Shown: in pieces, positions 1 to 64,000 of the stretch
Layout of the letters: every line of letters starts with the position of its first letter
How positions within the stretch are numbered: position 1 is the stretch's first letter
Source: Sumerlaeia bacterium
Lineage (GTDB): Bacteria; Sumerlaeota; Sumerlaeia; SLMS01; JAHLLQ01
Assembly (NCBI GenBank): GCA_040219255.1
Contig: JAVJSW010000068.1
Coordinates: 64,001 to 128,000 of the forward strand
DNA: 64,000 nucleotides
Direction: 5' to 3'
Made by a program: the position numbers and the translations under genes
The notes under the pieces: model-generated
What the model was told of the DNA's origin: nothing
Databases searched by the model: none
The model's input: only the letters and a program-made list of their open reading frames with translations

Positions 1-300
1 CATTCTGTTCTTTGGGGAATCGAAAAAAACAAAAAAGCCCCTCTCCTCCTGTGGAAAGCCTTGCAAACGCTGGAGTTCTCTGCTATCCGCACTCCAGAGT
101 CCCTCTTTCCAGCTTTCGATCGTGTGATGAAATAGGGTTGACCGACTCGCCCCCAAGCCGGAAGTTTGGAAGTCACGACAATGGCGTGGAGACTGTAGGG
201 TCAACAATTCGAGGCGATCACCCGCCCCCGAACCCGGCCCCCGGTTCCTCCCCCCCGTCGTTATGAGTCCCTATTTTTTCGCAACGATCGCCCCTCGCCG

Positions 301-915
301 ATGCCTATCATCAACTACCGCACTCGCGAGATAAACTGTAAAATCGTTTACGTCGGCCCCAGCCTCGGCGGCAAGACGACCAATATCAACGTTATCCACG
401 GCCTGATCCCTCAGAACAACCGCACCGAACTCCAGTCCATCGACACCGAGGGCGACCGCACCCTGTTCTTCGATTACTTCTCGATGGACCTGGACGACAT
501 CCACGGCTTCAAAACCAAGTTCCTGATCTACGGCGTGCCCGGGCAGCCCTACTACCGCTCGACCCGCAAGATGGTCCTCAACGGCGTCGACGGCATGGTC
601 TTCGTCGCCGACAGCGACAAGTCGCGCCTGCAAGACAACATCGAGTCCCTGCTGGACCTGAAGTCCATGCTCGCCGAGTACGGCTACGATTACAGTTCCA
701 TCCCGCTGGTGTTTCAATACAACAAGCGCGACCTGTTTTTCATCACGCCGGTGGAAGAGTTCGAGGAAGTGTTGAACGACCGGTCCTGCCGATCCTTCGA
801 AGCCATCGCCATCGAAGGCAAGGGCGTGGTGCAAACCTTCCGCGCCGTCTGCGCCGAGGTGATCCTCAAACTCAACGAGACCCTCAGCCAGCAGTACGGT
901 TCCTACAAATCCTAA
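301..915 (+). CDS. mglA: MglA-family small GTPase
   Basis: INCKIVYVGPSLGGKTTN P-loop, DRTLFFD switch I with intrinsic Arg, VPGQ switch II, NKRDL G4. Confidence 0.93.
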   Translation: MPIINYRTREINCKIVYVGPSLGGKTTNINVIHGLIPQNNRTELQSIDTEGDRTLFFDYFSMDLDDIHGFKTKFLIYGVPGQPYYRSTRKMVLNGVDGMVFVADSDKSRLQDNIESLLDLKSMLAEYGYDYSSIPLVFQYNKRDLFFITPVEEFEEVLNDRSCRSFEAIAIEGKGVVQTFRAVCAEVILKLNETLSQQYGSYKS

Positions 916-940
916 CGCAGCAGCCCCGGCCTGTTCTTCC

Positions 941-1483
941 ATGACCTCGAAAAAAGACACCACGGCTCCAGGACTTTCCAGACGCAGACGGCGCGATCCC
1001 TCCGCCACCGGCTTCTACTCGCTTTCCTCCCAGTGTCTCGACACCGTTCAGGAAGCTCTCAAGCAGTTGACCGCCGACAGCCAGGCCCGATGTGCCCTGG
1101 TGGTGGACCGTACCGGTTGCGTGATGGCCAGCGAAGGCAAGTACCCGGAAACCATGGGCGCCACCGCCGCCGCCACCATCGCCGCCCTCAACGAAATGGT
1201 CGCCACCGCCAGCAGCCCCGAAGTCTCCGTCCGCTTCTATGGGTCCGAAGTCGATCAAATCCACTTCGTCCTCTTGCAGAAGCGCTTGGTCCTTTGCCTG
1301 CTTTACAGCCGCAACGTCACCACGGAGCAGGTCCGCTCCGCCGCCCGCACCTTCGTCAATGCCATCGGCCCGCAAATCGAGCAGGACCGCCAGCGCAACC
1401 TCGAAGACGAAGCGACCCTGATTCAATCGGTCAACTACATCGAGTCCAAGCTCGACGAACTCTTCAAGGATCAGTTGCACTAG
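941..1483 (+). CDS. mglB: MglB-like Roadblock/LC7 protein (putative GAP for MglA)
   Basis: Directly downstream of mglA; ARCALVVDRTGCVMASEG roadblock pattern; acidic amphipathic C-terminal helix (SKLDELF). Confidence 0.8.
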   Translation: MTSKKDTTAPGLSRRRRRDPSATGFYSLSSQCLDTVQEALKQLTADSQARCALVVDRTGCVMASEGKYPETMGATAAATIAALNEMVATASSPEVSVRFYGSEVDQIHFVLLQKRLVLCLLYSRNVTTEQVRSAARTFVNAIGPQIEQDRQRNLEDEATLIQSVNYIESKLDELFKDQLH

Positions 1484-1511
1484 AGGCCCGGCGCCTCCGG
1501 CCCCGACGCGC

Positions 1512-1919
1512 CTACTTCTGGCTCATCAGGTTCGCGATCAGCTTCTGCAAGCCGTCGTCGCCCTTGTTCTGCAAGAAGCTGATGACGATCGGCGCGAACT
1601 TCACGATCATGTCGCTGTCCAGGCCCAGCTTGTCGAAGCCCGATGCCAGCTTCGCCATGTCGGCCATTTGACCGCCCTTGCCTCCGCCCAGGGACGACGC
1701 CAGTCCCCCCAGCAGCCCACCCAGGCCCCCGCCCCCCGTCGAAGGCGCCGCGTTCATCATGTCCTGCGCGTCCTTCTGGCCGATCGCGTCGAGAATCTTG
1801 CTGAAATCGCCACTGCCCAGCTTCTCTTTCGCCATCTGCAACATCATGCCGACGCCGCCCTTGGCCTGACCTTCGTCCACATTGAGCTGCTCGATGAGCT
1901 GCTTGATCAAATCGTTCAC
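1512..1919 (-). CDS. DUF2780-like small Gly-rich protein
   Basis: GTG start with AAGGA SD; LIEQLNVDEGQAKGGVG...FDKLGLDSDMIVKFAP pattern. Confidence 0.7.
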   Translation of the reverse strand: MNDLIKQLIEQLNVDEGQAKGGVGMMLQMAKEKLGSGDFSKILDAIGQKDAQDMMNAAPSTGGGGLGGLLGGLASSLGGGKGGQMADMAKLASGFDKLGLDSDMIVKFAPIVISFLQNKGDDGLQKLIANLMSQK

Positions 1920-1965
1920 GGTTATTCTGTCCTTACGCAGTCGTTTTGGTCCGCCAGGATGGTTC

Positions 1966-3531
1966 TCAGGCCTTGCGCTCCGCAATCCCAACCCGGCGCG
2001 CGACGCGCAGCAAGTCGCCCCGCACGCGCTCCACCGCCGCGACCGCCGCGGGATCCGCGCCAAAGCCCCCGCTTTCCAGCAACTCCAGCCGGTCCAGTAC
2101 ATCGGACGCGCCCTCGTGGCGGTTGGGCCGGCGCTGATCGCCGCGGCTCACAATGTCGCGCTCGCTCAAGAGCGCCGCCATCGCCGCCGCTTCCTCCAGC
2201 CTCCCCTGGCGCGCGCCCTCGAGCAGCAGCATTCCCAGCCTCGGGTGCAGCGGCAGCGCCGCCAGCTTTTCCCCCTCCGGAGTGAGCGTCCCGTCCTCGC
2301 GCGCGGCGCCCAGCATCCACAGCAGCCGTTCCGCCCGCGCCAGCGCGTCCGGCCGGGGGGGCTCGAACCAGGTGAATGCGCTGAGGTCCCGCACGCCGTA
2401 GCCGCGCAGCGCCAGCACCGTCGCCGCCAAGTCGGCGCGGTGGATTTCCGGCGCGTCGTGCTCGTCCAGCGCCAAGTGCTGGCTCCGCGTCCAAAGCCGC
2501 AGGCATCGCCCCGGCCCCGTCCGCCCCGCGCGACCCATGCGCTGGGTGGCGCTCGCCTGCGAAATGCGCCGCAGTTCCAGCCGGTCGATGCCCAGCCGCG
2601 CGTCGCTCATCATCACCCGCGCCCAGCCGCAATCCACCACCGTGCGGACGCCGTCGATGGTCAGCGACGTTTCCGCGATGTTCGTCGCCAGGACGATCTT
2701 GCGCCGGCCGGGGGCGCTGGGGCGCAGCGCCGCGTCCTGATCGGCGGCTTTCACGCTACTGTGCAGGATGTGGCGGTCGAACTCGCGGGGCAGATCGGAC
2801 AGGAGCTGCTCTGTGCGGCGAATCTCCCCGATTCCCGGCAGGAACACCAGGATGTGCCCGCCCGGATCCGCACCGGGAACCAGAGCCCGCCTCACCGCCC
2901 GTGCCGCCTGCTCCGGGATCGGCGCCTCGTCGGCCCGGTCCAGGTGCTCGACCTCGACGGGAAACATGCGGCCTTCGCTCTCAAGGGCCGGAACGCCGCC
3001 GAGGAACTCCTGCACCGGAGCTGGATTCATCGTCGCGCTCATCACGACGATGCGCAGGTCCGGCCGCACTGTCGTCTGGATTTCCCTCAGCAGCGCCAGC
3101 GCCACGTCGGTATGGATACTGCGCTCGTGAAACTCGTCCAGGATCACGCAGCCGATGCCCTCCAGGAACGGATCGCCCTGGATCTGGCGTGTCAGAATGC
3201 CTTCTGTCAGAACGCGGATGCGCGTTCGGGGGCCGATCTTGCGGTCGAAGCGAATATGATAGCCGACCTCTTCGCCGACGCGCCAGCCGTTCTCCTCGGC
3301 GATGCGGGACGCCGCCGCGCGGGCCGCCACGCGCCGGGGCTGGAGGAGCACCACCGCCGGGTTCTCGCGCGAGAGCCAGCCCGCCCCCGCCAGCGCCGGA
3401 GGCAACCGCGTCGTCTTGCCCGCGCCCGGCGGCGCGAGGAGCACCGCGCCGGGTGCTTGGGAGAGGGCGCCGGTGAAATCCGGCAGAAGGGGATCGATGG
3501 GCAGCGGGTTTTTTGGCGGCGTCTTCGGCAT
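1966..3531 (-). CDS. hrpB: HrpB-like DEAH-box ATP-dependent helicase, C-terminally shortened (521 aa)
   Basis: APPGAGKTT, QPRRVAAR, TEGIL, DEFHER, MSAT, TNIAETSLTI, QRMGRAGR, LPLHPRL; stops after the HA2 region. Confidence 0.85.
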   Translation of the reverse strand: MPKTPPKNPLPIDPLLPDFTGALSQAPGAVLLAPPGAGKTTRLPPALAGAGWLSRENPAVVLLQPRRVAARAAASRIAEENGWRVGEEVGYHIRFDRKIGPRTRIRVLTEGILTRQIQGDPFLEGIGCVILDEFHERSIHTDVALALLREIQTTVRPDLRIVVMSATMNPAPVQEFLGGVPALESEGRMFPVEVEHLDRADEAPIPEQAARAVRRALVPGADPGGHILVFLPGIGEIRRTEQLLSDLPREFDRHILHSSVKAADQDAALRPSAPGRRKIVLATNIAETSLTIDGVRTVVDCGWARVMMSDARLGIDRLELRRISQASATQRMGRAGRTGPGRCLRLWTRSQHLALDEHDAPEIHRADLAATVLALRGYGVRDLSAFTWFEPPRPDALARAERLLWMLGAAREDGTLTPEGEKLAALPLHPRLGMLLLEGARQGRLEEAAAMAALLSERDIVSRGDQRRPNRHEGASDVLDRLELLESGGFGADPAAVAAVERVRGDLLRVARRVGIAERKA

Positions 3532-3627
3532 GGGGCGGGCTGGCGCGGGCGTTCGTCCTTTTCCAACGCGAACGATCACAGGGGCGAGGGCCCGCCGCTG
3601 CAAGCCCACTTCCCGCCCGGCGGCTCC

Positions 3628-5637
3628 CTACGGATTGGGGATGTAGAGAATCGCCAGGTTTTCCACGCTGGTGTTCACGGTTTCCGTCAATCCGACACCG
3701 AATCCGCCGGGGAAGCTATCGCGAACCCGGAAGGAGACCGAGTAAGCCCCAGCCGTGACCGGCGTGGCGTAGGACACGTCGAGGGAGACGTCGTATTGCT
3801 CGCGGTGGATTTGAGCGGTCGAGGCGTATTCCCATCCGCTGCGCTTGGTGAATTCGGGCGTATCGATCGTTTCCGGGCCCTGCAGCCGCACGGAATAAGT
3901 GACGCGGGAGCCCTCGAGCGACAAGCCCGCGTCGGGATCGAAGCTGACCGACACATCGCCCGTTCCCGACATCAAGATCACGCCGTCCGATGGGAAAACC
4001 ACGTCGCCCAGATCGATGGTGCGTTGCGTCGCATCGAGCCGGTCCGCCAGGAAACCGCTTAGATTATAGGTCCGCATCGCGCCCGAGCGCAGCGGGCTCA
4101 GGTCCACGGTGCCGCCGCCTTTGCTCAGCGACAGAAACGGATTGCTGAAGCTCAGCGCCTGGATTTCGTTACTGGCGCTGGCATCCGCGTCGTTGATCAG
4201 CGAACTCAGGTTCACAGTGCCCCCGCCGTCGGAGAGCGTCAAATTCGGGAAACTGAACGACAGCCCCTGGAATTCGTTGAGCGGGTCCGGGTCCGCGTCG
4301 TCGATCAAGGAGGCCAGGTTCGCCCCCCAAACGGAGCCGCCCTCGTTGATGCTCAACTGCGTGCCGGACAGCTGCATGCCCGTGATGCGTTCGTTGGTGG
4401 GGTCGGCGTCCGCGTCGTCCACCAAGTCCGGACCGGGGCCGGTGTAGGCCGTGCTCTGGATCGTGCCGTCGGGGAATTCGATGCCATTGCGGCTGACAAA
4501 GGTACGGAAGATCAGGTCCTCGCCGCCCAGCGGATTATAGCTGCCGCCGGAGAACTGGAACATCTGGCCGTCGGGGTAATCGTCAGTGGTCGTGATCCCC
4601 ACCACGCCCGCCGGATTGGGGCCGCCGAACCACTTCAGGCCGATCGTGTACTCCTGGCCCGCTTCTACAAAGCCCGGTGTGTCGAAGGGAACGTTGACGA
4701 AGCCATCATCGGGTATGAGCGTCAGATTCACCGGCTCTACGGCGATCCGCGTGCCGTCGATCCCAACGCCCTCGTAGAGGCTCACCTCGAGCACGAGGAC
4801 GCCGGGGGCTGTCTGCGAGCCGAACAGGAAGATCGCGAGGGAAGGCACCGAGCCTGATTCTCCCGCGAGGAAAGTCTGGAAGATACCCTGGTTCAGCCGG
4901 TCCGTTACGATGCCGAGATTCTCCTGGTCCAGCCTCAGATCGCCGCCCCGCACGATCACCGAACCGTCCACGTCCAGCTTGGTCCCAGGGGCCGCGGTAC
5001 CCACGCCGACGTTGCCTTCGCCATCGACAAAGACCACATCGCCCGGCGAGCCGTCCTGAGCGTCCAGCGAATGCCCGTCCGGCACCCCCGCCAGCAGCGG
5101 CGCCAGATCCACCCCGGCGCCGCCGGAAATGTTCAACTGCGAGCCCGTCAGTTCCAGGTCCTGGAGTTCATTGGTTATCGACTGATCGAATTCGCTCGCT
5201 TCCTTCCCATCGAGCAAATCCGCGTTCATGGCGAACGGCACCGGCAGAATCGCCACGCGGCTGCCCAGCATCGTGTAGAGCGACTCGTTCGCCGTCTCCA
5301 CCGCTTGTCCCGTGACATCCACACCGATTTCCAGATAAAGAACCGAGTCGCCATCGATGATACCCGGTCCGAAATCCAATTCCGTACGCACGATACCGTT
5401 TTCGATGACCAGATCGTCCGCCACGTCGGTCCCCAAGAGCGCCCCACCAACCGGGGCGTCATAGAGCCGGAACCGCAGATCCGCCGTGGCATCGACGGCT
5501 TGCGTACCGTCGGCCAGGTATCCTTGATAAGAGAAGCTGCTCCCCAGGGAACCGCCCTGGGCCACAGCGGTTGTAGCATCGGCTGCGGCGAAACAGAGCG
5601 CGCCGGCAGCAATCAATCGAATGGGCAACACCATCAT
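3628..5637 (-). CDS. Secreted fibre/surface protein with DADADPTNE-type repeats
   Basis: Signal peptide; FSYQGYL...LRFRLYD N-domain; GNVGVGT..P; FPDGTIQSTA; repeats DADADPTNE / DADPDPLNE / DADASASNE. Confidence 0.7.
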   Translation of the reverse strand: MMVLPIRLIAAGALCFAAADATTAVAQGGSLGSSFSYQGYLADGTQAVDATADLRFRLYDAPVGGALLGTDVADDLVIENGIVRTELDFGPGIIDGDSVLYLEIGVDVTGQAVETANESLYTMLGSRVAILPVPFAMNADLLDGKEASEFDQSITNELQDLELTGSQLNISGGAGVDLAPLLAGVPDGHSLDAQDGSPGDVVFVDGEGNVGVGTAAPGTKLDVDGSVIVRGGDLRLDQENLGIVTDRLNQGIFQTFLAGESGSVPSLAIFLFGSQTAPGVLVLEVSLYEGVGIDGTRIAVEPVNLTLIPDDGFVNVPFDTPGFVEAGQEYTIGLKWFGGPNPAGVVGITTTDDYPDGQMFQFSGGSYNPLGGEDLIFRTFVSRNGIEFPDGTIQSTAYTGPGPDLVDDADADPTNERITGMQLSGTQLSINEGGSVWGANLASLIDDADPDPLNEFQGLSFSFPNLTLSDGGGTVNLSSLINDADASASNEIQALSFSNPFLSLSKGGGTVDLSPLRSGAMRTYNLSGFLADRLDATQRTIDLGDVVFPSDGVILMSGTGDVSVSFDPDAGLSLEGSRVTYSVRLQGPETIDTPEFTKRSGWEYASTAQIHREQYDVSLDVSYATPVTAGAYSVSFRVRDSFPGGFGVGLTETVNTSVENLAILYIPNP

Positions 5638-5827
5638 ACACCTCGTACCTTGTAGGATAAACGAGTGAGGTGGAGAGTGGAGCGACGAATCAAGGTTTTA
5701 TTAACACTCAATGTTTGAAGAATCGAAATCTGAAAATATATCTCCGTCACTAATAAGAACCGCCTTGAATGTCTCTATGTCCAAGAAATCCAAGTGCGGG
5801 CAAGGAACATTGGCTGGTTCTAGAGCT

Positions 5828-6376
5828 TCATTCCAGCCCCGAAATCCACTCGTCCGTCGTCTTCACATCCGCCAGCAGCCAACTGTGCGTCACCAGCACC
5901 GCGCGGTGCAGTTCCTCCGCGCTGACCTTGCCCTGGGCCGTTTCGAAATCCAGGGTCCCGGTGCCGTCCGACAGGAACTCGACCTTGTAGCCGCGATGAA
6001 AGGCCTCGCGCGAGGTCGTGTCGCAACACATCTGACTCATGTAGCCCGCGATGACCACCGTGTCGATGGCGCGCTCCCTCAGCCACGCGTCCAGGTTCGT
6101 GTTCGTGAAACTGCCGGGCAGGTGCTTCTCGACCAGCAGATCGTGCGGGCGCCTGGCGATTTCTGGATGTAGCTCGGCCTCTGCCGAACCGGCGCGAAAG
6201 GCCGGCGCGTCCGGCGCCTCGAACGTATGGCGCACCACCACCACCGGCACCCCGGCGGCCTGGGCGGCGTCCATGGCCTGCAAAATCCGGGTCAGCGTAT
6301 CCGCCGGGTAACTGATCGGCAAGGCGCCGGTGAAGTATTCGTTTTGCACGTCGATGACGATGAGAGCGCGTTTCAT
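5828..6376 (-). CDS. Isochorismatase-family cysteine hydrolase
   Basis: LIVIDVQNEY, EKHLPGSF, AGYMSQMCCDTT (D/K/C triad). Confidence 0.9.
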   Translation of the reverse strand: MKRALIVIDVQNEYFTGALPISYPADTLTRILQAMDAAQAAGVPVVVVRHTFEAPDAPAFRAGSAEAELHPEIARRPHDLLVEKHLPGSFTNTNLDAWLRERAIDTVVIAGYMSQMCCDTTSREAFHRGYKVEFLSDGTGTLDFETAQGKVSAEELHRAVLVTHSWLLADVKTTDEWISGLE

Positions 6377-6503
6377 GGGGCGGGGGTCCTCTTCGATCCA
6401 AAGCTCCCACGACCCCAATTGTGCGGCCTCTCTGGTGCAAGCGGACTTCCGGATTCCGGGACATGGAGTTAACGGACCGAGGAGACTCACAGAAAGAAAC
6501 GCC

Positions 6504-6612
6504 GCCACGGATTTTCGCGGATCGGGAGCCAGATCGCTTGCGAGGTCTTGTTCCCCGCGGCTGTTACTTTCCGGACCACCTCACAGGCAGACATCCAAAG
6601 TCCATCCGTGGC
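6504..6612. repeat. Short element bounded by GCCACGGAT/ATCCGTGGC inverted repeats (family A, copy 1)
   Basis: gccacggattttcgcggat (6504-6522) matches the reverse complement of 61990-62008 at 18/19; atccgtggc at 6604-6612. Confidence 0.6.
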
Positions 6613-6787
6613 AATTCCCCTCGGCCAAGCACCGCCAAGCCCCCGCTCCGTGCCCCCGGCCGCGCCGGGTTGAACGTGAAGGATCGAGGGAGCAAAGGTG
6701 CGCGGCAGGAAAGGGATTGCGTCTTGTGTCATCAATTCCTTTAGATGCCTGCAAATAGTTTCGCACTGAGGCACTATGAGGTACCCC

Positions 6788-8353
6788 ATGAACATTCGAA
6801 CGACTCTCGCCGCCGCGGCCTTCGCCCTCGCGGCCGTTCTGCCGCTCTCCGCGGCCGAATCCCTCCCCGAAGTCCCCCGGGAATTCCGGGCCGCCTGGGT
6901 GGCCACTGTGGCCAACATCGACTGGCCCACCAAACCCGGCCTTTCCACCGAAGAGCAAAAAGCCGAAGCCATCGCCATCCTGGACAAAACAGCGGACATG
7001 AACATGAACGCCATCGTGCTCCAGGTCCGCCCCGCCGCCGACGCCCTCTATCCGTCCAAGCTCGAACCCTGGTCCTACTACCTGACCGGTCAGCAGGGCA
7101 AAGCCCCCGAGCCCTATTACGATCCCCTTGAGTTCTGGGTCGATGAAGCCCACGCCCGAGGCATCGAGCTGCACTGCTGGTTCAACCCCTACCGCGCCGG
7201 CCACCCGACCCAGAAGGGCGAGTTCAGCGACGACTCGGTCCAGAAGACCAAGCCCCAGATCGTCCGCCAACTCGCCAGCAAGGGCTTCTTCTGGATGGAC
7301 CCGGCCATGAAGGAAACCCAGGACCACAGCATCGCCGTGGTGATGGACGTGGTGAATCGCTACGATGTGGACGGCATTCACTTCGACGATTACTTCTACC
7401 CCTACCCGTCCTACAACGATGGCGCGGATTTCCCGGACGACGAATCGTGGGCCGCCTACCAAGCCAGCGGCGGCACGATGGAGCGCGGCGATTGGCGGCG
7501 CGAAGCGGTCAACGATTTCGTCCACCGCCTCTACGATGAAATCAAAGACGCCAAACCCCACGTCATGCTCGGCATCAGCCCGTTCGGCATTGCCCGCCCC
7601 GGCAAGCCCCGCGAAATCAAGGGCTTCGACCAGTACGCCACCCTCTACGCGGACACGGAAAAGTGGCTCGACGAAGGCTGGGTCGATTATTTCACTCCCC
7701 AGCTTTACTGGAACATCAATCAGGTCCCGCAAAGCTTCCCGCTGCTGCTGGGCTGGTGGGTGCAGAACAATCCCCACGACCGCCACATCTGGCCCGGCCT
7801 TTACACCAGCCGCTTTGGCACGCCGGGCGACGACCGCTATAACATTGAGGAGTTGGAGAACCAGATCCTCATCACCCGCGGCATGCCGGGCGCCACGGGC
7901 CATGTGCACTTTAGCATGAAGGCGTTCATGAACAATCCCGAGGAGCTGGCCGCCCGCATCGCGGACAAACTCTACTCGGAAGCCGCCCTCGTCCCCGCCT
8001 CGCCTTGGCTCGGCGACGACGAACCGGGCCAGCCCGCCGTGACCGCCACCGCCAACGAGGCCGCCAATCAGGTGGTCGTTTCCTGGAAGCCCGAGGACAA
8101 GGACGAAGCGTTCCTGTACCTGGTGCAGATGAAGCGCGGCGGGGATTGGGATCACCGGATCGTTTCCGGCTCCAGCGACTCGGTGACGCTGCCGCTGCGC
8201 CGCACCAAGGTCGTGACCGAGGCCTCGAACCAGGGCCTGGACACCAAGGAGACGGAAGTCATTGGCGACCCGATCGGCCTGGTGGCGGTCTCCGCCGTCA
8301 GCCGCAACGGCATCCAGGGCGAAGCCGTCCTGGCGGAAGTCAAGGCGGAGTAA
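6788..8353 (+). CDS. Glycosyl hydrolase-like family 10 (GHL10/YddW-type), secreted
   Basis: REFRAAWVATVANIDWP, LQVRPAADALYPS, HCWFNPYR, GIHFDDYFYPY, GISPFG, PQLYW; alternative start 6776. Confidence 0.9.
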   Translation: MNIRTTLAAAAFALAAVLPLSAAESLPEVPREFRAAWVATVANIDWPTKPGLSTEEQKAEAIAILDKTADMNMNAIVLQVRPAADALYPSKLEPWSYYLTGQQGKAPEPYYDPLEFWVDEAHARGIELHCWFNPYRAGHPTQKGEFSDDSVQKTKPQIVRQLASKGFFWMDPAMKETQDHSIAVVMDVVNRYDVDGIHFDDYFYPYPSYNDGADFPDDESWAAYQASGGTMERGDWRREAVNDFVHRLYDEIKDAKPHVMLGISPFGIARPGKPREIKGFDQYATLYADTEKWLDEGWVDYFTPQLYWNINQVPQSFPLLLGWWVQNNPHDRHIWPGLYTSRFGTPGDDRYNIEELENQILITRGMPGATGHVHFSMKAFMNNPEELAARIADKLYSEAALVPASPWLGDDEPGQPAVTATANEAANQVVVSWKPEDKDEAFLYLVQMKRGGDWDHRIVSGSSDSVTLPLRRTKVVTEASNQGLDTKETEVIGDPIGLVAVSAVSRNGIQGEAVLAEVKAE

Positions 8354-8382
8354 CTCCCGCCGCATCGCCGAGGAAGATGGCT

Positions 8383-8412
8383 CGAACGCCCTGGGGTTTC
8401 CCGGGGCGTTCG
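8383..8412. terminator. Hairpin between convergent genes (probable terminator)
   Basis: cgaacgccctggg...cccggggcgttcg stem with one G-U pair. Confidence 0.5.
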
Positions 8413-8424
8413 CACGTTAGGGGG

Positions 8425-8847
8425 TCAGGCTTCTTCGGCGCTCGGTTCGCGGCGCAGGGCGCCATTGCTCTGGGCCGCCACGGCGTCGTCGACGAAGCTG
8501 CCTTCCTCCGGCGTGAGGCGCAGCTTTTCGAGCCCAAAGCGCCCGATCAGGTCCTGCACGGCCTGGAAGCGGGAGATGTGACGGGACCGTGCCACCAGAT
8601 CGATGAAATCGTTGGGTTGGTTGGCGGGACAGCCGGTGTATTCGCAGTGGTAGGTATTGCGCCGGGGATTGATGACCAAGGTGCGGAACACGTGGTCCTC
8701 GTGGATGGGACAGAAGCAGCGCCAGAGGCCCTTCACCTTGTTGGCCCGCGCCGCGTTATAGTCGAGGAAGTCGATGAGCTCGCGCGCATCCAGAGCCGCG
8801 TTCACGCGGGCGCAAATCATGGAGAACTGGTGCTCGTTGACTTTCAC
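8425..8847 (-). CDS. Stand-alone CHC2 (DnaG-type) zinc-finger protein
   Basis: GTG start after AAGGGA; CFCPIH-x-...-YHCEYTGC, NDFIDLV...ISRFQAVQDL; no TOPRIM domain. Confidence 0.72.
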   Translation of the reverse strand: MKVNEHQFSMICARVNAALDARELIDFLDYNAARANKVKGLWRCFCPIHEDHVFRTLVINPRRNTYHCEYTGCPANQPNDFIDLVARSRHISRFQAVQDLIGRFGLEKLRLTPEEGSFVDDAVAAQSNGALRREPSAEEA

Positions 8848-9031
8848 TGTCGAATCCCTTCCACAACATCTCCTCTTCTGCCTCAGAGGAAGCCCAGTCG
8901 CAAGTCCGAAAGGGAAGAGTCGCACATGCCGAGGAATTTGCGACAGGGAAATCAAATCCACTCCGGTCCATAAATGGGTGCGCCTTGGTCTGGCTTGACC
9001 CGGCGGCGGGGCCGGGCGTCTCGTTCTGGCC

Positions 9032-9823
9032 ATGCTCGACGCCCTGACAAAATCCCGGCCGCTCCTCTTTCTGCTCATCAAGCGTGACTTGCAGGCCCGC
9101 TATGCGGGCAGCGCCGCAGGCGTGCTCTATCACGTGATTCAGCCCCTGGTGCTGATCGTCATCTACATCGCGATTTTCTCGCACCTGATGGCTTCCAAGG
9201 GGGGCGCCGGCGTTTCGCGCTTCGATTACGCCATTCATCTCACCAGCGGCATCATTCCCTGGTTCCTGTTCAGCGAAGTGCTGGGCCGGTGCACTACGGC
9301 GATGGCCGATCACGCCGAGTTCCTGAAGAAAATGGCGGTCCCCGAAGTCGTCGTCCATGTGGCGATTTACCTGCAAAGCCTCCTGATTCATGGTGGTTCG
9401 ATGCTCGCGCTGGCGGCGCTGCTGTATGTGGCGGGGGGGCCCATTACTCCGGTCTTCTGGCTGGCGCTGCCGATCATGGCGGCGCTCGGGCTGGTGGCGC
9501 TGGGGGTGGGCATGGTGCTGAGCGTGCTGCACCTGGTGGTCAAGGACGTGGGTCCGCTGGTGCAGATCGGGTTGCAGTTCGCCTTCTGGCTGACGCCCAT
9601 CGTGTACCTCTTCAGCGTGGTCGAGAGCGCCGGCCTGGGCATTCTGCCACGCATCAATCCGGTCTTTCCGTTCATCTCCCTCATCCAGCGCCTCTACGGA
9701 TCGCCCAGTCATGCCTTCCAGACCGACGCGTACCCGCTGCTGATCATCCTGCCGCTGTTCGCGATGGGGTTCGGATTGCGGTTTCTGGAGCGCCATCGCA
9801 GCGAAGTCCTCGATCAACTCTAG
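9032..9823 (+). CDS. Wzm/TagG-type polysaccharide ABC exporter permease
   Basis: RDLQARYAGS, GIIPWFLF, FWLTPIVY, INP motifs; about 6 TM segments. Confidence 0.85.
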   Translation: MLDALTKSRPLLFLLIKRDLQARYAGSAAGVLYHVIQPLVLIVIYIAIFSHLMASKGGAGVSRFDYAIHLTSGIIPWFLFSEVLGRCTTAMADHAEFLKKMAVPEVVVHVAIYLQSLLIHGGSMLALAALLYVAGGPITPVFWLALPIMAALGLVALGVGMVLSVLHLVVKDVGPLVQIGLQFAFWLTPIVYLFSVVESAGLGILPRINPVFPFISLIQRLYGSPSHAFQTDAYPLLIILPLFAMGFGLRFLERHRSEVLDQL

Positions 9824-9945
9824 GTGTCTCAAGCCTTTGATTTATCGCCACGGTCGGGCCTTGCTTTGCGGCGGGTGATCGCGTAAACGCGAGGGCCGCC
9901 GCCGCGGGAGATACCTATCTTTGTCGAAACGGGAGGACAGCGAAC

Positions 9946-11301
9946 ATGTTGGGCAATCTGCTGGCTCCTGAAATCGAGGAACTCCTCGCCGCCCGCGACT
10001 ACCGCGCGGCCAAGACCCTCCTGGGCGACCTGACGGCTCAGGACCTGGCCGATATCATCACCGATCTGCCCAACAAGCACACCACCATGGTGTTCCGCCT
10101 CCTGCCCAAGGACAAGGCGGCGGACGTTTTCGAGTACCTGGAATTCAGCGCCCAGGAGGAACTCCTCGACGAGCTGAAGAGCGAGGAAGTCGCCCACATT
10201 CTCGAAGAGATGGACCCGGACGACCGCACCGCGCTCCTCGAAGAATTGCCGCCCAAGGCGGCCAGCGCATTGATCGCGATGCTTTCGCCCGAGGAACGCC
10301 GCATCGCCACCACGCTCCTCAATTACCCCGAGGAAAGCGTCGGGCGTCTGATGACAACCGACTTCGTCTATCTACACCCCGAGATGACGGTGCTGGACGC
10401 GCTGAAGAAGGTGCGCCGCATCGGCATCGACCGCGAGACCGTGTACGCTCTCTATGTGGTGGACAAGGCTCGGACCCTCCTGGGCAGTGTGTCGTTGCGC
10501 CGCATCGTCACCAGCGATCTCGAACAGGTCGTGGGCGATCTGATGGTCAGCGACCCGCCGAAAGTCACCACCACGGACGACCGCGAGGACGCCGCCGAGC
10601 TGATCCGGCGCTACGACTTGATCGCCCTGCCGGTGGCCGATCAGACGGGCAAGCTGGTCGGTATCGTCACCGTCGACGATTTGCTCGACGTGATCGAGGC
10701 GGAGCACACCGAGGACGTGCAGATGCAGGCGGCCGTCCTGCCGGACGAGCGCAGTTATCTGGAGGCGACGGTTTTCGGGTTGGTGCGGCGGCGGATCGTT
10801 TGGCTGGTGCTGCTCCTTGGGGCGGAAATGATCGGTGTCCTTTTTCTGAGACGATACGAGGAGACGCTGAGCGCCTACATCGCGCTGGCGCTTTTCCTGC
10901 CGGTGATGATCGCCACCGGCGGCAATACGGGGACGCAGAGCGCGGCCCTGGTGATCCGCGCCATCGCCACCGGCGAAATCGACCTGCGCCACGGCATGAA
11001 GGTGCTGGGGCGCGACCTGGTGGTGGGGGTTGTGCTGTCCGTGACGTTGGGGGTTCTGGCGGGGTTGCTGTGCTGGGCGATGAGCGGTATGGGCGTCATC
11101 GGGTTGTGCGTGGGGTGCGGTCTGGCGGCCATCATCGTCATGTCGAACCTCGCGGGGACGTTGCTGCCGCTCGTTTTCGAGCAGCTCAATATGGATCCGG
11201 CGCTGATGTCGGGGCCGTTCATCAGCACATTGGTGGACGTGTTCGGGCTGGTGATCTATTTGCAGATCAGTCTGGCGATCATCGCGAAGTTCGGAAGCTA
11301 A
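9946..11301 (+). CDS. mgtE: Magnesium transporter MgtE
   Basis: N-domain MDPDDR, CBS pair (GIVTVDDLLD), GGNTGTQS, DPALMSGPFISTLVD. Confidence 0.95.
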   Translation: MLGNLLAPEIEELLAARDYRAAKTLLGDLTAQDLADIITDLPNKHTTMVFRLLPKDKAADVFEYLEFSAQEELLDELKSEEVAHILEEMDPDDRTALLEELPPKAASALIAMLSPEERRIATTLLNYPEESVGRLMTTDFVYLHPEMTVLDALKKVRRIGIDRETVYALYVVDKARTLLGSVSLRRIVTSDLEQVVGDLMVSDPPKVTTTDDREDAAELIRRYDLIALPVADQTGKLVGIVTVDDLLDVIEAEHTEDVQMQAAVLPDERSYLEATVFGLVRRRIVWLVLLLGAEMIGVLFLRRYEETLSAYIALALFLPVMIATGGNTGTQSAALVIRAIATGEIDLRHGMKVLGRDLVVGVVLSVTLGVLAGLLCWAMSGMGVIGLCVGCGLAAIIVMSNLAGTLLPLVFEQLNMDPALMSGPFISTLVDVFGLVIYLQISLAIIAKFGS

Positions 11302-11855
11302 CCAGGCCCTCGGTCGAGGACGTGGCGGACGCTGAGGAACCCGGCGGGCGCCACCAGCCAATCGGGATCCGGCGAGTCGACGGACGCGCGGGCGCGGTGC
11401 TCTTCCGGGGTGACCCAACGCACCGCCGTGACCTCCGCCGGGTCGGGCGAGAGGCTGCCGGGATCGACTTGCGCCGAGAAGATGTGGATGAACTCCCAAC
11501 CCGTCTCGAGCGACGGCGAGAACACGCCTTCATGGCGTAAGTTCTCCGGCTTCAGGGAAACGCCCATTTCCTCGCGCGCCTCGCGGAGGGCCGTGGCGAG
11601 GTAACTCTCGCCTGGATCGACGTGGCCGCCGACGCTGATGTCCCATCGGCCGGGAAAGCGGTCCTTGGCCATGGAGCGGCGCTGCATGGCAAATCGCCCC
11701 GCCCCATCCCAGAGCAGCACATGGACGGCGCGATGCCACAAATCCCGCGCGTGGATTTCGGCCCGCGTCGCGAGCCCCACAACGCGGTCTTCCGCGTCGA
11801 CGACCTCGAGGAGATCGGTGTCGGTGTGAGAGAGATGGTAACCGAGTTCGCTCAT
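11298..11855 (-). CDS. NUDIX hydrolase (IDI/YfcD-like)
   Basis: HRAVHV, QRRS..KD.FPG.WD, Nudix box GGHVDPGESYLATALREAREEMG. Confidence 0.88.
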   Translation of the reverse strand: MSELGYHLSHTDTDLLEVVDAEDRVVGLATRAEIHARDLWHRAVHVLLWDGAGRFAMQRRSMAKDRFPGRWDISVGGHVDPGESYLATALREAREEMGVSLKPENLRHEGVFSPSLETGWEFIHIFSAQVDPGSLSPDPAEVTAVRWVTPEEHRARASVDSPDPDWLVAPAGFLSVRHVLDRGPG

Positions 11856-11959
11856 GGGACGGCACTCCGGAAAGGATGAGTGGAGCCTAGGCGAAGAGAT
11901 GGCGAAAAGTCAAGCGGGAATTCGCAAAAAATTCGCCGCCCCCCTAATCTTTACAGAAA

Positions 11960-12255
11960 TCACCGATGAGACGCAGAGAACGCAGAGATGATTGGCGCTT
12001 CTGAAGTTCGCCGAAACAACCGGCGGGCCTCGGTTCCTGGCTGGATGACTGGAAAACGGCGGCCGATTCTTTTCAAAAGAAATGATCGATGCAGAAAAAT
12101 GCCAGAATTGGCGCGACTTTCTTTGGGTCTGGCAAGTATTCTGTCTTGGGATTCATTTGTATCCTTCTGATTTCGTTTGACTTGATACAGACAACCCACT
12201 TTCTCAACTGCACCTTTCAAATGATCTCTGTGGAACCTCTGCCCTCTGTGGTGAA
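11960..12255. repeat. About 300-bp lower-GC segment bounded by degenerate TCACC..(A/G)GAG..CAGAG inverted repeats (family B, copy 1)
   Basis: tcaccgatgagacgcagagaacgcagaga (11960-11988) and tctctgtggaacctctgccctctgtggtgaa (12225-12255). Confidence 0.5.
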
Positions 12256-12404
12256 GGAGAACGGGGAGGTCCGAGTTCTCCAGGAGAGGCAATCGAAACG
12301 ACCGAAGGGTTTCTGCTTAGGCTCAAGAATTTCAACGGATCACGACCTGCGCCAGGTTGCCATTGCTTGCGGGGTTTCTCGGGGCGCAACGAGTTCACCA
12401 GTCC

Positions 12405-13427
12405 CTAATTGCGCGAGCGACCTCCACCGGAGCGGCTTTGGCCTCCGCTGCGTTCGCTCTGTTGCGCACCGCGCTCGGGGGCGGAACGCTGTGTTTGCTG
12501 GCGTTGGGCCGGTTGCTGGGCGTTACCGGAGCGGCTGGACGATCCTTGCACGGTGACGTTGTTGCCGTCGACGGTGCCGGTGCGGTTGCGCGAGGTGGCC
12601 GCCCAGGGCGATGTGGTGGTCCCGGTTCTGGTCCAGCCGGTTTCCGTCGGGGCCCAGGTATCCATCGAGGTGACTTGCTGGCCCTGTGGACCGGTGCGGG
12701 TGCCCGAGCGGTTCATGGTTTCGCCGGATTTCCAGTAGCTGGAGTCCGAGGTGTAGGTGCGGCCGTCGGGGCCGATAACGGTGCGGGTGCCATCGACGCC
12801 TTCTTCGGTGCGGGTGTATTCGGAGGAACTGGAGGCGGTTTGGCCATTGGGGCCTGTGGCGCTGGAGCTGCCGGTCCAGCCGTCTTCGGTCTGCTCAAAG
12901 AGGGATTGGCTATTCATGGTCCGCCCGCCAGGTCCGTTGGCGGTGGTCCTGCCGGCGACGCCCGATTCGGTGCGCGAGTAAAGCGAGTCGGTGGCGGCGG
13001 TGCGGCCTTGCGGTCCGGTGGTTTCGCTGGAGAGTTGGAACCCCATTTCGGACATGAGCCATTCGATGTCGGTGATGGCGCTGTTGCCCTGGGGGCCGGT
13101 CTGGGTGAGGCGGGCGGAGTTTTCGCCGGTGCGCTCGGCCAACTGGCTCGCGTTGAGCGTCTTGCCGCCGGGCGTCTGCGTTTCCACAAGGCGCAGAACG
13201 CCGTTTTCCACTTCCTCCAGGGCGAAGTAGCGGGTCACTGGCTGGCCGTTGAGGTTGTAGGTGAGGGAGCGCGCTTCCTGGCCCTTGGCGGCGAGGGCGG
13301 TCTGGGCGTCCTGCGGGAGGGCGGCGGTTTTGTCCTGGAGGCGGGCGCGGCGCTCGGCGAGGGATTGCTGGGCGGCGAGGGGGCTGGCCACGAGGGCGAA
13401 AACGGTGAGAGCGAGGACGAAATTCAT
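12405..13427 (-). CDS. Secreted Thr/Gly/Ser-rich protein with TGPxG repeats
   Basis: ATG after GAGGAG SD; signal peptide MNFVLALTVFALVASPLAA; repeated TGPQG/NGPGG/TGPNG/IGPDG turns. Confidence 0.7.
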   Translation of the reverse strand: MNFVLALTVFALVASPLAAQQSLAERRARLQDKTAALPQDAQTALAAKGQEARSLTYNLNGQPVTRYFALEEVENGVLRLVETQTPGGKTLNASQLAERTGENSARLTQTGPQGNSAITDIEWLMSEMGFQLSSETTGPQGRTAATDSLYSRTESGVAGRTTANGPGGRTMNSQSLFEQTEDGWTGSSSATGPNGQTASSSSEYTRTEEGVDGTRTVIGPDGRTYTSDSSYWKSGETMNRSGTRTGPQGQQVTSMDTWAPTETGWTRTGTTTSPWAATSRNRTGTVDGNNVTVQGSSSRSGNAQQPAQRQQTQRSAPERGAQQSERSGGQSRSGGGRSRN

Positions 13428-13624
13428 AAGGGGCTCCTCGAGAAAGTTGCTGGATTCTTCCCGCTTTCGTTGGCGAATCGGAGGCCGCGAGCGGCGGGAT
13501 TTCGCCGATCGTTGGTATGGCTTGGCTTCCAGACGTTCGCCGATGACCGGGACGATGAAGGCGTACGATAGCGTGCGGCTTTTCGCAATCGGATGTGCGT
13601 TGCGGAACGGGTGGGTCAAATTTT

Positions 13625-13930
13625 TTCACCACGGAGGGGGCACAGAGGACAGAGTTTCGCGGAGATCCTCAAATCTATGACGCGAGAGGCTTGGTGAAGT
13701 CCAATAGAAGGAAGGCTTTGCATTGCTGCTGCCTCTTGTCGCTCGAACTTCTTTTCCTCAGAATCGACAAACTTGTCGATCATTGCGTCCTCCCATCGAC
13801 CTTCAGCCCTTTCGCGAAATAATGAGAGTTGGTTGTAGGAGTCACCCGCACAAGCGTTCGCTGCTCGATTTTTCCCTGCCGGGTCGGAATAACCCCCAAT
13901 TTCTCGGTGTTCTCGCTGGCTCGGCGGTGA
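13625..13930. repeat. About 300-bp lower-GC segment bounded by family B inverted repeats (copy 2)
   Basis: ttcaccacggagggggcacagaggacagag (13625-13654) and ttctcggtgttctcgctggctcggcggtga (13901-13930). Confidence 0.5.
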
Positions 13931-14087
13931 GTCTTTCAGGAATAGGGCGGGTGGGTTCGCTCAACAGCCGGCCACATTCGGGCCGACAGGTCCCCTTCCA
14001 TGCTTGTCACCCCGCCGCGGTGGTTGTGATTCAGGGGGGCGGACGGGGCGTTTGCCCGCGTCCATTCGCCAGTTCGCGAGGGAAGAT

Positions 14088-15554
14088 ATGGCCGACGATT
14101 CATCGGAATTGGAGAGCGCGATTCCGCCGATGGCGCTGCACCGGAGCGCGCTGTTGGGTTGGCTGTTGCCGGCGGCGGCGATTCTGGGGGTTTACGCGGC
14201 GCTCTCGCTGGCGGAACTGGGGTCGAAAGATTTGAACGTGGACGAACTGGTGACGTCGGCGCTGGCTCGGGTGTCGGCGGGCGAGATTCTCGACGACCGG
14301 CCGCGCCAGGGGCACGGGCCGCTGTACTTTCTGTTGGTGCAGGGGTGGGTCGAAGTGGCCGGCCATACGGTCGAGACCCTTGCGCTGTTCTCGGCGTTGC
14401 TCGGGGCGTTCGGGATCGTAGCGACGGGCTGGGCGGCGAGGGAGTTGGGGTTTGGGCGATGGAGCTGGGTGGCGATGGGGTTGCTGGCGGTGCATCCGGA
14501 GTTCGTTCACCTGGGGCGATTCGTGCGGCCCTATTCGGGTGCGGTGGCCTTTGCGGCGCTGCAGATCGCGCTGGCTGGGTGGGCGTTGCGCGGGGGGCGC
14601 CGGGCGGCGCTGGCGCTGGCGTGTGCGGGTGTGGCGGGGGCGCTTTGGCATCACAGCCTGGTTACCGGCTGGATCGCTCTGGGGTTGGCGGTGGCGGCCG
14701 TGCCGGCCTTGCGCCGGGGGTCGGGCGCGGCGTTGTGGGTGGCGCTGAGCGTGGCGTTGCTCGCGCACGGCGGGATGCTGTTTTGGGTTTGGAAAGCTTC
14801 GCGGACGGTGGCCGACCCGCTGGGCTGGATCGAGCCCGCTGGCTGGGCCGAGTCGCTGTCGGTAATGCTCAAGGTTTTCGGCGGCAAGGATCTCTGGGCC
14901 GGGCGGTTGGAATTCGGGTGGGTTGTGCCGCTGGCCATCGCCGGAGCGATCGGCTGGTGCTTCCAGGCTACGCGGCGCCGGCCCCGGCTCGCGCTGGCGC
15001 TGGCGGGGGCGGTCGTGCCCCTCGCGCTCCTCGGGGCCGTCACGTTGCTGGCGCAGCCGATGTGGCGGGAACGCTACCTGGTGGTTTGCCTGCCGGGAGG
15101 GCTGCTGTGTCTGGTGGCGGGGTTGAGGTGCGTTCCGTGGCGCTGGCCGCGGGCTGGAGGAATCGCCTTGCTGGCGGCGGTGTCGCTGGTTCGGGCGGAG
15201 GGCGTGAGCGAGGAGCGGGGCAGCGGGCTGCGGGAGGTGGTGGCGCGGCTCGAACGCGAACGCCCAGCCCGTGCACCCCGGGCGCCCATCATCACCACCA
15301 GTGCCAACGCCGTGGAGGGCGTGCGTCTGCACAGTGGTGGGCGGCTGGAGGCGTTCTTTCCCGGCCGGGCGGACTACGCGGAAAGCTGGGTCCGGGTCCG
15401 GGAAATCACCGAGGGCGCGGACCACCTGTGGGTCGTTGGCTACCGGAAAGTGGACGAGTTTTTCGGGGCCGAGTTCTGGCGACGGGAGGGCGTGCGGGAG
15501 GTGTGGAGGAAGGAGGAGAACGTTTCGGAGGTGAGGCTGTACGCGCTGGAGTGA
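14088..15554 (+). CDS. GT-C (PMT/ArnT-like, GT39/83) integral membrane glycosyltransferase
   Basis: LNVDE acidic motif after TM1, HGPLYFLL, VRPYS, ERYLV; many TM helices. Confidence 0.72.
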   Translation: MADDSSELESAIPPMALHRSALLGWLLPAAAILGVYAALSLAELGSKDLNVDELVTSALARVSAGEILDDRPRQGHGPLYFLLVQGWVEVAGHTVETLALFSALLGAFGIVATGWAARELGFGRWSWVAMGLLAVHPEFVHLGRFVRPYSGAVAFAALQIALAGWALRGGRRAALALACAGVAGALWHHSLVTGWIALGLAVAAVPALRRGSGAALWVALSVALLAHGGMLFWVWKASRTVADPLGWIEPAGWAESLSVMLKVFGGKDLWAGRLEFGWVVPLAIAGAIGWCFQATRRRPRLALALAGAVVPLALLGAVTLLAQPMWRERYLVVCLPGGLLCLVAGLRCVPWRWPRAGGIALLAAVSLVRAEGVSEERGSGLREVVARLERERPARAPRAPIITTSANAVEGVRLHSGGRLEAFFPGRADYAESWVRVREITEGADHLWVVGYRKVDEFFGAEFWRREGVREVWRKEENVSEVRLYALE

Positions 15555-15721
15555 GAGGCTGGCTTTCGCCGGTGAATGGCCGACTAATAGGCTGCTGAGA
15601 AGTGAGATGAGGGCGTTGTTTCAATCCTTCATCGAAAATTTTCGATAGACAACATCCGCTTTCCATTCCAACCTGCGCGCGTTATTGTGAAAATTTTTAG
15701 CCTCCGCGGTTGGAAGTCAAA

Positions 15722-18700
15722 ATGCCAATCCTTACGCGACGCCCCGGCGTCCTGTGCTTGCCGATTCTGGTTCTGTCGGCTCAAGCCCTTCTCGCTCAAG
15801 GCGATTTCAATCAAGACGGAGTCGCCGACTCGGCCGATCTGATCGCCTATCAGGGGGCCGTCGCGGCGGTCGATCCGGCCTCGCCCGAAGCGGTCGACGC
15901 GCTGGACTTCGACCAGGACGAAGTGCTGGGGAAATTGGACTTGGAGATCCTGGCGGGCTGGCTCCTGGGGGAAACGTTCACCCTTCCGCCGGACCTCGAC
16001 GTCACCAATCCGCCGAAGGGAACGATCTACACCGCCACCTCTTCGATGATGATCGAAGGCACCGTGTCCCAAGTTGTCGATCTGGTGATCGGCGACCTCG
16101 AGTTCCCCAACACCACGGGAAGTTTCAGCCGAACCGTCTTTTTCGAGCCGGGGCTCAACATCGTCGAGATCACCGCGTCGGTGCCCGGTGACGACTCGGT
16201 GCCCGACGCGCGCCAGACGCGCGAGGTCGTGCTCGATCTCGATCCGCCCGTGCTGGAAATCACCGCGCCTGTTCCCAACGGTCCCGCCCTCGCGGGCGAA
16301 ATGGTCATGGTGAGCGGCATCGTTACGGATGAAACCCCGACCGAAGTGCGCATCGTCACGTCGCGGGCCAACGTGCGCGCGACCCCCGACATTTTCGGCG
16401 AATGGTCCACAGAGGTTCCGGTCGAGCCCGGACTGCGCGACATCACCGTGACAGTCACCGATTCCGCCGGTCTGCAGAACAGCATCGTTCTGCCGGTGCG
16501 GACCTTCCTGTCACCCGAGCAAACGCTGGTCTCCAGCGGCGGAGCCCTGGCCATGCTGCCCGAAGGCGCCATCCCGATGGAAGACATGGTGGTGCGCATC
16601 GACGACGTGGACAACGCGGAACTGGAGGGCATTCTCGGGGTGGACCTGTTGACGCAGGGCCCTGCCGGGGGCTTCGAGGAACTGCCCGAGGGCGCGATCA
16701 TCATGCCGAGCGCGATCATGCTCGAGGTGCAGGACGGCCCCGAACAGGGCGAGCGCCAGTTCATGAAGGACATCGAAATCGCCCTGCCCAACACGGCCAA
16801 CGCCAGCAATCAGATGCCGCTTTGGATTTTCCAGATTCAGCCCGACGCCGACGGCGACGGCGAACCGCAACTTGGTCTCGTCTCACGCGCCCGGGTCAGC
16901 GACGACGGCCAGTTCATCGTCCCCATCACCGACGGCGACAGCCCAGCGGACGAGGCTCTGCCCGGGTTCCTCGATGGCGCGAACCCGCGCTTCGATGAGA
17001 CGACCCTCGGCCAGGTGGAAGCGGCCAAGGCGGTGCAGAACCTCAAGGCGCGGCTTGAAGGCAAAGCCGCCTTCGATCCGCTCGCGATGAACGTGGGTTA
17101 TGCGATTCCGCCCTATCAGGCCGCGATGCCTTCGGCGCTCGACACGATGGAGCCGCCCCCGGTGCCGGCGGCGCTGGCGGATTTGCTGCCCTCGACGAAG
17201 CGTGGGCAGGTGGCGGGCAAGCAGGCTCTTCCCTTCCGCCTTCTCATTGAGGATTACGAGGACCGCATCCCGGTGGGCGTTCCGGACCTGCTGAACTTGC
17301 TTCAGCCTCCTGGCGTGACGTACTTTTCCGCACCGACGACGGCGACTTTTTCCGGGATCGTACCGAATCCTCTCCAGGCCAACGATCTGATTGGGCAAGG
17401 CAACCCCGCCCGGTCCAGCGCGCCACGCATCGTGGGCGGCGTCCCCGTGCGGGGTCAGTTGGGCCCGCACGCGGACCCGGACCGGTTCTCGGTCTACATG
17501 TCCTTTTTTGGCCAGGAGCAGGCCTTCGATCTGATGGCCGCCGGATTCAACGGCACCGGTCAGGTTCAACTCTGCTTCGACACCCGCGGCCTCGCCGCCT
17601 CGAACCAGCAGTTCTCCGTCACCATCCACGATGGAGACGGCCCGGGCGAATTCATCGACTTCACGCCCGCCGACGATTGGCGAGAGATCGGCATCAACAT
17701 CAGCAACTTCGACATCGATGTGACCGATATGCGGCGCATCGAATGGCGCCTGACCGGGCCGAGCGGCTCGCCGGTGAACTGGAACCTCGATCACGTCGTC
17801 CTCAAGTCGACCGTCGAACTCAGCCCGCCCCCCACCGAACCCCCGCCGCCGACGCCCACGCCGACGGGCACGATCGTCGATCCGACACCTCCGCCGACCC
17901 CTCATCCAACCGCGACGACGGAGCCGCCGGTGACGCCGACGCCTTCGCCCACGCGGTCGACGACGGGCGGCGATCCGACGCCGACGCCGGGACCGACCTC
18001 GCCACCGACACCCGGGCCGGACGAAACGCCCACGCCCATGCCGACGGCGACTCCGCCAATGCCGACGCCTCCGCCGGACCGGCCCAAGACGCAGGTCACG
18101 TTCTACTGCTGTGCCGCTTCCGCCGTCATTCCCTATACGGGTAAGACGAAGTGCGACGACGACGAGAACGTGGACCAGCAGCGGCTGCGCGATTGCATCG
18201 CCCGCGAGCAGGCGGCCCTGCGCCGCTGCGAGGCGGATCTCAAGAGACTTCAAGACGAAATCGACCGCCTCGCCAATGGCGGCCTCCAGGGCCACCGAAC
18301 CGCCTTTGGCAGCACCGTCAACGTCGGCGGGGTCAACGTTCCCACCGTCCTCGGCGGCTCCGCCTTCCGCATGTTCCCCTTCCTCAGCCCCGCCTCCAAG
18401 GGTCTGGGTGTGGGACGGGACGTCGCGGTAACCATCGCCGACGGCTACATGTCGGTCGAGGACATCGCCGCCGCCGCTCAATCGGGCGACCGCAATCAGC
18501 AGACGCAGGCGGCCGTCACGACCACGGCGCGGGTCCTCAACAACTCCGTGCGGTTCCTCGCCAAGGACGTGGAAGACGGCCAGATCACGTCGCAACTGCA
18601 ACGGCGCAACGGGTTCAAGAACGCGCTGTCGGCCACCCGCCTCCTGACCAACCTGTACAAGACCGTGCAGGCTGGCTATCAGATGATCGACGCCCTTTAT

Positions 18701-20473
18701 CTGGTGGAGCCGCTGACCGAGCAGGCCGATCTCGATCGCCAGCGCTGCAACCGCCTCTTCCATCGCGTGCGCGACCTGAAGAATTGCGACAAGGGCTCGG
18801 CGGCCTGGATACAGTGCAACACCGATCCTCTCGAAGCGCCGCTGCCTCCCGAACTGCAGAAGCGCCTCGTCGAACTCGACAAGAAGCGCACCCTCTACAA
18901 GCAGAACCTGGAAACCGCCCGCAGCGCCGCGAACGAATTCGTGGCCCACGTCGAGAACTACCAGACCTTCCTGCTGCTCCTCGCGGACGCCATGGAACTC
19001 TCGGTGGACATCGAGGAAAACGGCGCCTCGATGAGCGACGAGGAGTTGACCGCCAAGATGGAGCAGCTCGCCGAGCTTCTTCAATTCTCCATGGAAGCCC
19101 TCAATAAGTACTACGACAACGTGGACGTGATCGAGCGCACTTTCGACGAAACGACGAAGAGCCTCGACGCCCTCGAGCAGGCCAAGATGATCGCGGCGGA
19201 AGAAGCCGCCATCGTGGCCAGCCTGATCGCCATGGACGAAGAATCGGACCAGGGCGACCCCGGTATCCTCGTCAACATCGGCGGCCAATCGGGCATCGCG
19301 GCCACCAAGTCCGGCCCCGGCGGCAACTTCGTCGCCTATCGCTTCGCCACCGTCGGCCGGCGCGACGACGCCGTCACCTTCGACGGCGGGACGGTCAACC
19401 TGAACGGCAGCCTGCCCGATACGCTCTTCAGCGGTCAGAAAGAACTGGCCTTCGGCACGCTTGCCTTCCCCTTCACGCCGCAGCAGACCGTGGAATTCGA
19501 CATCGCCTTCGACGCCGAAACCATTGGCCTGGCGATCGGCGTTCAAGACACCGCCGGCATCCCGCCGGTGGTGGAATTGCTGGTCCCCGCGCCTTCGAAG
19601 GGCACCGGCGGCGGCCTTGTCATTCCGCCGGGCGCGCCTTACCTGGTGCGTGGCACGGCCAACGACGATGTGGTGACCTATTCCTCGCGCTTCCAGATCA
19701 ACGGCGTCCCCACGGTGGCCCTCGGCACCACGGACACGCCCAACAATCCGAATCCGATGACGTTTGAAACCTTCCTGCAAGCCCCCGCCGGGGACGAGGA
19801 CGGTGGCAAGGGCGGCATCCAGATGCTGACCGTTCTGGCCGAAGCCATCGACTCGGGCGGCAATATCGGCCAGAGCGGCGTCGGCACCGTCACCGTGGAC
19901 CCGGAGGCCAGCTTCGCCGCCAGCATCGTCCCCGACGGCGCCATCACCACTGCGGGCGGGGCGCCCATCCAGTTCACCGCCACCATCACCGATTCGGGCG
20001 ATCCTCTGCCCTCGCCGGTCTGGTTCATCGATGGCGTCAACGGCGGCAACGCCGTCAGCGGCACCATCACGCAAACCGGTCTCTACACGCCTCCGGCGGA
20101 GTCGGAAGCCTTCGTCGATCAAGTGGACATCCAGGTGCTCAGCCTCGATCAGCCCCAGCTCGTCGGCCAGACGACCGTGACCATCGTGGCCAATACCATC
20201 CCGACAACGACCGTTTCGGTGCTGAACCTCACACTGCCCAACGAACGCAGTGGCCGCACGGCTAGCGAACCGGTCTCGGTCCTCGGTCTGTTCCTCTCCA
20301 ACGAGAAGAGCGGCCGGGTCGCCGCCGATCCGGTTTCCGTGCTCGGTCTCTTCATCTCGGACGAACGGGGCGGGACATCGAACTCGGATCCGGTTTCCGT
20401 TCTCGGTCTCTTCCTGCCCACCGAACAATCCGGGCGCGCCAACTCTGAACCCGTCTCCGTGGACAACAACTAA
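15722..20473 (+). CDS. Large secreted multidomain protein (dockerin-like N-terminus, Ig-like domains, PT linker, Cys-bracketed coiled-coil, C-terminal 20-aa repeats)
   Basis: Signal peptide; GDFNQDGVADSADL and LDFDQDEVLGKLDL; Ig-like strands; Pro/Thr linker about 17830-18080; VSVL repeats. Confidence 0.8.
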   Translation: MPILTRRPGVLCLPILVLSAQALLAQGDFNQDGVADSADLIAYQGAVAAVDPASPEAVDALDFDQDEVLGKLDLEILAGWLLGETFTLPPDLDVTNPPKGTIYTATSSMMIEGTVSQVVDLVIGDLEFPNTTGSFSRTVFFEPGLNIVEITASVPGDDSVPDARQTREVVLDLDPPVLEITAPVPNGPALAGEMVMVSGIVTDETPTEVRIVTSRANVRATPDIFGEWSTEVPVEPGLRDITVTVTDSAGLQNSIVLPVRTFLSPEQTLVSSGGALAMLPEGAIPMEDMVVRIDDVDNAELEGILGVDLLTQGPAGGFEELPEGAIIMPSAIMLEVQDGPEQGERQFMKDIEIALPNTANASNQMPLWIFQIQPDADGDGEPQLGLVSRARVSDDGQFIVPITDGDSPADEALPGFLDGANPRFDETTLGQVEAAKAVQNLKARLEGKAAFDPLAMNVGYAIPPYQAAMPSALDTMEPPPVPAALADLLPSTKRGQVAGKQALPFRLLIEDYEDRIPVGVPDLLNLLQPPGVTYFSAPTTATFSGIVPNPLQANDLIGQGNPARSSAPRIVGGVPVRGQLGPHADPDRFSVYMSFFGQEQAFDLMAAGFNGTGQVQLCFDTRGLAASNQQFSVTIHDGDGPGEFIDFTPADDWREIGINISNFDIDVTDMRRIEWRLTGPSGSPVNWNLDHVVLKSTVELSPPPTEPPPPTPTPTGTIVDPTPPPTPHPTATTEPPVTPTPSPTRSTTGGDPTPTPGPTSPPTPGPDETPTPMPTATPPMPTPPPDRPKTQVTFYCCAASAVIPYTGKTKCDDDENVDQQRLRDCIAREQAALRRCEADLKRLQDEIDRLANGGLQGHRTAFGSTVNVGGVNVPTVLGGSAFRMFPFLSPASKGLGVGRDVAVTIADGYMSVEDIAAAAQSGDRNQQTQAAVTTTARVLNNSVRFLAKDVEDGQITSQLQRRNGFKNALSATRLLTNLYKTVQAGYQMIDALYLVEPLTEQADLDRQRCNRLFHRVRDLKNCDKGSAAWIQCNTDPLEAPLPPELQKRLVELDKKRTLYKQNLETARSAANEFVAHVENYQTFLLLLADAMELSVDIEENGASMSDEELTAKMEQLAELLQFSMEALNKYYDNVDVIERTFDETTKSLDALEQAKMIAAEEAAIVASLIAMDEESDQGDPGILVNIGGQSGIAATKSGPGGNFVAYRFATVGRRDDAVTFDGGTVNLNGSLPDTLFSGQKELAFGTLAFPFTPQQTVEFDIAFDAETIGLAIGVQDTAGIPPVVELLVPAPSKGTGGGLVIPPGAPYLVRGTANDDVVTYSSRFQINGVPTVALGTTDTPNNPNPMTFETFLQAPAGDEDGGKGGIQMLTVLAEAIDSGGNIGQSGVGTVTVDPEASFAASIVPDGAITTAGGAPIQFTATITDSGDPLPSPVWFIDGVNGGNAVSGTITQTGLYTPPAESEAFVDQVDIQVLSLDQPQLVGQTTVTIVANTIPTTTVSVLNLTLPNERSGRTASEPVSVLGLFLSNEKSGRVAADPVSVLGLFISDERGGTSNSDPVSVLGLFLPTEQSGRANSEPVSVDNN
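20211..20460 (+). repeat. Coding tandem repeat, 60-nt period, 4 full units plus 1 partial
   Basis: Units start at 20211, 20271, 20331, 20391, 20451 and encode (P/T)VSVL(G/N)L(F/T)xxxExxGxxxxx. Confidence 0.85.
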
Positions 20474-20507
20474 CCTCCTAGAATTCTCGAAAGGACGCAG
20501 CTCGATC

Positions 20508-21920
20508 ATGGCTCCTTCAATTTCCTCCTCAATTCTCCGTTCACTTACTCTGGGAGCCGGAGTCTTGGCTCTGCCGCTCCTGGCCGGCGCCCAGTCTTTC
20601 AGCAGCGGCTCCGATGGCTCCGACGGCGCGTTCAACCCGCAGTCGGACATGACCTTCGATGTGACACAGGCCGAGTATAATTTCACCACCATCGACATTC
20701 CGCAAGGCGTCACGGTGACGTTCAACCCGGACCTGACGAACAACTCTCCGGTGGTCTGGCTGGCCAGCGGCGACGTGACCATCGCGGGCACCATCAATGC
20801 CGACGGTGAGCAGGGCCACGATTGCGACGCCGCGTTCTTCACCCGGTCGGTCGGCGGACCCGGCGGCTGGAGCGGCGGCACCGGTGCGCAGGCGCCCATC
20901 GGGGATCCGGACGTGTCTCTGCAAGCCACCGCCGGCCACGGGCCCGGAGGCGGCCGGGAGGCACAAAGCGATTTCGACGGCGGCAACGGCGCGGGGCACC
21001 TCAACCCCGGCAATCGCGGTCAGGGATCCCAACCAAACGACCGCATCGCCAAAGCCTACGGCAACTCCTTCGGCGTTCCGCTCCAGGGCGGCAGCGGCGG
21101 CGGCGGCGGCGGCTTTCAAACCAACACCATCGTCAAAGGATCTGGTGGTGGCGCCGGCGGCGGCGCTCTTCTCATCGCCTCTTCTGGGGACATCGCCGTC
21201 AGCGGTTCCATCTCGGCCGACGGCGGAGAATCCGGCGGCCGCACCACCACAGCCGATTGCTACTTTGGCGGTGGAGGCAGCGGCGGCTTCATCCGCCTCG
21301 TCGCGAACGACATCACCGTCTCCGGTTCTCTCTCGGCACGGGGCGGTTCAGGCGTTCGTCAGGACAGCACCAGCCGCTCCGGCGGCGATGGCTCCCTGGG
21401 CCGCATCCGTCTCGACGCCTTCACCTTCGATCTGTCCGGCTCGTCCGTTCCCAACGCTTCCACCGGGCCGCCGGTGCTGCTCGATCTGCCCAGCGCCGCC
21501 CCGCGCCTGACCATTGCGACCATTGGCGGCAACGCGGTGCCCAGCGATCCGAGCGGAACAACCAGCAACCCGGACGTGACCATCATGTCCAGCGACCCCG
21601 TCGCCGTGGTGGTCAACGCGGCCAACATCCCCATCGGCACCACCGTCGATCTGCTCGTCTTCGCGGCCAATGGCCCGAGCGCCATTGTCACGACATCCGG
21701 TCTCACCGGCAGTGTCGCCAGTTCGACCGCCACCGCCAACGTCACCTTCCAGCCCGGCACGACCCAGATTGTCGCCACCGCCCAGTTCACCCCGTCCAAG
21801 AGCCTGACCGCCCCCAACGGCGAAGCGGTCGCCAGCGTCCGCATCTCCTCGACCGCCGATGGCCAGCAGGAAGTGGCCTACACGACCGTCTCCGGCGAAG
21901 TGATTTCCGTTTCGCAATAG
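20508..21920 (+). CDS. Secreted glycine-rich beta-solenoid-like protein
   Basis: AAAGGA SD; signal peptide; FSSGSDGSDGAF, GGPGG, YGN..PLQGGSGGGGG, GGGSGGFIRL, GRIRL. Confidence 0.8.
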   Translation: MAPSISSSILRSLTLGAGVLALPLLAGAQSFSSGSDGSDGAFNPQSDMTFDVTQAEYNFTTIDIPQGVTVTFNPDLTNNSPVVWLASGDVTIAGTINADGEQGHDCDAAFFTRSVGGPGGWSGGTGAQAPIGDPDVSLQATAGHGPGGGREAQSDFDGGNGAGHLNPGNRGQGSQPNDRIAKAYGNSFGVPLQGGSGGGGGGFQTNTIVKGSGGGAGGGALLIASSGDIAVSGSISADGGESGGRTTTADCYFGGGGSGGFIRLVANDITVSGSLSARGGSGVRQDSTSRSGGDGSLGRIRLDAFTFDLSGSSVPNASTGPPVLLDLPSAAPRLTIATIGGNAVPSDPSGTTSNPDVTIMSSDPVAVVVNAANIPIGTTVDLLVFAANGPSAIVTTSGLTGSVASSTATANVTFQPGTTQIVATAQFTPSKSLTAPNGEAVASVRISSTADGQQEVAYTTVSGEVISVSQ

Positions 21921-21955
21921 ACCCCGCGGCTTCCGCTTCCTCCCTTGTGTCCCCG

Positions 21956-21985
21956 GCCCGCTTCCTTCGCGAAGCGGGCTTTTTT
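21956..21985 (+). terminator. Rho-independent terminator
   Basis: gcccgcttc-cttcgc-gaagcgggc followed by tttttt. Confidence 0.85.
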
Positions 21986-22072
21986 GTACCCACCGCCCCT
22001 CCTTTTCACCGATTCTTGGCATCATATTCTCAAAGGTGCATTCCAAGTACCCTCGTGATAGGGAGGAAAACA

Positions 22073-23419
22073 ATGACCGCCAGGCAAGCAAGGGAATGTG
22101 TCCGGCGAGCGGCCCGGCCAATCACAGACAATCCCAAGGATTTCACGCCGCTTCTCGACTTGATCGGCGACGCGCGTTTCGTTTTGATCGGCGAGGAATC
22201 CCACGGTACGCAGGAGTTCTATCGAGACCGTGCCGAACTGACGAAGCTCCTCATTCGCGAGAAAGAGTTTTGCGCAGTCGCCGCCGAGGCCGATTGGCCC
22301 GACGCGCACGGCATCACGTCCTACGTCTCGGGAAAATCGAACGGCGGGGCGGCTGGGGCCGAGCGCAGCCTCTCGCGCTTCACCCGCTTTCCGCTTTGGA
22401 TGTGGCGAAACACCGAAGTTCTGAAGTTTGTCCGCTGGCTCCACGATCACAATGCGGCCTCTGACGAAGAACCGGTCGGTTTCTACGGGCTCGATCTCTA
22501 CAGCCTTTTTGGGTCGGTCAAGGCGGTGCTCGATTTCCTGGAGAGCACCAACCCCGAGGAAGCCCGCCGCGCCCGTGAGCGCTACGATTGTCTCGGGCTC
22601 CTATCCTCGGACGATGGCCAGGCCTACGGCTACCGCCTCACCGCCGGTCAGAACGGCGATTGCGAGGACGAAGTCCTGGAGCAACTGGTGGCCCTCCGCG
22701 AGCAGCAGGCCGCGTTCCTCAGCGCCGATGGCCGCCGCGCCCGGGACGACTTTTTTTACGCCCATCAAAACGCCCGCCTCGTCCACAGCGCCGAGCAATA
22801 CTATCGGGCCATGTTCAGCGGCAAAGAAAACACGTGGAACCTGCGCGACCGCCACATGGCGGAAACGCTCGAGGAACTCGCCAACCATCTCTCCCAGCAC
22901 CAACCCAACCCGAAGATCGTCGTCTGGGCGCATAATTCGCACATCGGCGACGCGCGCTTTACCGATATGGGCATGCGGCGCGGCCAGCTCAACCTCGGCC
23001 AATTGGCCCGCGAACGTTATAGAAGGGGAGCAATCCTGATCGGGTTCTCCACTTACTCGGGCACCGTGACGGCGGCCAGCCGCTGGGGCGGCGTGATGGA
23101 GCGCAAGACGGTGCGTCCCGCTCTTGAGGAAAGTTACGAAGCCCTCTTTCACGAAGCCCGCAGCGGCGAGTCGTTCCTATTGCCGCTCCATGCGAACCGC
23201 GAGATTTTCGAAGCCCTCCTCCCAGAGCGCCTCGAGCGCGCCATCGGCGTCATCTACCGCCCGGAAACCGAGCGCTTCAGCCATTACTTCGACGCCTCCC
23301 TCTCGCGACAGTTCGATGCCGTCATCCATCGCGACGTCACAAGCGCGGTGGAACCACTCGATCATTCACTACGATGGAACAAGGAGCGCGTGCCGGAAAC
23401 TTATCCTCACGGCCTCTAA
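22073..23419 (+). CDS. Erythromycin esterase family protein
   Basis: GGGAGG SD; IGEESHGTQEFY, EADWPDA, RFPLWMWRN, GLDLYSL, WNLRD.HM, WAHNSHIGDAR, RAIGVIYRP. Confidence 0.92.
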   Translation: MTARQARECVRRAARPITDNPKDFTPLLDLIGDARFVLIGEESHGTQEFYRDRAELTKLLIREKEFCAVAAEADWPDAHGITSYVSGKSNGGAAGAERSLSRFTRFPLWMWRNTEVLKFVRWLHDHNAASDEEPVGFYGLDLYSLFGSVKAVLDFLESTNPEEARRARERYDCLGLLSSDDGQAYGYRLTAGQNGDCEDEVLEQLVALREQQAAFLSADGRRARDDFFYAHQNARLVHSAEQYYRAMFSGKENTWNLRDRHMAETLEELANHLSQHQPNPKIVVWAHNSHIGDARFTDMGMRRGQLNLGQLARERYRRGAILIGFSTYSGTVTAASRWGGVMERKTVRPALEESYEALFHEARSGESFLLPLHANREIFEALLPERLERAIGVIYRPETERFSHYFDASLSRQFDAVIHRDVTSAVEPLDHSLRWNKERVPETYPHGL

Positions 23420-23457
23420 CGCCGACCATAACTCAACTAAACGAGAGGAATTTACCA

Positions 23458-24123
23458 ATGGCTCACCGCACCGTTCAACACGATCAAGTCGTGATCCAGA
23501 CGGAAGGCCTCACTCTCGAAGGCGACCTCCAGCGTCCCGGCGGCGCCACAGGCCTCGTGATCTTCGCCCACGGCAGCGGCTCGTCGCGCCACAGTTCGCG
23601 CAATCGCTACGTCGCCCGCAATCTCAACGACGCGGGCCTCGCGACGCTGCTGTTCGACCTCCTGACCGGCCAGGAGGACGTCATCGACCGCCAGACGCGC
23701 GAGCTGCGGTTCGACATTCCGATGCTCTCGGCCCGCATGGCGGGGGCGGTGGATTGGGCGCAGAAGGCATTGCAGACCGAGGGCCTGCGCATCGGCCTCT
23801 TCGGCGCCAGCACCGGCGCGGCGGCGGCTCTGAACGCGGCGGCCGAGCGCCCGGCATCTGTGGCCGCCGTGGTCTCTCGCGGAGGCCGCCCGGACCTCGC
23901 GGCCCCCAACCTCCCTCGCGTCAAAGCCCCCACCCGCCTCATCGTCGGCGGCGAAGACGGCCCCGTCATCGGCATGAACCGCGAGGCCTACGATCTCCTC
24001 GACCTCGAAAACAAGGACCTCACCATCGTCCCCGGCGCCACCCATCTGTTCGAGGAACCGGGCAAGCTGGACGAGGTGGCGCGGCTCACCGCCGAGTGGT
24101 TCGACCGCTTCCTTCAGCCCTGA
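23458..24123 (+). CDS. Alpha/beta hydrolase (dienelactone-hydrolase-like)
   Basis: FAHGSGSSRHSSRN, GASTG, SRGGRPDLA, GATHLFEEPG. Confidence 0.9.
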   Translation: MAHRTVQHDQVVIQTEGLTLEGDLQRPGGATGLVIFAHGSGSSRHSSRNRYVARNLNDAGLATLLFDLLTGQEDVIDRQTRELRFDIPMLSARMAGAVDWAQKALQTEGLRIGLFGASTGAAAALNAAAERPASVAAVVSRGGRPDLAAPNLPRVKAPTRLIVGGEDGPVIGMNREAYDLLDLENKDLTIVPGATHLFEEPGKLDEVARLTAEWFDRFLQP

Positions 24124-24126
24124 TCG

Positions 24127-25284
24127 TCAGGGTTTCAGCACGACCTTCACACAGTCGTCTTTCTTGTCGCGGAACATCTTGTAGCCCTTGCTGACTTCTT
24201 CCAACGGCAGGTGATGAGTGATGATGTCGTCGAGGACCACCTTGCCGTCGGCCACGAGACGCAGCAAGTCGTCGATGTAATTCTGCACCGGAGCCTGGCC
24301 CAAGCGCAGGCGGATGGCCTTGTCGAACATCTGGTGCAGCGGGAACTCGCGGTAGGGCATCCCATAGACGCCGACCACGGTGACGGTTCCGCCGCGGCGC
24401 ACGGCGTCCAGGCAGGTCGTCAGGACCTTGTCGCTGCCGCGTTCCAGCAGGGCGGCGGCTTTCGCCTTCGTCAGGAGGCCGCGGTCTGGCTCCATGCCGA
24501 CGGCGTCCACGCAGACATCGGCGCCGCGGCCGCCGGTCATCTCGCGGATCGCGTCCACCACGTCCACCTCGGTCGCGTCGAGGACCTCGGCGTTCGATGC
24601 GCGGCGGGCCATTTCCAGGCGATAGGGCTGGACGTCGATGCCGATGACTCGGCCAGCGCCTTGCAGCCAGGCCGATTTCTGGGCCATCAGCCCCACCGGC
24701 CCACAGCCGAACACGGCCACCGTTTCGCCGCCTTTCAGTTCGGCCCAATCGATGGCGGTCCAGCCCGTGGGGAAAATATCGGTCAGGAACAGGACCTGAT
24801 CGTCCGACAGTTCTTCGGGGATGATGCGCGGGCTGACGTCCGCATAGGGAACGCGCACCGCCTCGGCCTGGCCGCCTTCATAGCCCCCGTAAAGATCCGT
24901 GTAGCCGAACAAGCCTCCGCCCTTGCCCTTCAGCAGGCCGCCCTGCGGGCCGTAGTGCTTCTCGTTGCTGTGCTCGCAGGCCGTCGGCAGGTGGTTGCGG
25001 CAGAAGTGGCACTGGCCGCAAGCGATGGGAAAGGGCACCACCACGCGGTCGCCCTTTTTCAGGTTGCTGATTTCCGAACCGACGTCCTCCACGATGCCCA
25101 TGAACTCGTGGCCTAGGGTCATGTTGCGGGGCTGGGGGAACATGCCGTCGTAGATATGCAGGTCCGACCCGCAGATGGCGGTGGACGTCACACGGAGGAT
25201 GGCATCGCGCGGGTGCTTGATTTCGGCGTCCGGAATGTTGTCGCAGCGAATGTCGCCTTTCGAGTGAAACACGGCGGCTTTCAT
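24127..25284 (-). CDS. Zn-dependent alcohol/formaldehyde dehydrogenase (MDR family)
   Basis: ICGSDLH, GHEFMG, CGQCHFC...C, GCGPVG. Confidence 0.93.
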   Translation of the reverse strand: MKAAVFHSKGDIRCDNIPDAEIKHPRDAILRVTSTAICGSDLHIYDGMFPQPRNMTLGHEFMGIVEDVGSEISNLKKGDRVVVPFPIACGQCHFCRNHLPTACEHSNEKHYGPQGGLLKGKGGGLFGYTDLYGGYEGGQAEAVRVPYADVSPRIIPEELSDDQVLFLTDIFPTGWTAIDWAELKGGETVAVFGCGPVGLMAQKSAWLQGAGRVIGIDVQPYRLEMARRASNAEVLDATEVDVVDAIREMTGGRGADVCVDAVGMEPDRGLLTKAKAAALLERGSDKVLTTCLDAVRRGGTVTVVGVYGMPYREFPLHQMFDKAIRLRLGQAPVQNYIDDLLRLVADGKVVLDDIITHHLPLEEVSKGYKMFRDKKDDCVKVVLKP

Positions 25285-25509
25285 AGGCTTTGGCCCTCTC
25301 TTTCCTTCAAAGTTGTTCTGAGGGTCAGCAAGCCACGTTCCCCCGTACCGGAGACCACTTTTCGGCACTCGGGCGTGAGTCTAAATTTGAGGGCAAACCT
25401 TCTCCAGATAAGACTTCACCTTGACGGTTCGCAGCCCAGAGTTTTGGCTAAGGGCGCAAATTGAAATCATTACTACGTTGGCAGTCCAACTCCGGGAGAT
25501 CGCCCCTCC

Positions 25510-28500
25510 ATGTCTTGCGTCTTCATCAAGCGGCTCACCGCCGCCATGCTTCTTCTTTTGTCCATCGCGCCCGTTGCGGGTGTTGCCTCCTCGCCCGAGG
25601 TAGCCGTTCAGAAATCCCACCACGAAGACCACGTCATCATCGTGAAATTCCGCGACGGACTGAAGGTCCGCTTGCGGGCGGGCGAGCTAAAGGAGGAATC
25701 GGGCAAGGGCCTCAAGAGTGCGGCCGAAGCCAAGGTCTTCTCGCGCTACGACGCCTCGACCTGGAAACGGCTTCATCAGGCGCCGGAGAAGGAACTCGAT
25801 GGCCTGCGGGCCTTGGGCGCGAGCAAGTCGGGCAAGGCGCTTCCCGACTTGAACAACTACTATCATCTGTTCCTGGCGGACGGCGTTTCGGCGCAGGAAG
25901 CCGTGAACGACTTCCGTGGCTTGGAGAGCGTGGAAGGCGCCTGGTTCGTCAGCAAACCGCTGCCCTCGGCGACCCCCTTGGAATACACGAACCCCGACCC
26001 GGCCGATCCGGCGTTCACTTATCAGGGCTATCTCGATCCCGCCCCCGAGGGGATCGACGCGCGCTATGCGTTTGAACTGGGCATCAACGGGTCCTTCATG
26101 CGCGTGGCCGATGTGGAGTATGGCCTGAATCACAGCCACGAGGATTTCCCCTCCATCACGCTGATCCAGACGCCGAACCTGCCCCAGGGCTTCACCGACG
26201 ACCACGGCACCGCCGTCATGGGGATGCTGTCCGCCGATCCGTTCAACGACTTCGGCGTTTCCGGCATCGCCTCGTCGGCCGATTTCTTCTTCTCGCCGAG
26301 CTACTACACCGGCGTCGTCAACATCCCCGCGGCGATCACGAACATACTCGCGGCGGGCGGAGGCGGGTTCGAGGAGGGCGACATCATCCTCCTGGAAGCC
26401 CAATCTGCGGGGCCCAACTTCGACAGTGACCAGAACCCTCAATTCGGGCTGGTACCGGTGGAGTGGGAAAAACCCACCTACGACGCCATCATCACCGCCA
26501 CCGCCAGCGGCGTCATCGTCGTCGAAGCCGCCGCCAATGGCTCGCAAGATCTCGACAATTCCGATTACACCACCGGCAACGGCGGCCATTTTCCCTTTCA
26601 GATGGCCGGCAACACGCGGCTCAAGGACTCGGGCGCCATCATTGTGGGGGCTGGGCGGGGGCCTGCCTACGGCGACGATGCCCGCAGCGCCTATGGCTAT
26701 TCGAACCATGGCGGGCGCGTCGATGTGCAGGGCTGGGGTGGTCTCGTCGTGACCTCCGGTTACGGCTTGCTATACCCGGGTGAGGACGAACTGGACGCGG
26801 ACTCGGACAACGATCTGTGGTACACGGGGGAATTCGGTGGCACGTCCAGCGCCTCGCCCATGGTGGCGGGCGCCGCCGCCCTGATCCAGGACTTCCACAA
26901 GCGCTTCGACAACTACGCTGGCGAGGTCCTGTCGCCTTCCGAACTGCGCCAGCTCCTGATCGACACCGGTACGCCACAAACCGGCAGCAACGAAATCGGT
27001 CCGTTGCCGGATATAAGAGCGGCGTTCACTTCGCTGGCCGGGCCGGACCTGCCGCTCGCTCCGGTGATTACGCCAAACGGAGGTCCCTTCGATGCGCCCG
27101 CCCAAGTCACCATCGACTTCGCCCCCGCCGATACCAACGGCATCAATCTGCGCTACACGCTCAACGGCAGCGATCCCACGCCCGAGGACTTTCAATTCAT
27201 CCCGAGCCAGGGCGACCGGCTTTATCTGAACTATTCCGCCACCGTCAAAGCACGCGCCTTCAACGGTCTGGGCCTTCCGGGCCCGGTCACGACCGCCGAA
27301 TTCGTTTCGACCACGCCCCAGGTCGAGCCAGTTGCCATCCTGCCGGCCAATGGTGAGTTCACCGGTTCGGTGCAGGTTTCCCTCAGCACCGCCACCCCGG
27401 GCGCCACGATCCGCTATCGCACCGATGGACGGTCGCCGTCCTTCTTCTATCCCGGCACACTGTACAATGGGCCATTCACCATCGACGACGACGCCACGAT
27501 CACCGCCCGCGGCTATAACGACGGGTTCTACAAGAGCGACGTCAGCACAAAGGAATTCACCCGTTTGCCGGATCCGGAGGTCACTCTGCCCAGCCCGACG
27601 ATCTATCCAGGCACCGGAGAATTTGCCGGTGGTCTGACGTTCTACATGGGCACCACGATCCTCGGCGGGGAAATCCGCTTCACGATCGATGGGTCGGAGC
27701 CCACGGTTTCCTCCCCGGTTTTCTCCGACCCCATCACGATCCAGAGCCCCCTCGCCCGGACGACCGTCACCGCCAAGGCCAAAGTCTTCCTCGATGGCTA
27801 CAACCCCAGCGACACGGCGACGGCGGAATACACGATCTTCAACGAACTCGACCCGCCCATCATCGAAGTCTCGCCCGGTACGGAAGCCGTTGGCCAAGCC
27901 ACCATCACCATGACCAACCCGAACCCGAGCGGCCGCATCCACTACTCGCTCAGCGGCACCGTCCCCTACCTCTTCGATCCGGTCTACAGCGAGCCCATCG
28001 AGTACGACGACCCGGGAGGCCGGACCATCTATGCCGTGGTGTACGACTCCGGCGTCTTCAGCGACTTCGCCGAGGTCCGCATCACCGTCTACAGCGAAGA
28101 CGCCGATCAGGTGGAAGACCCCGTCCTGACGCCGCTCTTCGGCACGATCATCGGTGGCTCGGAAGTCACCATGACCTCTCTGACCCAGAACGCCATCATC
28201 CGCTATGAACTCGGCGACAATGAGGCGGCCAGCCCCGTGACGACTTCCAGCCCCATCTACAACGGCCCCATCGAACTCCTCGATCAGGATGGCGACCCCT
28301 TCACCAACGACTTCTACTTCTTCCGCGCCAAGGCCTTCCGCACGGGCTTCATTCCCAGCAACGAATTCTTCAAGACCTACTCGGTCAGCGATCCCCTCGG
28401 CACCATCGCCAACCCGCAGATCACCACCGATGATGGCCTCGACCCCGCCACCGGCAAGTACATCAACCCCATCGACCTTGAATTCATCATCAGCACCACA

Positions 28501-29685
28501 CCACCGACGACAGGCCTGCGAGTGTACACGACGCTCGACGGCTCGGATCCCATCGTCCCCGACCCGCCCGGCGTGGGCGACGAGAACGGCATCACCCTCG
28601 ACGGCAACGCGGTCGTGAAAGCCATCGGCTACCGCACCTTCTTTGGTCAGAGCACCAGCAGCGAACGGCCCTTCTTCTTTCAAACCGCCGCCCCGGTCTT
28701 CGATCCTCCGGGCACCAACCACGCGGGCTCGGTCGAAATCACCCTGACCAGCGCCACCAACGGCGCGGACATCCACTACACCCTCGACGGCACCGACCCC
28801 ACTCCATCCTCCACCGAATACACCGGGCCGTTCACGCTCGGCGTCGGCGACCACATCGTAAAGGCCCGCGCCTTCAACACGGACTACGACGACAGTTTCC
28901 TTGTCAGCCGTCTCTTCAAGGTCGCCGTTCCGCAAACCGGCCCCGCCATCACCCTGGCGCCGCAGGATCAAACAGTCGATGCGGGCCAGGACGCGGTTTT
29001 CACCGTCGAAGCCGACGGTAATCCGGAGCCGGCTTACCTGTGGGTGCGCGACGGATTCGTCCTGCCCCAGGAAACCGACGCGGAGCTGGTGGTCCCCGCC
29101 GCTCAGGTCCCCGACGCCGGCATCTACACCGTCTTCGTCAGCAACGCCGTCGATACCGTCAGCGCCTCCGCCGACCTGACGGTCAACGGTACCCCGACTC
29201 CCACGCCGACCCCGACGGATACCCCAACACCGACACCCACGGAAACCGCAACCCCGACCCCCACTCAGACGGCGACTCCCACGCCCACCGGCACGGCGAC
29301 TCTAACCCCGACCCCGACAGCAACCCCCACTCCGACGCCGACACCGACGCCGACCAGCACTCTCACTCCGACCGCGACGCCGACGCCGACGGGGACTGCC
29401 ACCCCCACAGGAACCCCCACACCAACAGGAACGCCGACGCCGACCGGGACCGCGACCCCAACGCCCACACCGACCACCACCCTGACTCCGACGCCAACCG
29501 CGACGCCAACGCCAACGCCGACACTGACCGCGACTGTCACACCGACGCCAACCCCAACCCCGACTCCATTGCCAGAGGGGGTCCTCCCCGCCTTGCTGGG
29601 TATGGAAAGCGTCGATCTGGAGAACGACGACGAGAACGGCGACTCGGTCGTCGATGTGGCCGATATTCTGGCCGGGGAAGGTTGA
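25510..29685 (+). CDS. Secreted S8 subtilisin-like protease with chitobiase/Fn3-associated repeats, Ig domain, PT tail and dockerin-like end
   Basis: Triad VADVE / DHGT / [13 protein letters not shown]; repeated I(R/H)YT.DG..P; C-terminal [12 protein letters not shown]. Confidence 0.9.
29190..29570 (+). repeat. Coding Pro/Thr low-complexity linker (TPTPT)n
   Basis: In frame within the S8 protease; degenerate codons. Confidence 0.85.
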
Positions 29686-29779
29686 CCAGTCCTTTGACTC
29701 GCCGGCGGCTTATCCATTCTTGACCCCTCGGCCCTGGGCGCACTAACTGGTTTGAAGCAGTCCAAACCGGAGTTCGTCC

Positions 29780-30490
29780 ATGCTTGTTCGTCCCCTTCTT
29801 GTCGGTGGAATCCTTTGCGCGGGAGGAATCTCCGCTGGGGCCACCGATTCTTCCCACGGCACCGCCCTTCCCGCGGGTGAGCAATGCATCGAAACCGTGG
29901 CCGACGGCGGCCTCGAAAACACGGATGGGACAACCATCTGGCGCCAGGAATCGATGGCCTTCGGTTCGCCCGTTTGCTCTGTCGATCTCTGTGGCGGCCC
30001 CGAGCCCCGCAGCGGATCCTGGCACGCCTGGTTCGGTGGTACCACCGGGGCGGAAACCTCCTTCATCGAGCAAGACGTCACCTTGCCCGTCGCTGCCTCG
30101 GCCGAACTCGTCTTCTGGCTCGAAATCCAGGGCACCGCCCTCGACGCCCCCGGCGAACTCACCGTCAGCCTCGACGACAACGTCCTTCTTCGTGCCGACT
30201 TCTCACGCGGAGCCCGCCCCTACGAGCGCCGCGCCTTCGACGTCAGCCGCTTCGCCGATGGGCTGACGTATACACTCCGCTTCGCTTTCGACAACGGCGG
30301 CGGCGATCCCACCGACCGCACCAGTTTCCTCGTCGACGACATCAGCCTGGAGGTCTGCACCACCTCCGTTCCGCCTCTCCTGCGCACACAGACCGAGCAC
30401 CTGCTGGGCCTGCGAAGCGACGCCGCCGACCAAAACTCCGACGCCGTCCTCGACTCCGCCGATGTCGTGATGGCGCTTCGAAATTCTTAG
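29780..30490 (+). CDS. Secreted beta-sandwich protein with dockerin-like C-terminus
   Basis: Signal peptide; PRSGSWHAWFGG, FLVDDISL; C-terminal LLG...DQNSDAVLDSAD. Confidence 0.7.
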   Translation: MLVRPLLVGGILCAGGISAGATDSSHGTALPAGEQCIETVADGGLENTDGTTIWRQESMAFGSPVCSVDLCGGPEPRSGSWHAWFGGTTGAETSFIEQDVTLPVAASAELVFWLEIQGTALDAPGELTVSLDDNVLLRADFSRGARPYERRAFDVSRFADGLTYTLRFAFDNGGGDPTDRTSFLVDDISLEVCTTSVPPLLRTQTEHLLGLRSDAADQNSDAVLDSADVVMALRNS

Positions 30491-30644
30491 AACGGCCGAT
30501 CATTCCCGTTGCCACCGGCGAAACGAAATCGGTGGAACGCTCCATCCCCCGCCGCATTCCCCCCTTGCCTCGCGGCGCGCGTCCGGCTTTCCATGGCGCG
30601 CCCCGGCAACGGGGGCTTTCTCATTCCTCGTTAAGGACCCTTCC

Positions 30645-31841
30645 ATGAAAGTTTCCCAGCGCGTTTCCAGCCTCACCCCCTCTCTGACGCTGGCGCTGAC
30701 GGCGAAGGCCAAGGCCATGAAGGCCGAGGGCATCGACGTCGTCTCCTTCGGTGCCGGCGAACCCGATTTCGACACGCCGGACTTCATCAAGGACGTCGCC
30801 ATCGAGGACCTGCGCGCGGGACGAACGAAATATACGGCCGCCAAGGGCGGGCCGGAAATCCTCAAAGGCGTCCAGGAAGCCCTCAAGCGCGACTACTCGC
30901 TCGAATACAAGGACACCGAAATCCTCGTGTCCGTTGGCGGCAAGCACACGCTCTATAACATCTTCATGGCCGTCGTCGATCCCGGCGACGAAGTCATCAT
31001 CCCCGCGCCCTACTGGCTCACCTATCCCGAGCAGGTCCGCGCCGCCGACGGCGTCCCGGTCTTCGTCGATTGCGGACCCGAGCAGAACTTCAAGCTGACC
31101 GCCGATCAGCTTGAAACCGCCATCACGGATAAGACCGTCGCCGTAGTCCTCAACAGCCCCAGCAATCCCACCGGCGCCGTCTATACCAAGGCCGAACTGC
31201 TGGCTCTCGGCAAGGTCCTGGAGAAGCACCCCAAGGTCCTCCTCATCAGCGACGACCTCTATCAGCTCCTCGTCTATTCGCCGGCCGAGTTCCACTCCCT
31301 GGTCACGCTCATGCCCAGCCTGCGCGAGCGCTCGATCATCGTGAACGGCTGGTCCAAGGCCTACAGCATGACCGGCTGGCGCCTCGGCTGGTGCGCCGGA
31401 CCGCAACCCCTCATCAAGGCCATGTCCACCCTCCAGAGCCACTCCACGTCCAACGTCACCACCTTCTGTCAACGCGCCGCCGCCGCCGCCATCACGAGCG
31501 ACCATGCCTTCCTGCGCGAGTGGAAGACCGAATTCGACGCCCGCCGCAAACTCATCGTGGACCTGTTGAACGCCATCCCCGGCGTCACCTGCTCCGCCCC
31601 CGAAGGCGCCTTCTACGCCTTCCCGGACATCTCCGGCCTCTACGGTAAGACTTACGGCGGCAAGGTGGTCAAGGATTCCATGGACTTCGCCGACGCCTGC
31701 CTCGAACAAGCCAAAGTCTCCGTCGTCCCCGGCCAGGTCTTCGGCGAAGACCGCTGCATCCGCCTGAGCTACGCCACCAGCCGCGCCAACATCGAAAAGG
31801 GCCTCGAACGCCTGAAAGACTTCGCGGCGTCGGGGAAGTAA
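30645..31841 (+). CDS. aspC: Class I PLP aminotransferase (aspartate aminotransferase)
   Basis: GAGEPDFDTP, NSPSNPTG, SKAYSMTGWRLG, GAFYAFP, RLSYA. Confidence 0.92.
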   Translation: MKVSQRVSSLTPSLTLALTAKAKAMKAEGIDVVSFGAGEPDFDTPDFIKDVAIEDLRAGRTKYTAAKGGPEILKGVQEALKRDYSLEYKDTEILVSVGGKHTLYNIFMAVVDPGDEVIIPAPYWLTYPEQVRAADGVPVFVDCGPEQNFKLTADQLETAITDKTVAVVLNSPSNPTGAVYTKAELLALGKVLEKHPKVLLISDDLYQLLVYSPAEFHSLVTLMPSLRERSIIVNGWSKAYSMTGWRLGWCAGPQPLIKAMSTLQSHSTSNVTTFCQRAAAAAITSDHAFLREWKTEFDARRKLIVDLLNAIPGVTCSAPEGAFYAFPDISGLYGKTYGGKVVKDSMDFADACLEQAKVSVVPGQVFGEDRCIRLSYATSRANIEKGLERLKDFAASGK

Positions 31842-31852
31842 AACCACACAAG

Positions 31853-31879
31853 GTAACACGGGCGTCCCGCCCGTGCTAC
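31853..31879. repeat. GTAG-type REP palindrome
   Basis: Minus strand gtagcacgggcg-gga-cgcccgtgttac; related to 32303, 35711 and 60509. Confidence 0.7.
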
Positions 31880-31930
31880 ACAACTGATTCCCCTTGATCT
31901 TGTTCAGGGGACGGAGCGACAGCAGCCTCC

Positions 31931-32290
31931 ATGATGACTCTGCGCCGCTTCCTCCCCATTCTGCTCCTCACCCTCGTCCTCGCCGGCTGCGGCACGTCGA
32001 ACAAGGGCACCGCGTCCTGGTACGCCGACCCCTTCACCGGCCGGCCCACGGCCAGCGGCGAGCGCTTCAACCCCAACGACCTGACCGCCGCCCACGCCCA
32101 TTACCCCTTCGGCACACGGCTCAAGGTCACGAACCTCGACAACGGCAAGAGCGTCATCGTTCGCGTCAACGACCGCTTTCCCGGCACCAAAGGCCGCGTC
32201 ATCGACCTCTCGAAAGCCGCCTTCGCCCGCATCGCCCACCCGGATCAGGGCCTGGCGCGGGTGCGGATTCAGGTGGTGTCGGGGCCGTAA
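31931..32290 (+). CDS. rlpA: RlpA-family septal lytic transglycosylase lipoprotein
   Basis: LAGC lipobox; ASWY, TASGE, TAAH, VRVNDR, RVIDLS. Confidence 0.92.
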   Translation: MMTLRRFLPILLLTLVLAGCGTSNKGTASWYADPFTGRPTASGERFNPNDLTAAHAHYPFGTRLKVTNLDNGKSVIVRVNDRFPGTKGRVIDLSKAAFARIAHPDQGLARVRIQVVSGP

Positions 32291-32302
32291 TTTCCTTACG
32301 GT

Positions 32303-32344
32303 GGGCGTGCCGCCCGTGGACCCGCCAGCCATAGCCCACGCCCG
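32303..32344 (+). repeat. Left half of REP doublet (degenerate REP plus flank)
   Basis: 37/42 identical to 60516-60556. Confidence 0.75.
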
Positions 32345-32361
32345 GGTGGCGAAAGCTTCCG

Positions 32362-33666
32362 ATGACCGTTCGCAGCGCCCATAGGAGCCACCTCCACGAA
32401 TACGCCTACGACGGCTTTGGCCGGCGGGCCGAGAAGACCGTGGACTCGGGCGGCGCGAACGAGGAGCACACGCTCTTCCTCTATGACGGCCACCACGTCA
32501 TCGAAGAGCGCGACGGCGCCACGGGCAGTCTGCTCGCCAGCTACGTCCACGGCCTCGGCATCGACAACGTGCTGACGATGCAGCGCGATGTGGATGGCAA
32601 CGGCACGGCGGAGGACTACTTCTACGTGCAGGACGACATGGGCAGTCCGGTGCTCCTGGTGGACGCTGCGGGGGCCATCGTCGAACGCTATGACTACGTC
32701 GATTACGGCCGGGCCATCGTGATGAACCCGGGCGGGGTCGAGACGGGCACCGAGTCGCAGTTCGGCAACCCGTACCTCTTCGTCGGCCGGCGGTGGGACG
32801 GCGAACTGGGCATGTACTGGAACCGCACGCGTCATCTCCATCCGCTGCTGGGCCGCTTCACGACGCGCGATCCGCTGGGGATTTGGGGGGACGCGTCGGC
32901 CTGGGGGAATGGGTACACCTACGCGGGGAATAATCCGTGGACGTATTTTGATCCGTTCGGATTGGAGAAGGAGGAGGTGGATAAGAGTAGGGGGCTGCAT
33001 TGGGATGAGCCATTTAATGACGCTATGGAAAGACTTCGAGAGCACTCTACTTACTATGGCAGTATTATTGAGCACTTGGAAAACAGTGAAAACAAGCATT
33101 CCATCCACAGTCGTGGGAGACGGCGGGGGCTATTCAATAAACCAAATGACGACATAGGAATTCATGTGCATGGCGAGGGTGGAGGTGACGGAAGTGGGAC
33201 ATCTTCGCAGATATTCATACCTAAAAAGTACTTGGAGGGTTTGTCTGAAGATGAGCTAGCACTTGTCTTGGGAAATGAGTTGTACCATGCCTTTGAAGCA
33301 GACCTTGGGGTGTTGACAGAGTCCACCTTGTCCAACCGAGTGGACATTATTGATAAGGGAAGATCTAAGTACGGCGGTGCAACTGGTACTAGGGGTGGTC
33401 ATAAGAATGAGACTGGAAACGTTTATCATTGGGGTGAGTTTAGATCGGATATAGCAGAGCAGGTGGTAAGAAGGGATCTGAAGATTGATAAAGAACTGCT
33501 GCAAAAGCCGTTTATTTTCCCAACATATCCCCATTACACAAGAGAGCAAAGGGCTCTCACCAACGTATGGGACGATGACAGATCTCAGCTTGCGACCGTT
33601 ACAAACGATCCGGCGCCAAATATCGATTCGCTGGCGTCCGTTGACCCCAATATCAAAGAGGATTAA
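32362..33666 (+). CDS. Orphan (5'-truncated) Rhs core with C-terminal toxin domain
   Basis: YAYDGFGRR, YDYVDYG, NPYLFVGRRWD, GRFTTRDPLG, YTYAGNNP..DPFGL; GC falls after DPFGL; lacks the N-terminal YD array. Confidence 0.85.
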   Translation: MTVRSAHRSHLHEYAYDGFGRRAEKTVDSGGANEEHTLFLYDGHHVIEERDGATGSLLASYVHGLGIDNVLTMQRDVDGNGTAEDYFYVQDDMGSPVLLVDAAGAIVERYDYVDYGRAIVMNPGGVETGTESQFGNPYLFVGRRWDGELGMYWNRTRHLHPLLGRFTTRDPLGIWGDASAWGNGYTYAGNNPWTYFDPFGLEKEEVDKSRGLHWDEPFNDAMERLREHSTYYGSIIEHLENSENKHSIHSRGRRRGLFNKPNDDIGIHVHGEGGGDGSGTSSQIFIPKKYLEGLSEDELALVLGNELYHAFEADLGVLTESTLSNRVDIIDKGRSKYGGATGTRGGHKNETGNVYHWGEFRSDIAEQVVRRDLKIDKELLQKPFIFPTYPHYTREQRALTNVWDDDRSQLATVTNDPAPNIDSLASVDPNIKED

Positions 33667-33670
33667 ATAA

Positions 33671-34246
33671 ATGTTGACAAAGCGCAATGAGAGCACTCTA
33701 AACTTTGGGTGGTTGAATTGGTCTAAGCTACAGGTGATTCTTGTCGCTGCGGGAGCAGCCGTCCTTATTTCTTGTGAGGCTCGTCGCGATTATCAACTTG
33801 TGAATGTTGGAGAATACAATCCATATGTAAGCAACAGAGTTGAAACGGATCGCATGGCAGTAGATCGGCTCGGCTTGGGGGAGACGCTGGACAAGATTGA
33901 TCTAAACAAGAAGTATTTGTACGTCTTCGAAAACTATGGCTATGGTTGGTCTTTCTCGGGCAAGGTGTCTCTTGAAAGCCTTGGTTTTGAACTTGGCCAG
34001 AGGGAGGAATTCTTGATTGAATTGAGAAATGATTCTGTTTTGATTGCAAGTGATACGCCTTCTGATTACGTTGATATGTACGTTGCCGTGGCTGTGTTTG
34101 GGGATGACTACCTAGTTGTAAATTGGCAGTCACCTTGTAGCATGCTCGATGAGTCCGCGAAATATGCGCACGACAGCATGAGATACAGCTTTCCTGTTAA
34201 GATACTGGAGCTTCTCAACAATAATTTGCGTGCAGACTGTGACTAG
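33671..34246 (+). CDS. Putative immunity lipoprotein 1
   Basis: Starts 4 nt after the Rhs stop; low GC; VLISC lipobox-like; similar to 34554-35141. Confidence 0.65.
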   Translation: MLTKRNESTLNFGWLNWSKLQVILVAAGAAVLISCEARRDYQLVNVGEYNPYVSNRVETDRMAVDRLGLGETLDKIDLNKKYLYVFENYGYGWSFSGKVSLESLGFELGQREEFLIELRNDSVLIASDTPSDYVDMYVAVAVFGDDYLVVNWQSPCSMLDESAKYAHDSMRYSFPVKILELLNNNLRADCD

Positions 34247-34368
34247 CTATGGGCCGAGACTTATTGCGAGATTCTCAAGTTCTTCTAAATGGAAGTGGCT
34301 ACGAATGACAAAACATTTTCTATTCGCACTGTTAATCGGAACGGCGGCCGACCATGTCATCGCCGCCG

Positions 34369-34464
34369 ACTTCCACTACCTCCTGGAAGACCACGCCGAC
34401 CCCTCCGCTCCCGTCATCGAGCGGCGGGGGCGGGGGACGGCAAGCGGTGAGGTGTTGCATCCGG
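34369..34464 (+). repeat. 96-bp direct repeat copy 1 (gene-fragment derived)
   Basis: 93/96 identical to 35300-35395; encodes FHYLLEDHADPSAPVIERRGRGTASGEVLHP. Confidence 0.9.
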
Positions 34465-34553
34465 TCGAGAGGGATCGCCAAGCCAGAATAAGACGCACTA
34501 TTCGCGGCTTCACGAGCCACTTTACAATCCCTTGCCTGCGGAGTAAATCAACA

Positions 34554-35141
34554 ATGCCAACCTTTCGTTTCTTAGCCTGCACTTTGGCAATCACACTATA
34601 CCTTTTGGGATGTGCCGCTCCTAATCAAGTGCGACTTGTGAGGATTGGTCCATACAACCTGGGGTTCGACAAACGGGTGGAGGAATTGCAATTAAGTGAT
34701 TTTGAGAAAGAGTTCCTGAACGAGAACTCTGATAGAGAATATGAAAAATCAAATCATGTAGCTGTCTATCAAAGAATTTCTGGAAACATTATCTACTCAG
34801 GGACCATAAATTTTAAAGAGCTTCGAATGACCGAGGAATATCTTCGAGAACAACTTGAGGCAGTGCGCGACGAGGCGGTCTACTCTGAGCCAGATGAAAG
34901 CCAGTGGAAGAACCAGCATCTATATATTGCCATTTTCAAAAAACGGGTCAAAGGCGAGATATATGTCTTGATTTGGCATGAGCCGTGCAAGTTGTTATTA
35001 GGAGAAGTAAGTTACGTTCATTGGACCATGGATGTGAGTCGATCGCAATGGCTTCTTGAAGATCTGGACAAAATAATTCCCGTCATGTGTCCCAGTGACC
35101 ATGTAGATCCCGAGGATGGTCGTGATGCGAAAGTCAAATAA
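34554..35141 (+). CDS. Putative immunity lipoprotein 2 (paralogue of 33671-34246)
   Basis: GGAG SD; LLGC lipobox; shares LV.(V/I)G.YN, RVE, SG, W..PC, Y.H..M..S and LE.L with immunity 1. Confidence 0.7.
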   Translation: MPTFRFLACTLAITLYLLGCAAPNQVRLVRIGPYNLGFDKRVEELQLSDFEKEFLNENSDREYEKSNHVAVYQRISGNIIYSGTINFKELRMTEEYLREQLEAVRDEAVYSEPDESQWKNQHLYIAIFKKRVKGEIYVLIWHEPCKLLLGEVSYVHWTMDVSRSQWLLEDLDKIIPVMCPSDHVDPEDGRDAKVK

Positions 35142-35299
35142 AATCTCGACGAGAGTATATAATAGAAAATGTCTTGGTCTGAACGTGATTGCCTCCGATA
35201 TGTTGGCAATTTCGGTCCATTTGCGGCTGTATGCGCAAGGTTTCCAATGGACGATATTTTTTTTCATACTTGTCGTATGCTCATCACTTCAAGCCGTCA

Positions 35300-35691
35300 A
35301 CTTCCACTACCTCCTGGAAGACCACGCCGACCCCTCCGCTCCCGTGATCGAGCGGCGGGGGCGGGGGACGGCGAGCGGTGAGGTCTTGCATCCGGCGGGT
35401 TTGATTCTGCCGGCGGACCGGCTGTTTCGCGAGTTCGTGCTGGATGCGGAGACGCTTCAGGTCGGGTACGCCGACTTTGTCTCGCCAGCCGTCGGCCTCA
35501 GCATGGAGCTGCCGACGTTCGATCTGGGTCCGGACCCGTGGGGCGACGCCGATGGCGACGGCCTCGGGGGCATGGGCGAGTACATCGTGGGCACCGATCC
35601 TTCGCAGTGGGATACCGACGGAGAGGGTGTGTCCGATGCGGCCGAGGTGCGCCAAGGCACGAACCCGACGGATGGCATGGGCAACCTTTAG
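35300..35691 (+). pseudogene. Fragment of a large surface protein with thrombospondin-3-like Ca-binding repeats; begins with 96-bp repeat copy 2
   Basis: DADGDGL...GTDPSQWDTDGEGVSDAAEV..GTNP; GC-rich; no convincing start; ends at the REP flank. Confidence 0.6.
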
Positions 35692-35734
35692 GGAGAGAAA
35701 GCGCCGCCGGACATGGGCGAGACGCCCAGGCTAC
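35691..35734. repeat. Right half of REP doublet (flank plus inverted GTAG REP)
   Basis: gggagagaaagcgccgccggac is 20/22 identical to 60609-60630; minus strand gtagcctgggcgtctcgcccatgt at 35711-35734. Confidence 0.75.
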
Positions 35735-35739
35735 ACGGA

Positions 35740-37509
35740 TTAGTCAAAATCCAGATCGTCAAAGCCCGAGTCGAACACGTCCGAGTCGCTTTCCTGGCGT
35801 TTGAGGACGATCAGGGTGAAGTCGTCGAACTGGTCGGCTTCGCCGCGGTGGCGGACGCAGGACTGGTAGATCGCGTTGCGGATTTCCTCGGCGCGTTTTT
35901 GCCGGTTTTCCCGCAGAATGGTGAAGAGCCGTTCCTCGCCAAAGATTTCGCCCTGGGTGTTTTGAATGTCCGTGACGCCGTCGGTCGAGAGCAGCAGCAC
36001 GCCGCCTTTGGGGAAATCGATGGTTTCCGCTTCGTAGTCCACTTCCGCGCTGATTCCCAGGAACAGGCCGCCCTTGTCCAGGAACGTCATCGTCCCATCG
36101 GGCTTGAGCAGCACCGGATGGCAATGGCCGGCGTTGACGTACTGTAATTGGTCGTCTTCGGGTTTCAGGATCGTGTACACCATCGTGACATACATATCGT
36201 TCGTCACGTCGCGATAGACCATGCGGTTCATGCGGGCGACGGCTTCGACGATGTTGGTGCTGGGGCGTTCGCTTTCGCCCTGGAGGTAACTGCGCGTGGT
36301 CGCCGTCAGGATGGCCGCCGGGACGCCCTTGCCCGACACGTCGGCCACGGCGAAGACGAAGCGGTCGTCGGGCAGTTCGAGGAAGTCGTAGTAATCGCCG
36401 CCCACCTGCTTGGCCGGCAGCGACATCGCCGACACATCGTATCCGGGCACGTTGGGGTACACCTTGGGCAGCAGGTTCATCTGGATCGTGCGGGCGATTT
36501 CCATCTCGCGGGCCAGTTTGTACTGCTCGACCAGTTGGCTGTGCAGCCGCGCGTTGATGATACCGAGCGCCGCCTGGTTCGTCAGACCCGTCAGCAGCTC
36601 CAGCTCCTCGCGGCTGTAGGGCATCATCCGCGTCCGGGTGTCCACATAGACCACGCCGAGCGCCTCGTCCTGATACACGATGGGGGCCACCATGGCGGTG
36701 CGGATGCGATTGAGGATGATGGACTCGCTGCTGGCGAAGCGCTGGTCCTGGGCCGCGTCCGACACCAGCATCGACACCCGGTCGGCCATACACTTATCCA
36801 CGATGGAGCTGGACAGCTTGACTTCCTGATCTTCGCCATCGCGGGCCCGTACCACGCGCGGTTCCAGCTCGTTGGTTTCCGGATTCTTGATGAGCAGATA
36901 GGAGATGTCCGGCTTCAGGATTTCCTGAATCAGCTCGACCACCTTCTCCAACACCTGGTCCAGGTCCAGGAGCGAGCGCATCGCCTCGCTGATCTGGTAG
37001 AGGATTTCCAGGCGCTTGGACGCGTCTTTGAGCGCCATGCCGTGATTGGTGTCGATATTGACGGTCTGGGCGGGTCGGACGCCGGCGCGCACTTCGCCGC
37101 GGGTCGATCCCCACTGGTTTTCGTCCACCACCTTGTAGCTTTGGTTCGGCCGGCCCACGGGCGGCGTGCCCATGAAGGTCTGGCCCGAGGACACGCTGTC
37201 CATCGCGTCGGCGATGCTGTCCTCTTCGAAGAGCAGCGTGGTGTCGCCGATCTGCAAAATGTCGCCGCTGCGCAACTGAGTGGGGCCGCCGATGGTCGCG
37301 CCGTTGAGCTGCGAGCCGTTCTTGCTGCCCAGATCCCGCATGAAATAGTGCTTGTCTTCCTCGTACACCTCGGCGTGGTTGCGGCTCATGCGCCGGTCCA
37401 CAACTTGCAGTTCGTTGTTTACGCTTCGGCCCACGCTGATGCGCCGGCCAGCTCCGAGCTGGATCACGCGGCCTTGTTGCTCGCCGGATTGGATGATCAG
37501 TTTGGGCAT
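35740..37509 (-). CDS. FHA-GAF-SpoIIE (PP2C) phosphatase
   Basis: FHA VGRS..MSRNH..DLGSKNGS; GAF; VGGDYYD, ADVSGKG, NAGH, TDG, DDFT. Confidence 0.93.
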   Translation of the reverse strand: MPKLIIQSGEQQGRVIQLGAGRRISVGRSVNNELQVVDRRMSRNHAEVYEEDKHYFMRDLGSKNGSQLNGATIGGPTQLRSGDILQIGDTTLLFEEDSIADAMDSVSSGQTFMGTPPVGRPNQSYKVVDENQWGSTRGEVRAGVRPAQTVNIDTNHGMALKDASKRLEILYQISEAMRSLLDLDQVLEKVVELIQEILKPDISYLLIKNPETNELEPRVVRARDGEDQEVKLSSSIVDKCMADRVSMLVSDAAQDQRFASSESIILNRIRTAMVAPIVYQDEALGVVYVDTRTRMMPYSREELELLTGLTNQAALGIINARLHSQLVEQYKLAREMEIARTIQMNLLPKVYPNVPGYDVSAMSLPAKQVGGDYYDFLELPDDRFVFAVADVSGKGVPAAILTATTRSYLQGESERPSTNIVEAVARMNRMVYRDVTNDMYVTMVYTILKPEDDQLQYVNAGHCHPVLLKPDGTMTFLDKGGLFLGISAEVDYEAETIDFPKGGVLLLSTDGVTDIQNTQGEIFGEERLFTILRENRQKRAEEIRNAIYQSCVRHRGEADQFDDFTLIVLKRQESDSDVFDSGFDDLDFD

Positions 37510-37749
37510 GGCGTCGTCGGTGGCCGGGCTGGGGGCGCTCCACAGGAAGATTTATCCGGTGAGGACAGCAGTTAGGGTTGTCCCGCTTCGACTCAGAGGG
37601 CAAGACCATTTGGGTTGACAGATCAAGGGTCGGCGGAGATATAGCGAAACCTCGTGTTCTGCCTCGACAGCACGGGCGCCGCAAAGCCAGCCGCACTCCA
37701 TACGGTCGCGTCGGCGCCCGCCCCGGGCGGAAACAGAAAGGCCTCGAAT

Positions 37750-39243
37750 ATGCGCATTGGAAATCGCGAACGCATCGTCATCGGAGTGATCGCCGCTTTG
37801 GCCGTCATCGGCGGATTGCATTGGTTTGTCTTCCGGGAACGGGCCCGGGAATTCGAGGACGCCAGGAACCAGTACAACAGCCTTAAGAGCCAGCTCGAAT
37901 CCCAGGGCAACGCCCGCGCCTGGGACGAAATCTATCGCTTCCAATTCCGGACCATCAACGCCGAGAGAGACCTCTTCGAGGTCTTCCGCGACAGCCGCCT
38001 CCCCATTCCCAAGGAATACATCAAGGGCGGCGAGACCGAGGAAGAGAAAGCCCTCTTCAAGCGTCTCCAGAAGGAAAATATCTGGCAGCAGCTCGAGCGC
38101 CTTCAGACCCGCGCCGCCAACCGCGACGCCAACCCCCGCCTGACCTTTGTCGAGGCGCGCGTCCAGGCCCCCAGTCCCTTCATCGAAGGCCGCCCCGTCG
38201 ATCAAAACGACGCCTTCCGCTGGGGCCTGCAAAGCGCTCCCCCGCCAGTCGTCCAGCGTGGCGCCGATCCGGGCGACCTCATTCGCCGCCTCCGCGACAC
38301 CGACGTCGTGATTTCCCAGCTTCCCGACAACAGCGACCTTCTCCGGCAGAAGGAAACCGAGTACGAGCGCATGCTCACCGCCCTCGGATACAACCCCGAG
38401 TTCAAGGACTTCCTCGAGGAGCGTTTCGGCGAAACCACCGGCCTGCTCTACCACCTCAGCGCAGTCGACCAATTCAAAGAAATCCTGCCCAAGGACACCT
38501 TGCTCGAGCAGCGCGAACGCCAGATCAGCGACGAGGAATTCGAGCGGCGCCTGAGCGATCTCTTCCGCCTCGAATGGCCCAAGTCGCTCCTGACCGTCTA
38601 CAAGCAGATCGACGCCCTGCTCGACATCGTCGAAATCGCCGAGCAGAACGGCATCGAAGAAATCTCCTACGTCGACCTCGTCGACATGACCCTGATCAAG
38701 TGGCCTCCGCCCGAGAAGAAGAAGGCGGACGAAACGGAAAGCCAGACCGACACCAGCGCGGCCAGCCAGGAAGCCCTCCTTTACGAGCAGTACTACGGCG
38801 GCGGGGCCGGATACCCCGGCGCCGGCGGTGGCTATCCGGGCGCCGGCGGCTACGGCCCCGGTGCGCTGGGCGCACCCGCGGAGACAGGCGAAAAGAAAGA
38901 CACCGTGGCCGCGTCCGTTCCCATCGAGATCGAATTCTCAGGCACGAACTCGAACGTGATGGCCTTTCTTCACGACCTGACCCACAAGAAGCGGCTGTAT
39001 GAGGTTGACGCCTTGAAGATGCAATCCAATCCTCGCAGAGAAGGTCAGGTGATCGTTCGCGCTTACATCAACGTGATCAGTCACTTCGCTTTCCCGGATT
39101 TCCTCCTGACGGAAGAGGGCGTTCAGGAAAAGCTTGCCGCTCTGGAAACCCGCAAAGCGGAAGTCGCTCAGAAACCCGGCGCGAAAGATCTGGCGGAGCA
39201 GGAAGGTTACACCCCTGCCGCCAACACCACGCCCAACACCTGA
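37750..39243 (+). CDS. Bitopic membrane protein with PilO/GspM-like C-terminal domain
   Basis: N-terminal TM and coiled coil; VPIEIEFSGT.SNVMAFL..L...RLYEVD; internal GYPGAGG repeats. Confidence 0.55.
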   Translation: MRIGNRERIVIGVIAALAVIGGLHWFVFRERAREFEDARNQYNSLKSQLESQGNARAWDEIYRFQFRTINAERDLFEVFRDSRLPIPKEYIKGGETEEEKALFKRLQKENIWQQLERLQTRAANRDANPRLTFVEARVQAPSPFIEGRPVDQNDAFRWGLQSAPPPVVQRGADPGDLIRRLRDTDVVISQLPDNSDLLRQKETEYERMLTALGYNPEFKDFLEERFGETTGLLYHLSAVDQFKEILPKDTLLEQRERQISDEEFERRLSDLFRLEWPKSLLTVYKQIDALLDIVEIAEQNGIEEISYVDLVDMTLIKWPPPEKKKADETESQTDTSAASQEALLYEQYYGGGAGYPGAGGGYPGAGGYGPGALGAPAETGEKKDTVAASVPIEIEFSGTNSNVMAFLHDLTHKKRLYEVDALKMQSNPRREGQVIVRAYINVISHFAFPDFLLTEEGVQEKLAALETRKAEVAQKPGAKDLAEQEGYTPAANTTPNT

Positions 39244-39315
39244 GAACCGGGCTGACCGAGTCGCAAAGGTCCGCTCCACGAGCGCAAATCACAAGAGGTC
39301 CTGCTTCACACAAAG

Positions 39316-40062
39316 ATGGATATTCAAATCTATCAAAATTCCGACAAGATCCTCGTTCAGCTCTCGGGCCGCGTCGTCCTCGACGAGTGTGATCGCCTCA
39401 AGAGCGCCGTCGTCCCGCGCATCGTCCCGGGTGTGGCCCAGGTGAACCTCGACCTCTCGAAAGTCGAATTCATCGACAGTGCCGGCCTCGGCGTCCTCGT
39501 CGGCATGAAGGTCTCCTCCAACAAGAGCCGCTCCCGCCTCGCTCTCGTCTCCCCCTCCAAGAGCGTCAGCGACATCCTTACCGTCTCCAAACTCGACGCC
39601 ATCTTCGACATCCTCACCGGCGCCGAAGCCAAAGCCGTCCTCCAGTCCCTCGCCCGCCCCGAATTCAAGGCCGATGGCACCGCCGGCGATACCTCCGGTC
39701 CCCCCGCTCCGCCTTCTTCCCCCACCTTCCATGCGCCCCCGCCGACCCAACCCACGGTGGGCCCCGACGCCTCCACCCTGAGCCCGAAGGAAATGATCGA
39801 CCGCTACTGCAAAGACGCCGTCGATTTCATGCGCCAGCGCGACTATGAGAACGCCGCCGCGTGCTACAAGAAAGCCCTCGGCATCGACGAGCAGTACCTG
39901 CCGGCGCACAACAACCTCGCCATCGTCTACGAGAAAAACCCCGCCACGCACCAACAAGCCATCGAACAGTGGAAGCGGGTCCTGGAAATCAGCCGGTCCC
40001 GCAACGACGACAAGCACGTCGACCGCGCCCAGAAGCACTTGGAGGCTCTCGGGGGGGTCTGA
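39316..40062 (+). CDS. STAS (anti-sigma antagonist) domain fused to TPR
   Basis: LDLSKVEFIDSAGLGVLV; Pro linker; TPR YKKALGID..AHNNLAIVY. Confidence 0.88.
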   Translation: MDIQIYQNSDKILVQLSGRVVLDECDRLKSAVVPRIVPGVAQVNLDLSKVEFIDSAGLGVLVGMKVSSNKSRSRLALVSPSKSVSDILTVSKLDAIFDILTGAEAKAVLQSLARPEFKADGTAGDTSGPPAPPSSPTFHAPPPTQPTVGPDASTLSPKEMIDRYCKDAVDFMRQRDYENAAACYKKALGIDEQYLPAHNNLAIVYEKNPATHQQAIEQWKRVLEISRSRNDDKHVDRAQKHLEALGGV

Positions 40063-40124
40063 ATTTCCCCGGCCATTCTCCGCGAAGCACTCCCCCTCAG
40101 AGATCTTCGCTCCCACCCGTACCC

Positions 40125-41096
40125 ATGGCCCGCTCTGACAAGCCGACCCTTTCCCACCGGTCCGAATACATCGCCACCCTGGCCCTCTCGAACCTGCTGG
40201 GGCACTTGCCTCCAGCGCTGGCGCTGAATCTCGGCGCCTTCTTCGGCGCAATGGCCGGTCGGATTGCACCCGTGCGGCGAAGCGTCGTCCTCGAAAACCT
40301 CCAAATCGCCTTCGGCGGCGACATCAGCTCCGGCGAACGCTCACGCCTCGCGCGCGAAGCCTACACCAGCCTCGGTCTACTCGGCGCCCAAAGCCTCTGC
40401 CTGCGCGTTTGGGACCGCCCCACCACCCAGGCCCGCGTCGTCGAAGTCGAAGGCCAGGAGCATGTCGACCTCCTGCGGAGCACCGGTTGGCCTCCCATCG
40501 CCGTCACCGCTCACTTCGGAGATTGGGAACTGCTCGGCGCCGCCATGAGCCAGCGCTACCCCGTCACCGTCGTATCCAAGCCCCTGCACAACCCGTTGCT
40601 TCAACGCGACGTCGAGCGGTGGCGCCGCAAGGACGGTCTGGAAATCCTCTGGACCGACGAGGATTCCCTGCCGCGCCGCATCATTTCCGCCGTCAAGAAC
40701 CAGCGCGTCGTCACCTTTTTCCCCGATCAGGACATGCGCACCCATGGCGTCTTTGTCCCCTTCTTCCACCAACAGGCCTCCACGACCCCCGCGCCCGCGG
40801 TGTTCGCGCTGCGTCTCGGCCGGCCCCTGCTGCCCGCCTATCTGGTCCGTCTCGGGCCCACGCGCCACCGCCTTGTCTTCCGGCCTCCCATCTGGCCCGC
40901 CGAGGCCCAAGGCGCCACCCGCGACGAGCAGGTCCTCGACCTCACCCGGCGCCACGTCGCCGTGCTCGAGGACATGATCCGCCTCTATCCGGCCCAGTAC
41001 TTCTGGTTCCACCGGCGCTGGAAAACCACTCCGGAGGCCGCTGAGAAACGACAGGCCACCATCCGAAAACGGCGCAAAATCGCGGAAGAAGACTAA
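40125..41096 (+). CDS. lpxL: Lipid A late acyltransferase (LpxL/HtrB family)
   Basis: TAHFGDWEL, PDQD, VFVPFF, PAQYFWFHRRWK. Confidence 0.88.
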   Translation: MARSDKPTLSHRSEYIATLALSNLLGHLPPALALNLGAFFGAMAGRIAPVRRSVVLENLQIAFGGDISSGERSRLAREAYTSLGLLGAQSLCLRVWDRPTTQARVVEVEGQEHVDLLRSTGWPPIAVTAHFGDWELLGAAMSQRYPVTVVSKPLHNPLLQRDVERWRRKDGLEILWTDEDSLPRRIISAVKNQRVVTFFPDQDMRTHGVFVPFFHQQASTTPAPAVFALRLGRPLLPAYLVRLGPTRHRLVFRPPIWPAEAQGATRDEQVLDLTRRHVAVLEDMIRLYPAQYFWFHRRWKTTPEAAEKRQATIRKRRKIAEED

Positions 41097-41097
41097 C

Positions 41098-43344
41098 TTA
41101 CGATTTGGCCTCGCGGAGCCGCTTGTGTTCTTGCAGGCGCCCCTTCAGTTCGCGCAGCGCCTCCTTGCTCCCCGCACTCTCGCCGCCATAGCGCCATTGC
41201 TCGTAGCGCCGCTCCGCCTCACCGACGATCGCGGCGGGCGCGCCGCCCACCGCACCCGCTTTCCGGATCAGTTGTTGGGGCGTCATATGGGTCCAGCTCT
41301 CCGGCGCGGGAAGCCGTTCCGAGCCCTCCAGTGCCAGCCCCTTCACCAACTCCACCAGCGCTTGCGGCGGTGCCGGGATTGGAGACTCATCGGCCCGCGC
41401 CGCGGGCCGGCGCCGTTTTCTCCCCGACCAATGCTTTTCGATCCAGTAGGCCCCGCCATTGATCAGCAGGAGCGCCACAAACGCCAAGACCACCCGGGGC
41501 TTCGCCGCATTCTCTTCGATGCGGTTCCATGTCCTCGGCAGCAGACCCCGCTCGAACGCGCCCAGAGTTCCGGCCACTCGGTTCTTCGCCGTGCGCAGCA
41601 ACGTCTGCTGATAGTCCGCGTCGTAGCTCAGGAACCGCTGCCGCAGCCCGTCCCTCAGGGCTCCAATGGCCGCCCCGGTCTGCGCCAGAAGCGGTTGCGT
41701 CGCCGTCAGGGTCGACACCGGCGCGCTCGGCGTCGGATCGAACGCCACCCAGCCTTCCCCCTCCAGGAAGATCTCGACCCAGGCGTGGGCGTCCGCGTGG
41801 TGGAAAACCAACTCACCCCGCGCCGCGTCGAAGTCGCCTCCGTGATAGCCCACCACAACCCGCGACGGCAGATCGAGGCTTCGGGCAAGAATAGCCATCG
41901 AACTCGCGAAGAGTTCGCAATGGCCCTCCATCGAACCGCTCAGGAACCGCAGCACCGCGTCCGGCGCTTCCGATTCTCCGCCGCTCTGGCGCAGCGATCT
42001 CAAGTCCGTCGTGTAGCGCCCGTTACGATGGAAAAACGCCGTCAGCGCCGCCGCCTTCTCCCGGTCCGTCGAGGCCGTTCCCACCGCCTGACGCGCGAAA
42101 CCCAGCAGGTGGCGCTGCGGAAAATGAGCGGGCAGCTCACGGTGCGACGCCAGGGGAAGCGCCATGTTGCGCGCGTTCTCCCGCGGCGTTGTCGTGACCT
42201 CCAGGGTTCGGGGATAGGAGCCGCCTTCCGGCAGCCGCACACTGCCGTCGCGCTCGGCGAAGGCGCCCTGGCTACCCAGACCCCCGATCGTTACCGTTCC
42301 TTCCGGCAGGGGCAGGAACGGCATCGGCAAATGCGACAGCATCAGTCCGTAGGTCTCCCGTCCCGCTTCCGGGGCCTCGCTTTCGCCTGGAAGGCGGACG
42401 ATCCGCTGAGGCGACTCCTCCAGCCGCACGGCGCATTCCGTCAATTTCGGGTCCCGATACCAGCGGTCGCCGCGGAATTCCGACAGCGACATCGTCCGGA
42501 TGCGCAGGCCGCTCAGCCGCGGAGCCGGCCCTTCCCCCGTCCGCAGACGCATCGCCACGCCCGGCATGGCCTTCAGTTGGCTGAGGGAACGCAGGTCCAT
42601 CGAGGCGCTGCCAAAGACCTGCTCCAGCGCCACGGCACGCCTCTGGGCCATGCCCATCTGCGCCAGCCAGCCGCTCTGCTCTTCCCCATTCGAACGGGGT
42701 AAAATCAGAAAAATCAGTGTGCTGAGGAGCGCGCCCGCCATCGCCAAGGGAAATTTCGGATGGGCCGCCAAGCGGGGGTTCGCGGATCGAAGATTTTCCA
42801 CCGCCGCTCGATTGGGGGCTGCCGCCAGCCTCTCCGGCGGCGCGCTTCCCAAAGCCAAAAACGCCCCCAAAGACAAAACGCCCCAGAGGAGAGTCAGCAG
42901 CATGAGCGTCAGCGTCGCCCCGCCCATCGCCGAAAAGGCCAGCAGCGCGGACGCCAGAAGCCACGTCTGCAAAAGGCCCCGGCGCACCGAGCGCACCGGC
43001 AGCGAGAGGGATCTCAGCAGAAGGAACGACCCGCAAAGCAGGCAGATGTGGAGCGGCGAATAGCCCGAATGCACCACCGATTCGGTGATCGCCAGCACCA
43101 GGAAGAGGCCCGTGGCCCAGTTCCAGGCGGAGCGGTAGGCGGCCGGAAGCCGCAAATGGCTCAGCACATGGCCCGGCAGGGCCAGCACCCCCGCCAGAAT
43201 GACCCCCAGCGGCGGACCATAAGCCACCGCCGCCGCCGCGACGAACCCTAAAGCGGCCAGCGCCAGCCGATAGCGCCCCAGCCCACGGCCGAAGGCCTGG
43301 CCCAACGAGGGCTCAGTAGCGCACGATGGTGATGATGTCGCCAT
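41098..43344 (-). CDS. Membrane transglutaminase-like protein (TgpA/DUF3488 type)
   Basis: TM region ending FLILPR; GHCELFASS, RVVVGY, HAWVEIF, FDPTP triad; start uncertain. Confidence 0.85.
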   Translation of the reverse strand: MATSSPSCATEPSLGQAFGRGLGRYRLALAALGFVAAAAVAYGPPLGVILAGVLALPGHVLSHLRLPAAYRSAWNWATGLFLVLAITESVVHSGYSPLHICLLCGSFLLLRSLSLPVRSVRRGLLQTWLLASALLAFSAMGGATLTLMLLTLLWGVLSLGAFLALGSAPPERLAAAPNRAAVENLRSANPRLAAHPKFPLAMAGALLSTLIFLILPRSNGEEQSGWLAQMGMAQRRAVALEQVFGSASMDLRSLSQLKAMPGVAMRLRTGEGPAPRLSGLRIRTMSLSEFRGDRWYRDPKLTECAVRLEESPQRIVRLPGESEAPEAGRETYGLMLSHLPMPFLPLPEGTVTIGGLGSQGAFAERDGSVRLPEGGSYPRTLEVTTTPRENARNMALPLASHRELPAHFPQRHLLGFARQAVGTASTDREKAAALTAFFHRNGRYTTDLRSLRQSGGESEAPDAVLRFLSGSMEGHCELFASSMAILARSLDLPSRVVVGYHGGDFDAARGELVFHHADAHAWVEIFLEGEGWVAFDPTPSAPVSTLTATQPLLAQTGAAIGALRDGLRQRFLSYDADYQQTLLRTAKNRVAGTLGAFERGLLPRTWNRIEENAAKPRVVLAFVALLLINGGAYWIEKHWSGRKRRRPAARADESPIPAPPQALVELVKGLALEGSERLPAPESWTHMTPQQLIRKAGAVGGAPAAIVGEAERRYEQWRYGGESAGSKEALRELKGRLQEHKRLREAKS

Positions 43345-44059
43345 CGGTCTCCGTGGACGTCGGGGTCCAGTTGCGAGTCTTCATGTAGCGTTGCAGCTTC
43401 TCATTCATTTCCCGTTGCCGATTGTAGGCCCGTTCCTGCGCCAGTTGGATTTTCTGCTCCGCCGTCAGGGGAGCGATCAGTCCCAGCCGCTCCATCTCTT
43501 CGGGCTCCAGCGCGCCGCTCGAACCGGTCTCTCCCACCTCCGCATCGCTCTCCGAAACCGACAGGGCGGCCGATTCCACAGCCATCGGGTTCAGATCCGA
43601 GTTGCCCCCACCCAGCGAACCAACCCCTGGACGAGCCGGAACGAGGCCGATCGCCTCCGCCAGATCGCGAGGCAAATCGTAATCCCCGTCGGGCCCTTGA
43701 CTGATCAGCACGAAGGCGACCCCGGGAATCTTCGGCCGCAGATAGACGTAAGAGGCGTTTCCCGGCTGGGAAGCGAAGGGGTCTTCCGGCAGCGAACCGA
43801 TGTAGGCGGTGGGGCGTTCGAGCGATTCCAGGTGGACGTCTCCCGGAAGGGCCGAGTAATCCATGCGGTAGTTTTCCAGGGCGCGGGTCAGCACCCGGTG
43901 ATCTTCCTTCACCTTGCTGTACTTCGTGCGATTCACCAGGGCGCCGGTGGAGAAGACCGCTAAAACGGCGAGAACGGCCGCGACGGTGACGACGACGGCC
44001 AGTTCGAAGAGCGTCATGGCTCGGGCGTGGAAGCGGTGGTTGGGTAAGCGGCGACTCAT
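43313..44059 (-). CDS. Type IV pilin / T2SS pseudopilin-like protein
   Basis: A|MTLFELAVVV class III signal with E5; ALENYRMD, DPF, LISQGPDGD, GDII. Confidence 0.75.
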   Translation of the reverse strand: MSRRLPNHRFHARAMTLFELAVVVTVAAVLAVLAVFSTGALVNRTKYSKVKEDHRVLTRALENYRMDYSALPGDVHLESLERPTAYIGSLPEDPFASQPGNASYVYLRPKIPGVAFVLISQGPDGDYDLPRDLAEAIGLVPARPGVGSLGGGNSDLNPMAVESAALSVSESDAEVGETGSSGALEPEEMERLGLIAPLTAEQKIQLAQERAYNRQREMNEKLQRYMKTRNWTPTSTETDGDIITIVRY

Positions 44060-44155
44060 GGGGCCTCCGGGCCATGACAACGGATCGTGGGCAAGACGCC
44101 CCTTGCATCACAAGCGCTTGCCGGAAAATGACTGTTGCCGGTCGCCTCGGGACCC

Positions 44156-44983
44156 ATGCTTTTCGGAAATTTCAGGGCCATGCTTTCACTGTTCCAGAAT
44201 ACATTTGTCGAGACGCTCGGCCGACTTACCATGCGATTGATGCGGGAAACAGGCACGTTTGCACGCTTCGTCTTGCAATCTTGGGGCCGATCCCTCTCCC
44301 CCCCGTGGAATATTCGCCTCATCCTCGACCAGATGGGCGCCATCGGCGTCAATTCCCTCCCCATCGCCCTGCTCACCAGCATTTTCGTCGGCCTCGTCAT
44401 GGTGCTTCAGATGGGATGGCAGCTGATCAAGTTCGGCTCGAAGAACTACGTCCCCGGCATCTCCTTCATCGCCAACGCCCGCGAACTCGTCCCCGTCTTC
44501 ACCGCCTTCGTCGTCGGCGCCCGCGTCGCCAGCAGCATCGCCGCCGAACTCGGCACCATGCGCGTCACCGAGCAGATCGACGCTATGGACATCCTCAACG
44601 TGGACCCGATGCGCTACTTGGTGGCGCCCCGGGTCATCGCCGCCACGGTCATGCTGCCCATTATCAGCGCTCTGTGCCTGCTGGGCGGTTTTTTCGGCGG
44701 CATGGCGGTGGCCGCCGGTCCGCTCAACATCAGCCCCGCCGAGTACTACATCATCACCACCAAGTTCGCCTACCTGGAGGACGTCTTCTCCGGCCTCTTC
44801 AAGACCATCGTCTTTGGCAACGTCATCGCTTTAGTCGGGTGCTATTTTGGGTACAGCACCCGGGGCGGGGCGGAGGGCGTCGGCAGGGCCACCACAACGG
44901 CGGTGGTCATCACCCTGCTACTGATCCTGGTGTGGGATTTCTTGCTGACTCAGGGGATTCTCTTGGTTATGGGTCGGCTTTGA
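44156..44983 (+). CDS. mlaE: MlaE-family ABC permease
   Basis: IGVNSLPI, RELVPV, AAELGTMRVTEQIDA, YLVAPR, GGAEGVGRATT. Confidence 0.92.
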   Translation: MLFGNFRAMLSLFQNTFVETLGRLTMRLMRETGTFARFVLQSWGRSLSPPWNIRLILDQMGAIGVNSLPIALLTSIFVGLVMVLQMGWQLIKFGSKNYVPGISFIANARELVPVFTAFVVGARVASSIAAELGTMRVTEQIDAMDILNVDPMRYLVAPRVIAATVMLPIISALCLLGGFFGGMAVAAGPLNISPAEYYIITTKFAYLEDVFSGLFKTIVFGNVIALVGCYFGYSTRGGAEGVGRATTTAVVITLLLILVWDFLLTQGILLVMGRL

Positions 44984-45060
44984 TATCTTTTCTAATTGCG
45001 TCACACCCTCCCCTCTCCCTACCTTCCACCGTCCCTGGGGCACGACTCTTGATCGGCCCT

Positions 45061-45080
45061 AGGTAGGATTTTACCTACCT
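45061..45080. repeat. GTAG-containing palindrome upstream of RAYT
   Basis: aggtagg-atttta-cctacct; second hairpin ccgtcc-cc-ggacgg at about 45135-45148. Confidence 0.45.
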
Positions 45081-45234
45081 CGGTGGAGGATTTCCCTCGG
45101 AACGTGGCAAAGGTGCATCCTTCAACCCCCCGCTCCGTCCCCGGACGGTGTACTTGGGAAGATCAAAGAAAGGCTTGGAAGGGGAAGACAGATGATATCG
45201 CTTCGAATCCAAATCCGCGAAGGCGGTGAATCTC

Positions 45235-45921
45235 ATGGCTAGAACGGCACGCGTCATTGCGGTGCGGTATCCGCACCACGTGTTGCAGCGCGGGAATTTT
45301 GGCGCGCCGGTGTTCATGAATGACGAAGATCGTTCGACTTATCTTGAGCGCCTGCGGACTTGTGCCAAGGAAAACAAACTCGAGGTGCTGGCTTATTGCC
45401 TCATGCAGAACCACATCCACATCGTGGCTGTGCCCAAGCAGGAGGAAAGCTTGGCGATGGCCTTGCGCCGCACCCACAGCTTCTACAGCCGCTACCTCAA
45501 CTCCCGGCTCGACCGCGTGGGGCACGTCTGGCAGAACCGCTTCTACTCCTGTCCCGTCGACAAAGACAAGGTCTGGCCGCTCGTCAAGTACGTCGAGCAG
45601 AACCCAGTCCGCGCCGGACTCGTCAAGGACCCGTGGGAGTACCGCTGGAGCAGCGCTCCGGCCCACTGCGGGCTTACCGACGATCCGCTCCTCGCCAAGA
45701 ACTGGCCTCCCAAGGGAGCCGTCGAGGACTGGAAGGCGTTCTTGAAGACCGACTTGCCCGAGGACGAAGTCGAAGCGGTACGCCGCTCGACCATCCGGGG
45801 TCAGGTGTGGGGCGGCAAAGCGTTCATCGAACGCCTCGAGAAGAAACTGGAACGTCCCGTGGGGCCTCGCCGCATCGGCCGGCCGCCCAAAGCGGACAAG
45901 AGCAAGCGCCCGAGTCCTTGA
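45235..45921 (+). mobile_element. REP-associated tyrosine transposase (RAYT, HUH Y1 family)
   Basis: PHHVLQRGN, YCLMQNHIH (HUH), GHVWQNRF, YVEQNPVRAGLV, YRWSS. Confidence 0.9.
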
Positions 45922-45970
45922 CCGGTTCGGCCGCTCCGGGTCCTCCCGGGGACTCTGGCACTGACTGACA

Positions 45971-46005
45971 AACAGCCCTGGAACCGTTCCGGTTCCAGGG
46001 CTGTT
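45971..46005. terminator. Perfect 16-bp hairpin between convergent genes
   Basis: aacagccctggaaccg-ttc-cggttccagggctgtt. Confidence 0.65.
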
Positions 46006-46047
46006 CTCATATCCCGCGGCGTCTTTCGCAGCGCTTCGCCGCCGGGG

Positions 46048-46764
46048 TCAGGACTCGCCGGCCATCGTGGCGATGATGGCGTTCACTTCCGGCAAAACCG
46101 CTTCCACCGCTTCTTCCTGGCCGGTCATTTTGAAGAAGACCGAGCCTCGCGGGCCACCTTCGATGACGGCGCCGTAAAGCGCCGAGCCCGGCACCGGCGA
46201 GTTCGACCCGCCCGCCATGGGCATGCGCGATGGCAACAGCGTTCCCCGCGCCATCACCGTTGTCACCGTCAGACCGCCCACCTCGGCGGTCCCTGTCCGC
46301 GGCTCGCCGCTGACCTCCATCTGGCCGATCCAGCGGTCGATGTTGGCTTGCGCGGTGCCGCCCTGGCCAGGGCCGAAGTAGTAGATCACCAGCGTGGGCC
46401 CTTCGCCTTCGCCTTCCGGGGCGGGGGCGTGGAACTCCGCGGCGCGCATGGGCCCCAGCTCATCCTGGGGCGTGGCGGTCCAGCCTTCCGGCAGGGGAAT
46501 CTCGAAACCGGCCACATTCGCCCCGGCTGGCGCGTCGGCCGTGGCGCGCACGGTTTGCGTGCCGGGCGTGGGCGAAGGCGTCGGTTCGGGAGTTGCCGTG
46601 GCCACCGCCTCGGCGGCGCCGGTCTGGCGGTTGACGTACTGCTCGGCTTCTTCGCCTTCGAGTTCGTAGTAAACCTGTTCGTCCTTGCAGGACGCCAGCG
46701 GCAGCATGAGCGCCGCCAGGGCCAGCAGGCTGACAACACGGGGCATGGGGGGTAGAGTCATCAT
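46048..46764 (-). CDS. Hypothetical lipoprotein
   Basis: LASC lipobox; PT linker; MRAAEF, GQGG..ANIDRWIGQ, FFKMTG. Confidence 0.75.
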   Translation of the reverse strand: MMTLPPMPRVVSLLALAALMLPLASCKDEQVYYELEGEEAEQYVNRQTGAAEAVATATPEPTPSPTPGTQTVRATADAPAGANVAGFEIPLPEGWTATPQDELGPMRAAEFHAPAPEGEGEGPTLVIYYFGPGQGGTAQANIDRWIGQMEVSGEPRTGTAEVGGLTVTTVMARGTLLPSRMPMAGGSNSPVPGSALYGAVIEGGPRGSVFFKMTGQEEAVEAVLPEVNAIIATMAGES

Positions 46765-47867
46765 TCGGGGTCGTCTCCTCGTCGTTCGAATCCGGGAATT
46801 GGCAGGCCCTCGAGCGAACTGCGCCGGCGCGTGTCGTTCGCCAGGAATTCGGCCACGACAGGTTGGTGGGGCGAAACCCGTTCCCAGGTTTCCGGCGGCA
46901 GCCCGGGGCCGATACGCACCGATTCGGGAACGTATTCCCGAACCATGTTGCGGTTTGGCATCAGGTATTGGCGATGCAGAGGCGAGGTGGTGGGGTCGTC
47001 GCTGGTTTGCAGCAAATCGAAAAAGGCCACGCCGCCGGTGGCGCCCCGCAGCCGCTGCACCTCGTCGCTGCCCGGGCGCGCTCCCAGATCGCCCGCCACG
47101 ATGATGTTCGCGCGCCGGCGCTCGCGCAGAAACCGCGAAGCCTGGGCCTGAATCAGGTCCACCTGACCGGCGCGGATTCCTTGATTGCGGGGGCCGTCGC
47201 CTTCGCGAAGGCGGGCGCCGAACAACGTGAACTCATAGTCCTTGTTCACGAAAACATCCACCGCCCAGAGTTGACTGTTGTCCTGGCGCTGGTACGATGG
47301 CGTGAAGCCGTCCTCCTCGATGAACCCGTCGATCGGCGTCGTCACATCGCGATAGGAATAGAAAACGCCGAGGGGAACCCGGCTCGCCAGGACCGTATTG
47401 CGGTCCGTGTCGAGAGACTTGGAACTGGTGAAGTACCGGTAGCCGGTGTTCGGGAAAAGCTCTTCGGCCAATTCGCGCAGGTAAATCGGGCTCTCGAAGC
47501 CCTGTAAAATCAGCACGTCCGCCTCCAGGGCGCGCACGCCTTCGGCGAATGCACCCAGGCGTTCCGAGTCCAGTCCCCGTGCGTCTCGGCCCCGGGGCAC
47601 CCATTGGGTGGTGCCATCGTCGAGTTCGCTCTCGATGTAGGGATCGTCGAATTCGTCGACGAAGACACCCACGTTCCAGGTGGCGATTCGAAAGGTCGGT
47701 CCCGGGATGAATTCCTGATCGGGGGGGACGCGGACCATGGCGCGATCGAGCCGTAACGGCAGCACTCTGCGCGTGGTGTTCTGGCATCCGGCGGCCAGCG
47801 CGCTCAACGCAAGCACGCAGAGAGGGAAAGCTTTCAGGAGGCGGCGGCGGAGAGTTGCGGAGGTCAA
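46761..47867 (-). CDS. Endonuclease/exonuclease/phosphatase-fold lipoprotein with degenerate active site
   Basis: AAGC lipobox; RIATWNV, ADVLILQG, IIVAGDLG, SPHQPVVAEF; start uncertain. Confidence 0.75.
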   Translation of the reverse strand: MTSATLRRRLLKAFPLCVLALSALAAGCQNTTRRVLPLRLDRAMVRVPPDQEFIPGPTFRIATWNVGVFVDEFDDPYIESELDDGTTQWVPRGRDARGLDSERLGAFAEGVRALEADVLILQGFESPIYLRELAEELFPNTGYRYFTSSKSLDTDRNTVLASRVPLGVFYSYRDVTTPIDGFIEEDGFTPSYQRQDNSQLWAVDVFVNKDYEFTLFGARLREGDGPRNQGIRAGQVDLIQAQASRFLRERRRANIIVAGDLGARPGSDEVQRLRGATGGVAFFDLLQTSDDPTTSPLHRQYLMPNRNMVREYVPESVRIGPGLPPETWERVSPHQPVVAEFLANDTRRRSSLEGLPIPGFERRGDDPE

Positions 47868-47968
47868 ATCGGAAGAGGCCGTCTGGTGAGCGGTTCGCCG
47901 GAACGGTAAAGTCCCACTGGCGGGAGCGATGCCCTACTTTGGTTCGGTCGCCAGGACAAGGCTCATCC

Positions 47969-49075
47969 TCACAACGCGATTTCGCGAGCCCGGAATGTGG
48001 AACTCTGGGGCGGATCGGGCGGATCCGCGGGAGGTTTCCCCGGGTCGGCGGATGTGGTCTTCGCGCCGTCTCGCGCCGGGAAGGACGTGTCCGCCGGCAA
48101 CGTGGCGCAAAGTTCGGTCCGGTTTCCCGTCAGCGCCACCGAAACCGAACCCGCCGGGCCCTCCAGAGACTTGCGATACCCCAGCAGTTCCAGCAATCTG
48201 TCGATCTCGGCGAGCATTTCCGCCGCGCTCTGAAACCGCGCCCCCGGGTCCTTGGCGAGAGCCTTCAGGAGAAAGGCCTCGATTTCCTCAGGCAGGTCCG
48301 GAGCCAGACTGCGCGGCTTCGGTGGCCTGGCGTGCAGGTGCATCTGAGCCGTCTCGAAACCCGAGTCGCTCATGAACGGCGGCCGGCCGCACAGAAGCTG
48401 GAAAATCAAAACCCCCAGCGAATACAAATCCGCCCGGTGATCGACGGCGGGATCGGCCAGCACAACCTCTGGAGCCATGTACAGAGGGGTGCCCACGCGG
48501 CTGCATCCGGCCGGATTGAGTCCCATCTCGCCCATGCGGAAAGCCACGCCGAAGTCCATGATCTTCAGCGTTCCGCGCCGGTTGACCATCAGGTTGGCGG
48601 GCTTGATGTCGCGGTGCACGACGCCCTCCGAGTGGACGTGGCGCAGACCCCGGGCAACCTGCCGGGCGAGTCCGAGGCTCTGGACCCAGGTAGGCAGACC
48701 CGTTTCCTGGAGCAAGTTGCGAAGGCTGTCTCCCTCGACGAACTCGAAGACGAGAGCCTGATTGCCCCAGATGTCCCAAGCCATCGCGTGAACCTGCAAA
48801 ACGTTTCCGTGAGGCGACAGCGAAGCCAGCAGCTTACCTTCGAAGGCCAATTGCTTCAGCCGCTCCTTACGCGTTTGCTCGTCAAAAAAGCCGGCCGGAA
48901 TCGTTTTGATCGCCACCGGTCTGTCCAGGCATTGCTGAGTGGCCCGGTAGACCACCCCCATCGATCCCCGGCCGATTTCCAGAAAGTCCTGAAAACCGGG
49001 GAGAGCCAACGGGTAAGCTGGCTTTCCAGAGGGCTTCGGTGCGGACCTTTGGGTGAGTCTCGCGGACTGGGACAT
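47969..49075 (-). CDS. Hanks-type Ser/Thr protein kinase (soluble)
   Basis: GRGSMGVVY, VAIK, HRDIKPAN, DFG, GTPLYMAPE, DLYSLG. Confidence 0.93.
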   Translation of the reverse strand: MSQSARLTQRSAPKPSGKPAYPLALPGFQDFLEIGRGSMGVVYRATQQCLDRPVAIKTIPAGFFDEQTRKERLKQLAFEGKLLASLSPHGNVLQVHAMAWDIWGNQALVFEFVEGDSLRNLLQETGLPTWVQSLGLARQVARGLRHVHSEGVVHRDIKPANLMVNRRGTLKIMDFGVAFRMGEMGLNPAGCSRVGTPLYMAPEVVLADPAVDHRADLYSLGVLIFQLLCGRPPFMSDSGFETAQMHLHARPPKPRSLAPDLPEEIEAFLLKALAKDPGARFQSAAEMLAEIDRLLELLGYRKSLEGPAGSVSVALTGNRTELCATLPADTSFPARDGAKTTSADPGKPPADPPDPPQSSTFRAREIAL

Positions 49076-49291
49076 GGATCAAACTCATTGCAATGGAATT
49101 GTTGCATGATGGCGAATAGCTCGCCTCAAGACGAGAATACTGGACAAAGCACGGCGTATGCCCGAAAGTTTTTTTCGATCAAAACGTTTCCACTTCCGTT
49201 TTCCGCCGGAGCGGATCAGGCAGGGGTTGACCTTCTGTGTGATTCCTTGGGATTGCAGCGCCTATCCCGGCTCTAAGGGCTTTCCCGCCGC

Positions 49292-52200
49292 ATGGTTTCC
49301 GTTCCCTCCCCGCCTCCCTTCCTGCCCTGCCTCGTCCGGTCCGATTACGCGCCGGGCGGACAAAGCCTGGCGCGATTGGAGGACATTTTCCGCCGTGCGG
49401 CGCAATTGGGCCTCACCACTCTGGCGCTGGCCGATCCCATGTCCCTGGCCCAGGTGCCGGACGCCGACGCGGCGGCCCGCCGGTGGGGCATCACGCCGAT
49501 TTTTGGGCTCGAAATCCGGGTCACTCCCTTTATGGACCGCGAGGGTGGCGAGGACGCTTCCCCCGCCTGGCTTTACGCCGCCGACACGGCCGGTTGGCAA
49601 CGGCTCGTCGCCCTGCTGAACGACGCCCGGGGCCGCGCCACCCAGGGCAAACCGCCGGTGCTTTCCTGGGCCGATGTGTTCCGCGAGCCCCGGGGATTGG
49701 TGCTTCTCCTCGGAGGCGAGCGGGGCGAATTGACACAGGCCGCCTGTGAGAAGCGTGACAAACACGTCGAAGCGTTGATCGCCACCGCCCTGCGCGCCTT
49801 CGGCAAGCGCCGCCTCGGCCTCGCCCTGCCGCGGCCTGTGGACGCCGGGAGCGTGCGGGCCGCGCGGGCTCTGTGGACCCTGGCCCAGAACCGCGAGCTG
49901 CTGGCCATCGCGGCTCCGCCGGTGCGGTGCGCCCTGCCGGAAGACGACCTCGCCTGGAACGCCATCCGCCGTGGCCGGCGCGGCGAGCAGCCGACCACGC
50001 TCAGCGATCTCGCCCGGCCCCTGCGCGAGCGCGAGCACCTGCCGTCCCTGCGCGAAGCCGCCGAACTCTACGCCGATTTCCCCGGCGCCGTCGAGAATTC
50101 CGGCAAGCTCTTCACCCTCTGCCGCCCCATCGCGCCGGACGGTGGCGCTCCCCGCTTCGCCCGCCGCTTTCCCCGCCTTGTCTTCGAGCGCGGCGTGGAT
50201 GCCGACTCCTGGGTCTGGAACACGGTGTTCGAGCGCGCCGCCGAGCGCTACGGCGACCTGCCGGCGCGCTGGCGCGAGCGCCTCGACGAGGAGTTCCGCG
50301 CCTTTGCCGAAGCCAGCCTGATGGAAGGTCTCGCCTGTATGGCGCGCCTCGCTCAGGCCTTCGACCAGCGCGAAATCCCCCGCGGCCCCGGCGCCGGCTT
50401 TCTAACCGACAGCCTGGTGGCCGCGCTGCTGGGCATTACCCGGGTCGATCCGCTCCGCCACGATTTACCCTTCGCCCTGCCCGCCGACGTGGCGCAGCGC
50501 CCCTTCCGCCTGGATGTGCCTTCCGGGGCGCTTGTGGAGGCCGAGCGCATCCTGCGGGGCCTTTTTCCCGGGTTTCACTGCGAGGTCGGCCGCTGGATGC
50601 GCTGGACGCCCGCGCTCGCGCTCGATCGGCTCCGCCATGCGCTCAAACTCGATTCGCCAAGGATGCCATCGCCAGAGGACCTGCGCACCGCCCGCGAGTC
50701 CGACGCCATCGCCCGCGAGGAATCCGCCGGCGACCCCGATCTCTCCCTCGGCCTCGACGATCCCCGGGGCATGGCGTGGCTGCTGGCGCGGCTCGAGGAC
50801 CGGCCCCGCCTCCTCGAACCGGTGCGCGGGCTCTACGCCCTGACGGCGGAGAGCGCCGTCTCGGCGGTGCCGCTGGCGGCGGGAACGCTGGCCGAGTGGG
50901 ACCGCGACGCCATGATGCGCGTGGGCGCCGGGCTGATCGGCGTACAGAGCGACGATCTGCTGGACCTGGCGGAGGAAGGGGCGGAATGGCTGCGGCGCAC
51001 GGGCCGGCGCTCTTTCCGCGCCGAGGCCACCGCCCTCGATGACCCGGAAGCCTTCGCCATCGTGCGCGAGGGCGCCACCTCGGGCATCGGGCCGCTCGAT
51101 TCGCCGGTGCTCAAGCGCACGCTGCGGGCTCTCCAGCCCACCGATTTCCCCAGTCTGCAACGCGCCATCGACCGAGACAGCGCCGCGCCGGACCGCGAGC
51201 CCGTCGCTTTCGACCGCCTGCGCCTGGGGCTGGAATGCGCGGCGGTGCGGGGGCGGGACGGAGCCTGCTTCTACGCGGCGGCGCTGTCCCAGGCTCAGGG
51301 CGACCCGCGGCGGGTGGCGATGCTGCTGGCCGAGGCGCGCCGCGAGGGCCTGGAAATCGCCCCGCCGGACGTCAATCTTTCCCAATGGCGCTGGTCGCCC
51401 GAAGGCCGCGGCCTGCGCGTGGGGCTGATGGTGGTCAAGGGCTTCCCCCGCAGCGCCTATCGCGAAGTGGCCGACATCCGCCGCTCCATGCTCTTCGCCG
51501 ACACGGCGGATCTTCTGCGGCGGACGAACCCCGCGGCGGTGCGGCGGCTCCATATCGAAGCCCTGGCCCGGGCGGGGGCCCTGGACGGCATCGCGCCGGG
51601 GCGGGCGGCGATCCTGAGTCTCCTGCCGCGTCTCTTCGATCACCTCAGGCCCGAGGAAACCCGCGATACCCAGGCCATGAGCTTTTTCGGCCAGGACCCG
51701 CAATGGCTCCTGGAGCAGCAGGACCCGGCCCTGATCGCCGCCCAGGCCTCCGGCGCCCCGGCGGACCCGCCCGACTCCTGGGAATCGCTGGCGGAGCTGG
51801 ACTTCGCCGCCACCGGTGTGGTGTTTTCCCTGACCCCCGAGGAGCGATACACCGACTTCCTGAAAGTCGCCCAGGTCAAGACGTCCGCCTCCCTCGACAT
51901 GCGCGACCGCGATCAGGTCGTCTCGCTTCTCGGCCACATCGTCGGTGCCGAACCCGACCCGCAAAGCGACACCGGCCGCTGGCTGGCCGATTGCGGCGGC
52001 TTTTTCGCCGAACTGGACGAGCACCGGACCGAATTCGCCCGCGACAGCCGCAACGCCCTCGAACCCGTTCTGGTCACCGGTGAGTTGCGCCGTGAAGGCT
52101 TCTCCTGGATCGTCCGGGCCCGCCGCATGGAGCGCCTCTCGGAAGCCGATCGACAAGCCCGCCGCGCCGACCGCCTGGAGGTGGACATCGGCCGGCTGGA

Positions 52201-52477
52201 TCAGAAGAATCTGAAACGCCTGATGGAGGTCCTGAAAGCCTTTCCCGGCAATGTACCGGTCATGCTGAACGAGGCCCCGGCGGAGAAATCACGCCTCCTC
52301 AACCGCCTCGCCGCCCGGCGCGTCATGCCCTGCCCGTTGCTCGAGGTGCGGCTCAACATGGTGCTCAACAATCGCGGCTGGCGGCTCTACGTCGACGGCG
52401 TGGCGCGGCCGCTGCGTGTCGTCCTCAACCACGATTCGAGCGACACCACGGAGCGCCGGGTGGCGAGTTCGCTGTGA
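49292..52477 (+). CDS. DnaE (Pol III alpha)-like protein, predicted catalytically inactive
   Basis: PHP-like start (RSDY, ALAD, PIFGLE), GPG...SLVAALLGITRVDPL, LDDPEAF, PPDVNLS, GLRVGL.VVKG, EALARAGALD, OB-like and C-terminal domains; catalytic Asp motifs absent. Confidence 0.82.
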   Translation: MVSVPSPPPFLPCLVRSDYAPGGQSLARLEDIFRRAAQLGLTTLALADPMSLAQVPDADAAARRWGITPIFGLEIRVTPFMDREGGEDASPAWLYAADTAGWQRLVALLNDARGRATQGKPPVLSWADVFREPRGLVLLLGGERGELTQAACEKRDKHVEALIATALRAFGKRRLGLALPRPVDAGSVRAARALWTLAQNRELLAIAAPPVRCALPEDDLAWNAIRRGRRGEQPTTLSDLARPLREREHLPSLREAAELYADFPGAVENSGKLFTLCRPIAPDGGAPRFARRFPRLVFERGVDADSWVWNTVFERAAERYGDLPARWRERLDEEFRAFAEASLMEGLACMARLAQAFDQREIPRGPGAGFLTDSLVAALLGITRVDPLRHDLPFALPADVAQRPFRLDVPSGALVEAERILRGLFPGFHCEVGRWMRWTPALALDRLRHALKLDSPRMPSPEDLRTARESDAIAREESAGDPDLSLGLDDPRGMAWLLARLEDRPRLLEPVRGLYALTAESAVSAVPLAAGTLAEWDRDAMMRVGAGLIGVQSDDLLDLAEEGAEWLRRTGRRSFRAEATALDDPEAFAIVREGATSGIGPLDSPVLKRTLRALQPTDFPSLQRAIDRDSAAPDREPVAFDRLRLGLECAAVRGRDGACFYAAALSQAQGDPRRVAMLLAEARREGLEIAPPDVNLSQWRWSPEGRGLRVGLMVVKGFPRSAYREVADIRRSMLFADTADLLRRTNPAAVRRLHIEALARAGALDGIAPGRAAILSLLPRLFDHLRPEETRDTQAMSFFGQDPQWLLEQQDPALIAAQASGAPADPPDSWESLAELDFAATGVVFSLTPEERYTDFLKVAQVKTSASLDMRDRDQVVSLLGHIVGAEPDPQSDTGRWLADCGGFFAELDEHRTEFARDSRNALEPVLVTGELRREGFSWIVRARRMERLSEADRQARRADRLEVDIGRLDQKNLKRLMEVLKAFPGNVPVMLNEAPAEKSRLLNRLAARRVMPCPLLEVRLNMVLNNRGWRLYVDGVARPLRVVLNHDSSDTTERRVASSL

Positions 52478-52633
52478 CCGCGATTCCTCGGGAATCCACT
52501 ATCGAGTCGATGTCTTCCGTGAGAACGCAGTCCTCCGCGGAATCCGCGGTTGAGGGAACGTGGACCGGTACCCGACCGGCTTGGGGTTTGCTTGCCTGAT
52601 CGGCCCAGCATTCCATCAGCGAGCCCAGCGCCA

Positions 52634-53701
52634 ATGCCCCCCCTCACCGACACCACCCCCCTCGGCTCCACCGCCCCCGGCGCGTGGGAACTGGCCTCGA
52701 TCCCCGGCTGTGAGGTCGAGGCGATTGGCGCCTCGCGCGAGGGGCGGGCGCTCTATGGGCTTCGGGCGGGCCGGGGGGCCGTGCGGGTTTCGATCACGGC
52801 GGGGGCGCACGCCGACGAGCCGGTCGGCCCCCGGACGGCGGTTCGGCTGGCGGTGGCGCTGGCGCGGAGCGAGGAGCCCTGGGCGCGTGAGCTGGCGCAA
52901 GCCTGCACGTTCCGCCTCTGCCCCCACGTGAACCCCGACGGCGACGCCCACAACGCGGCGTGGCAGGCCCAACGGGGCGACGCGCGCGCCTACCTGGAGC
53001 ACGTGACGCGCGAGGCGCCCGGCGACGACGTGGAGTTCAACTATCCCCGCTCGGCCGACGATCGCGGCACCCGGCCGGAGAACCTCGCCGTGGCGGATTT
53101 CCTACGCGCCGAAGGCGAACCCTACGCCCTGCACGCCTCGCTGCACAGCATGGGCGTGGCCGAGGGCGCGTGGTTTCTGGTGTGCCGGGAATGGGCGGAT
53201 CGCTGCCGGACCGCCGGGATGTTCGAGCGCCTGGCCAACGCGGCGGGCCGGTCCGGGCTGGGCCTCCACGATATGGAGCGCCACGGCGAGAAGGGCTTCC
53301 ACAGGCTGGCCCCGGGATTTTGTACGACCCCGCGATCGGACGCCATGCGCCAGTTCTTTCTGGACCGCGACGACGCGCAGATGGCGGCGCTGTTCCGCCC
53401 CAGCTCCATGGAGTTCATACAGAGCCTGGGCGGCGATCCGCTCTGTCTTGTGAGCGAACTCCCGCACTTCGAGCTGACGGCGGCCCACGGCGACCCGGCG
53501 CCGCTGGACGCGCGGCCCTATGGCCGGCTGCGCGACCGGCTGCCAGAGATCAAGGCGGCGCTGGCGGCGGGAAATGAAAAACCGCTCCGGGACGCGGAGC
53601 GGGAGTTTGGCCTGAGGCCGGTGACTTGGGAAACGCACAGCGATTTGCAACTCGCGTTTCTGCGGGAAGGACTTCGCGCCGTCCGGGGGACTGCTGCCTA
53701 A
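52634..53701 (+). CDS. M14 zinc carboxypeptidase-like protein
   Basis: AGAHADEP (HxxE), PHVNPDG, SLHS, VSE. Confidence 0.8.
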   Translation: MPPLTDTTPLGSTAPGAWELASIPGCEVEAIGASREGRALYGLRAGRGAVRVSITAGAHADEPVGPRTAVRLAVALARSEEPWARELAQACTFRLCPHVNPDGDAHNAAWQAQRGDARAYLEHVTREAPGDDVEFNYPRSADDRGTRPENLAVADFLRAEGEPYALHASLHSMGVAEGAWFLVCREWADRCRTAGMFERLANAAGRSGLGLHDMERHGEKGFHRLAPGFCTTPRSDAMRQFFLDRDDAQMAALFRPSSMEFIQSLGGDPLCLVSELPHFELTAAHGDPAPLDARPYGRLRDRLPEIKAALAAGNEKPLRDAEREFGLRPVTWETHSDLQLAFLREGLRAVRGTAA

Positions 53702-54901
53702 TCAGCCCCCCACGTTAGGGGTGGGGTCGAGGAACTTCTGGACATCGGCCCAGGACGTGGCGTTGGGAATGACGGTGAGGCGGCGCTGCTCTTTGCCGTC
53801 GCTTCCGAGAATCAGCATCGTGGGGATGCGGTAGATTTCGAACTTCTGCGACAGCCGGCTGCCGTGGAGCTGATTGGCATCGATGCGCAGCAGCACATAA
53901 TTCTGCAACTGGGCGGCCGCGGCGGGGTCCTGAAGGGCCAGGTGCTCGAGGTACTTCACCGGTTCGAGGCGCGGCATGTAGAAGAGGATCAGCATGGGGC
54001 GGCGGTCGCGGCGCGAAGCCTGCCAAGCCGAGTTGGGGTCTTCGTACCAAAAGATGGTGGCGGGATCGAAGGGGCTGCCGGTGCTGGCTTCCTGGACCGT
54101 GGGGCGGATCCAGGGCGAGTCCGGCAGGGGCGACTCGGTAGGGGTCCACTGCACGGAGAGGTTATCCACCAGCACCGGTGGCGGAGCATCGCCGGGCTCG
54201 ATGTCGCTGGGAACGGTCACCATGACGCCAGCCGCCAGTTTGGTCAGGCCCGCGTCGCGAATGGGCGAGAAATTGCTCATCTGGCGATTGATGGCGCAGT
54301 AGATGGTGTCGGGGCCCTGGAAGATGATCTGGAGGCGGTTCCAGCCCGGGCGCTGGATGGGGAACTGCGCGACCGGCTGCTGGAGAAAGATCTGGGGGTT
54401 AGGCTCGACGCCGTCGGCGTAGGAGAAGAAGACGCGCTCGTTCTGGATGCCGAAGCGGTACATGGCGTAGTTGGAACCCTCCATCGGCTGGCGGGCCAGC
54501 AGAGCGACAAAGGGAGTCGGTTCGCCTTCGGCGGGCAGATAGAAATCGGCCTGATAGAGAGCCTGGCCGCGCTCGCCGAGGCGGGAGCGATCCATCGTGG
54601 TATCGAGCGTCGCGCTCAGGTGGGGAGTGCCGCTGCTGGGGGCCATGAGGAGGCCGAACTTGCCGCATTCGAGAGCGGCCTGGCGGGCCGTGATGGGATT
54701 GGCCTGGCCAAAGCTGTCGAAGGAACGGATCAAAACGTTCGAGTTGTTGGCGTTGTGTCCCAGGTTGAGAGCGGCCGGGAAGAGTCCCTGCTCGAAATTC
54801 TCCCAAGAGTGAATCTGATAAAGAGCCGGCAAGCGGGCCGGCAGCAGTCCCACCGTCAGTGCGCAGAGCAGCGGGAGGAACCAGGGTGTCTTGACGATCA
54901 T
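53702..54901 (-). CDS. Secreted protein with beta-rich N-domain and C-terminal thioredoxin-like domain lacking CxxC
   Basis: Signal peptide; RPMLILFY, YVLLRIDAN, YRIPTMLILGSDGKE. Confidence 0.65.
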   Translation of the reverse strand: MIVKTPWFLPLLCALTVGLLPARLPALYQIHSWENFEQGLFPAALNLGHNANNSNVLIRSFDSFGQANPITARQAALECGKFGLLMAPSSGTPHLSATLDTTMDRSRLGERGQALYQADFYLPAEGEPTPFVALLARQPMEGSNYAMYRFGIQNERVFFSYADGVEPNPQIFLQQPVAQFPIQRPGWNRLQIIFQGPDTIYCAINRQMSNFSPIRDAGLTKLAAGVMVTVPSDIEPGDAPPPVLVDNLSVQWTPTESPLPDSPWIRPTVQEASTGSPFDPATIFWYEDPNSAWQASRRDRRPMLILFYMPRLEPVKYLEHLALQDPAAAAQLQNYVLLRIDANQLHGSRLSQKFEIYRIPTMLILGSDGKEQRRLTVIPNATSWADVQKFLDPTPNVGG

Positions 54902-55248
54902 TTCAGTCCTTTCAATCCGATTTATGCGGAAAGGCCGATCGAATCTCTGGAGCGCATGGGAAATGAGTCGCCTGTCCGGATCGGTGGTGAAGTCATTTCA
55001 ACCGTAATCCAAGGAAACGCTATCTCGGGGCGGACTCGACAGTCCTCATGTACTCCGACAGGAAGGGTCGAGTCGGCGCGGCAGGGATGTCAATAGTTGA
55101 CGTCACCTCATTGCAAGAAATGCTGGGTTTCGTCTCCCGAATCCGCGCCGATTTTTTGGCGCGGAATACTGAGTGAAAAAGAGTTAGTTGTGAAGTCACA
55201 AGAAAAGCCGTCTGAAAGCGCCCTCCATCCGGTCCTCCCCCCTCACTC

Positions 55249-57126
55249 CTACTCCTCGTCCTCAAGGGAATGGCTGTCCGAGAACCAGTCCCTGCGGCCT
55301 CGCGTCACCGCCAACGCCGCCCAGCCTCCCCACATGTCGTTCTTTTCCGTGGAGGCGGTGGAGGTGTCGGAGGAGTCGCCCATGACGGTGACACTGACGG
55401 CGATGGTGGCGTACCCGGCGCGGACGGGACCAAGGGGCAGCGAGTAGAAGTGCCAGCGCCTCGAATCGGGATCGAGGGACTGGATCAGGACCTTGCGGAA
55501 AATCCGGAACGCCCGGCCTTCCTGCTCCACCTTGATGGAGAACGTGAGCGGCGAGCGGGTCCGCAGGCCAGGCAGTGCCGGTTCGCTGAGAACGCCAAAA
55601 TTGATATGCGCGTCCTCTGGCAATTCCACCGTCCAGCGACTCTCCGTCGGAACCCGCAGCTCGAGCACGTCGTGTCCGATGCCGTTGGCGCAGTAGTGCC
55701 CGAGGCGCAGGGAGTGGGCGCGGGGCGAGCGGACCTGGATTTTCTCGAGCATTTGAACGAGATCGAGTTCGGGGTTTTCGACCGGCTGGCGGAAGCCCCT
55801 CTTGCGCCCCAGCAGATCGACGCGGCGGATGGCGTCGAGGGCTTGATTGCGGGCCATGTCGCGGGCCGCTTCCTCGCGGGTGCGGGGCCGGGGCGTGTCC
55901 CAGGAGCCGGGCGCGGGGGAAGACTCGACCCCTTGTTTGCCGGCAATGGCGAGCCGTGGCACATCGGTGTCTGACCAGCTCGTTTTGCGGGGCCAACGCA
56001 CGAAGCGATGAAGGTGCACCTCCTGAGGGTCCAGGCGCCGGGCTTCCTCGGCGGTCGCTTCCAGGTCTTCCTCCGCCAGCGAGTCGAGACCGTTGCGGTC
56101 GAATCCCTCGATCAGGTGAAGAGCCACGCCGACACCGGCGCCATGGGCGATTTCCACGGCGCGTTTCACTTTGTCGCTCGACAGGTTGCGCTCCGCCACG
56201 ATGCGGCGGGCGCGCTCGGGGGCCGTTTCCAGGCCCAGTTCGACGCACCGGCCGCCCGCTTTCGCCAGCAGCGCCATGCGCTCGGCGGTGATGTGTTCCG
56301 CGCAGGAGGTCCAGCGGAAGGGCCGGTGCACGCGCTCGCGCCACAAGCCGGCGAATTCCTCGATCCAGGCGTCGTCGGAAGGAAACAGGTCGTCACAGAA
56401 ATAAAAGGCGTTGGCCTCGTGATCGCCCTTCAAGTCCGCCGCGATTTCCACCAGCCGGGCCGGGGAATGGCAGCGCTGCTTTCTCGTCGGCAACTCCAGC
56501 TCGCGCAGCCGCGGCACATGACAGAAGGAGCAGGAGAACGGGCAACCGCGGCTCGCCCGGATGGGAACCGTGCGGCCGTTGACGCGCAGCAGAGCGTCGA
56601 AGGGCATGCCTTCGAAATCGGGGGCCGGATTCCGGTCCAGGTCCTCGGCCGGCAGGCGGGGGGACTCGATGTTCCAGCCGCCGGGGCCGCGCCACCACAC
56701 ATTGGGAACGCCGAGGCCGTCGCTGTGGCTGGCCAGCCGGATCGCCAGGTCCCGCAGGGCCGGTTGCCATTCGCCGAGCACGATGGCGTGAACCGCCGGG
56801 TTGTTGGTGAAGACATCGCTGCCCAGAGTGCCCATGGGCCCGCCCACGGCGACCGCGCAGGCGAGCGCGTGGCGGCGCAGGCGCAGCAGGAACTCATCCG
56901 CTTCCTCAAGCCGTTCCCGGCCGATCAGGAGAAACAGCAGGGCGGGCGGCGCGGCGCGGAGGCGCTTCTCCAGCAGGTCCCTCTGTTTGCTGGACTTGGC
57001 GACAGCGGCCTCGGCGTCGAAGCCCGCTTCGCGCAAAGCGGCCAGACCTTCCGCGACTTCCAGCCAGTCGTTCAAAGCCACGCCGTGGCCTTGCTCGAGC
57101 AGAACGATCAGCGTATGGGGCTTCAC
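55249..57126 (-). CDS. B12-binding-like / radical SAM protein with extra C-terminal beta domain
   Basis: SRGCPFSCSFC, FCDDLF, LGLET; N-terminal VAVGGP..GE region; GTG start inferred. Confidence 0.8.
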   Translation of the reverse strand: MKPHTLIVLLEQGHGVALNDWLEVAEGLAALREAGFDAEAAVAKSSKQRDLLEKRLRAAPPALLFLLIGRERLEEADEFLLRLRRHALACAVAVGGPMGTLGSDVFTNNPAVHAIVLGEWQPALRDLAIRLASHSDGLGVPNVWWRGPGGWNIESPRLPAEDLDRNPAPDFEGMPFDALLRVNGRTVPIRASRGCPFSCSFCHVPRLRELELPTRKQRCHSPARLVEIAADLKGDHEANAFYFCDDLFPSDDAWIEEFAGLWRERVHRPFRWTSCAEHITAERMALLAKAGGRCVELGLETAPERARRIVAERNLSSDKVKRAVEIAHGAGVGVALHLIEGFDRNGLDSLAEEDLEATAEEARRLDPQEVHLHRFVRWPRKTSWSDTDVPRLAIAGKQGVESSPAPGSWDTPRPRTREEAARDMARNQALDAIRRVDLLGRKRGFRQPVENPELDLVQMLEKIQVRSPRAHSLRLGHYCANGIGHDVLELRVPTESRWTVELPEDAHINFGVLSEPALPGLRTRSPLTFSIKVEQEGRAFRIFRKVLIQSLDPDSRRWHFYSLPLGPVRAGYATIAVSVTVMGDSSDTSTASTEKNDMWGGWAALAVTRGRRDWFSDSHSLEDEE

Positions 57127-57586
57127 GGCGAACCCTTCCCAGAAACCGAATCTCGGATGAAGACGCGAGGGGATAGCAAAGAGATTTTGGGAGGGCAAGC
57201 AAAGCTCGCCAGGATTCGATGAGCTAAAAAAGGGTGTCCCCCGAAGTGCCTGCTCCACTTCGGGGGACGGTTGCGTGCCGGCGAAAAGAAAAACCGTGCT
57301 CGCGTTTCCGGTGTTCGCCCACAGACGAGACCAGCTAACTGAAAGAAAGGTTAGCTAGGCCGGTAGTTCACCGGTGTTGATCCGGCTGGAAAATCTACTC
57401 GCAAATCTGGAGCGCCGGATCAACGGGAAACTCAGAGCAATGACATCTTTTTCTAACCTGGGATCGCTCTAACAGGAAAATCGTTTGTCTTCTCCCCATT
57501 GCATGCCCACCATGCGCCCATCCCGGGGGGGAATGCGGACGGCCTGCGCCATCCGGGGGCCCCTCCTTTTCGAGAGGTCTTGACCC

Positions 57587-59116
57587 ATGCATCCGTTTTT
57601 CAAAAGCCGCCACCTGCTCTTCGGCGGCCTCCTTGCCGCCAGCGGCGCCTGCGTCTCCAGCGCCCCGGCCCAGCTTATCATCAGCCAGGTGATGTTCAAT
57701 TCCGCCGCCGCTACGGAAACTAACTGGGAATTCGTCGAGGTTTACAACACCACCGGCACCCCCGTCGACATGAGCGGCTGGGTCCTGGCCGACGACGATG
57801 TCGCCCCCTCCGGCGCCAACATCGCCTCGGGCACCGTGCCCGCCAACGGTGTGGCTTACCTCTTCAACGCCGCCCAGACCGAAGCGCAGTGGGAAGCCGC
57901 CTGGGCCGATGTGAACGCCATCGCCGTAACCGAATTCCCCGCACTGGGCAACAACGGTGACTTGGTTGCCATTTACAGCTCCTTCGCGAACTTCACTGGT
58001 ATGACGCCGGTCAACTCCATCGACTACTCCACCGGTTTCCCGAGCGAAGGCAACGGCGAGGCCATCTACCTCACCGATGTGAACCTTGACAATACCGACG
58101 GCGCCAATTGGGACGTTGTCGAAGCGGGCGACGTCGGCAACACCAACAGCAACGGCACCAGCGGCACCTTCCGCCAGAGCGTGGACGCCAACGGCAACGG
58201 CGGCAACGACTTTGCCTCCCTCGTTATCACCGGCAACACCCCCCCTTCGGTCTCAAACGCGGGCATCGATCCGCTGCCCTCCGGCGGCGAGTCCATCACC
58301 TTCAGCGTGGACGCCACCGATGACGACGGCTCCATCGCCGCCGTCCGCCTCTTCACCAGCATCGACAGCGACACCGGCCCCTTCACGGAAACGGCCATGA
58401 CGCTCAGCAGCGGCGACACCTACACGGCCTCCATCACCGCCGCCCCCACGGGCCAGTTCACCTACTTCTACATCGAAGTGGAAGACAGCAGCGGCGGCAT
58501 CGTCAACGTCGGCACCGAGCCCCAGCCGCGCCGCGTTTACTCCAACGCGAACCGCGCTCCCCTGGGCGAAATCGTCATCAACGAAATCATGTACAACACC
58601 GGCCTGTCTCAGCCCGCCGACGAAGGCGGCGAGTGGATCGAACTGCTCAACACCGGCAGCTCCAGCTACGACCTGTCCTACTTCGTCCTGGCCGACGACG
58701 GCGGCAACACCTCCACCCTGCCCATGGGCACCACCATCGGCGCCAACGGCTACCTGGTGCTGGCGGACAACGCCACCACCTTCACCAGCTACGGCCCCTG
58801 GGCCGCCAGCGCCGGCTCCACCCCCATCGTGGAATTCGGCCCCGATCCCGCCCTCAACAACGGAGGCGACAGCGTCATCCTCTACGCCGACGATTTCCTG
58901 ACCGAGTACGACCGCGTCGATTACAGCGATGTCGCTCCCTGGGATCCGAATGCCGACGGCACCGGCGCCAGCCTGGAGCTGATCGATCCCAGCATGGACA
59001 ATAACGTCGCGTCGAACTGGACCGCCTCGGACGCCAGCAACGTCGACGGCTCGCCGGGCGCCCCGAACCTGGGCATCGAGCCGGCCAGCGCCACCGGCTG
59101 GGACCGCTACCAGTAA
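57587..59116 (+). CDS. Secreted protein with two lamin-tail domains
   Basis: IISQVMFN..WEFVEVYN..VDMSGW, LGNNGD; VINEIMYN..EWIELLN..DLS, LNNGGD, GSPGAPN; C-terminal SATGWDRYQ. Confidence 0.88.
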   Translation: MHPFFKSRHLLFGGLLAASGACVSSAPAQLIISQVMFNSAAATETNWEFVEVYNTTGTPVDMSGWVLADDDVAPSGANIASGTVPANGVAYLFNAAQTEAQWEAAWADVNAIAVTEFPALGNNGDLVAIYSSFANFTGMTPVNSIDYSTGFPSEGNGEAIYLTDVNLDNTDGANWDVVEAGDVGNTNSNGTSGTFRQSVDANGNGGNDFASLVITGNTPPSVSNAGIDPLPSGGESITFSVDATDDDGSIAAVRLFTSIDSDTGPFTETAMTLSSGDTYTASITAAPTGQFTYFYIEVEDSSGGIVNVGTEPQPRRVYSNANRAPLGEIVINEIMYNTGLSQPADEGGEWIELLNTGSSSYDLSYFVLADDGGNTSTLPMGTTIGANGYLVLADNATTFTSYGPWAASAGSTPIVEFGPDPALNNGGDSVILYADDFLTEYDRVDYSDVAPWDPNADGTGASLELIDPSMDNNVASNWTASDASNVDGSPGAPNLGIEPASATGWDRYQ

Positions 59117-59160
59117 ACCCGGCCCCGCCGGCCTCCAACCCGTCCACCCCAACGCACAAC

Positions 59161-59205
59161 GCCCCCGCCAGACAGCGAACCGTCCGGCGGGGGCGCTTTC
59201 GTTTT
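59161..59205 (+). terminator. Rho-independent terminator
   Basis: gcccccgccagac...gtccggcgggggc followed by gctttcgtttt. Confidence 0.7.
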
Positions 59206-59230
59206 CAAGGACCTGCCGACGCCCGGGACG

Positions 59231-59452
59231 CTAGATCTTCCCCTCGATCACCCAGCAGATCGCCGCCAGCACCCCGACGAAAAACACCGCCATGACGCCG
59301 CACATCAGCGCCGCAAAGCTGGGGCAGTGGCGCCCCACGCTCTCCAGCGTCCGAACGCAGAAGCAATCGAACGGATGGGCCGGCTTGCCCTCGCGGGCCG
59401 CGTCGGCGGCGGTCAAATCGGCGAGTTGCGGAGAACGGCGCGAAAACAACAT
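59231..59452 (-). CDS. Small membrane protein
   Basis: AGGAGG upstream; 73 aa with one C-terminal TM helix. Confidence 0.45.
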   Translation of the reverse strand: MLFSRRSPQLADLTAADAAREGKPAHPFDCFCVRTLESVGRHCPSFAALMCGVMAVFFVGVLAAICWVIEGKI

Positions 59453-59638
59453 GAGGGGGTTCCTCCTGGGGCTTAAGGGACAGTCAATGTGTAAACGGTA
59501 GTTCACCTTCTCCCGCTCCGTCAAGTGAAAACCCGAGCGCTCCAAAGCTTTGTTCGTGTCAATATCACACTTTATCCTTGCGCTCTCGTCCCCCCTCCCC
59601 TACCGTCGTGCCATCGCTCACCGAACGGGAGGCCCGCC

Positions 59639-60442
59639 ATGACACCCGCCGCCGACACGATGCTCCTCATCATCGACCCGCAACGCGATTTCTGCCACCC
59701 GCGAGGCAGCCTTTTCGTCCCCGGCGCGCCCGAAGACCTGGAGCGCCTCACCGCCCTTCTCGACCGCCGCGGCGCGGACATCGACACGGTCGCCGTGACG
59801 CTCGACAGCCACCAACTCCTCGACGTCGGACACCCGCTCTTCTGGCGCGACCCCCTCGGCAATCGGCCCGAGCCCTTCACCACCATCCGCCACGAAGACG
59901 TGGCCGAAGGACGCTGGACCCCCTACGATCCGGCCCTGCGCCCCCGCATGCTGGAGTACACGCGGCTTCTGAAGACTCACGGCCGCTACGACCTGACGAT
60001 CTGGCCGCCCCACTGCCTGATCGGCACGGAAGGCCACGCCATCGCCGAACCGCTGCAGGGCGCCCTGCGCCGCTGGGTCGAGGCCCGCCAGCGCCCCATC
60101 ACCTTCATCCCCAAAGGCGCCAACATCCACACCGAGCATTACAGTGCCATCCAGGCCGACGTGCCCGATCCAGCGGATCCGGCGACGGGGCGGAACACGG
60201 CGCTGCTGGAGGCGATCCGCGCGGCGGGATCCGTCGCCATCGCGGGTCAGGCGCTGAGCCACTGCGTCGCCAACACGGTGCGCGACATCGTGGGGGCCTT
60301 GCCCGCCGAAGAGCATGGCAAGCTGCACCTGCTCCGCGACACGACAAGCCCGGTTCCGGGCTTCGACGCGCAGGCGGAATGGTTCCTGGGCGAGGCGGCC
60401 GCCGCCGGGGTCCGAGTCGTGACGGCGGCCGATTGGCCCTAA
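59639..60442 (+). CDS. Nicotinamidase-like isochorismatase-family hydrolase
   Basis: GGAGG SD; IIDPQRDF, LDSH, WPPHC, KG, AGQALSHCV. Confidence 0.88.
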   Translation: MTPAADTMLLIIDPQRDFCHPRGSLFVPGAPEDLERLTALLDRRGADIDTVAVTLDSHQLLDVGHPLFWRDPLGNRPEPFTTIRHEDVAEGRWTPYDPALRPRMLEYTRLLKTHGRYDLTIWPPHCLIGTEGHAIAEPLQGALRRWVEARQRPITFIPKGANIHTEHYSAIQADVPDPADPATGRNTALLEAIRAAGSVAIAGQALSHCVANTVRDIVGALPAEEHGKLHLLRDTTSPVPGFDAQAEWFLGEAAAAGVRVVTAADWP

Positions 60443-60508
60443 GGGGGCACAAGGCTGGAGAGCCCTCGCTACATAACCTTGTTTTTGCGCGACTTATGCG
60501 TTGGAAAG

Positions 60509-60652
60509 GTCGCACGGGCGTCTCGCCCGTGACCCGCCAGCCTTAGCCGACGCCCGTGAGCCGCTGCATCGAGGAGGCTTTCGGGAGAGCGGGAGGAAGG
60601 CTGGCTCTGGGAGGAAAAGCGCCGCCGGACGCGGCTCGGAAGACCGTCCAAC
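60509..60652. repeat. Cargo-free REP doublet (REPIN-like) between convergent genes
   Basis: Left gtcgcacgggcg-tct-cgcccgtg; right inverted gttggacggtcttccgagccgcgtcc; internal blocks match 32303-32344 and 35691-35712. Confidence 0.7.
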
Positions 60653-60658
60653 ACAGAG

Positions 60659-61744
60659 TTACGGCGTCGAATCCGCCGCCTGGGCCGCCGCTCCCGCCAG
60701 TTCGCCCTTCAGGTGCTCGAATGGGCCGACGATGGCGCCGGCTTCCACGGCGGCGCCTTCGACCACGGCGTGGCGGACGCGGACGCAGTGTTCGAGGGTG
60801 GCGTCGATCAGGGTGGCGTGGGGGCCGATGATGCAGCCTTCGCCGACGACCGATTGGCCCCGGATGATAGTAAAGGGCTGAAGAATCGTCTCGCGCCCGA
60901 TCACCGCCGTGCGATCGACGTAGGTGGTTTCCGGGTCGATGACGGTGACGCCGCTGTCCATGAGGGCGTTGAGCACGCGGCGCCGCAGGATGGCTTCGGC
61001 GTTGGCCAATTCCTGGCGGCTGTTGACGCCGACGACTTCGCTGGGGTCGGGGCAGACGCTGGCTTCCACGCCCCGGTGATCGCGGCGCAGGACTTTGACG
61101 GTGTCGGTCAGGTAGTACTCGCCCTGGACGTTGTCGTTGTCGAGGTGATCGAGGGCGGTGAGGAGGGCCTGCGCGTCGAAAGCGTAAATGCCGGTGTTGA
61201 TTTCCTTGATGGCGCGCTGGGCTTCGGTGGCGTCCTTGTGTTCGACGATGCCGCGGACGGCGCCGTATTCGTCGCGCTGGATGCGGCCATAGCCGGTCGG
61301 GTCCTGGAGATGGGTGGTCAGGACGGCGCAGGCGCAGGTCATTTCGCGGCGGCGCTCGACCAGAGCGCTCAGCGTTTCCGTGCGCAGCAGCGGCCCATCG
61401 CCGTTCAGCACCAGCACATCCACCCCGTCCGGGTTAGCGGCCACGAGATCGCGCAACGGCCCGGCCGCCATCATGACGGCGTGGCCGGTGCCAAGTTGCT
61501 TCTCCTGGAGGACGCAGGTGGCGCGGGCGCCGATGTGGGCCTCGACGTCGTCGGCGCGGTGGCCGACGACGACAAAGGCACCCTGGGGCCCGAGGGGCTC
61601 GACGGCGTCGAGCACGCAATCGATCATGGCCCGGCCGCCAACCTGGTGCAGCACCTTGGGCAGTTCGGTTTTCATCCGCGAGCCCTTGCCGGCGGCGAGG
61701 ATCACGACGGCGAGCTTGCGATTGGACGGGGGGATCTGAGTCAT
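60659..61744 (-). CDS. glmU: GlmU-like UDP-GlcNAc pyrophosphorylase with short left-handed beta-helix (361 aa)
   Basis: LAAGKGSRMK..PKVLH, QLGTGHA, GYGRI, EINTG, EYYLTD, GVNSR; ends early in the hexapeptide region. Confidence 0.85.
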   Translation of the reverse strand: MTQIPPSNRKLAVVILAAGKGSRMKTELPKVLHQVGGRAMIDCVLDAVEPLGPQGAFVVVGHRADDVEAHIGARATCVLQEKQLGTGHAVMMAAGPLRDLVAANPDGVDVLVLNGDGPLLRTETLSALVERRREMTCACAVLTTHLQDPTGYGRIQRDEYGAVRGIVEHKDATEAQRAIKEINTGIYAFDAQALLTALDHLDNDNVQGEYYLTDTVKVLRRDHRGVEASVCPDPSEVVGVNSRQELANAEAILRRRVLNALMDSGVTVIDPETTYVDRTAVIGRETILQPFTIIRGQSVVGEGCIIGPHATLIDATLEHCVRVRHAVVEGAAVEAGAIVGPFEHLKGELAGAAAQAADSTP

Positions 61745-61889
61745 GAGGGGTTCGGTCACTTTCCTGAGCGGCCCGGCGGACAGGGCCGAAACCGGGGTCG
61801 AATGCGATGCGGACGTTAGTTGGAACGGGGAATGAAGGGCAAAAGGAAAACGGCGGACTGACACAGTGGCACGCGGCGGGGCCTGAATA

Positions 61890-62008
61890 GCCACGGATGG
61901 AGACGGATAGAGCAACGAATCGGAGAGTAGCCAGAACCGCGTGGGAACCGGCCTTGGTGAGGAGAATCTTGAAAAATATCCGAAGTCTTATCCGTGAAAA
62001 TCCGTGGC
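61890..62008. repeat. Family A inverted-repeat element, copy 2 (opposite orientation)
   Basis: gccacggatggagacggat ... atccgtgaaaatccgtggc. Confidence 0.6.
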
Positions 62009-62117
62009 CACCTTTTCCGGGGCGTCCACCCTGGCGCCCGATTCCGCTTTCGCTCCGCCATTGCGCGCCCGCACAGTTCTCCACAGTCCCAACTTCCGCG
62101 AAGCGAAAGCCCCATCC

Positions 62118-63260
62118 ATGTCCGACCCAACTCTGTCCCTCATACCTGGCCGCGCGTCCGAGGCCGGTACGCAAGGGTTCGCCACCCGCCACGACGCGCT
62201 CAAGAAGGCCGGTGCCTATCGCGAGTGGCGGGGGCTGTGCGTCTCGACGGTCGGCATGGGGACGTACCTGGGCGAGGCCACGGCGGAGGACCGGGCAGCC
62301 TATCGCGGGGCGGCGAAGACGGCGCTGTCGCTGGGCGTGAACGTCTTCGACACGGCGATCAATTACCGCCATCAAGCCAGCGAACGCGACATCGGCGCGG
62401 CCCTGGGCGCGGCCTTCGACGCGGGAACCGCCTCCCGCGAGGAAGTCTTCGTCAGCACCAAGGGCGGGTTCCTGCCCTTCGATTGCGACGACAACGAGGG
62501 CGATCCGCGGGCCTATCTGGCAAAGGTTTACCTGAAATCCGAGCTGTGTCCGCCGGACGAAATCGTGGCCGGTTGCCAATGCCTGGCGCCCGCCTACCTG
62601 ACCGATCAGATCGCCCGCAGCCGGCGCAATCTGGGGCTCGAAACGCTGGACTTATACTACCTGCACAACCCGGAAATGCAGCTTGGCGAAGTGCGCCGTC
62701 CCGAGTTCCTACGCCGCATCCGGGGGGCTTTCGAGGCCCTGGCCCGAGCCCGCGCCGACGGCCACATCGGCATCTATGGCGTGGCCACCTGGGATGGGTT
62801 GCGCCAGGTCCCGGACGCGAGCGATGGGCGCCTGCTCCTCGAAGACTTGCGCCGAGCCGCCATCGAGGTCGAAGGCTCGCAACACGGCTTCCGCGCGATC
62901 CAGTTGCCGCTGAACCTGGGCATGACCGAGGCGCTCTGCGTCGAGCACGACCCCCGCAACCACCCGGGCCGCACGGTGCTCGAGGTGGCGGAGGCCCTGG
63001 GCTTGATGGTCATGACCAGCGCGTCGCTGCTGCAAGGGCGCCTGGCGAGTGGCCTTCCGGCCCAGTTCGCCCGCCTCTTTCCCGGCTGCGAGACGGACGC
63101 CGAGCGGGCCCTGCAACACACGCGCTCGGCGCCGGGCGTGACCACGGCGCTAGTGGGCATGAAGACGGAGGCCCACGTGCGCGAGAACGCCGGGCTCCTG
63201 GCCAAACCGCGCATGCGGCCGGAAATCATCGCCAAGCTCTATGCCGGGGCGCGGGGCTGA
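62118..63260 (+). CDS. Aldo/keto reductase
   Basis: GMGTY, FDTAINYR..SER, STKGG, LDLYYLHNPE, IQLPLN. Confidence 0.9.
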   Translation: MSDPTLSLIPGRASEAGTQGFATRHDALKKAGAYREWRGLCVSTVGMGTYLGEATAEDRAAYRGAAKTALSLGVNVFDTAINYRHQASERDIGAALGAAFDAGTASREEVFVSTKGGFLPFDCDDNEGDPRAYLAKVYLKSELCPPDEIVAGCQCLAPAYLTDQIARSRRNLGLETLDLYYLHNPEMQLGEVRRPEFLRRIRGAFEALARARADGHIGIYGVATWDGLRQVPDASDGRLLLEDLRRAAIEVEGSQHGFRAIQLPLNLGMTEALCVEHDPRNHPGRTVLEVAEALGLMVMTSASLLQGRLASGLPAQFARLFPGCETDAERALQHTRSAPGVTTALVGMKTEAHVRENAGLLAKPRMRPEIIAKLYAGARG

Positions 63261-63278
63261 ATCGTCCATCGAGCCATT

Positions 63279-64000
63279 TCAGCGCCGCCGCAGGCCATGG
63301 CCGGGGCGCTTGAGATCGGGGCGGAGGACGCCGTTTTCGTCAGGCTGCGGGGCGCCGTCAAAGCACTCGCGTTCGATACGCACGTGGTCGTGAAACCATT
63401 CGAGGTGGCGCAGCATGGGGCTGGCGCAGGCCACCGGCAGGTGCAGCGCCGGCGCGCAATGGCACGACAGCGGGACCTTGAACGCCTCGGCCAGCGCCGC
63501 CACCCGCAGAAAGCCCGTGTAGCCCCCGCAGCGCGTCACGTCGGCCTGTAAGACATCGACGGCTCCGGCCTGCAAAATCTTCAGGAAATCGGCGGGGCGC
63601 CAACCGTACTCGCCACTGGAGACTTCCATGGCGGCGGGGGCGCGGGCGCGGACTTCGGCCATGCCGGCCAGGTCGCGATGATCGACCGGCTGCTCCATCC
63701 AACGCACATCGTGGCGGGCGAAGGCCTCCATGTGGCGGAGCGCTTCCTTGGGCGTCCAGGCTTCGTTGGCGTCCAAAAAGAGCTGCACGTCCGGGCCGAT
63801 GGCGCCGCGGGCGGCGGCCACGCGCTCGGCGTCCGAGGCGGCATCGCGGCCCACTTTCATCTTCACGGCGGGCAGGCCCGCGCGGGCCCAGCCGCCGAGC
63901 TGATCGCGCAGTTCCTCCACGGATTGGGACGTGAAGCCTCCGCTGCCATAGACCGGCACGCCATCGCGGGCGAGGCCGAAGAGCCGCGCCAACGCCATCC
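63279..64000 (-). CDS. Mandelate racemase/enolase superfamily enzyme (5' part outside window)
   Basis: YGSGGFTS, KMKVG, DANE, MEQP, GEY, QADVTRCGG, PGHG. Confidence 0.9.
   Translation of the reverse strand, partial: MALARLFGLARDGVPVYGSGGFTSQSVEELRDQLGGWARAGLPAVKMKVGRDAASDAERVAAARGAIGPDVQLFLDANEAWTPKEALRHMEAFARHDVRWMEQPVDHRDLAGMAEVRARAPAAMEVSSGEYGWRPADFLKILQAGAVDVLQADVTRCGGYTGFLRVAALAEAFKVPLSCHCAPALHLPVACASPMLRHLEWFHDHVRIERECFDGAPQPDENGVLRPDLKRPGHGLRRR

Follow-up and report, generated by a model that had tools for sequence, protein, structure and literature searches.

Rhs toxin/immunity remnants between the halves of a REP-type palindrome doublet that also occurs uninterrupted in the same 64-kb window

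In the 64-kb window, the whole stretch of DNA analysed here, we found a 5'-truncated Rhs core with its toxin tip, two immunity-like genes and a secreted TSP3-repeat protein fragment lying between the two halves of a palindrome doublet (Table 1), and a doublet of the same type was present uninterrupted at 60.5 kb. Both the gene content and the nesting agreed with the initial annotation of this DNA. The finding consists of the border matches with their order and orientation and, for the interrupted site (the island), of its genes, the truncations among them and its mosaic base composition. We tentatively prefer, at somewhat less than even confidence, a reading in which an intergenic doublet, passive and prone to form hairpins, was either interrupted by a decaying Rhs array or left standing around it as the array was trimmed; what remains of the array would now be mainly orphan immunity. 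We infer that the doublet is older than the cargo and that transposases played no part.

Table 1. Coordinates of the island, its flanks and related elements in the window
Feature	Position	Strand	Description
Best-formed family palindrome	31849..31883	.	GTAAC-ACGGGCG-TCC-CGCCCGT-GCTAC; between aminotransferase gene and rlpA
rlpA-like DPBB lytic transglycosylase gene, left flank	31931..32290	+	Pfam DPBB_1 E 1.5e-25; GC3 0.91
Left half of doublet	32292..32344	+	Degenerate palindrome GGGCG-TGC-CGCCC + L tail GACCCGCCAGCCATAGCCCACGCCCG; covariance model E 3.2e-5
Junction zone, uncertain origin	32345..32394	+	Last Rhs-frame residues (GWRKL...), doublet spacer, or degenerate R-block start (GGGTGGCGAAAGC)
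C-terminal ~190 residues of Rhs core	32395..32964	+	TIGR03696 52.4 bits (cutoff 32.5), E 5.8e-14; GC3 0.87
Variable toxin tip CT1	32965..33666	+	GC 0.465, GC3 0.48
Immunity-like gene 1, predicted lipoprotein	33671..34246	+	Lipobox LISC 33764-33775; starts 4 nt past toxin stop
Protein X copy A, broken 5' start	34305..34464	+	Signal peptide + first 33 mature residues (FHYLLEDHADPS...VLHP)
Possible last ~27 codons of lost second toxin tip	34465..34553	+	Three-frame translation; different frame, TAA 8 nt before immunity gene 2
Immunity-like gene 2, predicted lipoprotein, paralog of gene 1	34554..35141	+	LLGC 34602-34613; GC 0.43
Protein X copy B	35200..35691	+	Signal peptide, lineage-specific N-domain, two TSP3 repeats; GC3 0.82
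Right half of doublet	35691..35738	+	R tail GGGAGAGAAAGCGCCGCCGGAC + inverted palindrome ending CTAC; model E 8.4e-7, minus strand
FHA-GAF-PP2C (SpoIIE) phosphatase gene, right flank, convergent with rlpA	35740..37509	-	Pfam SpoIIE 2.4e-50, FHA 7e-16, GAF 3.7e-15
Y1 (HUH) transposase-like gene	45235..45921	+	Pfam Y1_Tnp PF01797 E 4.7e-13; HIH and YVEQN present
Uninterrupted doublet	60505..60656	+	Palindrome, L tail, 52-bp spacer, R tail, degenerate inverted palindrome; model E 2.7e-7

The left border block of the island (L, 32303-32344) and 60516-60556 shared 37 of 42 identical columns with one gap in a pairwise alignment, and L matched the rest of the 64-kb window by BLAST with E = 8.3e-8. 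The right block (R, 35691-35712) was identical to 60609-60630 at 20 of 22 positions (E = 0.004 against the rest of the window). L and R were colinear and in identical orientation at both loci, separated by 3346 bp at the island (32345-35690) and by 52 bp at 60.5 kb (60557-60608). The best three non-self BLAST matches of the 60.5-kb doublet in the window were the L block, the palindrome at 31850-31875 (E = 0.001) and the R block, and the next three, at E = 0.19, were the inverted palindrome core 35715-35727 and two unrelated sequences. These results reproduced the border identities and the spacings given in the initial annotation, as well as the CTAC-ended palindrome that it placed at 35711-35734 and the 144-bp span of the uninterrupted copy (60509-60652). 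Gene calls likewise bore out its statement that both sites lie between convergent genes (at 60.5 kb, 59525-60442 on the plus strand and 60659-61915 on the minus strand). Each doublet half lies within 1-65 nt of a stop codon.

Chance was controlled for with 100 windows simulated under a first-order Markov model. The L score was reached in none of them (maximum 33.4 vs 46.8 bits observed), the R score in one, and colinear L and R matches no more than 5 kb apart in none. The sequence GGGCGNNNCGCCC occurred six times in the window against 0.68 expected, a count reached by 0/100 shuffles. The L tail and the R tail were each found twice and always as pairs, each L tail having a same-strand R tail downstream; a tail search and BLAST recovered no free L or free R in the 64 kb. 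Comparison of L with L and of R with R across the loci gave alignment scores of 57-66, far above the 21-23 obtained when L and the reverse-complemented R of one locus were aligned, indicating that the halves already differed in the single doublet type from which both loci descend.

A covariance model detected four clear family palindromes and one weak one (E = 0.93) in the 64 kb, and a wider genome scan for the family returned 91 matches, all attributable to chance, with no true member. The DNA of the 60.5-kb doublet, with about 110 nt between its palindromes, folded at -43 kcal/mol (z = -2.94; 1 of 200 shuffles as good), with an outer stem GTTGGA/TCCAAC and the L tail paired with the spacer segment AAGGCTGGC; its right palindrome is degenerate, was missed by the covariance model and was visible by alignment only. 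The two island palindromes are inverted relative to each other (plus-strand model match 32292-32326, minus-strand match 35704-35738), and the GTAG/CTAC motif is found in the right one only. Both form weak hairpins with stems of 5-6 bp, and neither folded better than shuffles (z = 0.03 on the left, -0.87 on the right). The palindrome at 31849-31883, which carries neither an L nor an R tail, was matched on both strands (E = 7.5e-8 and 2.4e-7) and folded better than all 200 shuffles (z = -4.34). The 52-bp spacer of the 60.5-kb copy had no clear counterpart at the island. Immediately 5' of the left palindrome stands TTAC; TTAC is the target of IS608.

Within the island, the Rhs core aligned solely to residues ~1620-1810 of Rhs proteins of ~2000 aa (46-51% identity), so that ~1600 N-terminal residues are absent; the first ATG of the open reading frame is at 32362. 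The core ends in PWTYFDPFGL (32935-32964), an intact PxxxxDPxGL motif. Upstream of it, in the frame that opens at 32335, most Rhs alignments began at residue 21-23 and a few at 4-5. A segment of the junction zone aligned with the opening 12 nt of R at 10 of 13 columns, and an imperfect direct repeat of ~12 nt is present at both cargo edges. A profile search of the large open reading frames of the window revealed no other Rhs or YD gene, and no full-length rhs gene lies within 28 kb of the island. The toxin tip CT1 had no Pfam match at E ≤ 10, no PDB sequence relative and, apart from itself, no relative of near length. An ESM Atlas feature score of 0.94, with TM 0.52-0.55 to M91 clusters, offers a Peptidase_M91-like zincin as a lead only. 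In the metal-binding helix, NELYH (33274-33288) takes the place of HExxH, and with neither a profile match nor HExxH we did not assign CT1 to Peptidase_M91 (NleD-like).

The order of CT1 and immunity-like gene 1, their low GC and the short gap between them fit a putative layout of toxin and cognate immunity gene. Gene 1 belonged to no family in Pfam or NCBIfam, with Atlas scores below 0.8, and shared 24% identity with gene 2 over 168 aa (E = 2e-11). The two small lipoprotein genes would confer immunity, a role assigned from position and lipobox only. Each is followed by a start of protein X. Copy A has a GC of 0.72 amid low-GC surroundings, and a direct repeat of 103 nt with sharp edges (34362-34464 and 35293-35395, 95% identity) joins it to copy B. 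The 89 nt behind copy A may be the tail of a lost second toxin tip, as suggested by their translation. Copy B matched Pfam TSP3_bac with E = 4.5e-5, below the cutoff, and is probably truncated, since the R block already begins within its stop codon, sharing one base with it. Only two specific relatives were found, both short fragments (P0128 and P0160), and none of 336-2000 aa. Third-position GC was host-like in the conserved modules (0.82-0.87) and low in the variable cassettes (0.44-0.59); the island was the sole strongly low-GC stretch of the window. Searches with Pfam and NCBIfam profiles identified no transposase or integrase in the cargo, and no terminal inverted repeat was present.

The preferred reading, a passive doublet around a decaying array, would explain these data as follows. 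The 3.3-kb stretch that separates rlpA from the PP2C gene would be the remains of a tandem Rhs toxin/immunity array, in which the two broken starts of protein X probably began the next genes. Foreign or ectopic DNA may have entered the hairpin-prone intergenic palindrome, or a resident array may have been deleted back to the parts adjoining both flanking genes; either route would end with one doublet half at each edge. At present the locus most likely provides orphan immunity, in which its pair of intact lipoprotein genes would protect against kin Rhs toxins, and the promoterless toxin tip would become usable only by recombining into a full-length rhs gene located elsewhere. Decay of an array is supported by the truncation of the Rhs core, the repeat shared by the two broken starts, the paralogy of the immunity genes and the GC3 mosaic, and passivity of the site by a cargo devoid of recombinase, a Y1 gene devoid of family palindromes and island palindromes that fold like shuffles. 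Several points count against this reading in its parts. A simple insertion would have kept the 52-bp spacer, a one-step insertion of DNA whose two ends both fall within coding regions would be odd, and trimming would call for three or more separate deletions. With one interrupted and one uninterrupted copy in the window, L- and R-type units may also be abundant and pair by chance, and the doublet need not be older than the array.

It is possible but unlikely that no doublet was ever split, and that L- and R-type sequences are separate palindrome-plus-tail units settling singly at gene 3' ends, for example as terminators or mRNA-stabilising hairpins, of which convergent genes would place one each facing the other. 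The location of both loci between convergent genes and close to stop codons is consistent with this, as are the lone tail-less palindrome and the spacer that has no counterpart at the island; if both types were common, the order L...R would represent about one quarter of the possible pairings. However, the window contains no unpaired L or R, and each L tail precedes an R tail on its own strand. The halves at 60.5 kb moreover fold together, through the outer stem and the pairing of L tail and spacer, as fits a single unit, and the weak likeness of L to the reverse complement of R argues against one unit type used twice.

An active origin appears quite improbable. L and R would here be the hairpin ends of a non-autonomous REPIN or IS200/IS605-like element moved in trans by a Y1 transposase; the 145-bp doublet would represent the element when empty or internally deleted, and the 3.4-kb unit the element with cargo. 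Ends in identical order do enclose 52 bp at one site and 3346 bp at the other, and 9.5 kb away lies a Y1 gene with intact HIH and YVEQN, which we take to be the HUH and catalytic Tyr motifs. The imperfect repeat at the cargo edges could be read as a target duplication, favouring active insertion, and the TTAC before the left palindrome points the same way. Non-autonomous IS200/IS605 elements that are mobilised by Y1 enzymes and bear kb-scale cargo are known (PMC4810608, in the passages cited). Against these points, the Y1 gene scored 77 bits with NCBIfam NF047646 (REP-associated transposase), a near miss of the cutoff of 80, and its flanks (44984-45234 and 45922-46047) contained no match to the palindrome model and no repeat in common with the palindrome-bearing spacers. 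The passages cited here from work on RAYTs name flanking REPINs as a core feature of these genes (10.1101/119735). The end hairpins of the island are weak, the right palindrome at 60.5 kb is degenerate, and a cargo broken at both ends, with internal deletion scars, resembles decay in place and not a maintained passenger; the literature that we found on REPINs and RAYTs describes no such cargo. A "macro-REPIN", a trans-mobilised element with asymmetric L/R ends that has a 145-bp empty and a kb-scale form, ferries Rhs tips and immunity genes between intergenic sites and so turns over polymorphic-toxin cassettes in this Planctomycetota-like lineage, is very doubtful.

The initial annotation had called the gene at 45235 a RAYT and had tied the doublet to it. 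The Y1 HUH fold and motifs are indeed present, but the sub-cutoff score and the lack of an adjoining family palindrome speak against the narrower name, and the tie to the doublet found no support in either flank. Its broader proposal, that REPIN-like elements capture or carry such cargo or are hotspots for it, retains the hotspot as the more economical half; the mobile-element half was not supported. An assembly artefact, in which the contig was misjoined at the repeated blocks and the nesting is unreal, is scarcely credible: repeats are classic misjoin sites and P0128, a related fragment from metagenomic data, stems from a fold-back contig, but the longest exact runs common to the two copies (12 and 15 nt) are under usual assembler k-mers, 5/42 and 2/22 positions differ, two misjoins would be needed, at L and at R, and composition is smooth across both junctions with host-like GC3 on either side.

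If the doublet is passive, it adds one more case of REP-type palindromes marking sites where accessory DNA is gained or lost. In that case the island would also illustrate the decay of Rhs arrays to stand-alone immunity genes with no full-length rhs nearby; this would be useful for annotation and unsurprising. To our knowledge, REPIN-like elements have so far been described as cargo-free and vertically inherited; if the ends are mobile, these would be the first REPIN-like elements shown to carry genes, offering a new intragenomic route for toxin/immunity cassettes. The question of mobility is directly testable here, since a single contig carries both an empty copy and a filled one, at a distance of 25 kb.

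Non-autonomous IS200/IS605 derivatives such as PATEs and ISC elements have subterminal hairpins and no terminal inverted repeats, are mobilised in trans by Y1 enzymes and carry kb-scale genes. The island resembles them in having hairpins at both ends without terminal inverted repeats, but their cargo is tnpB or iscB and their ends match an autonomous element of the same genome, neither of which holds here. With REPINs (Bertels and Rainey 2011; PMC3116915, PMC3337134), as described in the passages cited, the doublet shares two short GC-rich inverted palindromes with a spacer in extragenic DNA; the 60.5-kb copy also folds into one long imperfect hairpin, and one palindrome starts with GTAG. REPINs have tens to hundreds of genomic copies; four clear palindromes were counted in the 64 kb here. 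The doublet differs from REPINs in that the inner tails and not the palindromes are best conserved between the two copies; in that its two halves do not duplicate one another and one copy has a "spacer" of 3.3 kb; and in that no cognate transposase gene flanked by family palindromes was found in the window, whose one Y1 gene was tested. Insertion of DNA into REPINs has been proposed, in the part of that work cited, as a source of REP singlets (PMC3116915), and IS elements are documented to insert into REPs (Tobes and Pareja 2006, PMC1525189). As in the IS insertions treated in the cited part of the latter paper, DNA here interrupts an intergenic REP-type element and leaves parts of it on each side; those insertions have their own transposase and a defined cut position, whereas the DNA inserted here encodes no recombinase and begins and ends within broken genes. 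The orphan Rhs/CdiA modules described in the cited parts of Poole et al. (2011, PMC3150448) and Koskiniemi et al. (2014, PMC3967940) likewise combine a 5'-truncated core, a variable low-GC tip and a small downstream immunity gene, and may stand several in a row. Those orphans directly follow a full-length rhs gene, none of which is present here within 28 kb, whereas in the island each immunity gene is followed by a broken secreted-protein start and the halves of the doublet bracket the remnant.

The left and right borders (L and R blocks) of the Rhs toxin/immunity island, which lies between an rlpA-like gene and a PP2C gene, were compared with the doublet, a palindrome pair of about 145 bp at 60.5 kb that carries uninterrupted counterparts of both blocks (window GC 64.2%, zero N). 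The sequence agreed with the initial annotation at the positions described there: the left border aligned with its counterpart with a single gap and 37 identities over 42 columns, the right border matched its own at 20/22, and the blocks were spaced 52 bp apart at 60.5 kb versus 3346 bp at 32-35 kb. When the doublet (60490-60665) was used as a BLAST query against the remainder of the window, the L block ranked first (E 8.3e-8), ahead of a palindrome at 31850-31875 (E 0.001) and the R block (E 0.004); three further matches came at E 0.19, two of them unrelated and one the inverted palindrome core (35715-35727). Among 100 simulated windows with the dinucleotide make-up kept, the L score was reached in none (maximum 33.4 vs 46.8 bits), the R score in one, and colinear L and R matches within 5 kb in none (0/100). 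The matches and their arrangement are genuine and are not accounted for by random sequence. The best-conserved pieces between the two loci were the inner tails of the halves rather than the palindromes, with 12 (L) and 15 (R) exact bases. Cross-locus L-L and R-R alignments scored 57-66, while L against the reverse complement of R within a locus scored 21-23; both loci therefore go back to a single doublet type, in which the two halves already differed.

Coordinates of the features discussed (window positions; strand where assigned)
Feature	Position	Second position or strand
L block and doublet counterpart	32303-32344	60516-60556
R block and doublet counterpart	35691-35712	60609-60630
GGGCGNNNCGCCC, intergenic sites	31860, 32303, 35715, 60516	
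Palindrome, aminotransferase gene-rlpA spacer	31849-31883	
Weak fifth palindrome-like site	60442-60476	(-)
10-mer CATGGGCGAG	35571-35580	35712-35721
GGCATGGGC, further occurrence	35674-35682	
Imperfect direct repeat at cargo edges	32344-32356	35691-35702
Inverted near-copy of L tail	32413-32430	(-)
PWTYFDPFGL, Rhs core end	32935-32964	
Toxin tip	32965-33666	
Toxin tip helix with NELYH	33274-33288	
Predicted lipoprotein gene 1	33671-34246	
Predicted lipoprotein gene 2	34554-35141	
Protein X repeat, copies A and B	34362-34464	35293-35395
Y1 transposase gene	45235-45921	
Hairpin upstream of Y1 gene	~45063-45080	
Palindrome after Y1 gene	45971-46005	
Erythromycin-esterase-type gene	20822-23419	
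Subtilase/chitobiase-C-domain gene	25510-29685	
Pro/Thr-rich tandem repeat	29171-29578	
tRNA-Gly(GCC) call	31687-31782	(-)

The common core of the element is a short, GC-rich palindrome with the consensus GTAGCACGGGCG-NNN-CGCCCGTG (alignment A2). The motif GGGCGNNNCGCCC occurred six times in the window, against 0.68 expected, with two occurrences falling within ORFs. A covariance model built from the palindrome copies and scanned over the whole window with filters off retrieved just the four intergenic sites at E<0.01; palindromes thus occupied 4 of about 26 intergenic spacers, three of the four within 3.9 kb around the island. A weak fifth palindrome-like site (model E 0.93) directly follows the stop codon of the gene at 59525-60442 and precedes the doublet by about 30 nt. 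The 10-mer listed in the table is shared by the right palindrome and the coding sequence of protein X, a secreted TSP3-repeat protein, and GGCATGGGC was found again close by.

Folding was assessed against shuffled sequences. The best hairpin was formed by the palindrome ahead of rlpA (z -4.34, 0/200 shuffles), which carries neither an L tail nor an R tail. The island's own palindromes, with stems of 5-6 bp, folded no better than shuffles (z 0.03 and -0.87), and the doublet halves at 60.5 kb were intermediate (z -2.01 and -1.79). The entire 60.5-kb unit was predicted to form one imperfect hairpin (-43 kcal/mol, z -2.94, 1/200 shuffles) with the outer stem GTTGGA/TCCAAC, in which the spacer bases AAGGCTGGC pair with the L tail. 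The L tail and the spacer arm seem to have changed in a compensatory way, but with only two sequences to compare this was given no weight. An Rfam search found no family in the window. We also rejected an integron attC reading of the doublet, since there is no integrase and the cargo is flanked by halves rather than whole sites; the order of its GTTRRR-like and YYYAAC-like ends, which we take to be the reverse of that in an attC site, likewise counts against it.

Within the cargo, the ORF from 32362 encodes an RHS repeat-associated core (TIGR03696, 52.4 bits; cutoff 32.5). A search found 95 long relatives, the best being 46-51% identical and named Phycisphaerae or Planctomycetota MAG proteins. 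Their alignments were confined to the stretch between nt ~32395 (~32347 in a few cases) and ~32965, corresponding to residues ~1620-1810 of ~2000-aa proteins, so that some 1600 N-terminal Rhs residues are missing. At the core end GC drops from 0.65 to 0.47 and GC3 from 0.87 to 0.48. The toxin tip that follows had zero Pfam matches at E<=10, no relative in a PDB sequence search and no near-length relative except itself. The ESM Atlas pointed to Peptidase_M91-like zincins (0.94 by features, TM 0.52-0.55), which we treat as a lead and not an assignment; the zincin-like helix reads NELYH where a metallopeptidase would have HExxH, and the orphan toxin may be inactive or may use other ligands.

The toxin tip is followed by two predicted lipoprotein genes with paralogous products, 24% identical across 168 residues (E 2e-11). 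Neither matched a known family, and for the first the ESM Atlas gave nothing. Located 3' of each is a 5' start of protein X (copies A and B); the two starts have differing low-GC signal peptides, after which they share 103 nt of high GC at 95% identity, with sharp edges and beginning at the predicted signal-peptide cleavage site. Copy A ends abruptly after 33 mature residues. Copy B is longer and includes a lineage-specific domain as well as a pair of TSP3 repeats; the first R-block base falls within its stop codon. The 89 nt ahead of the second lipoprotein gene may be the end of another toxin tip, now lost. An exhaustive search with protein X was swamped by TSP3 repeats (12298 hits), and among the 150 hits listed only two, both short metagenomic fragments, were specific relatives; one comes from a fold-back contig, and the similarity of the other stops after nt 35643. 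For the N-domain, a search among proteins of 336-2000 aa gave no relative. In the fold-back fragment (P0128), the first 105 residues match protein X at 35266-35595 and the final 56 correspond to the opposite strand there; the relative may carry a true inverted duplication, or its contig may be misassembled.

The island is a mosaic of conserved, host-like modules (GC3 0.82-0.87) and variable low-GC cassettes (GC3 0.44-0.59), and it is the window's only strongly low-GC stretch. Neither the island nor the window's large ORFs include a full-length rhs gene, a secretion system, an integrase or a transposase. In our reading, the island is what erosion has left of an Rhs-type array with three or more tandem genes. 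A distant-mode search of a plasmid collection with 31800-35800 matched 17 records, and all 10 listed lay within the rlpA part.

At the left junction, firm Rhs homology begins at 32395, and the 50 nt between the L block and this point are ambiguous: they can be read as preceding Rhs residues (GWRKL...), as doublet spacer or as a degenerate copy of the R block's first 12 nt. The last of these readings yields an imperfect direct repeat around the cargo (10/13 columns), whose right copy is the R block's first 12 nt. At the right junction, protein X is apparently cut a few codons past a TSP3 repeat. The Rhs YD repeat contains, 76 nt downstream of the L tail, an inverted sequence that nearly copies this tail (15/18). 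In a duplex scan of 930 windows (mean -14.0 kcal/mol, sd 5.3), this inverted near-copy and not the island's right end was the best partner of the L tail, forming with the L half the strongest predicted DNA duplex (-32.9 kcal/mol); it is either a chance occurrence or a trace of gene breakage. Because the cargo start is defined by where the L-R similarity ends, junction sharpness alone cannot separate insertion from trimming.

The product of the gene at 45.2 kb is homologous to Y1 HUH transposases (PF01797, E 4.7e-13) and has the motifs HIH and YVEQN; a PDB sequence search with it found nothing. The initial annotation had called it a RAYT; it scored 77 bits against a cutoff of 80 in the NCBIfam REP-associated transposase model, and its flanks carry no palindrome copy and no repeat in common with other spacers. 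No 16-mer of these flanks recurred in the window except that of the gene's own downstream palindrome. One study gives REPINs in the flanks as a core RAYT feature (10.1101/119735). The available evidence does not tie the palindromes to this transposase; a cognate gene may lie elsewhere in the genome. The gene is directly followed by a perfect palindrome with a 16-bp stem and preceded by a GGTAGG...CCTACC hairpin, neither of which recurs in the window.

Elsewhere in the window, ARAGORN called a 96-nt tRNA-Gly(GCC) inside the aminotransferase ORF, which is probably a false call because the window yields no tRNA with Rfam at its gathering threshold. The C-terminal part of a 1391-aa subtilase/chitobiase-C-domain surface protein carries a long tandem repeat, rich in Pro and Thr, with units of 6-24 nt. 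A protein of 865 aa matches the erythromycin-esterase-type domain strongly (Pfam 4.5e-122); we regard it as belonging to the family but do not call it a resistance gene, as its 54 bits fall far short of the NCBIfam EreA/EreB cutoffs of 750 bits.

We tentatively favour an explanation in which a passive, hairpin-prone intergenic doublet between convergent genes would either have been entered and split by an Rhs array, or have been left as two halves around an array that has since decayed; today the locus would act chiefly as orphan immunity, and its toxin tip would be silent. This reading is supported by the colinear and asymmetric halves with no free halves in the window, by clear decay scars with no recombinase, and by published precedent: REPs are described as insertion targets (PMC1525189), and interruption of REPINs by inserted DNA has been proposed as a source of singlets (PMC3116915). 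Against it, there is only one filled and one empty copy and no empty orthologous site, the 52-bp spacer is missing at the island, and one-step insertion of a doubly truncated fragment and three separate deletions are both awkward. That L and R are instead independent units at gene ends seems to us unlikely. The proposal of the initial annotation, a REPIN-like mobile element that captures or carries toxin cargo, would account for the same ends around different contents, but the unlinked transposase, weak end hairpins and decayed cargo make it improbable. A bolder version, in which the L and R ends would delimit a non-autonomous Y1-mobilised element with an empty 145-bp form and a kb-scale form carrying Rhs tips and immunity genes, is a long shot; such elements with kb cargo are described for IS200/IS605 (PMC4810608) but are not known for REPINs, and the four papers returned by a full-text literature search on REPIN, RAYT and cargo describe none. 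Misassembly is highly improbable because the copies have only 12-15 exact bases in common. The remaining probability goes to explanations beyond those considered.

Carriers of the element were undetectable in a genome collection by a 19-20-nt L-block pattern: the 91 loci found, in 91 different contigs, are all chance matches, because none (0/91) has the palindrome arm upstream and their likeness to the window ends at ~20-47 nt. Compared with known systems, the element is alike to a REPIN in architecture but unlike it in having no flanked transposase gene in the window and, for the filled copy, in spacer length; REPINs occur in high copy number, and the 64 kb of the window have four palindrome sites at E<0.01. 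The cargo differs from known orphan Rhs modules, which are defined by a neighbouring full-length rhs gene (PMC3150448, PMC3967940), in having no such neighbour, and resembles them in its core and layout.

Follow-up and report, generated by a model that had tools for sequence, protein, structure and literature searches.

A predicted pseudo-polymerase of the Pol III alpha type maintained throughout Candidatus Sumerlaeota

Why would a bacterium keep a complete gene for the alpha subunit of DNA polymerase III in which the catalytic signatures have been replaced? The question is raised by an open reading frame in a window of 64,000 nucleotides from a metagenome-assembled genome of Candidatus Sumerlaeota (contig JAVJSW010000068.1), to which all positions below refer. 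The reading frame, which we call pDnaE, starts with ATG and runs uninterrupted for 1061 residues (Table 1). Its gene has a G+C content of 0.72, against about 0.64 for the window. Proteins of this type are named "PHP domain-containing protein" or "polymerase subunit alpha" at NCBI, and replicases would be miscounted if these were taken for DnaE.

pDnaE has the domain order of the Pol III alpha fold, with PHP, palm, thumb, fingers, the helix-hairpin-helix (HhH) or beta-binding domain, the OB domain, and the C-terminal domain. The full-length collinearity with Pol III alpha proposed in a preliminary description is therefore borne out by the reading frame, the domain matches, and the structural model. 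Pfam finds HHH_6 at residues 686-773 and PHP at residues 24-179, DNA_pol3_alpha is matched at profile positions 3-91 of 260 only, and the finger domain reaches 16.5 bits (cut-off 22), covering no more than positions 15-67 of the 166 in its profile. In NCBIfam, the DnaE1 model PRK05673 matches best, with 209.7 bits (cut-off 1002), and the curated DnaE2 model PRK05672 gives 131.5 bits (cut-off 939 bits). The homology to Pol III alpha is real, and it lies far below the family cut-offs. The AF2 model has a pLDDT of 90.4 and a pTM of 0.88. When it was compared with known structures, as the preliminary description had suggested, the alpha subunits of Thermus aquaticus (Taq), E. coli, and M. tuberculosis came out on top (Foldseek E 2e-48), with VIA Z scores of 34.5 over 736 residues for E. 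coli alpha and 33.8 for Taq alpha.

Table 1 Features of the pDnaE locus. Positions are those of the window; residues are those of the protein.
Feature	Residues	Position	Strand	Basis
Ser/Thr kinase, divergent neighbour		47969-49075	-	Pkinase, E 3e-50
pDnaE, whole gene		49292-52477, including stop codon	+	Intact 1061-aa ORF; DnaE1-like paralogue, predicted catalytically dead
PHP domain, degenerate metal site	about 5-285	49304-50146	+	VIA match of model 1-280 to E. coli alpha PHP (4gx8), Z 29.5
Family-specific motif F298-x-R300-G-x-D303-A-x-S306-x-x-W309, palm start		50183-50218	+	84-97% conserved in 73 family sequences
Gly-rich loop GPGAGF (canonical GPGRGS)	365-370	50384-50401	+	Glycines kept in 81-90% of family
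Former active-site strand (canonical ERFLN..R..MPDxDxD), now FALPADVAQRPFRLD	394-408	50471-50515	+	Alignment
Former third-Asp strand (canonical K-M-D-F-L-G), now GLIGVQSD		50927-50950	+	Alignment
Finger-deletion junction, about 112 residues (canonical 641-752: RPGP, YQEQ, basic pair, GYGFNKSH)		51173-51187	+	Alignment
Beta-binding domain, tandem HhH, best conserved part	about 656-785	51257-51646	+	Pfam HHH_6, E 1e-17
QAMSFF, clamp-binding-type motif, flexible linker	794-799	51671-51688	+	pLDDT 51-69
OB domain	859-950	51866-52141	+	Model follows Taq alpha through residue 950; alone, matches OB folds at Z about 10
C-terminal domain, homologous to that of DnaE1	952-1042	52145-52417	+	Folded alone, pLDDT 87.2

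Relatives of pDnaE were gathered by a full profile scan; a word-indexed protein search returned only 2 relatives when queried with the single protein and 8 when queried with the alignment. The resulting family contains 73 distinct sequences (77 in the counts of catalytic columns) and was set against 41 canonical DnaE sequences. Several of its representatives share no more than 25-35% identity with the Sumerlaeota loci compared, and the family may extend beyond this phylum. The query, the pDnaE of the window, keeps 78 of the 90 columns conserved in the family, for which the median is 84.

The preliminary description had read three replacements in the polymerase site, namely GPGRGS by GPGAGF (about 50385), the PDxDxD strand by another sequence (about 50470-50515), and the third-Asp motif by GLIGVQSD, together with a largely deleted finger segment, and had advised a search for orthologues with the same losses. 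The alignment recovers each of these losses. P404, R406, and G550 stand at the three catalytic Asp columns of the query, and L548 and G550 align with K560 and D562 in the canonical DnaE from the same genome. Across the family, the arginine of the Gly-rich loop (R368) is kept in 32% and its serine (S370) in 10%, Asp is found in 3/77 sequences at column D407 and in 1/77 at column D409, and K560 is kept in 3%. Column D562 contains Asp in 0/77 family sequences versus 41/41 canonical ones. Among the 73 distinct sequences, 37 have no acidic residue at the three catalytic columns, 34 have one, two have two, and none has three. All 41 canonical sequences are acidic at all three columns, although this set was chosen by PDxDxD and only the third column is independent; in the canonical DnaE1 of Sumerlaeota, which were not picked by motif, the triad reads DDD in 11/11. 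More generally, 113 columns are at least 95% conserved in canonical DnaE, and the family keeps 34 of them, with losses clustered at the active site and the fingers. Canonical columns 641-752 are a gap in 97-100% of family members, and query residues 622-658 correspond to residues 631-780 of the E. coli alpha chain. Judged from its sequence, pDnaE has lost both the residues of polymerase catalysis and that part of the fingers which binds the dNTP, and the alignments give no sign of an alternative acidic cluster that could form in three dimensions at the former active site.

Could pDnaE still polymerise DNA by means of non-canonical residues? Glu is common at column D409 (27/77) or column D411 (44/77), and the genomes G013 (93% complete) and G015 (87%), both from one family, have pDnaE but yielded no canonical dnaE. 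A true absence would contradict the description of pDnaE as a dead enzyme. However, a 62-residue C-terminal remnant of canonical dnaE (E 1e-7 to canonical residues 1106-1170) lies at a contig end in G015, and the pDnaE proteins of both genomes lack the triad like other members. In several further assemblies, canonical dnaE sits right at the start of a contig. With the finger segment deleted in the whole family and a full set of acidic residues in none of its distinct sequences, we consider polymerase activity very improbable. The source genome of pDnaE also encodes a canonical DnaE, for which the preliminary description had advised a search; its DDD triad is intact and its PHP site reads HHDHEHCDH.

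The PHP domain offers another possible activity. Its nine-residue metal site motif is HHDHEH[C/H]DH, according to the text of a survey of these polymerases (PMC12926913). The query keeps one of these nine ligands (E74), and CLVRSDY stands where the canonical protein has HLHVHSEF, so the loss of the PHP His ligands noted in the preliminary description holds. In the family, the site is complete in G054 (HHDHE-HCDH), one substitution off in genus g20 and in G057 (HHDHEHCNH, a variant also present in one canonical DnaE), and HHNHE-HCNH in G041; most members have lost several ligands. The PHP site is thus predicted to be dead in the query and intact or near-intact in a few pDnaE lineages. The latter would fit a protein that has given up polymerisation and carries a PHP 3'-5' exonuclease, which would proofread or process ends in trans while tethered to the clamp. 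Bacterial PolX offers a precedent: the text of the same survey describes PolX proteins whose polymerase site is inactive and whose PHP exonuclease is active (PMC12926913). PolX, however, belongs to the X-family, and in the query and most pDnaE proteins the PHP site has been lost along with the polymerase site. Because the query keeps one ligand of nine and most members have lost several, an exonuclease is not the conserved function of the family as a whole. A complementation pattern, in which the pDnaE site would be intact where the canonical one is dead, was rejected, as the PHP site was complete in 11/11 canonical Sumerlaeota DnaE1 checked. We regard the exonuclease carrier as quite unlikely overall, and it is disfavoured for the lineage of the query.

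A gene that has lost its catalytic residues may simply be decaying, or may be a recent phage or plasmid acquisition without a function in the host. The deviating G+C content is in line with this, and so is a stop flagged within the matched stretch in 4/70 genomes, with the gene split in a fifth. Yet the other 65/70 matches, some of them truncated where a contig stops, had no stop flagged, and pDnaE is found across the phylum: out of 75 Sumerlaeota species genomes, 70 have a pDnaE-type match, among them 43/43 of those at least 90% complete, and the five genomes without a match are 66-87% complete. In three genomes of one genus, dN/dS is 0.150-0.185 for pDnaE versus 0.155-0.177 for canonical dnaE. 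Purifying selection on pDnaE is as strong as on canonical dnaE, and this ratio, together with the presence throughout the phylum, argues against the pseudogene decay that the preliminary description had proposed to look for by dN/dS. Nor did any of 50,697 phage records or 72,556 plasmid records cover at least 80% of pDnaE, the partial matches listed being 21-30% identical, and a phage or plasmid origin was rejected for want of a near match in these records. Decay or recent acquisition is extremely improbable, and to the extent that computation allows it is already refuted.

Throughout Candidatus Sumerlaeota, pDnaE exists as a single copy that is passed on vertically and is subject to purifying selection. 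Identity to the query declines as taxonomic distance grows, being 30-42% within its family, 31-38% within its order, and 25-29% within its class. In a tree, the pDnaE family forms a group of its own, and the branch that separates it from every intact DnaE has full support. It sits on long branches outside DnaE1 as well as outside the intact Sumerlaeota genes of DnaE2-like type; long-branch effects on this placement are likely. Over long distances the family evolves faster than canonical dnaE, with identities of 26-28% versus 44-46% for the same genome pairs.

What the family has retained points to DNA and the sliding clamp. In the HhH domain, S697, G762, D765, and R771 are invariant in the family, R730 and R744 are found in 96-97%, and all six residues are shared with canonical DnaE. 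The QAMSFF motif had been placed by the preliminary description at the position of the internal clamp-binding motif of DnaE. Its linker window is homologous to that of canonical DnaEs, and most members carry a motif there, as often as the canonical proteins do: in the homologous 25-residue window, the motif core is present in 59/73 family sequences (12.3 in shuffles) and 33/41 canonical ones (8.3 in shuffles). Deep members read QLQLF, QMTLF, or QFTLF; in the order of the query the motif is degenerate (x-L-x-F-F, without Gln), and it was not found in 14/73 members.

The query model includes the OB and C-terminal domains, of which a few scattered columns show conservation across the family. When the isolated C-terminal domain was compared with 48,161 chains, the best match was Taq alpha 1122-1203 (Z 6.1, 72 residues aligned, 24% identity), followed by E. 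coli alpha 1073-1159 (Z 5.3, 74 aligned); these Z scores are modest. A complex prediction of tau 455-635 with pDnaE 825-1045, both given as alignments, scored 0.00 and counts neither way.

The family also has a motif of its own at the start of the palm, whose F298, R300, and W309 are found in 0% of the 41 canonical DnaE. Residues so conserved in the family and absent from canonical DnaE, under a constraint as strong as that on an essential enzyme, could mean that pDnaE is an enzyme of another kind, in which the scaffold has acquired a new site for catalysis or ligand binding, such as R300-G-x-D303-A-x-S306-x-x-W309, and DNA and clamp binding deliver it. However, no known catalytic signature was matched in Pfam or NCBIfam, and the motif is short and could just as well form a surface for interactions or a structural patch in place of lost contacts. 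We hold a new enzyme to be unlikely.

An intact dead polymerase kept across a phylum probably has a task on DNA and at the sliding clamp that is not enzymatic. A dead full-length alpha maintained phylum-wide under replicase-like constraint implies a non-catalytic function of the alpha scaffold, and because the duplex-binding HhH domain and the clamp-type motif in the linker are the parts best kept, we infer that pDnaE probably still docks on the DnaN clamp and on DNA. The explanation we favour, with fair rather than high confidence, is that pDnaE is a non-catalytic, DNA- and clamp-binding pseudo-polymerase, a paralogue of DnaE1-type alpha with the full multi-domain fold. It would most likely dock at or near primer-template junctions and act there as a structural or regulatory subunit, that is, as a placeholder, a scaffold, or a regulator of polymerase traffic, not as an enzyme. 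Candidate settings would be the replisome, for instance on a tau arm, or repair. More tentatively, pDnaE may be an obligatory non-catalytic subunit of the Sumerlaeota replisome that occupies one clamp, and perhaps a tau arm, beside the active DnaE1; we see this as possible, with the odds against it.

If that were true, pDnaE would be the bacterial counterpart of the inactive Pol epsilon module, and the C-family, so far made up of PolC and DnaE1-3, would gain a fifth group and its first inactivated member to be described. Those four groups are described as active enzymes in C-family surveys (PMC12926913; PMC3919608), whose main text describes no inactive group. Dead paralogues are known for the Y-, X-, and B-families, and a word search of the literature returned none for the C-family. 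DnaE1 (2hnh from E. coli, 2hpi from T. aquaticus, 7pu7 from M. tuberculosis) has the same domain order and fold as pDnaE, and the clamp-type motif falls in the same linker window as in the canonical DnaEs of the comparison set. In contrast to DnaE1, pDnaE lacks the Asp triad, ERFLN..R, K-x-D-x-LG, and about 112 finger residues, scores below the PRK05673 cut-off, and has a dead PHP site in the query. It differs from DnaE2/ImuC in lacking the triad, possessing a C-terminal domain, having no conserved neighbour, and staying below the PRK05672 cut-off.

Precedents for polymerase folds kept without catalysis come from other families. ImuB, a clamp-binding scaffold, has a Y-family fold and works in the ImuA-ImuB-DnaE2 mutasome, whereas pDnaE belongs to the C-family; no imuA/imuB/dnaE2 cassette was found beside pDnaE orthologues at 28 loci. 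Both are polymerase homologues without catalytic residues, ImuB being described as catalytically inactive in the texts of PMC12926913 and PMC6511836. In eukaryotes, the C-terminal half of Pol2 in Pol epsilon preserves the fold of the replicative polymerase as a dead copy with a structural part to play in the replisome, according to the text of PMC6265327. That module is of the B-family, is fused to the active polymerase, and has been shown by experiment to act in CMG assembly, while pDnaE is a separate C-family gene known from sequence. pDnaE bears on whether bacterial replisomes hold structural pseudo-polymerases like eukaryotic ones, and it opens the study, in isolation, of the alpha surfaces that matter without catalysis and of the competition among polymerases for the clamp.

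The surroundings of the gene vary among genomes. The preliminary description saw in the divergent Ser/Thr kinase a hint of co-regulation; this does not hold, as a kinase homologue was found in the flanks of 0/28 orthologous loci (some genomes counted twice). The same holds for the other neighbours of pDnaE in the window (M14 peptidase, thioredoxin-like, radical SAM, and exo/endo/phosphatase genes). No operon or neighbour that would link pDnaE to replication is conserved at these loci, and the sole recurrent "families" were shadow ORFs inside the pDnaE gene itself. The source genome carries an extra dnaN copy, which was rejected as the partner of pDnaE because no other genome of the 75 has its orthologue. 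No RNA run containing the pDnaE gene was listed, and one DNA metagenome run held 0.27 of the gene's words. In 34 regions upstream of pDnaE, five known LexA-box patterns gave 0 matches, and the sole shared word was the -35-like TTCTTGACAT, present in 10-11 of the 34.

The preliminary description presented the gene of the 1061-residue protein, here called pDnaE, as an intact reading frame collinear with Pol III alpha, and the ORF check, Pfam and NCBIfam confirm this. The top NCBIfam model is that of DnaE1 (PRK05673), whose cut-off of 1002 bits is far above the score obtained, 209.7. Besides the two Pfam domains in the table, the first third alone of the DNA_pol3_alpha core is matched (profile positions 3-91 of 260), and the finger domain scores below threshold. 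Against solved Pol III alpha chains, pDnaE residues 6-395 and 658-1014 are alignable and the active-site region is unaligned; residues 631-780 of E. coli alpha correspond to pDnaE 622-658 only. A predicted model, suggested earlier as a check, agrees with the assignment. In this AF2 model, built from the family alignment (pLDDT 90.4, pTM 0.88), the predicted fold is the full fold of Pol III alpha, matching Taq alpha in Foldseek (E 2e-48), E. coli 2hnh (VIA Z 34.5, rmsd 5.3 Å, 736 residues aligned) and Taq 2hpi (VIA Z 33.8, 796 aligned, model residues 8-950). The C-terminal 91 residues were folded separately (pLDDT 87.2), and the top two of 48,161 chains for this isolated domain were alpha C-terminal domains. 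The scores are modest (Z 6.1 with Taq 1122-1203 and 5.3 with E. coli 1073-1159), yet the matches are colinear, with 22-24% identity.

Locations of features in the window, in pDnaE and in related loci
Feature	Location	Strand	Remarks
pDnaE gene	window 49292-52477	+	uninterrupted 1061-aa ORF
PHP domain	pDnaE residues 24-179		Pfam
HHH_6 domain	pDnaE residues 686-773		Pfam
Family-specific motif	pDnaE residues 298-309		F-x-R-G-x-D-A-x-S-x-x-W
Soluble Ser/Thr kinase	window 47969-49075	-	
FHA-GAF-SpoIIE phosphatase	window 35740-37509	-	PP2C-type
Low-G+C stretch	window 32000-36000		G+C 0.52-0.56 vs ~0.64
Four ORFs	window 32362-35691		all on the same strand
tRNA-Gly(GCC) call	window 31687-31782	-	ARAGORN, 96 nt
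Aminotransferase ORF	window 30645-31841	opposite to tRNA call	Aminotran_1_2, E 2e-71
Second dnaN-like gene	C78:47337-48563 (L087)		409 aa, same genome, outside window
Open frame at contig end, G015	L077:1510-1695		62 aa

The replacements of catalytic motifs reported for pDnaE were each recovered in place by ORF translation and alignment. C-family catalysis requires the Asp residues of these motifs. We compared alignment columns between 41 intact DnaEs and 73 distinct sequences of the pDnaE family, that is, its orthologues (45 representatives and 32 from genome loci, less 4 duplicates, with overlapping lineages). At the three catalytic columns, acidic residues number none in 37 family sequences, one in 34, two in 2 and three in 0. 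All three are acidic in 41/41 intact DnaEs, a set selected by the presence of PDxDxD, so that the third column alone is independent; Sumerlaeota canonical DnaE1, selected without the motif, has DDD in 11/11. Intact DnaE has 113 columns with conservation of 95% or more, of which the family retains 34; the motifs lost are ERFLN..R, PDxDxD, H..G of the palm, K-x-D-x-LG and F-Q. In 97-100% of family sequences, gaps replace the whole of segment 641-752 (numbering of the genome's own canonical DnaE), which carries RPGP, YQEQ, the basic pair and GYGFNKSH. The catalytic centre is absent, and these observations support the reading of pDnaE as catalytically dead.

Residues invariant in the family cluster most strongly in the HhH/beta-binding domain (S697, R730, R744, G762, D765 and R771), and also in the PHP scaffold, at the Gly-rich loop and at the finger base; all of them are common to intact DnaE. 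The family-specific motif in the table has no counterpart in intact DnaE. The QAMSFF of pDnaE sits in a low-confidence linker (pLDDT 51-69) past the HhH/beta-binding domain. A clamp-type core, scored as [LMF]F or Qxx[LM]x[LF] in the homologous 25-residue linker window, is present in 59/73 family sequences (12.3 expected from shuffles) and 33/41 intact DnaEs (8.3 expected). Deep family members carry QLQLF, QMTLF or QFTLF, and pDnaE's own order carries x-L-x-F-F; PMC12926913 gives the clamp-binding consensus as QxxLF. Only one of nine PHP metal ligands is left in pDnaE, and most family members lack several, so the family-wide conserved function is not the PHP exonuclease. The site is complete in G054, one residue off (D to N) in genus g20 and G057, and HHNHE-HCNH in G041; therefore, the family ancestor probably still had a PHP exonuclease, judging from these sequences. 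Canonical DnaE1 has a complete PHP site in 11/11 genomes checked.

A profile from 11 orthologues was run against 1.84 billion representative proteins. Among the matches listed were 149 other proteins, 57 of them without a PDxDxD string; two of canonical length (P0145 and P0149) were left out, and the 55 counted mostly match in a single stretch end to end. Intact DnaEs among the matches listed score at most 396 bits, in two stretches broken at the finger deletion. A family-type match was found in 70/75 Sumerlaeota species genomes, including 43/43 that are at least 90% complete. The five without a match have completeness values of 66-87%; in G035, which is among these five, a separate search gave a C-terminal fragment. 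A stop is flagged in 4/70 orthologues, the gene is split in a fifth, and several more are truncated by contig ends. Within genus g20, our own Nei-Gojobori script gives a dN/dS of 0.150-0.185 for pDnaE; canonical dnaE in those genomes has 0.155-0.177, and the two genes show equal amino-acid identities (94-96%). Synonymous sites have reached saturation in genus g50, where the two genes likewise do not differ in identity (~81-84%). Over long distances, to other orders, pDnaE diverges more quickly (26-28% identity, versus 44-46% for canonical dnaE). Of 90 columns conserved in the family, 78 are retained in the query (family median 84). A decaying pseudogene, the alternative named at the outset, is refuted, as far as computation can show, by the phylum-wide presence and by dN/dS values like those of canonical dnaE. 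Constraint is strong, and the conclusion that pDnaE is dead but selected is supported.

Orthologues are less identical to the query the more distant their taxonomy (30-42% in the same family, 31-38% in the same order, 25-29% in the same class), a pattern that fits vertical descent. In a quick maximum-likelihood tree (60 sequences, LG+G4, SH-aLRT), a fully supported branch of length 0.59 separates 20/20 family sequences from every intact DnaE1 and from the DnaE2-like third genes that some Sumerlaeota have. The family is placed outside Sumerlaeota DnaE1 and is not nested in it, on long branches with a risk of long-branch attraction. A DnaE1-like ancestor is suggested by the C-terminal domain, which is of DnaE1 type. 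Near relatives of pDnaE were absent from the phage and plasmid collections.

We infer that pDnaE acts as a non-catalytic subunit, whose HhH domain would bind duplex DNA and whose linker motif would bind the DnaN clamp. On clamps at primer termini, it might serve as a scaffold or placeholder; alternatively, it might form a structural polymerase-like arm of the replisome. A putative role in the replisome is plausible. In the available portions of PMC12926913, the C-family is divided into four groups, each taken to consist of polymerases, and inactivity of homologues is mentioned for the Y-, X- and B-families or exonuclease domains only; pDnaE is likewise inactive by its motifs, but belongs to the C-family. 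Those of PMC3919608 use 'inactive' of ImuA and ImuB only, and the Sumerlaeota paper PMC8092238 lacks the words 'polymerase' and 'DnaE'. The literature search, which covered article text, gave nothing relevant on inactive DnaE or on Sumerlaeota DNA polymerase III. NCBI names family proteins 'PHP domain-containing protein' or 'polymerase subunit alpha'. To the extent of these searches, pDnaE is the first pseudo-enzyme paralogue of a polymerase in the C-family.

The intact replicase expected beside pDnaE is present: the 5.35-Mb assembly (83 contigs) encodes a 1204-aa canonical DnaE on contig C1, with PDIDVD, KMDFLG, GPGRGS, RPGP, NKSH and a complete PHP metal site (HHDHEHCDH). Family f4 is represented by just two genomes, G013 (93% complete) and G015 (87%). 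In neither was canonical dnaE found with the Pfam core model or with this DnaE as query, and their pDnaE also lacks the catalytic triad. The open frame at a G015 contig end matches canonical residues 1106-1170 (34% identity, E 1e-7 in a single comparison) and is, by sequence, a C-terminal remnant of canonical dnaE. In at least seven assemblies (G000, the window's genome, and G008, G014, G024, G025, G035 and G071), canonical dnaE starts within ~1.2 kb of a contig start, which suggests hard-to-assemble sequence upstream. We read the missing f4 genes as assembly loss, for G013 only tentatively.

A third C-family gene is present in some Sumerlaeota (G034, G053, G039 and G069; L103-L106) but not in the window's genome. 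It encodes 1034-1126 aa, has PDxDxD intact and clusters separately from DnaE1; a DnaE2-like identity is probable. The second dnaN-like gene of this genome is 31% identical to the regular dnaN on contig C70. Other matching genomes have the regular type only (23-33% identical to the second gene; 5/75 gave no match), and it therefore looks like a strain-specific extra clamp. The tau (DnaX) C-terminus in pDnaE's order (L110-L128) has a well conserved end of ~40 residues (consensus LTF..ALE.YPDFR.ACELV..H.GV.P..FNG), a candidate polymerase-binding tail.

The suggested co-regulation with the divergent Ser/Thr kinase was not supported, as the kinase and other window neighbours were found beside orthologues in 0/28 loci (with some genomes represented twice). 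Neither this kinase nor the window's phosphatase is linked to pDnaE orthologues in other genomes. Shadow ORFs inside the gene excepted, one ORF family recurs beside pDnaE, in just 4 of the 18 loci clustered; therefore, no neighbour is conserved. No LexA box of known type was found upstream of the orthologues in 34 loci. In 10-11 of the 34 upstream regions (200 bp 5' of the orthologues) there is a common word, TTCTTGACAT, which resembles an extended -35 box; the window's own region has TTGACC. The tRNA-Gly(GCC) call is probably false because it lies inside the 3' part of the aminotransferase ORF and is unusually long. The low-G+C stretch is possibly foreign DNA; of its four ORFs, three match nothing in Pfam, and the fourth matches just a bacterial TSP3 repeat, below threshold.
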